Shown piece after piece: positions 1-64,000 of a DNA stretch of 64,000 bases (positions are counted from its first letter, which is position 1; each line of letters begins with the position of its first letter). The translations under genes and the position numbers were made by a program. This DNA comes from Dipteris shenzhenensis (Eukaryota), in NCBI GenBank assembly GCA_047967505.1, contig CM106538.1. One strand, given 5' to 3'. Under the pieces are notes generated by a model, which ran no database searches, had not been told where the DNA came from, and worked only from the letters and a program-made list of their open reading frames with translations.

Positions 1-98
1 TCGAAACATTGGAATCTTCACCATGATGAAACACAAAAAGGAAACAGTAAGATCCAAATAATATCCCAAACAAGATCCAAACAAGATCCCACAGAGCC

Positions 99-604
99 TT
101 AGTATACCAAGACCAACTTATTATGCATAACCACTTGTTGGAAACCCTCCACAATGTGATCCTCAACAAAATCTTCAAAAATAAGTGACCAACTAGCACC
201 ATGAAAACATTGTGTATACATGCATTCAAGAGTCACCCTTCTCACAATTGGAAGTGCACATAACAACTTCAAGATATTGTACTCTTCATCATTTTCATAG
301 CAAAAGAAGTTGAAAGCATTGAGAATCACCACTCTGCTATTGTAGTCAAAAACTACCCAAAGGCTCAACTCTTCTTCACACCAAGCTGCCAGTGCATGAA
401 ACAATCCCCAATCTATCATTGTGCCTGTTGACGGCATTGTCGATTCACCAACATATACAAGAGTGCAAACATAAAGGATATGATCATGATGACCATGCGA
501 ATAGCTTGAGCATCACCTTCATAATCTTCTAGTTCTCTCAAACAGGCTGCAATATCTTCTAATGGAGTTCTTCCAGGCATCTTCTTTATCACATCAAAAA
601 ACAT
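99..604 (-). pseudogene. Overlapping frameshifted ORF pair of unknown function, possibly an internal gene of the element whose end lies near 3435
   Basis: ORFs 416-604 and 99-437 overlap on the same strand and read as protein-like; they lie downstream of the minus-strand TATA/first exon at 2626-2810; no family recognised. Confidence 0.25.
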
Positions 605-1213
605 ATGCCGATAACAGTGCTATGTTGCAAATGCAACACATGCACTCTTGCATGCTCCACTCTTCAATGGAAGATGCACACATGATAGTTATTGAACGGT
701 GTTATTGACAAAGGGATTTAGATGTACATCCTTGGTCTTATTTCATTTTCAATGAAATTTTAAACTTTGTGTTAAAGATGCTACACTTTCTATAGTATAG
801 TTAGTGGTCACGTACATGGTGATAATATATGCTAAGAGAACAACCATTTTGGCAAATACACAAGAAGGACAAGTTTAGTAGAGCTATGTTCTTTGAAGTT
901 GAACACTTCATCTACAATTTTGATTTTGTTGACACAAAAAGAACACAAGTGATGCATTTGTTGGCAACTCAATAATTATTACACATGGAGTTTCCCATCA
1001 ATATATTTAAAGTTCCATGGCTTGGTAATAGCCCTTTAAGGTACTAGCTTCTATATGAATTTCAATCACCTATTGCTTGGTTCTCTTACAGCCCTACACA
1101 TCGATCGATCGCTCGCATGATGGTTGTAGACTACATGCGATGAATTTCTATATAATTGATCACATGATGATTGTAGATGACATCTTTTGAGAATAGAGTC
1201 TAAAATCTCACCC

Positions 1214-2520
1214 TTTGAAAAATAATATAAAAACTACATTAAACTCTTGTTTTCTCTTTTTTTTTAATATAATTTTTTAAAAAACAAACTATATATGTTT
1301 TTACAATTAAATGAAAACTTCCCCAATTTGAAAAATAATATAAAAACTACTTTAATCTATTTTTTTAAATTAAAAAAATAGATGATTTTAAAATACAAAA
1401 TATATACATTTTGACATTTAATTTAAAACTTCACTAACATGAAAAATAATATAAAAACTACTTTAAACTCTTGTTTTCTTTTTTTTTTATAAATGATTTT
1501 TTAAAACAAAATTTAAATGTTTGTATATTTAAATAAAACCTTCACTAATTTGAAACATAACATAAAAACTGCTTTAATCTCTTTTTTTTTAAATAGATGA
1601 TTTTAAAAAACAAAATATATACATTTTGACATTTAAATAAAAACTTCACTAATTTAAAAAATAATATAAAAACTATTTTAAACTCTAGTTTTCTTTTTTT
1701 TAATAGATGATTTTTAAAAACAAAATTTAAACGTTTTTATATTTAAATAAAAACTTCAGTAATTTGAAAAATAACATAAAAACTACTTTTTTTAAAAAAA
1801 GATGATTTTAAAATACAAAATATATACATTTTGACATTTAATTTAAAACTTCACTAACTTAAAAAATAATATAAAAACTACTTTAAACTCTTGTTTTCTT
1901 TTTTTTTATAGATGATTTTTAAAAACAAAATTTAAACGTTTTTATATTTAATTTAAAAGTTCACTAATTTAAAAAATAACATAAAAACTACTTTAATCTC
2001 TTTTTTTTAATAGATGATTTTAAAAAACAAAATATATACGTTTTCACATTTAAATAAAAACTTCACTAACTTGAAAAATAATATAAAAACTACTTTAAAC
2101 TCTTGTTTTCTTTTTTTTTATAGATGATTTTCAAAAATAAAATTTAAACGTTTTTATATTTAAATAAAAACTTCACTAATTTGAAAAATAACATAAAAAC
2201 TACTTTAATCTCTTTTTTTTTAATAGATGATTATAAAAAATAAAATATATACGTTTTGACATTTTAAATAAAAACTTCACTAATTTGAAAAATAATATAA
2301 AAACTACTTTAAACTCTTGTTTTCGTTTTTTTGAAAGATGATTTTTAAGAACAAAATTTAAACGTTTTTATATTTAAATAAAAACTTCGCTAATTTGAAA
2401 AATAACATAAAAACTACTTTAATCTTTTTTTTAATAGATGATTTTAAAAAACAAACTCTATACGTTTTGTCATTCAAATAAAGACTTTAGTAATTAAAAA
2501 AATAATTTAAAAACTTTAAA
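1214..2520. repeat. AT-rich tandem array, about 12 monomers of ~95-112 bp alternating as A/B dimers
   Basis: Recurrent TTTGAAAAATAA(T/C)ATAAAAACTACTTTAA at ~1215, 1328, 1440, 1550, 1655, 1764, 1859, 1968, 2071, 2180, 2284 and 2394; A units carry AAACTCTTGTTTTC, B units carry AATCTC...AAATATATAC. Confidence 0.9.
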
Positions 2521-2625
2521 ATGCATTTTAAATTTCCAAATATTTTATAATTAAATTACATTTTTCTATAAACTAAAATTTAAATAAATTCTCGTAAAAA
2601 ATAAAAGCTACACTTAAAAAAACCT

Positions 2626-2810
2626 TACCTAGAATCTCCGGCTCTGCTGTCCATCTCTCTTCGTCGATCTCCGTCGCTCCAGCAATTCCGTTAATCTCCG
2701 TCCATCGTTCTCCGTCGCTCCAGCAATTCCGTCAATTTTGATAAGGAGGAGCTCGATCGAGGTTTCAATAATGAGGGGCTCGATCGAGGTCCCTCTCTTT
2801 ATATAGGAAA
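2626..2810 (-). promoter_or_regulatory. Putative Pol II core promoter and non-coding first exon
   Basis: Minus-strand CCTATATAAAAG at ~2796-2807, a GC-rich segment downstream, then an AG|GTAAG donor (plus-strand CTTACCT, ~2624-2630) leading into the AT-rich array. Confidence 0.45.
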
Positions 2811-3435
2811 TTTTAGGGTTTCACAATACCACGATCGTGGTATTTCACACAAACATATCATGCCATGCATACTAAGTCTATACATGCATACATGGTTGTC
2901 CACGTGCATTACCACGATCGTGGTATTTGTACCACGTATAATCCTAGATGTTTCTCCACGTAAGGAAATCATTCCACGTCAAGTCAAGCCACTAGCCACG
3001 TAGGATGCGGAAGACCTCGATCGTGGTATTGCCATGCATACGTGTCAGTAGTTCCACATACCGCAATCATGGTATGTCAGCTGCCAGCACACTACGCTGA
3101 ATACCATGTTGGATGCCACAGACCTCGATCGTGGTATTTGACAAGCATCCATGTCATCATTCCAGCATACCACGATCGAGTTATGTGGACTTGCCACGAT
3201 ACCTCGATCGAGGTATAGTTATGGTGCCACGACACCATGATCGAGGTATAGGCTCAATTCGATTGATTAAAATGCAAGACCTCGATCGAGTTATTAGCTC
3301 GATTCAGATTCCACGTGTGCCAATTTCATTGGACACAATACCTCAATCGAGGTATTACACACCAAAGCAAAACCTTTGTATTTTCACTCGAGGGGGTGTC
3401 GCACTCCCCTGCGGGTAGTCCGGAAGTGGACACCC
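2750..3435. repeat. Cluster of palindromic CGATCG-core motifs, probably subterminal repeats, ending at a putative DNA-transposon terminus
   Basis: About 11 copies of CCTCGATCGAGG / ACCACGATCGTGGT variants between 2750 and 3355; the region ends GGAAGTGGACACCC|TTA at 3435, after which homology to a different element begins. Confidence 0.6.
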
Positions 3436-3449
3436 TTAGCTTGCTACCT

Positions 3450-5497
3450 CCCATACATACAACCCAGTAATCATTCAAAAGTACACTATGTTTGCATCTC
3501 CTCAACCCAAGGACACACTTAAATGAGATCATTATGCATAGGTTAACAGGCCTACACTATTCTGCTAAAGTGATGCATACCCATTTGAGGGCACGCTCCA
3601 TAATGTTTTTTTGATTTGTTGAAAACCAAAACGGACTGAAAATTTGGAATCCAAACTCTTGAGACTAGTGCATGGTGGTCTTAAAACATGGATAGTTGTT
3701 GGTATTGGTATCTAGATTCAACCTAAAATGGAAGAAGTTGGAAAAGTGCAATTTCTCCATGTACAAAGATATTTTGATAAATCCAACACTATTTACAATT
3801 TTAAATTGTTTCTTTTTCCATGCACTTGCTTGCGTTGGCACAAGGAACAGAATGTGGGTCGAGGAAAGCGTTGGCACGGTATTGAATTGGCAATGGAAGA
3901 AACTTTTGCAACATCTACAAAGAGAGAAATAATGAGAAGAAGGAAGACTCCTTGTAGAGCAGTAATAAGAAGCGGTTGCAAATGCACGCATTCGATCATT
4001 GCCATCAAAGCGAAGAACACGAGCTGTGGTGTCACGATTGGTGGGAGCATTGGAGGCAACAACATTATGTCATGCAGGTGATTACCAATCTCGAGTCTTC
4101 ACAAGCTTTAGCCTGCACCCTAAAGTTCATAGAGTAACAACCCTACCAATACCTTGGGAGATGCACGCCCAAGTGGCGATGCTCTCTAACTTGAGAAATG
4201 GCCTACAAAAAATGAAAGGGATGCACAGCTTAGATCAACTAGCTGTAAAGAGGGTGACATTAGCTATGTTGGTGTCCCTTGAAACAAAGGAGAAACAGCT
4301 TGGGCACACAATGTCGAGGATGTTGTCAATCGAAAGGACCAACGTGGCTCAACTGAACGTAGAGCAGAAGCAATGCACGATGATCCCAATTCAAGAAGTC
4401 TGTGGGCTTCAACAGAACGCAAGAAAAGGAGAGACAGCCTAAGTGCAAAAGTCATTGCCATAGTGACGATGTTTTGGCATGAAAATACGAGAGTTTATCC
4501 AAATAGAAAGAACATCTATAAGAAGTGGATGGGATGCAAGGTGTTTGAGGAGCACATCATACACATGCTAGATACAACGTAGGTTAGTGGTGCCTAAACT
4601 AGCCCAGTGGTTGTTTGTGATTGAGCTTTGGGATAGTTTACTTGTTTCATCTCTTAAACCAAGCTTGGACTGAATGTGATTGTCCTAAACTAGCCTGGTG
4701 GTTGGAACATCATGCAACTGTAGACTGGTTCAACTCAATCACCAATTATGTGATTGTCCTGAACCAGCATGGTTGAACAGACATTAGTTGTTGTCCAACC
4801 CGGTGGCATGGTTGAGCAGAAATTAATAGCAATATATTTTGCAATATATTGTTATTTTACTAGACCAACCTAGTGGTTGGAACATCATGCAACCGTGGCT
4901 ACTTCAGCTCAGGGTTGGTGGCTGAAATTATTGTGTTTCTTAGTACTTAAATTTATTACATTTAACTTCTTGCTATCTGGGTCATATACCACTGTCAAAT
5001 TGTGAAATTCAGAAATGAAAAGCAATATATTGTTATTTTCTTTCTTACCTAGAAAATTCCCGGTCAGTGTTTTGTGGACTGGCCCTACAAAAGAGAGGAA
5101 ACATACCATTTTTTGGATAACTAGTTAGAGAAAGGAGGAGTTTGGAGAAGCAACTTTCCAAAGGGATTGGATTGAAATTCAAAAATGAAAAGAAATATAC
5201 TTGTTATTGTCTAATATGTGAAGTGGAGACCATCACACTAAACCATCCCGATGGTTGAAACTCTAACAATGTCCTAAACGATCACGGTGGTTGAAATTGT
5301 GACTGTCCTAAATGTGTCCTAAACCAGCCCATTGGTTGACTGCTGTCCTAAACCATCGCGGTGTTGAAATTGTGACTGTCCTAAACCAGCAAGGTGGTTG
5401 AAAATTGTTTTGCTTCATTATATACTGTGTTTTGTATTCTTTTAGTAGTAGCAAAAAGGGGTCTCATTGTTCTGTTGTTCTCACATGTTGGGTCAGC
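3450..5497 (+). mobile_element. Sola2-like DNA transposon, copy A: 5' region, N-terminal transposase exon and intron
   Basis: Inverted homologue of 20960-23360 but lacking 22480-22975; encodes RKKRRDSLS...FWHENTRVYPNRKN...HMLDTT followed by a GT donor; homology stops at the intron acceptor GGTCAG. Confidence 0.7.
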
Positions 5498-5501
5498 ACA
5501 C

Positions 5502-5950
5502 TGTTAAATTACACGGCACAGCGGAACAGAAATTGAACAAAGAATAGAGAGTACACAGCAAAGTGGAGATGAACAAAATTTTCCTTCAATACTGATGTCA
5601 TACAGATGATGGCTCCGTCCACCCGTGCGCTCCCACAGTGGAGCTTAGATGGTGATCTAGACAGATACTAGGTGAAGAGCTACTAGCTGGAAGATCTGAT
5701 CTGATTTGAACTGATCTGATAGAATGGACTGGGGAAGCCGCATCTTTATAGCTATGAGGCCAGTAGTTGGATCAACGTAGTCGATGGAACCAACCAGTCA
5801 ACCCAGTCGGTGAAGCCAACCAGTCAACCTACTCGTTGGAACCAACTAGTCGTCCATGGAATATTCCCTATACCATCACCTCGGGGGCTCCCGCCCCTGA
5901 ACCCCCACCGGGGGCGGCCCTTAGGCCCTAGCAAGAATAAGGGGCTCCCA
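5502..5950 (-). mobile_element. Solo LTR (~449 bp)
   Basis: TG...CA ends; flanks CACAC/CACAA resemble a 5-bp TSD with one mismatch; minus-strand GCTATAAAG TATA-like motif near 5745. Confidence 0.55.
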
Positions 5951-5954
5951 CACA

Positions 5955-6700
5955 ATCACCTTTCTACCATCAATGGTCTCATTTGATAGACCTCATCTGA
6001 CATGCAAGTCAGGTTCCATCCAGTGTCCCTTCATTCCACTGTTCAACAATTTTGGACACAATGGATTGCCACATTCAAAGGCACCTGCATATGAAGATTT
6101 GCGAACCGTGCCTTCAAATGCAATATTGCAAGTTATAGGCTTTTTCCACAAGTGACCATCATATTTGAGCTCCATACCCTCCGTTGGTCAATCTTATCTT
6201 TGGGGGGGAAGCTCAAAGACACTATCTCCATTATACTCTCTTGGGAGCTCATCCACCTGCACAATGCGCCCGCTCCTTCTCACTAATATCGCTAAACTGG
6301 TTGATGCACAATGAGAAAGTATGTAATCTACAACACTAGTCCCCTTTGATCTTAGACTTTTACTTGAGGAGGGTTCATCCTCTTTAGCGAACAATATCTC
6401 GTCACAAACTGTTTCCAAAGGAGCCCGAGTGGATGAGGCAACCTTGTCTACACTTGTTTTCCATGCAGGCCAAGAGGAAGATACACTTCCAATAGATGTG
6501 CAGGCTCTACTCCCAGGTGATTCCATAATATTTATTGGTGTGAGAGAACTGGGACCCCGACATTGTGGATTTCCACTCTAATGTAGACACCACCTGGACT
6601 GTCATCGTCGTCAACAATCACAAAACATTTATCATTGCTATATTCATCATTCATCCTCGACATATGTGGTGTGTGGATCACTTCTAGCCATTTCCGGTGA
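5955..6700 (-). pseudogene. Frameshifted ORF with a Cys-rich, possibly WRKY/GCM1-like zinc-binding region; probably transposon-derived
   Basis: VDELPREYNGDSVFELPP / MELKYDGHLWKKPITCNI...RKSSYAGAFECGNPLCP across ORFs 6194-6526 and 5993-6175. Confidence 0.4.
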
Positions 6701-7014
6701 GGATGTCCTTTCTCTGGTGGACACTATATACTTGTTATAGACAAGTTGCTCTCCTGCTTCTTATCTCAAGCTTATGCCTCCCAGCCTCAGACGCTCAGCC
6801 TCCATCGCTTCATCCTCCTTCCACCAATTGATAGTAGGTCAACAATCAAGAGGGGTAGAGATCAAATACTAAGAAGATTTTTTATGCCTTGGGAAATCAT
6901 GCCAATCATTAGAGAAGCCCGTGAAGGCATAGCAACTGGTAGTGGGCTTTGCAGCGGACACGTTCCTATACTTTGTAGACGCAGTCGAGGACTAGACGAA
7001 GTCTCTGGAATCCA

Positions 7015-7270
7015 GCATTTGCGCTGGGCACAAATTAGTCTCGGCAGAGCGAAATGGCCCTGATGACCTTTTGGTGGCTCAACAAGGCAGTTGCGCTTGG
7101 CGCAAATCAACTCTGCCACAGCCAAATGGCTATAGATGACCTCAACGCTCGTCCGCTCCCCATTTGCGCTCGGCGCAAACCACTAGTACCACAACCAAAT
7201 GGCAAAACATGGCCATCTGACCACTCGAGAAGCCCTTTGCACTAGGCGAAAATCCTGCTTGCAAACACCA
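7015..7270. repeat. Dispersed imperfect palindromes TTTGCGCTNGGCGCAAA, subterminal-type repeats
   Basis: Copies at ~7018, 7090, 7163 and 7237. Confidence 0.55.
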
Positions 7271-7935
7271 AATGAATGTTCATATCATTCACAGACATTC
7301 ACTGCACGGAAACAAGAATGTTCGACTATTTAATGCACTTTAGTGTTCATCCTAATGTATCAAGGTAACACGTACATATTCTTTAGAAGATGTTTGAGTA
7401 TTAAATGCACTTCAGCATTTCATCCTAAAGCATGAAGGTAGCATATACCGATTCTTCAGAAGATGATTGTAAGACACCAAGGCTACACCAAAAGCAGATT
7501 TTCTCTATCTCTAGAATACTTGGGAACTTCCTTGCAAGCTCAGTTGAATCCTTTGCGATACCAAGAGTATGTTTTGGATTAGACATCAAAACCATATCCT
7601 TCATGCTTTCCTCTGTAGTACAGAAAATCCAATGGCACTAAGAGTTACATCTAATGGATTATGGAAAAAAGCCAAGTAAGAAATCTCTGCTGGCATAAAA
7701 ATGAAAACGCCACCTATTTTTACACAGTCCTCTGAGTCTAAAATCATGTGGTTGTTTGATTGGTTCTAAAGAACCTTGTGGCCTATTTATAAGAATTAAT
7801 CTGGAAAGATGTTCTTGTCGTTCTTCCCAATTTGATGCAATGGAAGCTCCAAGAAGTTTGAGTATTTGCTTGCCTGGAGGATACCATTGCCAACCTAGCT
7901 ACTTCTTGTGTATCATTTTGTCAGATTCAACTTCC

Positions 7936-8081
7936 TGTGGGAGAGGAGAGCACACACAAAGGGATAAGGAGACACCAAAAGTGGTGGAGCAAAAGCTACT
8001 CCAGCTTATTCCTCTATCATATATATATGAGTATACATGGGCACTATACAGTGGGTGGGCACACTGCCCTTTACCCCAACA
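7936..8081 (-). repeat. 3' LTR of the 7936-12560 element
   Basis: Direct repeat of 12415-12560; adjacent PPT. Confidence 0.95.
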
Positions 8082-8859
8082 ACCTCCCACTTAAAGGCAG
8101 TGTGCCTTTAAGGGAGTATAGTATACATATAATACAATTAGCCATAGGTTGAAAAACAAGATGACCAGACCGTCATCCTATGCCCATCGGCACTTTACAA
8201 TGTGCAAAGTGCATAGAGGATAAGCTGCTAGCAGACATCAGGTTTGCGGGATAGAAAATGACAAGCTGTAGATTCCTGTCAACCAAGATCTCATGCCAGA
8301 TCTCAGTGGGAGAGTGAACTCTCACCACCACGTGCTCCTGTGCTAAGTCCATAGCACCCGAACTGTCACTGTGCAAAGAAAATGTCTCTGTACCACCTGT
8401 GACCATAAGCACATGCCTTACAATAGACCTCTGCTGATCTACCCAACCTGCATCACCTGCATGTTGCTCCAGGAAGCATAAGGACTTGATGTCCACAAGC
8501 GCTTCCCTACTACCATAATCATGCTACCAACTCCCATTGCAACGGAAGCAAGAACCAGAAGTGTAGCCCCAATGGCAAACATGTGAGAACCAAGTCTCAA
8601 CAGAGTCATGGATGCATGAAGTACTATGGCTGCCATATCAACCATAACTTGCTGCTCAACTGATCTGTGATCATCAAACCTACTGTGTTTCAAGTATGGA
8701 GCCAATACAGGCAATGGAGTACTCAGTAACTTCCCCCTCTCCATACTGAAACAACCAAGTATCGGACAAACATCGTCAAGACCATGCAGCTCCTACTGCA
8801 AAGCATCCCTGTCCATAAGAAACCATATGGCAAGTAACCTCAGAAGGATAGCAACCTCT

Positions 8860-9000
8860 TAAATACTGAGACCATAACCTGTCTCACTGCGCATCACATC
8901 CTGAGCTCTCATAACGGTATCAAACCTATGAAGCCAAGCTCGAGGGGATTGCTTTTGGCCATGGAGGCACTTACGAAGCAAACATATCAATGATTCCTGC
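8860..9000 (-). pseudogene. Highly degenerate copia reverse-transcriptase relic
   Basis: LICLLRKCLHGQKQSPRAWLHRFDTVM resembles the copia motif VCKLKKSLYGLKQSPRAW. Confidence 0.65.
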
Positions 9001-9611
9001 CCATGCGCAATATGACCCGAGTCAATAATGGTAGAAACCACATCTGTCCTGGCATAACCAGCCAATGGATCAGACCAAGCATCATTAGCCAAGGTATCCT
9101 CTTCACCATGCATAGCCTCATCCTCATCTGCAAGAGGCACTCCGCATCTTGGGAGTAAACTGTAACTGTCCATAGAAGATACATCAACAATCTCCATAGT
9201 AGTATAAACCTATGGAATACTCAAGACATCTAACTGTCTCTGACCAAAATCAGGAAGTAATCGTGGCTGTCCCAACTTTATAACCTGCTCATCGTGGGAA
9301 AAACCTCCCACTCCAAGGGATATGGGTTGCCCCTGCAAAGAATTCGGAGGTATCAGTGCACTTAACCCTCCTGGAACACCACTCTCCTGCTATCCACAGT
9401 CCTGGGCTATCTAAACATAGCATCCTCTCTGAAATAGACATTATAGACATTATGACATTCAGCACATCAGGGCATTTCAACCATCATGCTGTAACATAAC
9501 ACTATCGTGGTCATACATCCGGCATATATGAGTATAGAACTCATATGCATGGCAGTCTACACCCTGTACACCATCTTGTACCTGCAAGTAGACTGACTTC
9601 AAGAGTGATGA

Positions 9612-9927
9612 CTAAATGATAGAGCATGCTTGCTCATCCATGTCATCCCAATCACTCTGTTTAACGCTATTAGGCTTGACACCTTTGCATTGAATGGGCT
9701 TATGCTGCCTTTTCTGCACTAACACATCATAAATTTGAGCATGCTTGCTCATCCATGTCATCCCAATCACTTTGTTTAATGCTATTAGGCTTGACACCTT
9801 TGCATTGAATAGGCTTATGCTGCCTTTTCTGCACTAACACATCATAAATCTGCTCTTTCCAATACTGAAAGTTTGATCCATCCAACCTCTCAATATCAAA
9901 GAGGGCACTACTAGCTGTAGATGCCAT
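9612..9927 (-). pseudogene. gag: Copia gag N-terminus with a 115-bp internal tandem duplication
   Basis: MASTASSALFDIERLDGSNFQYWKEQIYDVLVQKR; 9622-9736 is repeated at 9737-9851, causing a frameshift. Confidence 0.85.
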
Positions 9928-12400
9928 ATCTGTGGCACAATAGCTCACAACTAAAGAGCGGTATAGTGAAATAGGCAACCCAAATGACCAAAAATATAGT
10001 GTTGTCTAGACCAATCAGGTCTCCAAATAAACTGGTTGATCCAATGCTCAAAAGCACTCAGCCATAAAGAGGCATAAACAAGAATATATGTAGCCCAGTA
10101 ACCTACCAATGCCTAGCAATCCAAGTAAGAAATGCACTCAACCAAATGAGCAATGCCTGCTCAACCAATGGCAATAGGAGCCCAGCTCAACTATCCATAA
10201 ACATCAGTGCGGCATCCACCAATGCAAATCCATAATGCATCGAAATGGCATTTATTGCATCACCAATGCATCACCTCAAGTGTGCAATCCTTTGGCAACA
10301 AAATCAAGCATTCACCGCCTGCCAAATGTGCCAAAGTGACTTGCCAAAATGCCAATAATTCCCTTGGACTGAAGGGAGATCCCAATCACTTTTTGTAATT
10401 TACTGTTGTGCAAGAGAAATCACATCCACTTTGGGCAAGATAACATGCTATCCTTGTTTTTGAATGGTGATATCTTTTCACTGAAAGACTGGATGCCAAA
10501 GCTATAAACAGCAAAGTTGTAGCTGGTAGAAAGATCTACAACTTATCAATTGACTTCAAGAGCCAAATCCTTGTGGATTCTTAGATATTCTCACCTAAAA
10601 AATAGCTTCCTGCACATTGGTCACAAATAGACAGTATACTGTAACTTTTTATGGTTTTGCAGCGGCTGTAACTCCTGCAAATTATACCGGATCAACTTGC
10701 TTCCAAAAGCAAATTTGTAGTATGTTTTGTGAACTACAACTTTCCAGTTTGGCACAAAGTTCAATTCCACACCAGGAAAGAGATATTCAATCCTGAAAAT
10801 GACTGTTTTGTCATAAAAATAGCAACAGCAGCTTCCTTGTATGTTTGCTGCCCTTTACAGCACTCATCTGCTCTGGCAAAACAGCCCCAAAAATGGTCAA
10901 ATACATCCAGCAGATCACCCCGTATGTCAACTGCAACACCAGCAAAATGGCAAGTACAATGCCCACAGATCAGCAATAAAATAGCCCAAAAGCACTTGTA
11001 AAACAGCCCCGAAATGTGCTCCAAACAACTGCAAATCATTGACAATACATCCTCCTCAGCATTGAACCCCAAAATGTGCTCTAAACAACGGCAAATCATT
11101 GACAATACATCCTCCTCAGCTGTTCAATGAACTGACATTAACACCACCATACATGTAGGCGTAAAACTGTCAAAATGTCCATTGAATCACTGTCAAAATG
11201 ACCTCAAAGCATGCATCCACAGCCAACAATAAGTATCTGCAATGGCCTCTAACAAGAGAACTCCTAAACCATGAGTCTCAATGTCAGCCTACTGTCGCTC
11301 AGGGTGCCTAACTGTACCCCCGAGCCAAGCCAAACTGTCAAAATCTGACCAACTGTAACGGAATGTTCACAAGGACTAAGATGCACCAGAGTATGTCCGT
11401 ACAATGACCCAAATGCATGGGAAAACACGAGCTAGCAAAGCTCAATTGCAACCGAAAGAAGCTGCATAGTGCATAAGCACATATCCCACACAATGTCCAC
11501 AAGGCGTACTTCTGCAAAATGTCCCGCAAAGAGACCAAAATCAGCTAATGCTCAGCTCCAAGACCTCAAATGCAACCCCGGCTATCTCCCAAGCATACAA
11601 CTACATCAAACATGCAATCCACAGGCTCCCCAACAACTCATCTTCTCCAACAACCATTGTCAGCCCACATTCCAGCGGCGGCAGCTCAAAGCTAGTGAGG
11701 ACGACCAAAGTGGCTCCATAAGCCTCTCCATCGTCCCATCGAATCACAAAGGCTAAACAGCGGCTCTGCTCTACCAGCCTACTCCAAAGCGCCCTGCAAT
11801 AGAGGCCTCACGACCCTCAGTGACTCAAGCTTCACAAACAAAAAGCTCCAATGAGCCAACCCATCGAGCCACCGCGCCGAACAACAACTGGCTAACTGTC
11901 ACAACCGGCCAGCTCCCGCAAATCTCAATGCCACGGACTGCTCACCAGCCAGTAGCCTCAATGCTCACCCACAACCATGGGCTGCAAACACCGATGGAAG
12001 CATGCTTCAGCCACATCAAACGACCAGCACGTAAAGCTCTCGCTGCACGGCACTTCAACGACTGCTCTTTAGCTTGCCTCAATGACATTCAATGCCCCGC
12101 AGCTCTCTTCAACAAGGTCCACAGCCTCTCCCAATGGGACTGCAATAGCGGCTCCTTAGCAGTAGCAATTGAACGACAAACAATTCGCCTCCAAACACCT
12201 CATAGTAGTGCCAATTCAATGACACGGCAGCTCTACTCGGCTCATAGGTGCAACTGTCTACCTCACAGCTAACCTCACGGCCATAGCAGCACACTCGTAG
12301 CCAACAAATAGCTCCTTCCATGCCCATGCTCGGTGGCCATCAGCCTCCCGACAGCTCCATTGCCAAGCTCAGAGAGCTCCTCGTAGATCGAACGCCGTGG

Positions 12401-12412
12401 GCTCTGATACCA
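12401..12412 (-). promoter_or_regulatory. Primer-binding site for initiator tRNA-Met
   Basis: TGGTATCAGAGC two bases inside the 5' LTR boundary. Confidence 0.9.
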
Positions 12413-12414
12413 GT

Positions 12415-12560
12415 TGTGGGAGAGGAGAGCAGACACAAAGGGATAAGGAGACACCAAAAGTGGTGGAGTAAAAGCTACTCCAGCTTATTCCTCTATCATA
12501 TATATATGAGTATACATGGGCACTATACAGTAGGTGGGCACACTGCCCTTTACCCCAACA
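12415..12560 (-). repeat. 5' LTR of the 7936-12560 element
   Basis: Direct repeat of 7936-8081, followed by TSD CTTCC. Confidence 0.95.
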
Positions 12561-12951
12561 CTTCCCACCCATAATTTAAACAAGCAGGAATATGCATGCA
12601 ATTTTGGTTTGTACTTTATTCCTACCTTACTCAATTAAAGCATCTTATATTTCTCATAGGACACATGAGCAACTGTTGTGCTTCAAGACACATGGATATG
12701 TATGCATGCATATGCATGAATACTAGCAAACTACCTGTAACTAAACATTCCTGCAGCTGCATTCTATGTATGGATACACACGTCATAATACTTGAATTGA
12801 TGCATCGATGCTTTTCAAGGTCTAAGGATAAGGACCTTTGATAGGTCAGCACTGACTCCTAATAGATCACATTTATATTCTAGTATACAATTTGTAATTT
12901 ATGCTTGTATCATCAAAAGTGTGTGTGTGTGTGTGTAGACTGGCAACTTAC

Positions 12952-13490
12952 AAGTAGGGTTCCATGGATTTGGAAGCGGAGCAATGTTTGGTGCTACAGC
13001 CCCCGAGCCTGTGGTGTTGTTTGCTACACTAGTACTAGGTGTCTGAGTTTGAGCTTTTGTCCAAGACCCTGTGCTCCCAATAGAGCTGCAAAGGGGTTTG
13101 ATGCCAAGTCATTTCCACCATCAGCTCCAACTATAGCTGCATTAAGGAAAGGTTCTTCCACTGTCTCATACATGCGCCTGAGCATGTTGAATTCTTCAGG
13201 AGAAGCTTCAATGTTACTCATAGCATGATCTGTGTTCCTCATCATTTCTCGCGTGAGCTCAGGGTTCCTAGCTGCATCAAGTGTTTGTCACAATGTAGCC
13301 CGATCATTCAGAATGTGACCCAAATCCAGATTTATGTCGATGATGTCCCTCATTTGTGGATTGCTCATGATCAAATTATGCATAAGATTAGGATTGTTCA
13401 TGAGGCATTGGACTGCTAGCATATTCATCATTTCACGTAGAAGATTGGGATTTTACATTTTGCATCAATTGTTGGGCTTGTTGTTCAGTA
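12952..13490 (-). pseudogene. DSK2: Isolated exon fragment of ubiquilin/DSK2 (STI1-like repeat region)
   Basis: [10 protein letters not shown]...[10 protein letters not shown]...[49 protein letters not shown]...SNPFAALLG...PLPNPW, with an internal stop and frameshift; ends at a GTAAGT donor (12946-12951). Confidence 0.9.
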
Positions 13491-13639
13491 TTTTTCCAAT
13501 CTAAGTTTTCAACAAAGGCCACATCTCTCAGTATGAAAATTTTTAGAGAGGATATTCCTTGCTTTAATCCCAAGATTTGATGCCAAGTGAACCAGTAGGT
13601 TATATTATTTTGCCTTGTTGTAGAGTCCAGTAGTGGACA

Positions 13640-16600
13640 AGGATCCCGCTATCCCTTGCGATCTCAACAGAGATTGCCGGAGACTACAATGTTAGAAGGT
13701 CCAGAGATCACCTCTGGAGCAGTGCTTACATCTCAGATATCTTCCTTGGAGAGGATCAGTGAGGAAGATGTGCCCAATCCTTCTGTAGTAGAAATATATA
13801 AGGCATCTGAAAAAATGAATGGACCAGCAAAGAGTAGCGGTGCAACACATGAGCTTCAAGGTAAAGGTTATGAAATTGTTCAAAATGGTAAAAAATTATT
13901 TATGATATCACATTGATCATGTGATGATATTGGGTATTGACATTGATCATTGAATGATTTTCTAAAATTTGACATTTGCTTGAAGGTAAAGAGGCAGGAG
14001 ATATCCGTCTTCCTAGAGATCTAAGTAACCGATATGGAAAGAGCATTAAGGTGCACTTGTTACAGGAGGTCATGGACACACTCGTTGTCAAGAAAGATAT
14101 AGAGGTGCCTCTGATATCCTTGTGCAGACATGTCATAAACAAGGCCATCAGGACAGTGGGAGACAACATAGTTATCTTGGTAGAGATATTTGACTAGCAG
14201 GGGTACATTGATAGCAGGGGTGACTTCTTGGTGTCACTTGGGATCCAGGTGAGCCGGAGCTGACTTGGATAGTTGAGGATTCAGGCCCAACGTGGGAATT
14301 GGTAAACCATGAATTTGAGAATGAATTGGATAAGAGACCAGATTGGGTCAAGCTAAAGGGAAAGAAATTTTTGGTTTGGGATGGAAACCATTGACTCAAG
14401 GCATGGTTAGGGAGGATAAACATAGGTATGTTCTTTTGCATTTAGTGTATGTAAATTTTATTTATAGCATGTGTTTTTTTTTTCCCTTTTAAATATTGAG
14501 TGAACTTGCTTTACAGTGTATTCAAATATGATGGATCGGCACATTCGAGTTTGGTGCAAGTTCTTGCAGTTCGAGCGTACATAGGAGGGTGAGGTGTTGT
14601 TAGCACTAGCCGAGGTCAATAGGTATGAATCCACTATCATGCTTACTGTTATGTTTTGAATTTCTAGTTTTTTGGTGTCTTAAAATGGTCGTCTAACAAA
14701 TTGCATGTCCATGTGTAGGCTTGCATGTGTACATGTCTCGCACACTATTGCACATGACATATTAATGATGTAGAAATTTGGCACTGCAAACAAAGAGACA
14801 CTCATGCACTATTTTGCAGCGGAGGACAAAAGATTGGTTGAGGGTATGTTGTTGAAGGAGAGGAGTGGCCCCTTAAAGGCATGGTACAACTTGCTCATGT
14901 CTATACTTGGACAGTTTGTTTTTAGGGTGAGTGCCTTAAAGATGTTGGTTGATTACTTGGTAATGGTTTCTAGATTATGTTATGTCAAAAAAGTTGTGGT
15001 TCTTTTTTTCATAGGATGAGTACCAAAAGAAGTACCGGGAAGAGATGGACAAAACGGACACTTCAACCCTTTCACTGGAGGAGTGTGAGAAGGTACAAGG
15101 CAAGGCATTGTAGAAGGCAGAGGAGAAGGTGAGGAGTAGAGGATATCTTTTGCAATCGATTGCCAATCCAACGAATGGTGAGGGATTTTTTAGCATTTGG
15201 TTCTCCATAAACTGGGAGCAGAAAGGAAAGATCGTAACAGAGGACAAGCTTATCATGCTTGGTGCATCGAAACTATCTGCAGAGAGGTTTCTCTTCCATC
15301 TCTTTTGTTTATTTCTTTGTGTTGAATGCTTCAAGTTGTTGGAAGACGGGTTTGATTAATGGATTTTCTAATGGCAAGAAAAAAGAGGTCTTGAGAGTGC
15401 TTGCAGTAGATACAAACGTGCAGATGGAGCTAGGCATGCCACATGACAATAAGGAGTGGAGGAGATACATTGCAAGGGAGACATATTGGTCTCAAATTAT
15501 TGAAAAGGCATGCGAGATGATAGGATAGATGAATGTGCTATTTGATGGTCTAGGCATTCAGTTCCCTGGCGATGCAGTGAAGCATTTTAGAGCATGCTGG
15601 CATATTCACTTCTAGAATACGTTTCTGGACTTAGTAGGTGAGAAATTTTGGTTTTGGGAAATCTTTTGTGCAATCAAATATTTGAAATCATGCCAGAACA
15701 TTCTCTCATTAAATGCATGTCAATAACATACCAGGTGATATGAAGAGCTCACTAGATGCAGAGAAGAAGCCGCAAATGGCTATGTCCGTGCGGTGCCTAG
15801 TGTACATGTAATTAATGTTGGATGCTCTAGTCCATACCAAAATTCACATAATAGACTATGATGATGGATTAATAGTTACGTGAATGGCTTGCAGGTGGTT
15901 TTTTAAGTTGGTGGGAGAGTGTGCTCTAAATGAGATGCTAGTGGCGTGCCATGATTGGTTGATAATGAAAGGGCCACTATGCATGTTTCCTGACACATGC
16001 TTGCAGTGCCCTGGTGGATTGTCAGAGTGGGAGATGCAGAGATGCCCCTGGTGGTTGGATTATCCTCTCAACAAGGTTCCCAAATCAGAGAAGGAGCTAT
16101 GCAAAGGTAAATAAGTGTTCCTCTCAGTTCATTGCTTGAGTGTGTCATTCATATTTCAAGGAATGCATTGGAATGAACATCGTTTTTATGCATGGTTTAG
16201 AATTTGTCATGTGGAGGCAAGCACCAGGCAAGAGGACAAGGGACATTGGTTCCACTGCCAAGGAGCTACGTACCAAGAGAAGGAATAATGGGAGAGCATC
16301 GCAAGCAAGCAGAGTGTTGCAATTTGGTACTCTTGTTGAAGGAAGGGGTAGTCAAGAAGATGAGGGGGACAACAGATCTGATGACACGGAATCAGAGAGG
16401 GGAGATGGTAAGGGAACAAAGGTGCCTCCAATATTATGTCCGTAGATGGCATTGCAAGTACTTGATTTTTTCTACTAGCTATAGAGGAGGCTGTATATCA
16501 TAGGCTAGTGAGAGTTAACTGGTTGGATGTGCAGTTATCACTAGTGTATGGAAAGTGGCACCATTATGTATTCAATAGTTTGCAGGTGTATTTTAATCAA

Positions 16601-17560
16601 AATGGTATGAATATGATTATTGATGTGAATGTCTCTATTCTTCAGGTCTCATGTGAAAGTAAGGAATTTTCTTAAGTTGCTGACCCCTCCATCAATCACA
16701 ATTGAAGAGAAAGAAACAAAGGGAGAACAAAGGTAGCTACAAGCATGATGTGGGCAGACTTTCCTACATCACCTCTGGTTGAGCGCATCTCCGAAAAGGA
16801 GATTCTAGAGTGGAACTGGTTAAATATGGGTCTTGTGGAGGCTATTCCAGCATTTGCAAACCATATAATCAAAGATGGGGGGTGGCTCATCCAGTATTTG
16901 CTTGTCATAACATATGTGTTGTGTTCAGTTGGGGGCAATGTATAATGGATTTGAGCTAGTTCACATGCTGATCGTATACCTTGACTGTAGCTACATGCAA
17001 AAGAATCCAAAGGATATGGTATGTGAAATCTCATTTAAATGGTAGTACAGTTTGAAATATGTTTATGCACAAATTTGCAAAAGTTTGACTTGTTTAAGTT
17101 TTCTGGTTACAGATGACCTAGCTAGTCTTGGGTATGTGGCAGTGCCATGGATGCAAGATCCCTATGTACTACAATAACGCCTTAACAGAGAAGAGCCTTG
17201 GCAATGACATATGTGTTAGCCAGTCAAAGTGGATAAGGGAGACAAAAGTCCACACCTTCAAAGGCACACAAGAGGGACGTAATTTCGTGCGAGGTGGTGC
17301 AGAGAGACAACTTGGATTGAGCAGGTGATTCTCATTTGCTGGTTCTTTTTTTAGTCTTTGTGTATGGTTGGTTTGTTAACAATTGAGGATCTTGTTTATA
17401 GGTTTCTCTTGCACACATTCACGTAGGAGGGGGATGTCGTTGTAGATGCATTTGTAGGCATGGGGAACATGGCACGTGCATGTGCGGAGCTAGGTAGACA
17501 TTGTGTCTCTTGAGAAAGATGATGACGTGGTGATTGTTTAGTTGAAGCCCTTACAGTGCA
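13640..17560 (+). pseudogene. Multi-exon gene encoding an N-terminal ParB/Srx-like domain and a C-terminal beta-class N4C/N6A DNA methyltransferase domain; decayed
   Basis: KKFLVWDGNH*LKAW (D at 14380); MMWADFPT...EWN...AFANHIIKDGGWLI (16745-16890); RGGAERQLGLSR|FLLHTFT*EGDVVVDAFVGMGNMARACAELGRHCVS(L)EKD (17290-17520); phase-consistent GT-AG introns 14426-14516, 14623-14718 and 17325-17401. Confidence 0.75.
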
Positions 17561-17705
17561 GGCATCCAGATGCCAAGAGAGGGGAATGATATTTTCCTAT
17601 TTTGTGATGACAATATACATTTTGTGCTCCAGGGCTTTGAACAGATGTTTATGTATTTGAACTTATATTTGTTGAAATCTTATGGACCATTGCTTTGAAC
17701 AGATG

Positions 17706-18099
17706 TTTCATTTTATCTCTATGGTTTGTGTTTTTCACTGTTTGCTAAATCCATTAGGAAAAAGAGAGTAGATATCAATTTTTGAACATAGATATCAGAT
17801 GATGTGTGAGGAATAGAGTAATGAAGTGAACTAGGAAGTTGTAGACTATTGAATGAGCTATGACTTTGTTTTTGTAATCATGTCAATCGGAGACCTAGAG
17901 AGAGAGAGATACATTTCATTTTATCTCTATGGTTTGTGTTTTTCACCATTTGTTTCATTCCATTAGGAAAAAGAGAGTAGATATCAATTTTTAAACATAG
18001 ATATCAGATGATGTGTGAGGAATCATGATATGTGAAGTGAACTAGGAAGTTATAGACCATTGAATGAGCTATGACTTCATTTTTGCAATCATGCCAATC
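17706..18099. repeat. Tandem duplication, ~208-bp period, 2 copies
   Basis: TTTCATTTTATCTCTATGGTTTGTG... at 17706 and 17914. Confidence 0.9.
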
Positions 18100-18152
18100 C
18101 GCTCGCCTAAACTATGGCCGCTTGCCTGTGTCCGCTCACCTAAAAATTTTAC

Positions 18153-19841
18153 CCCTCATCTAGTAAGAGCTATTAAGTTCTAGATGCAGTTCTAGATGCA
18201 ACCTGTGCCACAATGAAAGAAGGGCAAGAGTGTCTTAAAATTGGATTTAGACACGCATGAGCACATCTTGGGGTGTCTTGAAGTGGTGGACGAGGACAAC
18301 TGAGATAGTACTAAGAAAATGTATGTAGTCTCATTGCAAGGAAACAATATGTCAACTTGTCCTACAAAATGGAATTTGTATTTGAGATTGCTTATTTTTA
18401 GTATTGTTTTTTTAAATCCTATGCTAGTTTTTAGTATATCCCAACAACCATCGCACTGGTTTTCCATAACGAATCCACACATCCTGCAAATCCATTCATC
18501 TTGTAATGATAGAAGCAAACCACCACACTGGTGATTGTTAATATCCTAGTGCAAACTAACCACCGTGCTAGCGATAACTTATCCTGCACTACTACCGTGC
18601 TATCCCTTCACTACTACCATGCTATCCTAAAATTTGTTGCACATTGCTATACTAAAACAGTGCCCTTTAGACTATTTATCATTTCATTAACTGTTAGATT
18701 TCATCCCATGCTTGTTTTTAGTATATCCCAACAACCACCGCGCTGGTTTCCCATAACAAATCCACACATCCTACAAATCCATTCATCTTGTAATAATAAA
18801 AGCAAATCATCATGTTGGTGGTTATTAATATCTTAATGCAACCAACCACTGCACTAGCCCTAGCTTATTCTGCACTAATCATGTACTAGACTACCATCCT
18901 ATCCCTACACTACTGCCACGCTATCCTTAAAAATTTTGCATAGCGCTATACTAAATCAGTGCCCTTTAGACTCTTAATTGTTTCGTTAATTGCCATCAGA
19001 TTTTATCCCATTGTGGTTTTTAGTATATCATAACAACCACTGCACTAGTTTCCTATATCAAATCCACACATCCTACAAATCCATTCATCTTGTAATTATA
19101 GAAGCAAACCACTGCGCTGATGGTTGTTGATATCCTAGTGTAACCAACCACCACATTGGTGATAACTTATCCTACATTACTACCGTGCTATCCTACACTA
19201 CTGTCATGCTATCCTAAAATTGGTTGCATAGTGCTAGTGCCCTTTAGACTGTTTATCGTTAACCATTAGATTTCAACCATTGAGCTACTTAAAACATTTA
19301 AGTACTAACATGGAAGCATGTCGATACAAAATTAGGTATTACAAGCACCATGAGAAAGTCCATAAGTCCAGTGGTTGTTGGGATATACTAAAAACAAGGA
19401 TATGATGAAATCTGACGATTAACGAAAAAATAAACAGTCTAAAGGAGACTGTTTTAGTATAGCACTGTGCAACAAATGTTAGGATAGCATGGTAGTATTG
19501 TATGAATAGCACGGTAGTAGTGCAGGATCAGTTATCGTGTGCATGGTGATTGGTTGCTACTAGTATATTAACAGCCACCAGCATGGTGGTTTTCTTCTAT
19601 TATCACAAGATGAATGGATTTGTAGGATGTGTGGATTTGTCATGGGAAACCAGTGCGGTGGTTGTGGAGATATACTAAAAACAAGCATGGGATTTACCAT
19701 TTGGGATTTACAAATACAATTTAATAAAACCAGCACGATGGTTGTTTGGGATATACTAAAAAGAAGCATAGTCTCAAATACAAATTCCATTTTGTAGGAC
19801 AAGTGCATCTGGAACTTAATAGCTCTTACTATAGATGAGAG
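18153..19841. mobile_element. Non-coding foldback-type element built from ~290-310-bp units
   Basis: Terminal inverted repeats CTCATC..TAGTAAGAGCTATTAAGTTC.AGATGCA / TGCATCTGGAACTTAATAGCTCTTACTATAGATGAG; three direct units (~18415, 18701, 19004) followed by inverted units at 19366-19770. Confidence 0.8.
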
Positions 19842-19849
19842 TACACACA

Positions 19850-22800
19850 TGTTGGTGGACTCTTATGTAGCAGTTAAAATTGTGGCCTCTCTTGTATGTT
19901 TTTTTGTACCAAAAAGCTCCGACTACTACATCCCACTTCTCATACATTGTTCCCCAATTATCCTTAAATGTTTCCTCAACCTTGTGCTTAGGTTTTGTGC
20001 ACTATAATAGAAAGTATGGGTCATCTTCCTCGTTCTCTTGAGATGCTATGATAACTGCAAAGTTATCCCCCTCCTCTAGACAATCAGTGAGGTCATTGAA
20101 ACTCTGCCCAAACTGTGGGGACTCATTTATCTGTCCATTGTTTGTCACTCCATTTGAACGTAGAGGGAAAACTTGAACTCACTCCCATGTCTTCAGAGCT
20201 GCAATGTTCTCACAATCGTCATTGATCACCTATGATGCATGCACTACAGAAACAAGAAAGTTTTCTTGTTTTAATCAGTTGGTTGTTTGAAAAGCCCCAT
20301 ACGTTGTGCAGACCATGAACTCCTTTAATTTTCTTGCAATCGTGGCGGCTTCTCCTTTGCACTTCATCCACTTTCACTCATGGAACACTCTGTGTACTAC
20401 AGTATTCTTAAGGCTTTGTTTACTGTATGTTGAATGAGTGCCTATGAAGAGGTTGGTTGTAAGCCATGTTAGAGCATCATGGGCATCATTGAGTTTTTCT
20501 TGAGGGCATGCTAATTGGTGTTTAAATAGAGCTTGCTTAATAACAGCACCGCATCCAACATGTTCACCCTTGCTAATGCTAGACTCAAAGAAATTGCACA
20601 TCATGTCTAGACCGCCGGTCAGGATTTGAACCTTGAGACAGAGTAGAATCGACGGGCTGATTTAAATTGAGAGGCAGCACCATCTGGCCACACCCAATGT
20701 TATTTTATGTTTTTTGCATGGGGATTTTCGTTTTTCAACCATTCCCAATGCAGTAGAAAAGCATGCTGCACAAATAAGGTGTCATGTTCCCTATCATAAA
20801 AAATGTAGAAATTGTATGTGCATTGCACTGACCTAGACTCAAAGCTCAAAATGTCCTCTTCCCAATGGTCAAAGCATGTTGGCTTACAATGCTCAAAGCT
20901 CCTCTACCCAATTGAAATGTCTAGATTCTGATCCATAAACCTTAGATACAACTCCGTCGGCTGACCCAACATGTGGGAACAACAGAACACTGAGCCTCCT
21001 TTTTGCTATTACTAAAAGAAGACAAAACACAGTCTAATTAAAGTATATAATGAAGCAAAACAATTTTCAACCACCGCGTTGGTTTAGGACAGTCAAAATT
21101 TCAATCACCAGGCTCGTTTAGGACACGTTTAGGATAGTCACAATTTCAACCACCGAGATGGTTTATGACACTCACAATTTCAACCACCGGGATGGTTTAG
21201 CCTGATGGTCTCAACTTCACATATTAGACAATAACAAGTATATTACTTTTCTTTTTTGAATTTCACCATTAGAAAATAATAATATATTTATTTTCATTTC
21301 TAAATTTCACAATTTAACAGTGGTAGATGACCCGAATAGTAGGAAATTAAATTTAACAAATTTAAGTACTAAGAAACACAATAATTTCAAACACTGAGCT
21401 GGTCAATAACTAATGTCTATTCAACCATGTTGGTTCAAGACAATCACATAATTGGTGATTGAGCTGAAGTAGCCACGATTGCATGATGTTCCAACCACCG
21501 GGCTCGTTTAGTAAAATAACAGTATATTGTGAAATATATTGCTATTAAGTTTGGCTCAACCATGTCACCGGGTTGGAAAACTCATGACAATCATATAAAC
21601 GGCAATTGAGCTGAACCAGCCCCTATGGTTGCATAATGTTCCAACCATTGGGCTGGTTTAGGACAATCACATTTAGTCCAAGCCTAGTTTAAGAAATGAA
21701 ACAAGTAAACTATCCCAAAGCTCAATGACAAACAACCACCGGGCTAGTTTGGGAAACATTGACCTACATCGTATCTAGCATGTGTATGATGTGCTCCTCA
21801 AACACCTTGCATCCCATCCGCTTCTTACAAATGTTCTTTATTTTTAGAGAAACTCTCGTATTTTCATGCCAAAACGTCGTCACTATAGCAATGACTTCCG
21901 CACTTAGGCTATCTCTCCTTTTCTTGCATTTTGTTGAAGCCCACAAACTTCTTGAATCAGGATGATCGTGCATTTCTTCTGCTCTACGTTTAACTATTGG
22001 AGCCATGCTGGTCCTTCTGATTGACAATATCTTCGACATTGTGTGTCCAAGCCATTTCTCCTTTGTTTCACAGGACACCAACATAGCTAATATCACCCTC
22101 TTTGTAGCTAGTTAATCTAAGCTATGCACCCCTTTCACTTTCTATAGGCCCATCTCCCAAGGTGTTGATAGGGTTGTTACTCTACAAACTTTAGGGTGCA
22201 GGCTAAAGATTGTGAAGACTCAAGACTGGTAATCATTTGAATGGCCTGATGTTGCTACCTTAAATGCTCCCACCAATCGTGAGACCACAGCTCGTGTTCT
22301 TTGCTCCACTAGTAATCATTGAATGCATGGATCTATAACCACTTCTTCCCACTGCTCTACAAGGAGTCTTCTTTCTTCTCATTATTTATCCCTTCGCAGA
22401 TGTTGCAAAAGTGTCTTCTGTTGCCGATTCAATACCGTGCCAATTCTTTCCTCGACCCGCACTCTATTCCTTATGCCTTGACCTAGCTTTTGAGCTTTCC
22501 TATCTCACAGCCTCTGTCTACTTCTCTTGCAAGCCATGGCGAGTTGTATATTGCCATTAACACCATGGTGATCAATCTAGAATAGACCCAGAGAACCTAG
22601 CTCTAGTAAGGCAAGCAAAGACTAGAAGACAACTTACTCGAAAGAAGGCAATGGCAAACCAAAGTTTGCACAAGGTCATGTTCAGGTGCGTGTAGGTTAT
22701 AGGGCATTTGCAAGGCGGGGGTAGGTTGCAGGTACTTAATTTTCCAAGATTTGATAGGCGAGAGGTGTGAAAATTCAAAATTCGCGGGAGCAGCAAACTT

Positions 22801-23360
22801 TCAGCCATCAGTTTTCCCCCCTCCAACAATACACATCAGCAAAATTGGATATCCCAAACAAGTGCAATGTCGCCTAAAATGCTTCAAAACACAAATAGGC
22901 CAAAGGGCACACTATCGGATTTAATGCTGTGTATTATTAAATGCAATGACCTTTGGCATGCTTATGATCCATATAGCAAGCAAGTGCATGGAAAAAGAAA
23001 TAATTCAAAATTCTAAATAGGGTTGGATTTATTAAAATATCTTTTCACATGCACAAATTGCACTTTTCCAACTTCTTCCATTTTAGGGTGAATCTAGATA
23101 CCAATACCAACAACTATTAATGTTTGAAGACCACCATGCAGTAGGTCCCACTAGTTTGGATTCCAATTTTTCAATCCGTTTTGGTTTTCAACAAATCAAA
23201 ACAAAGTTATGGAACAGGCCCTCAAATGGGTATGCATCACTTTAGCACAACATTGGAGGCCCATTAATCCATGCCTAATGTTCTCATTTATGTGTTTCCT
23301 TGGGTTGAGGAGAAGCTCACATAGTGTACTTTTGAATGATTACTTGGTTGCATGTATGGG
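19850..23360 (-). mobile_element. Sola2-like DNA transposon, copy B, with a decayed two-exon DDD transposase
   Basis: Exon 1 ...RRDSLSAEVIAIVTTFWHENTRVS... ends near 21765; exon 2 from 20960 reads TELYLRF...SFEHCKP, FYIFYDREHDTLFVQHAFLLHWEWL...HWVWPDGAASQFKSARRFY, FFESSISKGEHVGCGAVIK; internally deleted and truncated by the foldback. Confidence 0.75.
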
Positions 23361-24648
23361 CATGTATGTATAGAACAAAATTTTAATGATTTTGAATAAA
23401 TTGCTATATCCTATAGTCTTCAGGATGCATGCTTCACATGGAACATAGCACTTGTAATGCTTTCATGGTCTCGTTTTAAATCCTTATTCTATAATTTTTT
23501 GCTCTCATGTTCAAGTTTGGAATTTGTACTAGAACTTGAAGATAAAGTTTGTCGAATTCCGTTGAGCAATGCATAAGTTAGGGGTCATGCAAGATACCTA
23601 TATACAGAAAAGTCCCTGAACCTCACCAAAAATGGCTACACCCAAGCAAACAATGACCCTGGATACTTGTTTGATCTAGGACTATAAAAGTAATATATTC
23701 AAAAATGGCCTTACTTTTTAATTTTTCAAATGGAATAGAACCTTCTATATGGAAATAGTCTCAAAAAAACATAGGAATTTTTAAATTTAATTATTATCGA
23801 GCTTTATTGACATTGTATGGCCATAGTGCTCATTTCAAAGGCCCTAAATTTTTTAGGATGTCTCAATTTCTTGAATTACAAACCAAACAAAGCCGGAGAT
23901 CCCCTTCTAGTGACCCTAACTGTGTCACATGTCTCTACTATCTATGAAGAGTCTATAATAGAATCCAAATCCTTTAACAATTGTTGAAGAATAAGTTTTA
24001 TCAAAGGAAGTCTCTCTGGCAATCGAAGAACATTCAAAAAATCTAACTTATTCATCGTTTCACAGTCTTATCTAATCCCAATCTTTGAGACACAAAATTA
24101 TGGTAAGTTTTCTCTTCTTTTTTCTTGCCATGCTACTCTCTAGTAGCTTGTTAATATTTTTCATTTGGCTTGCAGTTTCTCGAAACCCAATGGGTGCGGG
24201 TGTGAATCTAGGCCTATTTAAGTTTTACTCTACAAGTGCTCATTCGAGCCTTGGACAAATTTAACGTTTTTCTCAATATCAAAAACCTAGGTTTGAAAAT
24301 TAAATATAGAAAGTTGTAAATCTAATTAACAAGTTCATTTGTAGATTTGTATATTACTCAAAAACCCCATAAGGCATATACATTCAAGGCATAAGACATT
24401 TGTCAGTAAATGTTAACATTGTAAAAGAACCCCTTTTTAAAAACAAACTTATAGATTTATTTTAGTACCCCAATCAAGAGATCCCTTATATAAGTATATT
24501 TTGTAAAATGTATAAGTTTTTGCTATTTAAAAAGCCCTATTCTTGAATTTATGTGCTATGTTTACATATTTTTAGGTTAATTCCTGACCACATAGAATAA
24601 ACACATCTACAATATCGCTACTCATGAAAGACAGCATAAACCAAGGTG

Positions 24649-26130
24649 TCAGATGGAGATATTGTTGGGGATGCTTGTAAGTGTGAGGCCTTGACCGGAG
24701 GAGGGGTAGAGGAGGGTGTAGGGCACAAAAATGAGACCAACTCGATGGGCAAGCTCAAAGGGGTCCTCCACCTCATTCCTTGCCACCATCTTAGACTGAG
24801 CCATTTCTACCTTCCTCCCAAAGTCGTCAAAAGTAGATAGACCTTCTCATTGCTAGTCCACTTGGGGTCCCCTCTCTTCCCTATGTACTCATCCTCTGAC
24901 AGGTGTTGAAACGATACCTCCCCTACTGCCATTATTAAGGTAGCCTCCCCTTTGGTTGCCAAACTGGTCAAAAAATATTTCTCCGAATCTTTGGACAACT
25001 CCACATGCTCTTTGCTTCCTATCTCTGGAATGAGCTTACGAATAATAGTTGGAGCATTTGGCATGAAACCTGCATAAGCATATTGCCCAAAATTTACAGC
25101 TGCATGATGTCCTGAGGCTAACCATATCACTGTGGATAGTACTTCTTCCAATGCTTCTACTTTATCCATGGCCACCCACTAGCTTGCATTCTTGTGATCT
25201 CCATGTCCAACTTCCTTGATCTCTTTCCACCAATTTTGGAGCTCCTCGTCTGATTTTATAGTTGCATCGCCGGTGTAGTAGATGTCCACATAGACTTTTA
25301 CTCAGGATTCTATTGCCCACCATAGATCTAGTCTGTCCATTGCATACGGATAATCTGGGATGTTCAGCTTCAGAACGTACGGTTCCTTCTCATCTCTCTC
25401 AGCCATTCCCTTGCAATCATTCCAATTGCATCAATGTCGATCTCTTAAAACTTATGAAAATCACTGCTGATAGTACCCAGTGAATAATCTGATGAAATTA
25501 ATGAGACAAAGTTCTTTTGATAAGAAAATAAGACTGTAAATGATTAGAGTAGTCATCATACTAAAATCACTAACCTCTCTCTGTCCTGTCTAAAACATTA
25601 CAAAATCTGCAAGATATCAAGATATCACTACAAAGCCACTAGACCTCAGTACACTAAATAATATTATTAGACGCTTTGTCTCGAAACATAATAAACGGTA
25701 GGCCGCAAAGATACAACCTCTTGATCAAGTCTCGAGGGAGAGATTCTTCATAGAAGCACCAATCCTTGTACAACATGGATGACATTTCCATGCAGTATCT
25801 GCCTAGAGTGAAAGTTTTTTCTATGTAGCCTCCAGCACTAATCAAACTCGCCCCGCCAAAGCATTGATGTGCATTGTATCCTTGTAGTGTAGAGATAGCA
25901 ACACATGAACAAGATGTAGGGCACTCAGCTGTCTATGTGTTACTATGATGAATGGCTCGATGGAGGCATGGGCTCTCAAACTATTATTATACAACAAACA
26001 GTCAAACTTCGTTGACCAAAATGCAACTTAATGTGAAACATATGAGCCGCTAGCATTCAAAACACTTTTGATTCCTTCCACTGCTACAAGAAGCTTTGAT
26101 AAAGAAAAAGGATACTACCAATGGGAGCCA
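24649..26130 (-). pseudogene. LOX: 5'-truncated lipoxygenase pseudogene: last two exons plus a few codons of the preceding exon
   Basis: SHW|LRAHASIEPFII...[11 protein letters not shown]...IWLASGHHAAVNFGQYAYAGFMPNAPT...PYTLLYPSSGQGLTLTSIPNNISI*; exons 25718-25980 and 24649-25410; frameshifts, stops and an apparently mutated acceptor (CAG>CAA at 25411). Confidence 0.95.
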
Positions 26131-26295
26131 CGTCAGAGGATGACTAGAGGATCATATGTGGAGTTATCAGATTCTGATTCAGGATGATTGTTCATGCTTC
26201 ACACATATCTTGTTTAGAGATGCACTTCTGCATGATGATGATGATGATGTACACATTCATTTTGGTACTTTCATGATGTTGTTCTTACTTTGTTT

Positions 26296-26460
26296 ATCTC
26301 AGTTTATAGTTTGTTCAAATCTAACATAAAAATTTAAAATTAGGACTATCATTTTGAATTTCAGATATCTCAATTCACACATCTAATCTATAAGGTATTT
26401 AAAAATAATGCCATGTGAAGTAATTCTAAACATTAAGCATTTAAAAGGTGTTCAAGTATA

Positions 26461-26502
<42 letters not shown>

Positions 26503-26669
26503 CTCAGCAGTTTATAGTTTGTTCAAATCTAACATAAACATTTAAAATTAGGACTATCATTTTAAATTTCAGATATCTCAATTCACACATCTAATATATA
26601 AGGTATTTTAAAAATAATGTCGTGTGAAGTAATTCTAAACATTAAGCATTTAAAAGGTGTTCAAGTATA

Positions 26670-26708
<39 letters not shown>
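26296..26708. repeat. Tandem duplication, ~207-bp period, each copy ending in (CT)n
   Basis: CAGTTTATAGTTTGTTCAAATC...GGTCTCTCTC occurs twice. Confidence 0.9.
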
Positions 26709-26710
<2 letters not shown>

Positions 26711-26934
26711 GCTATGAACTTTATCATTTTGAATATCATATTGAATTTTGTATATATCAATGCTTGCAATTATTACACTAATATTGTCACTAATTTTTAT
26801 AAATTGTAGATTAAGAAAAAAATGTCAATGTTTAGCATAGAATGGTGCTCAATGGTCGTAACATATGTCAAACATTAATACATGATTATGTACAATTGGT
26901 CCAAAATCATATAATACATATATAATAATTCTCT

Positions 26935-28025
26935 CTTGGGGCAACCAAATCTTACTCGGATGTATATCTAGGGTAGCCTAAGAGCCGTGCAAAGTTTCAT
27001 CCCCAACAAATAAGTCCACATGCATATTTGGTTAGTACGTGTGCCATTTTTCATACGTAGTTACTAGTAGTGAGTGCATGCAAAAATGTATGCATTATAC
27101 CTTCTACGTGGCACATACCAAATTTATTGGCAAAAAAATCTAGCATGGATGCATGTCTAGGGTAGCCTAAGGGTTGTGCAAAGTTTCATCCCCAACAGAT
27201 AAGTCCACATGCCTATTTGGTTAGTCCGTGCACCATTTTTCATACGTAGTCACTAGTAGGGAGTGCATGCAAAAATGTACGCATTATACCTTCCATGCGG
27301 CACAACCAAATCTTGCATGGATGTAGGTCTAGGGTATCCTAAGAGCTGTGCAAAGTTTCATGGCCAATAGATAAGTACACATGCATATTTGGTTAGTACG
27401 TGCGCCATTTTTCATACATAGTCACTAGTAGGGATTGCAAAAATGTATGCATGATACCTTCCACATAGCACATACCAAATCAATTGGAGAACAAATCTTG
27501 CAAGGATGTAAATCTAGGATAGCCTAAGGGCCGTGTAAAGTTTCATCCCCAATAGATAAGTCCACATGCCTATTTGGTTAGTATGTGCGCCATTTTTCAT
27601 ACGTAGTCACTAGTAGAGATTGCAAAAATGCATGCATTATAGCTTCCACATGGCACATACCAAATCAGATGGAGACCAAATCTTGCAAGGATGTATATAT
27701 AGGTTAGCCTAAGGGCCATGCAAAGTTTCATCCCTAACAGATAAGTCCACATGCCTATTTGGTTAGTACGTGCACCATTTTTCATACGTAGTCACTAGTA
27801 GTGAGTGCTTGCAAAAATGTACGCATTATACCTTCCACATGGCACATACCAAATTAGTTGGAGACCAAATCTTGCATGGATGTAGGTCTAGGGTAGCCTA
27901 AGGCCTGTGCAAAATTTCATCCCCAACAGATAAGTCCACATGCCTATTTGGTTAGTACGTGCATCATTTTTCATACATAGCCACTAGTAGGGAGTGCATG
28001 CAAAAATGTATGCATTATACCTTCA
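26935..28025. repeat. Tandem array, about 6 units of ~170-195 bp
   Basis: Repeated CTAGGGTAGCCTAAGG..GTGCAAAGTTTCATCCCCAACAGATAAGTCCACATGCCTATTTGGTTAGTACG. Confidence 0.92.
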
Positions 28026-28959
28026 GTTATTTTCACAAAAATAAAAGAAAACAAGTTTTTTTCGTAGAAAGTTAGCTTTCAAAATTTAGTGAAATCTCAC
28101 ATTTTTGGTATGTTACTAGCTATATATAGGTTACAAAAAACTAGTAAAAAATAAATATAAGATTGAATGTAAGTATCTATGTGCAAGTGGAGAGTTTGCT
28201 TATGCCGACTTGTAACTACTCATATATGGATACAAAATACCTTTGAACCATGTGCTAGTGGGTGGTCCACATATGCCTATTGGTAACTACTCGCACATGG
28301 ATGTGAAATTAGAAATGATATATTATAGTTTATATGTACTTATTAGGTAATAGGAAGATGAAAATACATGGCTTTTGTCGGTTGTGGCTCGCATTCGCCA
28401 GCTGCTGATAACAACTCGTTGAAAGTCTAGCTGATTGTGTAGCTCGCAATCACTAGCTTGTATCAACCCACAAATTACACACTAGAGATCATTATAGACT
28501 ATACTGGGCCCCACCACATGGCACACTCTCTTGCTCCTCATGTGCAAGAACTCTTATAAGTCAAAAAAGCACATTTAAACATTTGACCACAACCTTTTCA
28601 CTTGGTGACCACCACATTTTTACCTCCTTTTCACATGTAATCAAGTGCTTAATCCATTTCCTTAATCCTCCCCTTATGAAGCCCTTTTTGACCCCAACAT
28701 TCCCCTAATGTATAATAGACCCTCTGTACAATTGAGAACTCAATGAATGCTTTTGTTTGTGCCTTATAGGGTTGGGTATATGTTGTATTCCACTATGTAG
28801 ATAAGGGAGACCTATCCACGAAACTCCATTGCTCCAAGGGATTGGCTCAATGTCCACTACCTCAAGGAAATATCTACCCTAGAAATTTGTGCACACTACT
28901 GAAGCGTCCAACAATACAGGTGCATGAGCACCATAGTAATGCGCCTTGTTCAAATGACT

Positions 28960-29180
28960 GTTTACGTGTGCAGCAACAATCCTTAGAAGGTTCCTTCAAA
29001 TCACAACATATCGAGAAGGTGCAAAAACATGTGTTTGAAGCTAGTTGTCGCATGAGATATCTGTTGAGCATGGTGCAAAGCCCACATTGGAAAAAAGCCA
29101 TGGCCTCTATCGCTAAAGCTGGAACAAGTTTCACAATGCCTAGTTACGATGCTGTCCGTAACGGCATGTTGGATGCAGGT
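28960..29180 (+). mobile_element. hAT transposase N-terminal fragment
   Basis: MVQSPHWKKAMASIAKAGTSFTMPSYDAVRNGMLD matches the plant hAT pattern SP.W..M...I...G..F..PSY..LR. Confidence 0.6.
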
Positions 29181-30019
29181 GATACCACATTTGGTCAGTA
29201 TGCTTTTTGTGCTTAAAAGCATGTGCTAAAAAGGCACAATTTTAGCACTTTTCAAGAGGTGCTTGCTTGTGACATATATCCTCTAGCCATGTAAATTATG
29301 ATTGGCCATTTTGCACATGTATCTCATGACACTCATAAGCTTGTACACTTTCATGATAACACTACTTCAGTTGTAACTACTGCTTCATCCCTTGCATGTC
29401 ATCTCCCTTGTCTCCCTTGTCTCCCATGCACATCTTCCAGCCCAGTTGAATCCTCTCCCTAGTAGGTCCCACCCGAGCTCAGATCAATCCTCTCCTTAGC
29501 AGGTTCTGTGCACTACTTCTCTAGAGGTTGTCACCTTTTGCTCTCCCTCGTAGGTCTTGAGCTCTTAGCTCAATCCTCTCCCTCGCAAGTTTTGAGCTCT
29601 TTTTCTCGTAGGTCCTCTAGTTTAGCTATTGCAGCTCTCGTGCTCTCTTTTGTACTACACGTCTCTGCCTCTTTGAGCGGATGCTACAAATATGTCTCGA
29701 TCATCCATAGACCTGCAAGCCAAGAGATTTTGTCGTACTAGTGTGGATTTTCATGACATTTATGGTCTTAGCATGGTTGGGAAGAACCCATGAAGGCTTA
29801 CAAATGAAAACCTTCCAGTAAGAGAATGCCCCTACAAAGGATGATTTCATTGTATCAATTGGGCTGAATTCCCTAAAAGCATGGTTTGTACGGTCCAACA
29901 ACAAGGTAAGCTCCAACAAAAAATTGAACGCTTCCAACAAAAGAATAATGTGTTAGTTGAACCCTCTGAAATAGCAATGGAGGAAGATGTCAAAGTGTCT
30001 TAAGGTATAAGGAGGGGGA

Positions 30020-30580
30020 ATTGCAACGGCATTCTATTTCTCACAGACCACGGTCTTTGTCTGCCCAAATCTCCCATGGCCATGGCACACCATCTGTAAA
30101 CTACACAATGCTCGAGTTGGTCAACAGTCAAAAAATGCTACATGCCACGAAGAGGAGAATTGACCAAGCAAGTGAAGAGGTGGACGTAGCTGTAAATGTA
30201 ATAGATAAGGCTAAGAAAGACATGCAGGCGCAATTACGTGAAAAGTCTGTTGTCTTTTAGACAAGGCAACAACAATATTATTTTCCCAAAAAAATGATGG
30301 AAAGAGTCCAATCCAACCAGCCTCTTTGTATTTTCCCATCCCCACCAACTGTTGCCAGTATAGAAGATGAGGGTTCAATGTGTCTTATGATTGCACAGCC
30401 CTGTGGTGGATGTGGCTTTACTATTGATAGAAAATAATTTATTGTGGTGTGTGTGCTTGCATGTGTCCATCCTTACTACCAGTTTTGTTTTGCAAATCTG
30501 TGTTTGGAAGACACACATTGTAGGGTGGAGGGTTGCTTGGGAAAAATGCCCACAGCAGCAAACTTGATGGTTTTAGGCTC
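30020..30580 (+). pseudogene. Coiled-coil plus RING-H2-like finger pseudogene
   Basis: PCGGCGFTIDRK*FIVVCVLACVHPYYQFCFANLCLEDTHCRVEGC gives C-x2-C...C-x-H-x2-(Y)-x2-C...C-x4-C; preceded by a helical K/E/Q-rich ORF at 30021-30260. Confidence 0.55.
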
Positions 30581-30639
30581 ATCAATTGGTATGCCTCACT
30601 CCCTGTTTTGTTTGGCTTTTATGTATTGCATATCTACTT

Positions 30640-31135
30640 TGTGATTGGTTTCCCACTGCTTTCTATTTTTCGATTTTTGTAATGCTTTACATGTGTGTTT
30701 CAATAGTTTGTCAATGCTTTACCAATGCTTTGTGATTGTTTTACCACTGCTTTCTCTTTTAAAACTGATTTTCTATAAACAGTCATTGCTTTTAGATTGC
30801 TTTGGTCTTGCTTTGAGTCTTCTTGCTTTTGCAGTGCTTTTGCACTGCTTGTGACTGGTTTGGTAGTGCTTTGGCACTACTTTCGCACTGCTTGGTCACT
30901 GCTTTGCATTTTTAGACTGCTTTACATGGCATATGAAAAGTACTCTACATGTGCTTTGTGGGTCTCATTGCTTTAGCACTGCTTTGTATGTGTGCTTGTC
31001 AATGGTTACCAGTGCTTTGTGACTTCTTTACCACTACTTTCTCTTTTAAAATTGCTTTCCATGTAAACAGGAGGTAAACAGTCATTGATTTCAGTATGTT
31101 TTGGCACTACTCTGTGACTTCTTGCATTTGTAAGT
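30640..31135. repeat. Degenerate (CACTGCTTT/GTGCTTT)-rich low-complexity repeat
   Basis: Reverse complement of the AAAGCAC/AAAGCAGTG-rich tracts at 44780-45010 and 50225-51000. Confidence 0.65.
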
Positions 31136-31845
31136 GCTCTATACTAAAACAGTCTCCTTTAGACTGTTTATCATTTTGTTAGCCGTTAGATTTGATCCCA
31201 TGCTTGTTTTAGTATATCCCTACACTATTGCCATGCTATCCTAAACCTTGTTACATAGTGCTATACTAAAACAGTCCCCTTTAGATGTTTATCATTTTGT
31301 TAACCGTCAGATTTCATCCCATGCTTATTTTTAGTATATCCCAACAACCACCGCGCTGGTTTCCCATAATGAATAACTAGCCTAAAGGGCATGGTTTTAG
31401 TATAGCACTGTGCAACAAATCTTAGGATAGCATGGCAGTAGTGTAGGGATAGCACGATAGTAGTGCAGGATAATTTATTGTCAACATGGTGGTTGGTTGC
31501 ACTAGGATATTAACAGCCATCTACATGGTTGTTTGCTTATATTATTACAAGATGAATGGATTTGTTATGGGAAACAGCATGGTGGTTGTTAGGATATACT
31601 AAAAACAAGCATGGGATGAAATCTAACGGTTATCGAAATGATAAATAGTCTAAAGGGACTATTTTAGTATAGCACTATGCAATAAATTTTAGGATAGCAT
31701 GGCAGTAGTGTAGGGATAGCATGGCAGTAGTGGAAGATAAGTGATCGCCAGCATGATGGTTGGTTGCACTAGGATATTAACAGCCACCAGCGCTGTCCTC
31801 CAACATTTTCATAGTGGTTGGTTGTACTAGGATATTAATAGCCAC
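31135..31845. mobile_element. Second, partial copy of the ~300-bp-unit foldback family
   Basis: Direct units 31135-31370 and inverted units 31380-31845 are homologous to 18415-19770. Confidence 0.8.
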
Positions 31846-33214
31846 CAACATTTTCAGCGGATCCTTGGTTACGGAGATTATAGGCCCCATGTATTGTAAT
31901 CCCTCGTTTTGGATAGGCAAACAATCCTTCTCTATTTCAAAAAGTTGACAGTTCCCTAATAGTAGAGGCATACTCTGTCCAAGAAGATCATGCCACGACT
32001 ACATTATCTGTATAGTCCTTTATTTCAAAAAGTTGACAACTCCCTAACAGTAGAATCATACTCTATCCTCAAAGAAACGTCCAAGAAGATCATGCCATGA
32101 CTACATTATCTATACATCAATCTCAGTGCGATATTCCCACCATTGTGGATCTAATATATGGATGCATAGTGCAAAGAGTTGTGAGCTTGATTCCATCATT
32201 TTCACATCATCTTTTGCAATGTGGTTCGTTTAGTCATGCTATATCCACCTTTGCCTAGCCTAGCATCTTCCTTCAAAACATCCCTCTCAGTAGTCCACCA
32301 TGCCATATAAGCACTTCCGATGCTTGGCCCTTTCACATAGACCAGTATAGATGGGTTGACTATGGGACAATGGATAAAGGTACTGATGACAAAGCGCAAG
32401 ACCACGCAAAACAATACAGTTGAGGCTAGTCCATCAATTGCATAGATGCCTACTAGTAGGGCAAAAAGGGTTAAAACACCAAGTAATGCTAAAAAGCTTC
32501 CTGAGAAGGATGCAAGTCTTGTAGCTAACTTGAAAGCAAGTATGCACCACCCAAGGGCCCACAAGAGATTGTAATTTTTAGATTTGGAATCTGGGTTTAC
32601 CCCATGTAATGAAATGCCATCTTAATCAAGTCATTTGTATTTTGATGTCTCTTATTGTAGTCTAAATGTCTTCCAGTTATTATGCATGCTCTCCATTTGA
32701 ACAAAGATCATAAACCTTAAAATAATTTGATTATCATACATTAATCTTATACTGTCTTGCATTTAATGTTTGTGATTTCTAACCTCATCACTCCTCTTGA
32801 AGAACTTAAAATTTGGGCAGGGAATTGTATCTTATTAAAATTACAGTTCAAGAATTGGGAGTTGTAGATATTTGCACCCGTGCATAAACATGTGTTAACA
32901 TAATGAGAGAGTGAGAGATGTGGAGAGAGGTGCCTTGATGAAGCTCGATCATATTGTGGCTTGTATAGGTGATAAAAAATTAGCATTGGTCATGTACACA
33001 AAAGGTTCTTTCAAACTCCGACCTAAGATGAGTGCAAAGGTAGCATGTGGTTCACATCTAGGTCAGCACAGAAGAGCACTAAAAAGATATACTGCAAAGC
33101 TAGGGATCATTCACCGTACTAGCAGTATCACAATACCCCTCACAGAGAGTAGGATATTGTTGTCTTTCCCAAGACCTGACTATTACATGATTCCAGAGAG
33201 CAAGAATGTAGAAT

Positions 33215-33805
33215 GACATGCACTTGTGATAGACATGAATGGTGTGTTGATTTATCATCACAACCATGAAAAGTAGCTATTCTAGCCTCGATGACATCAT
33301 CACACATGGCAAGTACGATACTTCCACAGAGGGCCTGATATTGACTTGACATTTCTAGTGCCAAAGGATGCAGAGCCTTTTCTATGTTGGGCTGCTCGAT
33401 GGTTCGACATATATATATGGAGCTCCCAGAGAATGTTATCTCAGAATTTTTGGACCATGAATATTATGACAGGGCACATTTCACCATTTCTAATGGGAAA
33501 CCAATCTTTTTCAAGCGCCTATGGTATTTATGGGAGAAATACTCTTTCTATGACATGTCGGGCACCGTGCTTCTAGACGACAGCTTCTACAAGTGTACTG
33601 GAAATCTAGAAGGACATTTTGTGTACTCCCAAGGTTAGATTCAGTCCTTGTGCATTGGCAGCATAATTTTATGGTTAAGCATGTAAGATCCTGGTTATGG
33701 CAATGGTTGAACTCATGGAATCGCCAACAGTTCACATTTAAAGACTACTTTGGTGCTTGGGAAGATACAGATAGCTTGCTAGTTGCAGAAAAGTATCATG
33801 TGTAG
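33215..33805 (+). pseudogene. FCP1/NIF-like HAD-family phosphatase pseudogene
   Basis: ALVIDMNGVLI...PKDAEPFLCWAARWFDIYIWSS...NGKPIFFKRLWYLWEKYSFYDMSGTVLLDDSFYKCTGN; frameshifted. Confidence 0.75.
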
Positions 33806-34270
33806 CTTGGATGGGTGACAGTCCTAATTGTGGAGTAGATTGCTTCTGGGGCATGTGACATGTTTATCATACCGAGGCAGAGGATGCAGTTTACAATCAG
33901 CCCCTTCAAACTCCTTGATATATATCAGTTCATGTCATGTTGAGCCGCAAGATCTTCTTTCAACAACGTTATCGCTCTTCTCTTTGGCGTAGACCGGCTT
34001 GCTGAGATTATGGCTTCCGTTGATCCTTTCCTTCTCCCTATGCTTGAGTACAACATCACTTGGGATGTTACCATCTTCATTCTCATATAAGGGAGGATAG
34101 TATGGTGTGGTCTCTTGGTATAAAAGCTTCTTTTAATGTCCCTTTCCCAATGATGAATATCTCTATCACTTAGTTTGAAAGCAGTAGGAAGTGAGTTTTG
34201 TTAGTACTACCCCGTTAGGGGCAGATCTCTAGCTACTACAAGCTTTCTATTTTTGATGCCCTGCAAATAA

Positions 34271-35001
34271 TGTTAGATATCAATGCTCCACTCTCATGTA
34301 ACTATGTGGGAACCAACTAACTCTACTTCTAAGCCCCCCATATGAGGAGAAGGCATTTGAGTAGCTCGATTATCCAGTAGGTCCTAGTTTGGACACTAGA
34401 TGGGGGCCATGTGTGGCCTAATGGCTGGATGGCTTCAGATAGAGTTGGCACACTGCCAACTAGGCTACATGCAAGTGCGGGAAGACATCCCTTGATTGAT
34501 TGCATTGAGGGTAGATGGAGCATTTCTTGAGGCATCCCACTCTCGGGTTGCGGGGCCCGTTTGGAGCCTCAAATGATCCCAGATGCTCTGGGCCAAACGG
34601 ACACCGTAGGTTAGTTGCTCTGTTTTGCACACCGGTTCTATCGTATGGTCAGTGGCCTATTTCGGGACCGATCCCTAGTCGACCGTTTTGGGCAGACTGG
34701 GTCGGTCACCCAATTCAGCCTAACCAACTACGACTGGTGGCTATATAAGACCAAGCCCATGAAGCCCATTTTATCACTGGCTACAGCAACCTTGATTCCT
34801 TAGCATCTAGCCTCCGTCTTCTACCGTTTCCAGCATGCCATCAAAGCTTCTTTCATAGGAGCGCACGGTTGGGAGCCAGCGCCATCTATTGTATCAGTTC
34901 TACAGTAATCAAATTTTTGATTCTCCATACGATCTTGTTTTCCCTCTTGCATACGAGATCCTGTTATTTGTTGAGCATAGACATTGTATTATTTTCTTAC
35001 A
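34271..35001 (+). repeat. 5' LTR of the copia element
   Basis: TGTTAGATATC...TTCTTACA, repeated at 41747-42471. Confidence 0.95.
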
Positions 35002-38000
35002 TGGTATTAGAGCCTGGACTCTAGCAAGAAGATTTGGTAGTGTGTTTTTTGTTTGTGAGTAGATTGTGAGAGATGGCCCAGCCTGCAAAACTGCGAATCC
35101 CACCGTTCATGAAAGTGAAAAGTTGGACGGCTCTAACTATCCACTCTGGAAGTTCAAGATGAAGACCATCCTAAGTGCATACGAGCTTTGGGACACTGCA
35201 ACTAGGGTGGACATGAGTCCGGTTGCGAGATCGGATCCAGCCAATGCAGGACAACAGATAGTACCAATTGCGGATGAGATTCTCACGTGGACAAGAAGAA
35301 ATGCAGATGCACTGTGTTCTATTGTTTGCAGTGTTAGTGATTCTGTCATGGCGTTAATTCAACATGTCACCATAGCAGAGGAGGCATGGACGGTCTTGAA
35401 AATTCAGTACGAGACCATGAATCAAACATGGATTCAGAATCTGGGGACTCAACTCGCGAACGAGAAGTTGTCTGATTGAGTCTGAAGCGGTAGAGAAGTT
35501 CATCACCAAGGTAAAGAATCTGCGTGATCAGATGACTGCGATTGGCATCACCATCACCATCACCAGTGAGAATCTAGCACGAAGGTGCATACGGATTCTC
35601 CCACCAAAGTATGGTGGTCATGTTATGGCATTGAATATGTAGAACATAAATCCACCCCTCAACTTTGAGGATTTCAGTGTGATGCTTCTGGAGGAGGAGA
35701 TGCATCAAAAGATGAGGACTGGAGAAGATTCGGCTTTTTGGACTGGATCAAAGAAAGGTAAGGGTAAGGACTCTGGTAACCCATCTTCTTCTGATGATAA
35801 AAAGAGAAAGAAGAAGATCAAGTGCTTCTATTGCAACAAGGCAGGGCACAAGCAGAATGAGTGCCGAAAGAAGATTGCAGATGGGAAGAACAGAGTAAAG
35901 AAAGAGTCCAGCAACAGTGCACAAGTAGCACCAATAGAGCTGTTCGTGGCAATTGAGGATATTTGCACGGAGGTAGTTCATGTACCTACGGATGAACCTT
36001 GGATCATTGACAGTGGTGCATGGTGCCACATGACTAGTTGGAAGGATTGGTATACCTCTCTACAGCTGGTAGGGAATGACATCCTGGTAGCAGTCGGCAA
36101 TGATGCAAAATGTCCAGCAAAAGGAAAAGGTACAATTTCTCTCAAGTCAGATGGAGTTGTAAAACAGTTGTTTGATGTTCTTTATGTGCCAGATATCAAG
36201 AGGAACTTGTTGTCCATTTCCACGATCATAGATTGGGACCTCAAAGTTCAATTCAATAAGAATGGTGCATAGATCCTGGATCTTTAAGGAAAGGTCATTG
36301 GTAAAGGTACACAGTGCAACAACATTTACGAACTCTTAGCTTTCAGTGCTCGAGCGGATGTGAAGAACACTAAGCTGTGGCATGAGAGGTTTGGTCATCT
36401 AAACCTTAGTTCTTTGAAGGAGATGCATAAAAGTGGAATGATTGCAAACCTACCAGAAATTTCAGATCTGCCCGATGTATGTGAAGCTTGCATGATGGGC
36501 AAGCAGCATCAGCAGCCCTTTCCTAAAGAGGCCAGTAGGGCAAAGGCTCCTCTAGAGCTCATTCACACGGACCTCTGCGGAAATATGGAGACGGAAGCTT
36601 TGGGTGGTTCCTACTAATTCATGACACTGATCGACGACTACAGTATAAGGATATGGATATACTTCCTGAAGACTAAAGACCAGGCTTTTAGTAGGTTCAA
36701 GGAATGGCATGTAATGGTTGAGAAAGAAACGGGGAGGAAGGTGAAGAAGTTGAGATCAGACAGAGGTGGAGAGTTGACATCAACTGATTTTGAAAGTTAC
36801 TGCAAAAGTCACGGAATCAAGAGGCAAAAACCCCCACCACATACATCACAGCAAAATGGAGTAGCAGAATGCAAGATGCGTGTCATCTACGAAATGGGTC
36901 GGAGTATGATGAAAGGGAAAGATTTGCCAAAGACTTTCTGGGTTGAAGCATGTAACACTGCAGTTTACATCCTGAAGGCTATGAATGGGATGACTCCACT
37001 ACAAGCCTTTTCTGGTAAGAAACCTTCAGCTGCACATTTCAGAGTTTTTGGATGTGACTGTTTTGTGCATGTCCCTGATGCTACCAAGACCAACTGGGAA
37101 TGAAAGAGCCGGAAGTGTATTTTCTTGGGCTACAGTGAAGAGGCGAAGGGTTATTATTTCTATAACCCTATTACCAAGAAGGTAATTGTAAGTCGCGATG
37201 TGGTCTTCTCAGAATAGCCACATCAATTGGAGGAGGATGCTTCCTTCCCAGACAACTAGGACCAGAATATCCATCCAATACCACCACCAATAGCAGACTG
37301 AACTCCCCCAATGGTGCTTGGGAGGATTCAAGACAAAGAAGATGAAGAAGAGCCTGCAGAACCACAATGGCAACGGCCATTCCCGAAGTGGGTAAAGCAG
37401 CTTTTGGACGGTAGAGAACCTCCAACCATTGAGGAGGAACCATCTGAACACCGCCGCGGTCCAAGAGATTAGAGGAGCAAAGAAGGGTGCAGGAACAGGT
37501 GGTCAACTATGCTTTGATGACAAAAGTGATCCATGCTGATGAACCCAAGTGTCTTGAAGAGGCACAGGGTGATGATAGGTGGATGGAGGCTATGCAGTTG
37601 GAGTATGGCTCCATAATGAAGAACAACACTTGGGACCTTGTGGATCGACCACCAAAACACAAGGTAATCGGAACCAAGTGGGTGTACAAGACCAAGTATG
37701 AGTCCGACGGCACGTTGGATAAGTACAAGGCTCGGCTCATGGCAAAAGGATTTGCACAGGTACATGGTTTTGATTATCAAGATACTTTTGCTCCCATAGC
37801 TCGACTAACCACAATTTGTAGTGTTTTGGCTTTAGATGCCTAGGGAAGTTGGTCTGTGTTACAGATGGATGTGAAATCCGCCTTTCTGAATGGAGATCTC
37901 AAGGAGGAGGTATACATGGAACAACCACCAGGATTTGAGATCCCCAGTTCAAAAGGTAAAGTTTGCAAACTGAAGAAGGCACTTTACAGGCTGAAACAGG

Positions 38001-38014
38001 CCCCACGAGCATGG

Positions 38015-40651
38015 TGTTGGTAAACTGAAAGGAAAGGAAAGAGTGGACACAAACTTAGAATACTTGCATTATGGAATGAAGAAGAGTGAGGTCCTTAAGT
38101 AGGCACCTCATGCTTGCTCACTGACATCACTGATGACTTCAGAGCTCCACAATCATCTCCTCAATCTGCTCCTAGATTCTCTCAATCATCCTATGTGGCT
38201 CTCCACCACCTAACTGTGCTTATGGGCACCTAACTGTGCCTCTAGCACTCACACATAGAAACCAAGGTGTGCCTGAGGCATACACCTTGAGATATCCCAT
38301 CAAACCCCCCCTCAAGGGAATGCCTCAAGCTATGTCAAGGATACATCTAGTCTCATAGTTTCTCATGCCATCTCATGGTGGTCAAGGATAAATCTATGGC
38401 TAGGTTCTCATGCTAGCAAGGGTTCCCATGGGTGTAAGGTAAACAAAAGGGATACAAAAAGACCTTCCAATGGTTATCTCCCCTGCATGTACATGCACAA
38501 AATGTCTGCAGGAGGTACCATGGAGCAAAACATACACATGGCCTACATCATAAGGTGACCAGAGGTGTTTACAAAACACACAAAACACGAGTAAAACACA
38601 ATAGTTTATTTCATTCATTTTGGAGGACTATCCAGGCTGAGTACCTTGACATAAAAAGAGAGATCTGGAGCATACATAGAGATGTTTTTAAAATGCATAA
38701 TCTTCAAAGGATGCCTCATCTTGTGGAAGCTCATCAACTGAAAGTAGATTAGCATTTTCTGTCTTTGCTTTGGCTCTGCAAAACTTCTCATTATGGTTGT
38801 TCTTGCCACGGTGCTTGCATGGATTAATTTTGAAGCAGTCCTTTGAAAGGTGATTTGTCTTTCCACAGTGATTGCAAGGGGTATACTTGCCCTTCTGGAC
38901 TTTTACATCATAAACAATGTCATTGCCTTTCCTGAGCTCCATATGCCTTTCTTCTTCTTGGAGAGCAGAGATAATACCTTCAAGATTAGGATTAGGAAGA
39001 TTTTTCAAAGTGGTAACTATGTGATCATAATCTTCAGGCATACTCTTAAGTAACACTGCCATAGCATCATTTGGAGTAATAGGAGAATTGATAGAAGCTA
39101 ATTGAGTCATAAGACTCTGCATATAGTTGACATGAGCTGCCAAAGTAGTACCACTAACCATCTTCAATTCAAAGAAAGAGATTTTAAGTGATAATTTAGA
39201 GATGTGAGAGCTAGCACCAAAAATCATGTCAAGCTTCTGCCAAGCTTCTGAAGGAGACTCTAAGTCAGAGATATGGTGAATATAATCATCTCCTAAAGCA
39301 AGAGCAATGATACCATATGCTTTCTCCTCTCTAGCGAGATCCCTTACCGGTCATGTCGGAGTTGAGGATTCTCCAGTAGTGGAGGCTGTAGAAGAAGCGA
39401 TTGGAGTCGGTTTGACAAGTCCCCATAGGTTCTCCCTCATTAATGCAAATTTCACTTTCATCTGCCATGTGTGGAAGCCCTTTCCATTGAACTTCTCTAG
39501 ACTCAATAGGGTATCCATGAGAGGGTCTAACCCAGATATTGGGCAGTGTCTATCTCTCTTAGAAGGCAAAAAATAACTGAAAGACTTGCAAAATATAAGC
39601 ACTTGATGTAGCAAAGACTAGTGACCAATATTCAATCAATGATGCTTCTTCTTACATGCTTCATAGAGGTGGCTAAAATGAATACTTTCCAATCAAAACT
39701 AGGTCTAGCAATTCAAAGAAAAACTGAAGCCACACTTGTACTGATGTTATTGAAAGTTTCAAAAAACTAGAAATGCTAGAATAGCATCTTCTTCAAAAAC
39801 TTGTCAAAACTATCAAAACCAAAAGGCTGAACTTGGAGGGCTTGTAGCTTACTCTTCAGAGCAAAGGAAAAGGGGGTTTTTAAGGCAAAAGAGAGCTATT
39901 ATACCATAGAAGATCCTTTGGGAAGAAGAGGCACAAAAAGGTGTCAGAACTCCATAGCTTGCCTTTCCAATTTTGACTGGTTTTTCTCTGTTTTCAGCTT
40001 GAATAAGCAACCATTGCTGCTCAGATTTCAGCACAGGATATCTCTAGGTATAGAAAATCTACCCCTGAAAGGAATTAGAGGAAGATGAAGTGTGCTAAGA
40101 GAAAACACAGAAGAAGAAATCGACGATTTTCGTGTAATGGCGACAAAACAGGCACGGCTTTCTCAGATTCCTCTCAGCCAGGGGTTCACCCCTTCAAGGT
40201 GGATCTCCAGCAGGAAGGACGTGGGAAATGGCTAAGAACCGGAGGAGAACAAGCTTAAGCAAACTTTGGGAAGAAGAGGGAGAGATGGTGAAGAAGAAGA
40301 TGAAGAAGAAGATGATGATGTGGTAGAAATGGGCTCAAGGGGGATCAAAGGGCTCTGGTACCATGTTGGTAAACTAAAAGGAAAGGAAAGAGTGGACACA
40401 AACTCAGAATACTTGCATTATGGAATGAATAAGAGTGAGGTCCTTAAGTAGGCACCTCATACATGCTCACTGACATCACTGATGACTTCAAAGCTCCACA
40501 ATCATCTCCTCAATCTACTCCTAGATTCTCTCAATCATCCTATGTGGCTCTCCACCACCTAACTGTGCTTATGGGCACCTAACTGTGCCTCTAGCACTCA
40601 CATATAGAAACCAAGGTGTGCCTGAGGCATACACCTTGAGATATCCCATCA
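38015..40651 (-). mobile_element. Gag-only non-autonomous LTR retroelement (TR-GAG-like) nested in the copia RT
   Basis: 288-bp LTRs 38015-38302 and 40364-40651; perfect TSD CATGG; PBS TGGTACCAGAGC (40352-40363); PPT next to 38303; no pol. Confidence 0.95.
38688..39518 (-). pseudogene. gag: Copia-type Gag with two zinc knuckles and a single in-frame stop
   Basis: MDTLLSLEKFNGKGFHTWQMKVKFALMRENLW...LLKSMPEDYDHIVTTL...CNHCGKTNHLSKDC..CKHRGKNNHNEKFC; TGA at 39351-39353. Confidence 0.9.
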
Positions 40652-41746
40652 CATGGTACCAGTGAATTGATGCCTACTTTCTGCAAAACAGGTTCAGGAG
40701 GAGCCCATCTGATGCAAATTTGTATATCTTCAAAGAAGGAGGTAGGTGTATGATCATGGTCCTTTATGTGGATGACCTTGTCATAATAGGGAACCATGAA
40801 GAGAAGATCTCATAGGCGAAGCATTTGCTAGGAAGAGAGTTTGAAATGACAGACCTCGGACTGATGCATTTCTGTTTGGGGATTGAATTTTGGCAGGAGC
40901 CAAAACAGATCTTCATTTCACAGCTAAAGTATGCTGGAGAGATATGAAGGCATTTGGCATGGCTAAGTGCAAGACAGTTGGTACCCCTATGGAGGTTGAC
41001 GCGAAGCTCTCAAACGAGGATTCATCACCACTGGTGGATGAAGCGAAGTACAAAAGGCTTGTGGGTAGCTTGATTTACCTGTGCAACACACGGTTGGACA
41101 TCAGTTTTGTGACTAGTGTACTAAGCAGGTTTTCCAATAAGCCCCGGGAGAACCATTGGAGGGCAGGGATGCAGGTACTCAAATACATCAAAGGCACACT
41201 TGATTATGGCATCACCTATACCAAGGGCAACATCTTGACCAGATTCTGTGACTCGGATTGGGCAGGAGACATGGACAGCAGGAGATCAGTGACAGGGTAC
41301 TGTTTCTGACTTGGATCTGGAGTTGTGTCATGGGTCAGCAAGAAGCAACCTCGAAGTAACCCACAGTTGCTCTTTCTTCTATTGAGGCCGAGTACAAATT
41401 TGCATGCTTTGCTTCTTGCGAGGCAGTGTGGTTGAGGAGGATTTTGGGGGACATGGGTGCAGTGCAGAACAAGCCTACGCAGTTATCATGTGACAATCAA
41501 AGTTGCATGGCGATTGCAAAGAACTCGATGTTCCACGCTCACACAAAACACATTGAGATTCAATATCACTTTGTATGTGAGCTCATCATGGATGGAGAGG
41601 TCGACTTGGTGTACTGTCCAACTACAGAGAATGCTGCGGACATCTTCACGAAGGCTCTTGGAAGAGACTTGCTAGAGAGGCATCTTCATGGACTTGGCAT
41701 TGGGCCAAAAAAGCAAGTTCACTTGCAGGTGGACATTGAGGGGAGG

Positions 41747-42471
41747 TGTTAGATATCAATGCTCCACTCTCATGTAACTATGCAGGAACCAGCTAACTCT
41801 ACTTATAAGGCCCCCATATGAGGAGAAGGCATTTGAGTAGCTCGGTTATCCGGTAGGTCCTGGTTTGGACACTAGATGGGGGCCATGTGTGGCCTGATGG
41901 CTGGAGGGCTTCAGATAGAGTTGGCACACCACCAACTAGGCTACATGCAAGTGCAAGAAGGCATCCCTTGACTGACCCCACTGAGGGTAGATGGAGCATT
42001 TCCCGAGGCAGCCCACTCTCGGGTTGCGGGGCTTGTTTGGAGCCTCAGATGATCCCGGATGGCTCTGGGCTGAACAAAGACCGTAGGTTAGTTGGTCTAT
42101 TTTGCACACCGGTTCTATCGTATGGTCGATGGCCTATTTCAGGACCGACCCCCACCGTTTTGGGTAGACTGGGTCAGTCACCCAATTGAGCCTAATTGAC
42201 TACGATTGGTGGCTATATAAGAGCAAGCCCGTGAAGCCCATTTTATCACTGGCTATAGCAACCCTGATTCCTTAGCATCCAACCTCCGTCTTCTACTATT
42301 TCCAACATGCCATCAAAGCTTCTTTCACAGGAGCACACGGTTGGGAGGCAGCGCCATCTATTGTATCAGTTCTATAGTAATCAAATATTTTATTCTCTAC
42401 TATCTTGTTTTCTCTCTTGCATACAAGATCCTGTTATCTGTTGAGCACAGATGTTATATTATTTTCTTACA
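41747..42471 (+). repeat. 3' LTR of the copia element
   Basis: Direct repeat of 34271-35001. Confidence 0.95.
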
Positions 42472-42889
42472 AATACTACCTGTAACCTTGGTCATGTACA
42501 TTGTTGTTTCATGAAGTGTCATTTTTGGCTACAAGATCATGTACAATTGTTCAGTTAGATCATGAACATAATACCATACCATGTAATTATTCTTTGTGAC
42601 TTGCATCACATCTTGCCTAGCTGTAGTGCTTTTTGAATGCTTTCAAATGTTATTAGTAACTTGGATCATGTGCCCTATGGTTGGATCATAAAGTATTACT
42701 TTTGCTAATGGATCATGACCATTACTTGATTGATGTATATATTATGGTTTCTCACATATTTGGTACAACCAATCATACTTGGCTTCTCTTTTGGGGGAAG
42801 ACAAATAAACAATCATAGAAAATGGCAAGAAAATAAACAATCATAGAAAATGAAAGCAAGCATGGGAAATAAATTAATTAGAATGTGAT

Positions 42890-44717
42890 CTAGAGATCAT
42901 AAGGCATGCTATTGTAGAGAGCCTTGTACTCTTCAAGTGATAGCAAGTACAAGTTTCTCTCTCGCTTAATGGATTCTAGTGGAAACTTGATTGACCTTAC
43001 AAGATGGGAATATAATATGACCTCAAGTTTGTGATCAAGAAGCTTGTAGTGGCAGTCACCGTGATGACCATAAAAGAGACCCTTTAAAACAAAGGAGTTT
43101 GTAGCAATTATGTTGCCCCAAGAATCCTGTGTAGCCTTTTGGATCTTCCCCTTAGCTTTGGCACACTTCAAGATGTAGAATTCAATGCCCTCTTCATTTT
43201 CTACCTCTGCATTCACTGCGAAGTGGTCCCCCACACAAAGAGCATCGCTAAGCATTTCATGATGCCATTCAAATAGAGGCCCCTCAATGAGTTCCTCATG
43301 AGTCTCCAAAACACCTACATTGTCAAGAAAAATGATGTGATATTCCCAACTGGGCACATGCTTCGTATTGGTGCAGTGTCCTCAAGACTCTTGAATAGAA
43401 GCATTACAGTAGCACGACAACCTTTTCATAGCTATTTGACTAACAACCCCTTGTGCAGCTCCTCGAATACAATGCATGGATTTTGTTTGTGGCATAGGTT
43501 GACAGTCCCACTATTTAGATCTTTCAATATCTCCTTCCTTAACAACCCAAAACACTCGTGCTACATTTGTCTCCTTAGATGCATAGCTGGATTGATCCCC
43601 ATGAGACAAGTTGGCCCTCCAAAGTTCCACGACATCTCTTACATTTTTTAAGGTGGCTCTATTTGTCTTTAGTTGTGCTCTCTTCACAACATCCCTAGCC
43701 CCATCGTGCTCGCCCTTTACATGTCCATATCTAAAGAAACTCCATGTCATCTTCAAACCCACCAGCTGTTCAAATCTAGAAATGAAATAGAAAGGTCTTC
43801 TAGCCTTGAATTGAGAGGCTGCTCCATCCGACCAAACCCAATGCCTAATCAGTTTCAACCATTGACTGGACAACCAGCTATGATGTAGCATAAAGCAATG
43901 CTAGACAAAGAGGGTGTCGTGCACCTTGTCATCTAAAATGAAAAAACAAAATATCTTCTTCACCTCAGATCCAATATAGACATATGTTATGTGGACAAAA
44001 ATTGTAACCTGGCTGGAGTGCTAGTGCATGGACTAAACCTCGTTTCGCTCCTTAAAAGAATAGGTCTCTGTGAAGTGCACCATTGAAACCACATCTTTAG
44101 AAAACCTCAGCACACACTCTTTGAACTGTTCAACCTGCCACCTGCAAGTGTAATTATGCTTGATGAATATTTTGAGGTGTGCCTTCATCAACTGTATAAG
44201 TTCGTTGCAATACATCTCCTTGCCAATAAGGTCTTTCCTTTGCTTCTTTTTCCCCTACACCATGGTTCCTGTCTCCACATTCTGGAATACCTTCACCATC
44301 ACATTTCTAGAAACGAAATTCATCTCATGTGGGTAGCATGCCATTTTGCATGGGCCACATTTTTTGCAGTCACTCAAAAGACACCCATGATGGTGGTAGT
44401 AGGCTTCAAGAGGTTTGGGACACAACACAGAATTCCAAAGACTACTGACATCCATGCTAGCATGTTGAACAGCTTTGTAGCCACACTACCCTTCACTATT
44501 TCCACATACCTTACAGTCACAGTTGTAGCATGCTCCATGAATCCCAAAACTCTTGGTTGACTACATCCTTCGAAAAACACATTTGCACATGATAAATGTA
44601 GTAGCATGTGTACATGTCCTTCATCTTTCAAATGAAATAGGGCTTTAAGCACTCAAATGGGCATTGTTGAATCTTGATCTCTAGAAAATTTTCCTTGAAT
44701 AGTTGGAAGAACTCAAC
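42890..44717 (-). pseudogene. Sola2-like transposase, copy C, catalytic exon
   Basis: VEFFQLFKENF..IKI..CPFECLKPYFI; HFTETYSFKERNEV*SMH*HSSQVTIFVH; DDKVHDTLFV; HWVWSDGAASQFKARRPFY; WSFFRYGHVKGEHDGARDVVKR; AG acceptor at 44718-44719. Confidence 0.8.
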
Positions 44718-45938
44718 CTATGTCGGTGCACAAAACAAAGGGAGCACAGTTGGATAGAAATCACTCTATGGATAGTAATCAGTAAAGCACTCCATGGACA
44801 TACTAAGAACTTGTAAAGCAATAACATAGCACGTACAAAGAACTTGTAAATTTTATGCAAAGCACATTACAAGTAGAAAGAATTGGAAAAGCACTCATAA
44901 AGCAATCAAGAAAAACCCAAGCATTCATAAAGCACTGCCAAAGTAGTAACAACCACATGCAAAGCACATGTAAAGCTCATGCACAACACTGCCAAAGCAC
45001 ATGTAAATATCTCCTAAAGCATATATTGAAGATGGATGCCAAATGTCATCAATTATATATATGAAATTATGCTTAAGTACATGTGTCAATGGATCTTTAA
45101 AAAAGAAATCTTTGATTTATTAAATCATTAGTATGCACCTGCTCACAATGCTCGACAAGAACAAAAGTATCACTCTCATTGGTCCAAAGTTTGGTGGAGT
45201 CTATTGCAAAGAAACCGCTACTGTCTTTTCTCACCATCGCATGGGGATCATTGTAAACAGTTTGAAACCATTTTACATCAAAAATGAAAATACTAAATCA
45301 TTTGAAATCAATTTCATAGATTTTGCATATGGTTCCACAATAATCCAACTGTGAGGAGAGAAGATTGGTATTCAAAGCACTTGCTCGGCTATCTTGTGTG
45401 AAGTTAGCCATGACTCCACAATCATACATGACTCTCTTTGAATCGATGCGTTCCACACAAAAATGTCATCCGTATGACCATAATGCACTGTACTTTTTGT
45501 ACTGCAAAAGAGCATCATTAAAACAATGAAGATGCATCTATTTTATAGCATATATTGCCACAAACAATCACTCAATTACGTCAAGAGGTAAGAAACTTAC
45601 ATGCATCATACATCTAGATGATAACTCTCACTCGTACTCGTTTATTATCTCTCCATCACATTCGGCTTTACGCAAAGCAGTTGTAGCCAATCAAGTGACA
45701 TGTGAGTGGGGAGAAGGGCAAGATCCCATGGGTGGATATGGTTGCGATCGCCTATACATTACTCTGAATCTCGTCCTTGCATTTATTCTTTCTACTTTGG
45801 TAGCTTCATATCTCTCAATCCACTTTTGCATCTCCTTGCTATTGAGGATAAAAAACTTATTGAATTTCTCCATTTGCTCTTCGCTCATCTTTCTTTCAAT
45901 CCCTTTCCCTTGGGGAACCTCACCAATGATGCGATCAT

Positions 45939-47306
45939 CACTACAAGGCATAGGCCCTTTTCCGATGAAAATACCGACGTATTTTACACTAATTTTTTTT
46001 CTTTGACGAGCGTAAAGGTCGTTATTTACATCGTTATAAGCGTCGAAAAAGAACGGTCGCTATATAGCGATGCTAATAAACATCGCTATATAGTGACACT
46101 GGTAAACATCGCTATATAGCAATGATTAAATGAACTTTAAAAAAACATTAGTGGGGCTAAACAGGGCCACAACAAGCGCTGTTTTGCCCCACTAATGTTT
46201 TTTTTTAGTAATTACAAATAAAGTTTTTTATTACAAAATTTCCCTTGTGAAAAGGGTGATACAAAATCGCTCAAATGAACCGATCGAGCGACAGAAGCAT
46301 ATACATATCAAAGATATACAACATTGTTTGTTACAAAATTACCCTTCCAAAAAGGGTGTGCTTGAGAAGAACTTTTCCTCGAGCATTATGACAACTCAAG
46401 TTCACTTGCTTGTGCACATAGTTGATGAGGTGGCCATTGCAGATACCGTTCATAGTCGGTGGATGTTTTTTCTCGAGTAGTTTATGAAAACTTTAAAGGG
46501 ATTTGTAAGACAAAGAGCAAGACCAGAAGCAAGCATGGGAGAGGGATGGCTTGTGCAAGAGTCATTAGTATATATCACGGAGTTTCTTGCATCCACGGAT
46601 CCTGATATGCTGCAAGCTTGGCATAACAAGGATGATGATTGCATCGTCGTGAGGTTCCCCAAGGAAAAGGGATTGAAAGGAAGATGAGCGAAGAGCAAAT
46701 GGAGAAATTCAATAAGTTTTGTATCCTCAATAGCAAGGAGATGCAGAAGTAGATTGAGAGATATGAAGCGGCCAAAGCAGAAAGAATAAATGCAAGGACG
46801 AGATTTAGAGTAATGTACAGGCAATCACAACCATATCCATGGGATCTGGCTCTTCTCCCCACTCACATGTCACTTGATTGGCTACAACTTGCTCTATGTA
46901 AAGCCAAATGCGATGGAGAGACAATAAACGAGCGTGAGTGAGAGTTATCATCTGGATTTAGGATGCATGTAAGTTTCTTATCTCTTGATGTAATTAAGTA
47001 ATTATTTGTGGCAATATACGCTATAAAATAGATGCATCTTCATTGTTTTAATGATGCTCTTTTATAGTACAAAAAGTACAGTGCATTATGGTCATATGGA
47101 CGACATTTTCACACGGAACGCATCGCTTCAAAGAGAGTCACGTATGATTGTGGAGACTTTAGCAAATGTCACTATATAGCAACGTTTGACTAAAGTCACT
47201 ATATAGCAACCCTTAATGAACCCCAATTCCAATACCAATGATTAGTGCCCCGCGCACACTAAACATTGGTACTTAAGTGTCGCAATAGGATTCGTGTGTA
47301 GTAGTG
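45939..47306 (+). mobile_element. Non-autonomous CACTA deletion derivative (~1.37 kb) inserted in the parent-family transposase
   Basis: CACTACAAGG at 45939 and GTAGTAGTG ending at 47306; perfect 3-bp TSD CAT; subterminal GCTATATAGC repeats; internal TnpD fragment 46355-47155 on plus. Confidence 0.9.
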
Positions 47307-47619
47307 CATCATCCTTGTTATGCCAAGCTTGCGGCATATCAGGATTCGTGGATGCAAGTAACTCCGTGATATATACTAATGACTCTTGGACAAGCCATCC
47401 CTCTGCCATGCTTGCTTCTGGTCTTGCTCTTTGTCTTACAAATCCCTTCAAAGTTTTCATAAACCACTCGAGAAAAAACATCCACTTATTATGAACGGTA
47501 CATATAATGACCACCTCATCAACTATGTGCACAAGCAAGTGCACTTGAGTTGTCATAATGCTCGAGGGAAAGTGCTTCTCAAGCAAGCATATGGCTTCAA
47601 TGGAATCCACCCTCTCTCT

Positions 47620-48100
47620 TTTAAACATATGCTTTCTCTCTTTTTCTCTTATGCATATGCTTTTTCTTATCTTATGGTTATGCTTATGCATGAGCATATG
47701 TCTGCTTCTCCTTCTCCTTCTTCTTTCCTTCTCTTCTTTTTCCCTCTCTTTTTCTCTTCTTTTCATAAGCATATGCCTATGCCTATGCCTATGCTTATGC
47801 TTATGCTTATGCTTATGCATGAGCATATGCTCATATGCTTATGCATAAGCATAAGCATATGCTTTCTCTCTTTTTCTCTTATGCATATGCTTTCTCTCTT
47901 TTTTCTCTTATGCATATTTGGTTCTTTTACCCTCTTTCAATCTCTTTTTCCCTTTTCTTTCTCTTCTTTTTCCCTCTCCTTCTCTAATGCTTCTCCTTCT
48001 CGTTTGCTTCTCTTATGCTTCTCCTTCTCTTATGCATATGCTTTCCACTTCTTACCCGCTCTTGTTTTTTGTTTTTTGTTTTTGTGTTTGTGTCTACGTT
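47620..48100. repeat. (TTATGC)n and CT-rich low-complexity tract inside the CACTA element
   Basis: Runs of CTTATG/CCTATG and TTCTC. Confidence 0.85.
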
Positions 48101-48689
48101 TGTCCAATCCCCCCAAATTAGACATAGGATCACGTCGCACGTCCGACGAGTATGAAAACTCTCGTAGGAGGAGACATCATGATCTCTATTCTTTAGAGGA
48201 CTTTGATTCTACTCAGGTGACACCTCAAGGGCCTACCCCTATGACTTGACTCCTCTTGGACGTTGCACTGGGACTACCCATTCGGGAACTCCTTTGCTCT
48301 AGCAGCCCATGGCTTTGTCGAGAGTCTTGACGAGTTTGTCACACAGATGACCAGTGCAGAGGCAACGAGATTCTTCTCTCTGCTATCCCAGAGGACCTTA
48401 GTAAATCTCTCTCCTACACCGACGGTCGGACGTACCGTCTAACCATCCCCTCTAGCCCCTTTAACATAGGGATCATCACCTGGGCATGCCCATCATAAGG
48501 GAAGGAAGAGTAGGAGGGTTTCTTATGTTGTGCTGACTTAGGAGATGTAGACAGGTTAGCACACTCACATCCCTATAGGTCTCCACTTGGTCCTGAGACC
48601 CAATACCAGTCAGGTCCCTTGCCCTCTCCTACTCCCACTGCTACTCCTCGCTTCAGAAGTGCTCGCACAAACACCACTCGCTCTAACTC

Positions 48690-49400
48690 TATCACTACCA
48701 TGAGTCCTCCTTACCTGATTGAGGACCTATCCTATCAAATCACGGCTCCTGGAGAGATAATAGAAGATAAAAAGGGTGTAGCAGTGATGGCCACCATGAG
48801 GCGGTTGATGAACCACCACTTCAGGAGCAGAATAGCTACTGAGACTGGCGGTACCAAGATGACCAAAAGAAGCAAGAATTCATCGATGAATTGAAAAGAA
48901 AATACCTTAACCCCCCAAATTAGGAGTTCAATGAAAATTACATGCAAGAGCGCATAGGTTTGGTCTTGAAGCATCATAGGTCAAGCTTGCGTACTTCCAT
49001 CGCAAAGGGGAAGGCTAAACCTACTTGGGCAGACAAAGTTGATTGGAAGTTTTTCAAGAAGCAGAATAGGGACCATCCCGAAATATTCAAGGGTCAGAGG
49101 AGGGCTGCGAGGAGACGGTTGGACTCTATAGGAACTTTGCACTTTGGTGCAGGTAGACAGTTGGCATTCAAGGCAACCGTGGTAAGTCTACTTCTTCTCA
49201 TTTAATGTATTGTTCTATTTGTTTTACTACATATTGCATCCACTTTATCCAGCTCTCGTAAATTGGGCCCACAATAAGCTACGATGGGTCGTCTTCCTAA
49301 CACAGAGATGAGACGCACGTTTTGCATAGGAACAAACCATGGTTTATTGAGCAAGAGGAATTGGGAGTGACGATTGATTGGGTTGAGGTGGCTGTTCACA
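48690..49400 (+). pseudogene. Putative CACTA TnpA/ORF2-like protein fragment
   Basis: EFIDELKRKY...YMQERIGLVLKHHRSSLR...KPTWADKVDWKFFKKQ...FKGQRRAARRR...LHFGAG, a Ptta/Transposase_24-like pattern, followed by a GTAAGT donor near 49182. Confidence 0.55.
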
Positions 49401-51151
49401 CGGTATAAGTCTACTCCTACTTGTAATCTCACTTTTTAAACTGTTTTATTCTTTAAATTTCAATCTAATTTCCAATTAATATGGTTTCACTCTTGGAATC
49501 AAAGCTCGAACGTCCCATTAGCGAAGGTGAGCAGTGATGATGAGGGATTAGGCTTACACAGCTTCGACGAGGGCCAGAGATCAGGCACAGCTCACCAGGG
49601 CCAAGGATCAGGCCAGCAGACAAGGATGAGGAGGACGACGATGATTTGGATGAGTAGTAGTAGTAGTAGTAGTAGTAGTCTGCATATACTTCGCCATATA
49701 TATGCTTTTGTATATCGGCTCGTTTGAGCGATTTGTATCACCCTTTTCGGAAGGGTAATTTTGTAACAAACAATCTTGTATATCTTCAACATGTATATGC
49801 TTCTTTTGCGCAGTTCATTTGAGCGATTTTGTATCACCCTTTCCACAAGGGAAATTTTATAATAAAAAACATTCTACACTTTCCACAAGGGAAATTTTAT
49901 AATAAAAAACATTCTTTTGTAATTACTAAATAAAAAACATTAGTGAGGCAAAACATGGCTTGATGTGGCCTTGTTTAGCCCCACTAATGTTTTTTTAAAG
50001 CTTTTGTTAATCGTCACTATATAGCGATGTTTATTAGTGTTGCTATATAGCAACGTTTACCAGTGTTGCTATATAGCAACGTTTATTAGTGTCGCTATAT
50101 AACGACCGTTCTTTTTTGACGCTTATCGCGATGTAAATAACGACCTTTGCACCCATCCAAAGAAAAATTTTTAATGTAAAAAAGGTCGGTATTTCCGTAA
50201 GAAAAGGACCTATGCCTTGTAGTGATGTAAAGCTCTGCCAAAGCACATGTAAAGTACACTTCAAATAGAAAGAAGCGGACAACTTGCCACAAATCATGCA
50301 AAGCACATTACAAGTGGAAAGCAGTGGAAAAGCACTCATAAAGCAATCAACAAAAGGACAAGCAGTCATAAAGTACTGCCAAAGCAGTAACAAGCACATG
50401 CAAAGCACTGCCAAAGCCCATGTAAAGCTCTGCCAAAGCACATGCAAAGCAATCACAAAAGCAAATCAGTGACAAAGCAACACTAAAGCATTGTCATAGC
50501 ACTGAAAAGCACATGTAAAGCACTCCCTCAACTAGAAAGTAGTGTAGAAGCAGCCACAAATCAATGCTAAAGCACTTTCAAAGCAGTCACAAAGCACATA
50601 CAGAGAACTTGTAATTTTCATGCAAAACACATTACAAGTAGAAAGCAGTGGGGGAAAGGCACATAAAGCACTGCCAAAGCCATAACAAGCACATGCAAAG
50701 CACTACCAAAGTAGTCATAAAGCATTGATAAAGCACTGACAACCAGTCAAAAAGTCAAACTATGAAAACATAGTTTTTAAAAAGAAAGCAATGGTAAAGC
50801 AGTCTCACTGACCATGAATCCAATGCCATAGAAGCTTCTAAAGTGAAAAGACAGCCCTGAAGCACTTGCAAGAGCACTTATAAAGTGACAAATCCAACTA
50901 GGCACATGTGAAAACACTTCTAACATTGCTAAAGCACATGCAAAGCACACTGTAAAGCACAAGCAGAAACTAGTCACAAACCATTCTCAAAGCAGTTACA
51001 AGAGAAGCTATGAGTAGCACAGCCACCACGCAAGAGGACCAAGTGGCATTGACAAAGAAGTCCAACAGAAGATCCACTTGAATGTGTGATTCCTTAACTT
51101 GGAGTCTACATGGCTCCGGGCCATTACACAGCAGTGAGAATGCAACCTCGA

Positions 51152-51312
51152 ATCAATTCATCATGGCAAGAACCAGTCTAGAATCAGTTCATTATGGCAG
51201 AAACCAGTTTAGAAGTAGTTCATCATGACAAAAACCAGTCTAGAAGTAGTTCATCATTGCAAAAAGTTGTCTAGAAGTAGTTCATCATGGCGAAAACCAA
51301 TCTAGAAGCAGC
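51152..51312. repeat. 31-bp minisatellite, 5 copies, in the Sola2-like intron
   Basis: TTCATCATGGCAAAAACCAGTCTAGAAGTAG variants in tandem. Confidence 0.85.
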
Positions 51313-51354
51313 TTGTTATGACTCAGACGAGGAATCATGGGGAGGCAAATCCAG

Positions 51355-52300
51355 ACCTGAGGTTCCTCAAGAAGATGGATAGGGTGCTTCATATAGGTTT
51401 TTTTGCTTATCCTCTTTCTAAAAACATCTTTCTTATTGGGGGACACCCGTGTTTCCTGAGTCCAAAATGCAAACACAATATCTTGAACATCCTGTGTGAT
51501 GTTGCTACATTGTTGTTGTTGTCTTTGGCAGGAGGATCATGACAGCATTCCCTGTTCTTCGATGGGCAAGCGAGATTTTGCAGAGTAGAAGTCTCTTATG
51601 GACACCCAAAATCTTGGAAGCCTTTGCAATGCTAAAATCTTGGCATTCTTGCCCATCAGAATTCATCAACATCATTATAGTAGACCTTTTGAAGAAAACT
51701 TAATCATGGCTCTGTGGTTGTTTGACATGGGTTAAGGTTCTACGTATATTGGTTACGAATGTTTCTACAACAACTGAGCATCTTCGTTGGCACTATGCAA
51801 ATGGTTGATATTGGGATAAAACATGATTTGCGTGAAGATATCCTTTTTGGTTTTCTGAGTCCATTCCCTTGTTTGTTCTTCAAAGAAGGAAACAAGCTCC
51901 TTTGCTATCTTCATCTCTTGTCCATGTCAGATACAACATTTTCCTGATTTGCCAGAGCTCGCTTCACCCTTGCTTTTTGTCGTTGCTTTCTTTTCTTTGT
52001 AGCCTTGTACTCTCTAACAGCGTCTACCTCTTTTTATTGACATGTCAATTGGGTCAATGTCTTTGCAAAAAGTAGCATAAAGCATTGCCATCTAACTCAT
52101 TTGCAATGTCATTTAAGAAATAGAAAAGCAAAGACGTTTCGTGCAGAGGCACAAACTAGTTTTTGATAGGAAATTTGAGTATGAGCTTTGATGGTCCTGG
52201 GGACGCTATTAATTCAGCAATAGTGTTTGCAAATATTTCATTGGTTTGAAGTGCTACTACTCTGCTTTTGTCTTAAGTTGATTTGTTCCTCACTGGTAGT
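51355..52300 (-). pseudogene. Sola2-like transposase, copy C, N-terminal exon
   Basis: VFAFWTQETRVSPNKKDVFRKRISKKTYMKHPIHLLEEPQ|GT aligns with the exon-1 end of copies A/B at the same intron position. Confidence 0.7.
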
Positions 52301-52569
52301 GGAATTTGCAAACTCCACTCCAGTTAGGATCTCACATCTTCCGGCATCTGTTTGAAGTGCTGCTACTCTGAGGCTGTTTCCAAAAGATAGAATGCAAAGA
52401 AAGAACTAGGAGTTCCCCCCCCCCAACACACACACACAAATTCCAAGTTGCATATTCAAAGTGGGAGGTTCCAGAAAGAGAAGCGGGACTGGCAGTTATA
52501 GTGTCTTTGTTAGTTATGCACCATGGATGTGGGATGTGTTTTTTATTTTTAAATTTACACTCCTGACCA

Positions 52570-53300
52570 CCAGTCTCACAATGAGTTTGAAAGATGCTTT
52601 TAGAAACACTGCAAACCCCATGCCAACTATAGTAGGATGAAAGAGGAGATGTAGCAAGTGTTTTGTGATGGCATTGAGAAAACTGCTTGCACCATCGTAT
52701 TAGATGGATGGAAGAATGTTAGCAAGTGGCCCTTGATTAACATAATGGTTGTGACATTCAAAGGGGAGGCTTTCTGACAATTGATTGATACAAGTCGTGA
52801 GGCTAAGACATGAGAATTCATTGCAGAGCAGTTAAGTAGATGTATTGAAGATATCAGTCCTGACAATATTATTCAGTTGAACACTGATAATGCCAAGAAT
52901 TGTCAAAAGCCTTAAAAAATAATAAATTGTAGATATTGACATATTTGGGCATCGCCATGATTGTGCCATTTTCTGGACTTAGTCTTGGAGGATTGGTACA
53001 AAACACATGAGACAAACTTCTTCAAAGTTGCCATGGACAAGGCTCAAAAGGTGGTGTTGTGCTTTCTTAACCATGAGCGATTACTAGGCATATTCAGGAA
53101 TCATCAACGTGCGAGTCACCTGCTAGAGCTTCTAAAGCCAGGTGTTACACATTTTGGCATAAACTATATAATGATGGAGCGGTTGTTATTAAAGTAGCAA
53201 GCTCTTGTAACCGAGACACTATTCAGCAGAGAAGCTGTAGAGTGGATGGCCAACACTCAAACAACTCTTGTAATGAATTTGGAGACCTAAAGGCATTGGT
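52570..53300 (+). mobile_element. hAT transposase fragment (DUF659 region)
   Basis: CTIVLDGWKNVSKWPLINIMV...PDNIIQLNTDNAKNC...CHFLDLVLEDW...ELLKPGVTHFGINYIMMERL. Confidence 0.9.
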
Positions 53301-54229
53301 TAATAATCCGGTGTCTCCTAGTTGGGAGCAACATCTCCTATAGTTGTGGCTGCTTATATGAGATCATCCAAAGCTGCATGTGTAGGTACATCACCCATCT
53401 ATGTGTCTATTCCATCTTCTAAGTCAATCACTTTTTAGGACTCTATACAGACCTTGGGCTACTTGACAAAGGTGTTATCTCATCATCAATAAACATACAA
53501 TCAGGTTCTCTTCCAATTTTTTCTGATGACCTTGCCTGTTCATTATCAAAATCAACTTTCCAAAAAGGAGAATGGGGCTCAAGCCCTGGGCTAAGGCCAG
53601 GAGTCTTCACATGTGCTATGTTTCCCAAGAAAGATGTAGGCTTAGCAGTAAATGCCTATGCACATGCAAGTACTCTAGGCTTGTCTGATGATCCTGCCTG
53701 TGAATTATAAGCAAAGACTGCATCCACAGAACATGCCAAATTTCAAACGGAGATTTTATCTCGGTGGAAAAAACATGTGCAAACTAATGCAATAACACAT
53801 TTAGTAATCATGTAGTCATGCACAGACAATACATTTTGCTGCAACCATAGGGATTGTTGCACAAGAAATTGTTGAAAAAAATATTCTTATTGTAGTGAAA
53901 ATGGTTCCAATAACCAATGCAGTGATGTAGAATTATGATAACTCCAATAACCAGTGCAGTGGTTGCAAGGAAACTATACTAAATTGTAAATGCTACATTT
54001 TCCTTAGCTTGGAACTAAAATAGCTCCAAGAACATGTGTGATGGTTGAGAAATTGTTGCACAAGGAGTAATACGACTAAAATATCTCTAAAATAATACTA
54101 TTTCCCTTGGTTTAGAACTAAAATAGCTTCGACATCCAGTGTGGTGGTTGCGGATATGGACCTTGAGGGGTCCCATTAGAGATTGACATGCCACAATGGT
54201 CTGCCATGGTGGTCTTCATGCCAACGTGT

Positions 54230-54475
54230 TGGTCTCTCCATGCCAACATCATTGCTTGAACTAGCACGATGGTGAACGCAACAAAAGATTGTGTTGCACA
54301 TCAATAGATGGCAAAGTTGCATAATGACAAGTGGCAAGGCAAAGGTTTTGTGCTCTTGTCGGGCCAACATGGTTGTGCTCGAACCAGCACGGTGGTCAGC
54401 ACAGCAAAAAATTCTATTACATAGTGACAGATGGCGAAGCTATGCAAGCAAACATGGCAAGGCAAAGGTTGTGTG
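54230..54475. repeat. Diverged ~123-bp tandem duplication
   Basis: GAAC.AGCACG.TGGT...GGCAAGGCAAAGGTT.TGTG at ~54258 and ~54381. Confidence 0.7.
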
Positions 54476-55949
54476 ATGTAGTCTCTGTGCTCATGAGTAA
54501 ATGCATATAATGCCATGTGCCGAGCTTTGCGCTATTGAACATGATAATATTGCATCTCATTATTACACCAGTGCATGTTCATGATGTCAAGAAAATTTCT
54601 GACGAGAGCGTAGGTCCATGCAAAATTTAAATATTCACCCAAAAGCACATCGCGTCGCGGTTGCAAAATGGCCTCGAAAATAGTTTTGCGATTGGCTACA
54701 CCCAAGAAAATGTTGACTCACCACCCCAACTCTTGCAATTGCTAAGATCTATTTGGAGACCTTTGTTCTAAAACATCCAAGCACTTCTAATTGATGCACC
54801 ATAATTTCCTTATTTACATGTGATAACAGTGCAAAGGATGTCAATTTTGATAGTGCCCTACACTTGATTGGTTCCTATTTTCCATGGGGTGCAAACTTTT
54901 CATGCATGCACACCATTTTTTCTCCTTGAAAAAGCCCCATGTAATGGGAAAGGGAGGCATCTTTTCCAAAACCTTGCCTTGTGCTCCCTTCCGCATTCCA
55001 AAAGTGTCAAACTCAATTGTAGCCAGAGAAATACATCAAAACATATTGATTTAATCATTTTCAACTATGAATTGAAATTGAAAACTAGAACATACTTTAA
55101 AATATACGTATTAGCACTTTATACATCCACCTCCTCAAGACCTTTCGTATGAAGGTTAATGGAGCTCTTCGTTTGAGCAATTGTCAAAGGTCCAACAAGT
55201 GAAGAAGCCTCTCTAGATGATTCGCCCTGATGTCGGTTTACAGCTTGTCTTCTCTCCACCACCATGCTTGGGCTTTTTGATATTCTACTTTTGTGATGTA
55301 GCTTTGCTCAACATGCATCATCTCTTCCCAACTTGCATAGATTTCAACAATGTAACATCTAATTCAAGAACTGTAACCTGTAAATGAGAACTATAGGGGA
55401 ATCTTTCACCCCTTTGAAATATTCCCTTATTTTCGTGTGAATTTTACATGTTTTTTAAAAAGATGACCATTTTGCACAATGTCTTTTGACAAAAGACATA
55501 AAAACCATCTTTTTTTGAAAATTTTTCGGCAATGGTATTTCAAAAAACAAGCATGAAAACCTTTACTTAGATTAGAAAAAATGCATAAAATACAATACTG
55601 TCTCAAAGCCGTTACAATATGGACCTATGCATCCAATGCAAATAAAAGGGGCATGGCATAACATCTTTCAAAACTCTAACAAGCTAGAAATTATATTGCT
55701 TCACAAATATACATGCCATTGATCCTACAAAGAATAGTACTCATCCTCGAATCCTATATCTTCAAATGCACTAGAGCTAAAGCTTTGTGGGGTAGAAGTT
55801 GTAAGAGCCTTCGTCCTCCAAACTATTCACTAGAACATTCAATCAATATCTGTAAAATCTTTCAGGATAATGTTATGTATTATGTCCCCTTTGGCAATTG
55901 CCCTAATTTTCTTAATTGACATGCATATACCAAAATATCTAACCCAATT

Positions 55950-56528
55950 GCTCAGTCAATGATATCATCTATCAAGATCTACCTTGCTTTATGCGACCAA
56001 GCTATATGCTTGGTCAATGATATCATTAACCGAGTGAGCCAAAACCTTTGAAAGCTCTAAATTATTTGTAAGAAAAGCAAATTTTTTAATATATGCATAT
56101 TTTGGAACTCTTGACATCAGAAATAAGCTTGGAAGGCCCCAAAATCCTAAAAGTGACTACAAACATGGACCCCGACCTTCCGACGATTTTTGGAAAAACC
56201 CAGATAGGAAAGCATGCATCCACATGCCAAGTTGATGATATCATCAACTTGGCATGCATTTGGTCGATGATATCATCGACCAAGAACATTCTTGGTTGAT
56301 GAGATCATCGACCAAATGCACACCAGGTCGATGATATCATCGAGCGAGAGTCGCACACACGCATTCTTATCTGGGAGTTTTAAAAAAACCTTCAAAAGAT
56401 ACCCATGTTTACAATCTTTTTTAGGGTTTTGTGACATTCCAAGCTCATTTCTGATGTCAAAAGTTCCAAAATATGCATCTAAAAAAAGTTGTAATGTTTT
56501 CTCAAATAACTTAGAGGTTCTGGCTCAC
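55950..56528. mobile_element. Palindromic MITE-like element with GATGATATCATC motifs
   Basis: ~115-bp inverted arms 56034-56152 and 56419-56528 (GTGAGCCA...TGGCTCAC); six GATGATATCATC-type palindromes between 55958 and 56341. Confidence 0.7.
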
Positions 56529-58045
56529 TAGAATAAAAGTTTCCCATTCTTTCTTTATGTGATTTAAAAAGAGAGTAAAAAGTTTTGTTTGGATAATAAT
56601 AAGTAGAACATGCTATTAGGTGCAACAAGCTAAGATAATAAAAGTTGTTTTTTGAGAGAAATACAAAGGTCATAGGGAGGAAAAAACTTTAAGACTTTGA
56701 GAATAGAGAAAATTGAAGTATATTTTGTGATATAGTGGAGGTACCTTTTAGTTTGTAGGCATGATGTTTGAAAAATGAATGAATTCAATAAGTTTCGTAC
56801 CTGAAATAGATGTTACACTATTTTTCACTCTCCAAATATTCCACCATTGCCAGATTTGTGCTACTGGGTAGTCCATCTACAATGCCTAGGGTATTGCCTG
56901 ATTCCCAACAATACAGTGCAGATCGAGCCTCGTCTTTATGAAATCCTGTTAGGATTGTATGTCTTGCAAAAAAAATGTATCCTTTATCATCAAGAATGAT
57001 AGAGACCTTGTAACATTACTTTATCCAATACAAGCTCTCCTCATTCTCAATTGTTGACATCTATCACTAATGTCTCTTTAATTTCTAAAGCAGTATCTGG
57101 TTCTAGTTACTGTTGATATAGAACCATTTGCAATCTAGTCACTCTCTGTTCCTCCATTTTTGGCCCTTAAACACTTTGTTCTAGCTTTGAACTCTCTACT
57201 CCTATCAATGGGCCTACCCCCTACTCCTTTTGATGAGCTTTCACCCCTAGCTTTGATTGTGGGTGCTGTAGAGTTGATTCTTGATATTGTTGGATGATGG
57301 AAAAACTTTCCTCCACATTAGCATCCACAATCTCTTTGACATTAGTAGCTTCTTTATTTGACAAGAGCATTTGCATGTCTTGCACAAATTGTGGAATATC
57401 AAGGTCCTCCATCTCTAGTAAAATGAGCCTTAAGGCCATTTTCTATGACAAGTAATAGTCTTGCAAACCGAGGTCTTGTATCTCTAAGTCTAAGAATTGC
57501 AAAAAGTGTCTTTGAAATTGCTCACCGGGTGTTTGAATGCTAGATCTTTGTGGAGACACTCAAACAATAGGTCACAAGGCACCCAGTCACCTCCCACAAT
57601 ACCAACACGAATGGTGTATGGCCGGATGGTTTCTTTGATGAATCATATCACATCAGTAAAAACCTAGTGGTGCTTTAGGAGGGTGTTCTCTACATTTAGC
57701 TTTTAATCAAAGATCTTGTAGATCTCATCCTCCCTACTTGTGTAAAGAGTGGCAGCTACAAAGTCGTGAAAGGCAAGACATGGGGTGGCCATGAGCAATG
57801 TGAGGATGTGAGGGAACACACCAAAGATTGAGGAGACAATGACAAAAGTATTATTCCTTTTCAGACACCACCTTTTATAAAGTCAAAATTATTTAAAAAT
57901 TAATCATACATACTATTAAAACATATAAGAGGAAACATGGTTACAATTAAATAAGATCAAAAGATCCCCCAAAGATCAACATTTTTCATCACTGGGAAGT
58001 ATGATCAAAATATCTATATATTAATTCGATCAAAATGACAAAATA

Positions 58046-61000
58046 TGAAGAGAGGAGAGGAGAAGAGTGGAGATGAGGAGAGAGGACATAGATAGAGAGC
58101 ACACCACAAATGACTAATTGTACACTAGATTTAGTTGAAAATATAGAATATATACAAACCCAATTAGGGTTAGGGTTAGGGGATCTAACCATTTCCTTTA
58201 TAGCACTCTATTGGGTTAGTGCTATGCAGATATGATAACGTGATGGTGCTATGCACACATGATCACATGATGTTGAGCGTGAACTCTCAACACCTTCCCT
58301 CAAGATCAACATCATGAAGTAGGCCTTCCCTCAAGATGATGATTCTGGGGAATTGAAGAAGGACTGAGCATTACATTCCATCACACCCCTTTAATGGGAA
58401 TGCCCTTCCTCTTCATCAAACCAAGAGCTGGTCAGTGTTTCTTGAATAGCTCTTTATCGAGTGGTTTGGTAAAGATATCTACAACATTCTCTTTGCTATC
58501 ACAATGCTACAGTGTGATGTCACCAAGTAACACTCTTTCTTTGATGAAGTGCTCTCTGACATCAATGTGCTTTGTCTTGGAGTGATATACTGGATTCTTG
58601 GCCAATGCTTGAGCTGATTGATTATCATAATATATTGTTGTTGGATTTGACTCATCAAAGTAATCTATTTCTAACAATAGTCGTCTGAGCCACATAGCCT
58701 CACATGCACCTGTAGTGAGTGCTCTATATTTTGCTTCAGTCGAAGACAAAGAAACAGTTGGTTGTTTGTTTGACAACCATGATATAGCACGTTGACCAAC
58801 TAAAGATGCATATCCCTATGTCGATCTCCTAGTCTCATGATCTCCGGCATAGTCACTATCATAGTATCCATGCAACCATGGATGACTTCCTCTATATTCT
58901 ATCCCAAACTGTCTTGTACCTTTGATGTATCTCAAGACTCTTTTGGCTGCATTCCAGTGAGATTGTTTTGGATTTGTCATAAACTGTGCTAGTGAGCTTA
59001 CTATTCTAGTGAGATTGTTTTGTATTTGCCATAAACTCTGCTAGTGAGCTTACTACATAGCAAATATCTGGCCGAGTAATAGTCAGATATATAAGAGATC
59101 AAATGAGATGGTTGTACCCATCATTGGCTGTAGGCTTTTTTGAATCTTTAGTAAGTTTCAAACTCTATACCATGGGAGTGTGCTGCAATCTTGCAATTTG
59201 CCATATGAAACTTCTTCAAGAGACTCTCAACATACTTGAGCTGACTCATGAATGTGCTATCTCAATCTCTCCAGAACTCAATTCCAAGACAATAGTGCAT
59301 AAGTCCAAGATCTTTCATGTCAAACTCTGCAGATAAGTCTTGTTTTAGTTTTCTGACGAAGCTATCCTTACTTTCGGTCACAATCAAATCATGTACGTAC
59401 AAAAGTGTAGTAGTAATGTCTTCCCTTGAGCTTTGTAGTAGACACTATGATCTGCATTGGACTTCATGTATCCCAAATCAGCAAAATACTTGTAGATTCT
59501 ACTATATGAACTTTTGGGTGCTTGCTTTAAGCCGTAGAGTCTTTTCTTGAGATGGCAAACCTTATTCTCCTTTCCTGATTCAACATAACCTGCTGGTTGT
59601 TGCATGTAGACTTCTTCGTCTAGATAACCATTGAGAAATGCATTCTTGACATCGAGCTGATACACATTCCATTTGCTGAGTATCATTAGTGATATCAAGA
59701 ACCATATGGAATCCATATTTGCTACTAGAGCATGTCTCATCATAGTCTTGACCATATTGCTATGCAAATCCTTTTGCAACTAGTCTAGCTTTGTATCTTT
59801 GAATACTGCCACCTAGATTGTACTTCACTTTGTATACCCATTTGTTTGCTATGGCTTCTTTCCTAGTAGAAGGTTGCATAATTCCCAAGTATTATTCTTA
59901 TACAAAGCATCCATTCCATCATTCATAGTAGTTTGCCATTTTGGCTTATCTACAGCATCTTTGAAGTACACTGGCTCTTCTATAGCCATGATGGTAGTCA
60001 TAAGAGCATAGTTGGTGGTTTCAACCTGAATTGCTTTGCCTTTTTGAGCATATGTCAATTTGGTTGGTGGTCTGCTTACCCCAGTAGACCGTCTGAGCTG
60101 TTGTGGCTTTACTTGGGGTGTTGCTGGCAATTCTTACTCTTCTTCATTAACTTGTTCTACAGATGACTATGAAGTCAATGTTTCCATCTCTTATGTATTT
60201 GAGGTTTTCCATTCTGATTCTGCATCAAAGATTACACCTCTGGAGATAATGACCTTGCGATTGATAGGATCATACAACATGTATGCTTTGCTTTCTTCAC
60301 AATAGCCAACCATGATGCATTTGCATGACTTTGCATCCAATTTCCTGCAACAATGATTTGGTAGTTGTGTTCCATCATTTGACCTACTGACAAAAGATTC
60401 TTGCTAAGCTTCAAAACAAAGAGTACATCTTTCACCAATCCTTTTGTACCAGTAAAATTGTTCATAAGGATAATTTATCCCTTGAACTGGATTCAATGTA
60501 TTGTCTGCTATGTAGATGACATTTTTTTGACCTAATGGTTTCATCTTTGTGAACCATTCCTGATGATTTGTCATGTGAGATGATGCACCGCTATTGATAT
60601 ACCAAGGATCCTATTCCGCTTGGTCAACTTGATAGCAAAAATCCTCTTTGGGATTGTAATCAGTGTGTAGGTACACGTGTAGGTACACTATATCAGTTTA
60701 TTGCATTTCCTCATTTGCAAGAAACATATTCCCATGTTCATTTACAAAATGACTGTGACTAGAATGTCCACCACAATGATTTCCTCTACCTCAAAAATTC
60801 CCTCGATTACTACTGGATTGACTGCCTTGGTTGTACTACTTCTTGCATGGCAATATATTTCATAGTGTCCAAACTTGTGACAGTAGTTGCACTGAATGTT
60901 TGACACGTTGGTGGAGGCATTCCCTCGTCCTTGAAATCTTTCTCAATTGGAATGGTTCCCTCTTTGTTGATTCTGATGTTGAGGATGATGCGGATGCTGA

Positions 61001-61110
61001 CTTTGCTGATGATGACCTTGTTGTTGCTGATGATTACCACTTCGCTAGAATAATCTACCTTTGCCTCTGCCTCTACCTCTGCTTTTGTCTGAAGCTGTGA
61101 ATGCCAAATC
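58046..61110 (-). mobile_element. Truncated Ty1/copia element of a second family: 3' LTR, RNase H, RT, protease and gag remnants; integrase core deleted
   Basis: LTR ends TCAACA at 58292 next to a PPT; KQPTVSLSSTEAKY, YQLDVKNAFLNG, YGLKQAP; protease WYINSGASSHMT at ~60570-60605; zinc knuckle near 60850-60895; LTR start is approximate. Confidence 0.9.
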
Positions 61111-62024
61111 AACTACAAAACACTGACTCTGAACTGTCTGGTGAAGATAGAAAGTCTCTAGTATATAAACTCAGATCTGTGTTACAAGGCCTATGGCAAA
61201 TGATGCCGGGAATAGCCAAGAGGCTTTACAAGGCTAAAATGATGTGCACGATGCTGTGAGATAGCCAAATAGGCTTTACAATGGTGGCATGTGTGTGTGA
61301 AATCAAATGCTACTTGCCCACTAAATGATTGGCAATGCCTCTGAAAAACTTGGAAGTCTACTCGCTAAACTAATGAACGTCAAGTTTCAGGTAATGTAAT
61401 GATGTGAAACCGTATGTGAGCGTATGGACTATAGGTAGTAGTCGAGAATTTTAGGCATGTCTTAGATTGGCAACTTGGGGAGATTCAAAGAGTCCCCTCT
61501 ATGGCGATCTAGTCTACTCTGATCTAGATCTATACCAACCGTCGATCAATGAAAGAACAACAAATAATTCCTTTTCTTTTGTTCCTTTTAAGTGCTGGGT
61601 CAGATGCATTGATGTAGAGGCAAATGTGCATGAACGAAATGGTTTTGTCGATGAGGCTCAAATGTGAGTGTAACTTACACCAAAGTGTGCATGTGATGTG
61701 ACAAGCACGTAGAGCATGAAAAATCGAGTGACTTTCCTTTTTGGAGCACCCTCAAATTCTTCTTGGATCAAGAGATATGACTTGATCTAGGTGGAGGGGC
61801 AAAAGGAGTGCAAATGGTGCTCAATGATGATGTGTCACTGTGGGTCACATGCAGTGATGATGTGGCATTGTGCCTAGCAAGAGGTGTGTCTATGGAGCAG
61901 TGATGAGGTGGTAGGAGTGGTCACATGAAGTCCCTGTGTAGCACTATGTGTGCATGTAGAGGGTTAGTGTGCCACATGGCACTGATGATGTGGCACTGCT
62001 AACTAGATAGGGTGATGTGGTAGT

Positions 62025-64000
62025 TAGGTCGGTCTCAAAATAGGCCACTGACCACACGATAGAACCGTGGTGTAGAATAGAGCAACTAACCTATGGACCC
62101 CGTTCGCCATCCGGGATCATCTGGGGCTCCAAACGAGCCCCACAACCTGAGAGTGGGTTGCCTCGGGAAATGCTTCATCTACCCTCAGTGCGGTTAGTCA
62201 TGGATGCCTTCCTGCACTTGCATGTAGACTAGTTGGCAGTGTGCCAACTCTATCTGAAGCCGTCCAGCCATCAGGCCACACATGGCCCCCATCTAGTGTC
62301 CAAACCAGGACCCACCGGATAACCGAGCTACTCAAATGCCTTCTCCTCATATGGGGGGCTTACAAGTAGAGTTAGCTGGTTCCCGCATAGTTACACGAGA
62401 GTGGAGCATTGATATCTAACACCCCCCCTCAATGTCCACCCGCAAGTGAACTTACTTTTTCGGCCCAATGCCAAGTCCATGAAGATGCCTCTCCAACAAG
62501 TCTCTTCCAAGTGCCTTCGTAAAGATGTCCGCAGCATTCTCTGTAGTCAGACGGTACACCAAGTCGACCTCTCCATCCATGATGAGCTCGCATACAAAGT
62601 GATATTGAATCTCAATGTGTTTTGTGCGAGTGTGGAACATAGGTTTCTTTGCAATCGCCATGTAACTCTGATTGTCACATGATAACTGCGTAGGCTTGTT
62701 CTGCATTGCACCCATGTCCCCTAAAATCCTCCTCAACCACAGTGCCTCACAAGAAGCAAAGCATGCTGATTTGTACTCAGCCTCAATAGAAGAAAGGAAA
62801 ATTGTGGGTTGCTTCTTGCTGACCCATGACACAGCTCTAGATCCAAGTGAGAAACAGTAACCTATCACTGATCTCCTACTATCCACGTCTCCTACCCAAT
62901 CCGAGTCATAGAATCTGGTCAAGATGTTGCCCTTGGTATAGGTGATGCCATAATCAAGTGTGCCTTTGATGTATTTCAGCACCTGCATACCTGCCCTCTA
63001 ATGGTTCTCCTGGGGCTTATTGGAAAACCTGCTTAGTACACCAGTCGCAAAGCTGATGTCTAACCGCGTGTTGCACAAGTAAATTAAGCTACCCACAAGA
63101 CTTCTATACTTCGCTTCGTCCACCAGTGGTGATGAGAGCTTCACATCAACCTCCATAGGGGTACCAACTGTCTTGCACTCAGCCATGCGAAATGCCTTCA
63201 GTATCTCTCTAGCATACTTCAGTTGTGAGATGAAGATCTGTTTTGGCTCTTGCCAAACTTCAATCCCCAACAAATAGAAATGCATGAGTTCGAGGTGTGT
63301 CATTTGAAACTCTCTTCCTAGCAAATGCTTTGTCTACAAGATCTTCTCTTCATGGTTCCCTGTTATGACAAGGTCATCCACGTAAAGGACCATGATCATA
63401 CACCTGCCTCCTCCTCTGTAGTTATACAAATTTGCATCAAATGGGCTCCTCCTGAACCCGTTTTGTAGAAAGTAGGCATCAATCCACGGGTACCGTGCTC
63501 GTGGGGCCTGTTTCAGCCTATAAAGTGCCTTCTTCAGTTTATAGACTTTACCTTCTGAACCGGGGATCACAAAACTTGGTGGTTGTTCCACGTATACCTC
63601 CTTGAGATCTCCATTCAGAAAGGTGGATTTTACATCCATCTGAAACATGGGCCAACTTTCTTGTGCTGCGATAGCCAAAACACTGCGAGTTGTGGTTAGT
63701 GGTTAGTCAAGCTGTGGGAGCAAAAGTATCCTGATAATCAAAACCATGTACCTGTGTGAATCCTTTTGCCACGAGCCTAGCCTTGTACTTATCCAACATG
63801 CCGTCGGACTTGTACTTGGTCTTGTACACCCACTTGGTTTCGATTACCTTGTGTTTTGGTGGTCGATCCACAAGGTCCCAAGTGTTGTTCTTCATTATGG
63901 AGCCATACTCCGACTGCATAGCCTCCATCCACCTATCATCACCCTGTGCCCCTTCAAGACACTTGGGTTCTTCAGCATGGATCACCTCTGTCATCAAAGC
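62025..64000 (-). mobile_element. Partial Ty1/copia element of the same family as 34271-42471: RT-RNase H and a truncated 3' LTR; runs off the window
   Basis: LTR segment 62025-62421 is the reverse complement of the first ~400 bp of the 34271 LTR; PPT at 62422-62430; ORFs 62452-63997 are nearly identical to the RT/RH of the 34-kb element. Confidence 0.95.

Follow-up and report, generated by a model that had tools for sequence, protein, structure and literature searches.

The locus lies on the plus strand at positions 13624-17590 of the window, by which we mean the whole 64-kb stretch of DNA analysed, and holds a gene of about 11 exons with GT..AG introns between them (Table 1). Exon 1 as present in the window begins at an AG acceptor. 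Contigs of related organisms place the ATG in an exon further upstream, and their loose end before 13623 ends in ...GAGATG; a search of the window for this upstream ATG exon returned zero matches. The strings quoted in the original prediction are all present at their positions, namely KKFLVWDGNH followed by TGA 14392-14394, LLALAEVN(R) within 14519-14623, MMWADFPT, KDGGWLI, VRGGAER and FLLHTFT-stop-EGDVVVDAFVGMG, with the frame shifting after 17505 between CVS and LEKD. In exon 11 the open frame stops at TAG 17539 or TGA 17587.

Table 1. Exon/intron map of the gene in window coordinates, with the lesions of this copy and the support for its introns.
Feature	Position	Strand	Description	Lesions or support
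Exon 1 (as present in the window)	13624-13860	+	Low-complexity N-terminal coding, SSSGQGSRYPL...THELQ; starts at AG acceptor 13622-13623	
Intron 1	13861-13985	+	GT..AG, 125 nt	X1 contig joint 13857/13983 (cut +3)
Exon 2	13986-14425	+	First part of putative ParB/DndB-like domain: PLISLCRHVINKAIRTV ... FLVSL ... KKFLVWDGNH-stop-LKAW	TAG 14195; frame change near 14240; TGA 14392 (Arg in relatives)
Intron 2	14426-14516	+	GT..AG, 91 nt, phase 1	Direct reading; phase fits exon 3
Exon 3	14517-14622	+	Putative ParB-like domain, second part: DRHIRVWCKFLQFERT-stop-EGEVLLALAEVN	TAG 14582
Intron 3	14623-14718	+	GT..AG, 96 nt, phase 2	Direct reading
Exon 4	14719-14926	+	...SGPLKAWYNLLMSILGQFVFR; homologous to the start of P0029	TAG 14771
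Intron 4	14927-15014	+	GT..AG, 88 nt	Joint in 2 X1 contigs
Exon 5	15015-15286	+	SIANPxNGxxFF block, conserved; tblastn against P0030 and P0029	TAG 15111
Intron 5	15287-15377	+	91 nt; GT..AA ends in the window, acceptor ambiguous by 1 nt	
Exon 6	15378-15630	+	3' end approximate	TAG 15526; TAG 15613
Exon 7	15887-16106	+	5' end approximate; CPWW module RW...W...M.P...WE..CPWWLDYP (CPWWLDYP, 16043-16066)	
Intron 7	16107-16200	+	GT..AG, 94 nt	Joint in 3 X1 contigs and 1 X2 contig
Exon 8	16201-16407	+	Charged linker, probably disordered	
Intron 8	16408-16645	+	GT..AG, 238 nt	
Exon 9	16646-17018	+	N-terminal half of methyltransferase domain: ADFPT (DFPT, 16757-16768), EWNW, KDGGWLI (16871-16891)	11 nt extra at ~16715 and 1 nt extra at 16891/2, both absent in relatives; TAA 16908
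Intron 9	17019-17112	+	GT..AG, 94 nt	Joint in X1 and X2
Exon 10	17113-17324	+	Variable (target-recognition-like) region and family motif VRGGAER (17287-17307)	TAG 17119
Intron 10	17325-17401	+	GT..AG, 77 nt, phase 2	
Exon 11	17402-17590	+	Methyltransferase motif X and motif I: FLLHTFT-stop-EGDVVVDAFVGMGNMARACAELGRHC, then SLEKDDD; DAFVGMG, 17445-17465	TAG 17424; 2-nt deletion after 17505 (relatives carry +TC there)

Splicing is apparent from two related organisms (runs X1 and X2, at 80-99% identity), whose contigs skip seven of the ten GT..AG introns at the locus. The GT..AG-bounded segments absent from these contigs correspond to introns 1, 4, 7, 8 and 9 and, at intron 10, to ~17294/17319-17401, where the relatives use donors at ~17294 (X2) or ~17319 (X1). 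Introns 7 and 9 are each skipped in both runs, the former in four contigs. Other X1 joints, 14600/14718 at intron 3 and 15629/15887 after exon 6, have 5 and 7 other letters, respectively, between their ends. The three introns put forward in the original prediction (introns 2, 3 and 10) have GT..AG ends and consistent phases on direct reading, and the region of the third is also skipped by the relatives' contigs. We conclude that this is a spliced eukaryotic gene rather than bacterial DNA. The notion of bacterial or phage contamination, or of a recent unspliced insertion, is refuted by this intron evidence and has next to no probability: although outside plants the gene most resembles phage and bacterial methylases, identity to the phage enzymes is just 21-32% over ~100 residues, base composition is plant-like (40% G+C), and the flanking DNA includes ubiquilin-like, lipoxygenase and copia sequences.

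The DGNH(R) exon and the methyltransferase exons belong to the same gene, as originally proposed, because they are collinear with a single protein chain. P0030, a 620-aa hypothetical protein of Adiantum nelumboides, unites the DGNH exon, the CPWW module and the methyltransferase, and tblastn of this protein against the window produced eight collinear HSPs running from 14039 to 17501 at 29-49% identity. In addition, X2 contig 10 bridges 13985-14404 and 15016-15806. A point against our reading is that the gene models of several annotated members of the family are truncated or chimeric.

The window copy itself is a non-functional, intron-bearing pseudogene and presumably has no activity of its own. 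It carries ten premature stops in homology-supported frames and at least four frameshifts, which bears out the earlier description of a decayed copy. Frame changes occur near 14240, 16715, 16891 and 17505, and at three of these sites the frame is restored in the relatives, which are shorter by exactly 11 or 1 nt or longer by exactly 2 nt. Exon 7, which encodes the CPWW module, is free of lesions and is the most conserved part of the family in our alignment.

The N-terminal domain most likely has a ParB/Srx/DndB fold, judging from profile comparisons. The residues G-N-H are present in all four sequences compared and the Arg in two of them (DGNHR in relative L004, EGNHR in L005). The suggestion that TGA 14392 replaced an Arg codon is therefore in line with L004 and L005 but not with P0030, which reads DGNHP where the window reads DGNH and a stop. 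Exon 3 matches KKHVRVLAQFIVPTQQEELRLIAALQRLN of L005. The GxxR box II falls on a predicted strand-to-helix turn, and its G and R are matched in the alignments to those of AGHAR and DGQHR. Against 19 ParB_N domains, hhalign gave a score of 19.0 (P 0.029) for the whole domain, which rose to 26.3 (P 0.001), with the GxxR G and R aligned, once a 42-column insertion chosen by us had been removed. With the insertion kept, alignment to 14 DGQHR/DndB-like proteins scored 24.5 (P 0.006). Shuffle controls scored 10.7+-2.5 and 11.3+-2.6 for the two ParB_N comparisons, where 0 of 60 shuffles each time came up to the real score, and 10.7+-1.8 for DGQHR, where 0 of 100 came up to 24.5. Five unrelated alignment pairs scored 12.0-16.2.

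The ParB-like N-terminus of the original prediction gains modest support from these alignments, while curated profiles stay silent on it. For the window exon, L004 and L005, Pfam gave no ParB-type match at E<=10. The N-terminal domain matched only TIGR04172 (DGQHR, E 0.08) in NCBIfam and no ParB-type family at E<=1 in PHROGs, and a 7-row profile searched against the PDB found no ParB or Srx. The DGNH(R) string could be a chance resemblance within a novel plant domain fused to the methyltransferase. The silence of the curated ParB, DndB and Srx profiles would fit this, as would the low hhalign probabilities (1.7-21%) and an ESM Atlas feature search in which a family or clan was common to only five of the ten best named matches and ParB_N occurred on only 11% of one cluster. 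We nevertheless regard a novel domain as quite unlikely. ParB_N and DGQHR, which are independent sets of targets, give alignments that agree in register over the stretch between the first strand and GxxR, with scores 3 to 8 SD above shuffles, none of 220 shuffles reaching them and unrelated pairs not exceeding 16.2. Moreover, the second exon of the domain continues the pattern with a strand and then a helix ending in N, and TIGR04172 provides a hint in the same direction. A single-sequence AlphaFold2 model was unusable as a fold (pLDDT 43), and only its order of helices and strands agrees, at low confidence, with a ParB fold containing one inserted helix.

The C-terminal domain is, by its profile matches, a homologue of permuted beta-class N6_N4 amino-methyltransferases, and the assignment made earlier for the block 16650-17520 holds in both Pfam and hhalign comparisons. 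The last exon (17403-17510, 36 aa) matches Pfam PF01555 (N6_N4_Mtase) with E 4.4e-7 and 30.5 bits against a curated cut-off of 26.7, and P0030 does so with E 3.7e-8 and 34 bits; both matches are partial, covering profile positions 174-207 or, for P0030, 159-217. The same exon matches phage DNA methyltransferase PHROGs (E 2e-6), and in a PDB sequence search its top six matches, weak at E 0.04-0.27, are beta-class methylases including rotifer N4CMT. The family methyltransferase alignment matched 49 bacterial stand-alone enzymes with an hhalign probability of 96.6% (E 6e-10) and ten ParB-methyltransferase fusions with 94.7% (E 6e-8). Relaxed hhalign extended this to ~200 collinear columns with the phage fusion and stand-alone enzymes in the permuted order, with motif IV and beta-5 (KDGGWLI in exon 9) upstream of motif X and motif I, pairing ARLVWADFPTG with ANLIVTDPPYN or DMILCDLPYG and TDEGLFV with ADGGSIYV or KDNGAIVL. 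Taken alone, the N-terminal half of the domain is weakly similar to the phage enzymes, with a score of 16.6 that 1 of 60 shuffles reached. AdoMet motif I, D-x-F-x-G-x-G, and the acidic residue that closes the next strand are kept. The window has DAFVGMG and LEKD and the relatives have DIFAGCG/IEND and DVFAGCG/LELD, which align to DPFGGSG/ELD.

At the position of motif IV the window reads ADFPT. The original prediction had left open whether DFPT was decay or a family variant, and the alignment settles this as a family-specific motif: DFPT occurs in five of the seven sequences covering the site (the window, P0030, P0025, P0020 and L001), with DFPN in L003 and NFRT in P0029. Its counterpart in the aligned phage and bacterial enzymes is DPPY or DLPY. 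Compared with (D/N/S)-P-P-(Y/F/W), DFPT keeps the Asp and the second Pro and has lost the aromatic residue, whose position is occupied by Thr or Asn in all seven family sequences. The first Pro is variable, since bacterial relatives carry DLPY. In characterised amino-methyltransferases (M.TaqI, Dam-type) the motif IV aromatic stacks on the flipped base. Its loss calls for caution over the possible 4mC/6mA marking system raised in the original prediction. A second replacement is VRGGAER, which occupies the position of the bacterial HP(T/A)xKP, so that the Pro of HPxxKP is absent and GGAER stands instead.

The gene belongs to a sizeable and diverged family. With phmmer, 28 proteins were found at E<=1e-3, forming 28 clusters at the 50% level and including five distinct A. 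nelumboides proteins; the only named members found are hypothetical proteins of the ferns A. nelumboides and A. capillus-veneris. Relatives were also present in six metagenome loci, and 106 X1 contigs (80-99% identity) were placed on 5 kb. Paralogues are 30-45% identical and conserve motif I, the LExD acidic residue, the motif IV Asp, PxWN, DEGFLV and VRGGAER.

An intact member would comprise three parts, a probable ParB/Srx/DndB-type domain (CR..N..R strand-helix, an inserted helix, the strand FLVWDGNHR and a helix), a ~230-aa middle region with the family-specific SIANPxNGxxFF and WE..CPWWLDYP blocks, and a C-terminal permuted beta-class N6_N4 amino-methyltransferase domain. We infer that the ancestor was a phage or bacterial amino-methyltransferase gene which gained its introns later. 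The ParB-like domain may anchor the protein on DNA, perhaps depending on a nucleotide, and the methyltransferase domain is predicted still to bind AdoMet. Since Thr stands in place of the base-stacking aromatic, any intact members might be weak or altered methyltransferases, or AdoMet-binding proteins that are non-catalytic.

A different fate for the family would be domestication by the host after horizontal transfer, with intact members predicted to be active 6mA or 4mC writers and the window holding a dead paralogue. If so, eukaryotes would have recruited such an enzyme a third time, in addition to rotifer N4CMT and Marchantia DN4MT1. The intron-less contigs of the relatives suggest that the family is transcribed, or was when retro-copies formed, the motifs conserved among the diverged paralogues include motif I, LExD and the motif IV Asp, and motif IV can do without its first Pro, as the DLPY relatives show. 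However, we consider active host writers rather unlikely, given Thr or Asn in place of the motif IV aromatic in every family sequence, GGAER in place of the HPxxKP Pro, and the absence from the family of the TSPPY motif reported for DN4MT1 (10.1101/2021.02.12.428880).

Alternatively, a large DNA transposon could carry the family as an accessory (cargo) gene whose product would bind and perhaps mark its own element, and the window would contain a dead fragment of it. The same two-domain architecture is reported from algal transposons such as Ectocarpus Sola1-1_Ec32 (PMC12477816), and Plavaka elements are reported to carry related accessory genes for ParB and N6-methylase (10.1101/2025.02.11.637652). 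The number of diverged copies and the X1 contig coverage would be expected of such cargo, as would the many broken copies, one of them in the window, or a gene model fused to a copia gag (P0029). Furthermore, a high-depth X1 contig joins 13725 to 17661 with the 3.9-kb interior missing, as in internally deleted elements. Yet no inverted or direct terminal repeats were found bracketing 13.6-17.9 kb, no transposase domain was found in the window within 25 kb of the gene, and no second copy was found in the 64 kb; the nearest transposase-associated ORF, a DUF4218 at 47242-47835 on the minus strand, lies 30 kb off, beyond a copia insertion, and to the left of the gene lies a conserved ubiquilin-like host gene. 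The earlier proposal that the gene is transposon-borne is thus not borne out in this one window, although an old, eroded element is possible, and we hold transposon cargo to be a tentative yet serious possibility. Whichever the carrier, we believe that the window probably contains a dead copy of a multi-copy land-plant family combining a ParB-like domain with an amino-methyltransferase.

Phage and prophage ParB_N and N6_N4 methyltransferase fusions have been described (10.1101/2025.10.10.680097), also under the name of the phage ParB-terminase locus (PMC4738411), and our own examples were a 427-aa frame in phage/prophage locus L112 and 18 IMG/VR relatives. Similar to the plant family, these fusions have a ParB-type GxxR domain followed by a permuted methyltransferase with motif IV before X and I, and they keep motif I and the acidic residue, which is reflected in the hhalign match of the methyltransferase part given above. 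In contrast, they are ~415 aa long, their linker measures 60-80 aa and their motifs are canonical (DPPY, HPTxKP). The plant family has an inserted middle of ~230 aa (ANPxNG and CPWW blocks), its ParB-like domain contains the 42-column insertion, its motifs read DFPT and GGAER, and its genes have spliceosomal introns and occur in the nucleus as many diverged copies. The best profile-profile match was to stand-alone N6_N4 methyltransferases from phages and Bacillota, of the type represented by gp68 of Geobacillus phage vB_GthS_PT9.1 (L023, L025-L104), which share the L(I/V)KT(Y/F)(T/S)xEGD block before motif I and a non-PP motif IV (DLPY), but are ~255 aa long, have neither ParB-like nor CPWW parts and keep the aromatic Tyr.

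Among eukaryotes, bdelloid N4CMT (PDB 8s9n) is likewise a horizontally acquired beta-class N6_N4 methyltransferase with introns, to which the C-terminal exon aligns weakly (E 0.097). It differs in being a single-copy allelic pair with a C-terminal chromodomain, proven 4mC activity and no ParB-like domain, and is stated in the literature to have no eukaryotic homologues (PMC8885841; PMC10406627). Pfam found neither a chromodomain nor any domain other than N6_N4_Mtase on P0030. Marchantia DN4MT1a/b, compared by its description (10.1101/2021.02.12.428880), is also a land-plant protein of the prokaryotic beta-class amino-methyltransferase type, but it has TSPPY, is sperm-specific and has shown 4mC activity, whereas the family described here has DFPT and the ParB-like and CPWW parts.

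Finally, a eukaryotic parallel in architecture tempers the rarity claimed for such enzymes in the original prediction, since accessory proteins combining ParB-like and N4/N6 methyltransferase domains are reported from transposons of brown, red and green algae (PMC12477816). Compared by description, the Sola1-1_Ec32-type protein is similarly eukaryotic and nuclear, joins a ParB-like domain to a prokaryote-type DNA amino-methyltransferase, and is multi-copy and repeat-associated. It differs in its length of 1104 aa and in lying inside a defined 21.5-kb element opposite a transposase, whereas around the window gene, which comes from a land plant, neither element borders nor a transposase were found. 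Accessory genes that pair a ParB-like domain with a methyltransferase are already known from giant algal transposons (PMC12477816), and the gene described here is a land-plant variant.

First, the locus at 13624-17590 (+) is a relic, and its significance lies only in the pointer it gives to a gene family. All peptide strings quoted in the original prediction occur there, and the three introns it proposed are bounded by GT..AG and phase-consistent; with the domain match described below, the observation itself is confirmed. Contigs from two public sequencing runs of related organisms (X1, 106 records; X2, 16 records), whose kind, RNA or DNA, is a guess only and in which the window's shares are small (0.09 and 0.07), were aligned to 13000-18000 with 80-99% identity and together span the entire locus. 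GT..AG-bounded segments (see the table) are absent from these contigs and are therefore spliceosomal introns, removed either in RNA or in RNA-derived retro-copies. Bacterial contamination was rejected because of the introns; the window is plant nuclear DNA with 40% G+C. An intact gene is ruled out by ten premature stops in homology-supported frames, which, together with frame changes, bear out the proposed decay of this copy. Compared with the window, the relatives have 11 nt fewer at ~16715, one nt fewer at 16891/2 and two additional bases after 17505, in exact coincidence with the frame jumps of the window, and one further frame change probably lies between exons 8 and 9. An upstream ATG exon, seen as a loose end in the relatives' contigs, was not found in the window with up to three mismatches allowed, and no second family copy was found within the 64 kb.

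Features of the locus and its surroundings in the window
Position	Strand	Feature	Support or remark
13027-13452	-	two ubiquilin/DSK2-like host gene exons	PF23195, E 5.8e-15 and 3.7e-4
13861-13985	+	skipped GT..AG segment	relatives' contigs
14927-15014	+	skipped GT..AG segment	relatives' contigs
16107-16200	+	skipped GT..AG segment	3 X1 contigs and 1 X2 contig
16408-16645	+	skipped GT..AG segment	relatives' contigs
17019-17112	+	skipped GT..AG segment	both runs
~17294 or 17319 to 17401	+	skipped GT..AG segment	relatives' contigs
14195, 14392, 14582, 14771, 15111, 15526, 15613, 16908, 17119, 17424	+	premature stops	homology-supported frames
near 14240, 16715, 16891, 17505	+	frame changes	
17706-18099		tandem duplication, ~208-bp unit	17706-17888 vs 17914-18099, 89% identical
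18161-19831		foldback-like; nested inverted arms enclosing ~290-300-bp direct subrepeats	18355-18387 / 19772-19804 (100%); 18413-18738 / 19371-19696 (86%)
24810-25178	-	lipoxygenase exon	PF00305, E 4e-38
35063-41752	+	Ty1/copia ORFs	Pol_BBD, rve and RVT_2 across this and the 59384-63702 tract
38691-39350	opposite to surrounding copia ORFs	Retrotran_gag_2	
42890-43900	-	adjacent ORFs, 163 and 129 aa	one with WSDGAASQFK; no Pfam match
47242-48249		ORF with DUF4218	E 9e-19
59384-63702	-	Ty1/copia ORFs	see 35063-41752

Second, we demonstrate that the exons at this locus belong to one gene with relatives in ferns. Neither exon 16739-16945 nor the exon carrying the putative ParB-like motif DGNH(R) gave any match in word-indexed protein searches, whereas the lesion-free exon of the CPWW middle module (15884-16114), used as a phmmer query, recovered 28 proteins at E<=1e-3 and was the only route to the family. 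Fifteen of these were inspected and 24 aligned, all but P0022, P0024, P0026 and P0027; the majority are short fragments with the common module RW..(20)..W..(10)..M.P..(8)..WE..CPWW(L/I)(D/E)YP, and among ten that were looked up the four bearing names are all fern hypothetical proteins, one from Adiantum capillus-veneris and three from A. nelumboides. A profile search of longer proteins added two A. nelumboides members, P0029 (746 aa) and P0030 (620 aa), and six metagenome contigs (L001-L006) hold others: L001 has the motifs ARLIFADFPTS, VRGGAER and DVFAGCGG; L004 reads FLVWDGNHRLKTW; L005 reads FFVWEGNHRAASW... and then, within a single exon, KKHVRVLAQFIVPTQQEELRLIAALQRLN, which matches window exon 3; and L006 has a weak CPWW-like match in an uninformative context. 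An ESM Atlas feature search, which provides leads only, listed Streptophyta hypothetical clusters at 0.93 and 0.90 and phage PF01555 clusters, with or without ParB_N, at 0.83. P0030 combines ...LKDKKFLVWDGNHPVKAW... near its N-terminus and ...CPWWLDYP... in its middle with ...ARLVWADFPTG...YIRGGAER...EGDAIVDIFAGCGG...LGIEND at its C-terminus, and it aligns with the window in eight collinear tblastn matches from 14039 to 17501 (29-49% identity). This collinearity disposes of the possibility that the DGNHR and methyltransferase exons come from separate genes, and the fusion proposed originally stands.

The assignment of the C-terminal part to the amino-methyltransferases is borne out by the last exon (36 residues, stop read as X), which matches Pfam N6_N4_Mtase (E 4.4e-7; 30.5 bits, cut-off 26.7) and phage DNA methyltransferases in PHROGs (E 2e-6). 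Its best PDB sequence matches (2zie, rotifer N4CMT 8s9n, CcrM and DpnA), all beta-class methylases, are weak (E 0.04-0.27), and none of the other window exons matched Pfam individually; a precomputed PF01555 match of P0030 was confirmed at E 3.7e-8. When the family C-terminal alignment (P0030, P0025, P0029, L001, L002, L003 and the window) was compared using hhalign, it matched ten phage/prophage ParB-methyltransferase fusions (94.7%, E 6e-8) and 49 of 80 bacterial stand-alone enzymes (96.6%, E 6e-10), the 49 being those whose loci span 2600 nt or more and contain a full ORF; motifs X and I form the confident core. Relaxed hhalign is collinear over ~200 columns, in which ARLVWADFPTG lines up with ANLIVTDPPYN or DMILCDLPYG and the strand TDEGLFV with ADGGSIYV or KDNGAIVL; the N-terminal half of the methyltransferase by itself is weak (score 16.6, reached by 1 of 60 shuffles).

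The original prediction allowed DFPT at motif IV to be either decay or a family variant. DFPT occupies this site in five of the seven covering family sequences (L003 has DFPN and P0029 NFRT) and is therefore a family trait, not decay in the window copy. It keeps the Asp and the second Pro of the motif. In all seven sequences the motif IV aromatic is missing; since this residue makes the stacking contact with the flipped base in characterised amino-methyltransferases, catalytic competence of the family is doubtful. In addition, motif I, which binds AdoMet, and the next acidic residue are intact throughout the family, which suggests that AdoMet binding is retained. Among bacterial and phage stand-alone N6_N4 methylases, those nearest to the plant family (L023 and L025-L104) have DLPY, not DPPY, at motif IV and, like the plant family, are without its first Pro.

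Third, the N-terminal domain probably belongs to the ParB/Srx/DndB superfamily as a divergent member, a reading to which profile-profile scores above shuffles lend moderate support, although curated profiles are silent. No Pfam or PHROGs profile recognises a ParB-like domain here, the sole hint from NCBIfam is TIGR04172 (DGQHR, E 0.08), and a seven-row N-terminal profile gave chance-level matches only against the PDB (E 1.6-2). The ESM Atlas search yielded, as leads only, DUF3723, ParB_N (11% of one cluster) and DUF6551. A single-sequence AlphaFold2 model of the L005 domain is unusable (pLDDT 43); its helix/strand order fits ParB plus one extra helix, and the alignments that could have served for folding were only 5-7 rows deep and partly misaligned. 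With low HH probabilities, hhalign against 19 ParB_N domains (12 fusion N-termini and 7 bacterial ParB-type) scored 19.0 with the insertion kept (P 0.029, 1.7%; shuffles 10.7+-2.5, 0/60) and 26.3 after removal, by the analyst's choice, of a 42-column insertion (P 0.001, 21%; shuffles 11.3+-2.6, maximum 19.4, 0/60); against 14 DGQHR/DndB-like proteins it scored 24.5 with the insertion kept (P 0.006, 6%; shuffles 10.7+-1.8, 0/100). Five unrelated alignment pairs scored 12.0-16.2, and the positive control, ParB_N against DGQHR, 46.7. With the insertion removed, the ParB_N alignment extends from the first strand across FLVSL as far as EGNHR, which pairs with AGHAR; in that with DGQHR/DndB, CR..N..VR pairs with G.QR..., FLVSL with IILa and FLVWDGNHR with VIDGQHR.

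Several observations suggest that the family is repeat-like: its copies are numerous and diverged, many of them are either broken or annotated with chimeric gene models, and one X1 contig (1246 nt, at the very high depth of 1457) joins 13623-13725 to 17661-17888 with four other letters between. This contig retains the two ends, whereas the 3.9-kb gene body is skipped without GT..AG borders. A copy with an internal deletion, an unusual isoform or another gene might each account for it. That a transposon carried the gene, as originally proposed, is possible but somewhat short of an even bet. No terminal inverted or direct repeats bracketing the gene were found in the window, and no transposase adjoins it, the nearest transposase-associated ORF lying on the opposite strand at 47.2-47.8 kb. 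DUF4218, a domain linked to plant CACTA-type transposases, is encoded there beside a His/Lys- and Arg/Glu-rich low-complexity stretch that a microsatellite-like repeat encodes.

Closer by, the ubiquilin-like exons, covered by X1/X2 contigs at ~95% identity, are directed towards the pseudogene on the opposite strand; their next upstream exon, a loose end in the relatives' contigs, was not found in the window with up to three mismatches allowed. The tandem duplication lies just downstream of the pseudogene, and the foldback-like region beyond it could represent a MITE or a foldback element. The lipoxygenase exon marks a host lipoxygenase gene or fragment, the broken frames of the copia-type ORFs, which include gag, integrase and reverse-transcriptase frames, identify them as old nested insertions, and the paired ORFs at 42890-43900 are perhaps what is left of an unclassified transposon protein.

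Finally, the original interpretation was largely right: the methyltransferase, the single gene and its decay stand, while the ParB-like assignment is moderately supported and activity is doubtful. We consider it unlikely that the fern and window lineages hold expressed, spliced, multi-copy descendants of phage-type ParB-methyltransferases in which DFPT supports or retargets AdoMet-dependent DNA modification. On that reading the DFPT family might mark mobile DNA of its own or have a role in gametes, and a eukaryote would have recruited a beta-class N6_N4 enzyme independently for the third time, in vascular plants for the first. In very large genomes rich in repeats, members of the family are candidates for 6mA/4mC or for a pseudo-enzyme that binds AdoMet, and the conserved DFPT offers a natural experiment on motif IV requirements.

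Among known systems, N4CMT of bdelloid rotifers has been described (PMC8885841), as has Marchantia DN4MT1 with TSPPY (10.1101/2021.02.12.428880), the only functional plant example of a prokaryote-type amino-methyltransferase in the literature consulted. Land plants have few N6A-methyltransferases, and some eukaryotic clades stem from phage ParB-terminase-locus enzymes (PMC4738411). A term-based literature search, across the accessible parts of the sources, found no published description of the fern-type family. ParB-CTPase folds, whose common eukaryotic representative is sulfiredoxin, are in phages often fused to N6_N4 methyltransferases (10.1101/2025.10.10.680097). Moreover, the Ectocarpus transposon Sola1-1_Ec32 encodes a 1104-aa accessory protein with ParB-like and N4C/N6A methyltransferase parts (PMC12477816), and red-algal Plavaka elements carry ParB-like and N6-methylase accessory genes separately (10.1101/2025.02.11.637652). 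Phages and algal transposons already show this architecture; what is new is that the fern-type family carries this algal accessory combination of ParB-like and N6_N4 domains into vascular plants, with a conserved DFPT motif and a CPWW module.
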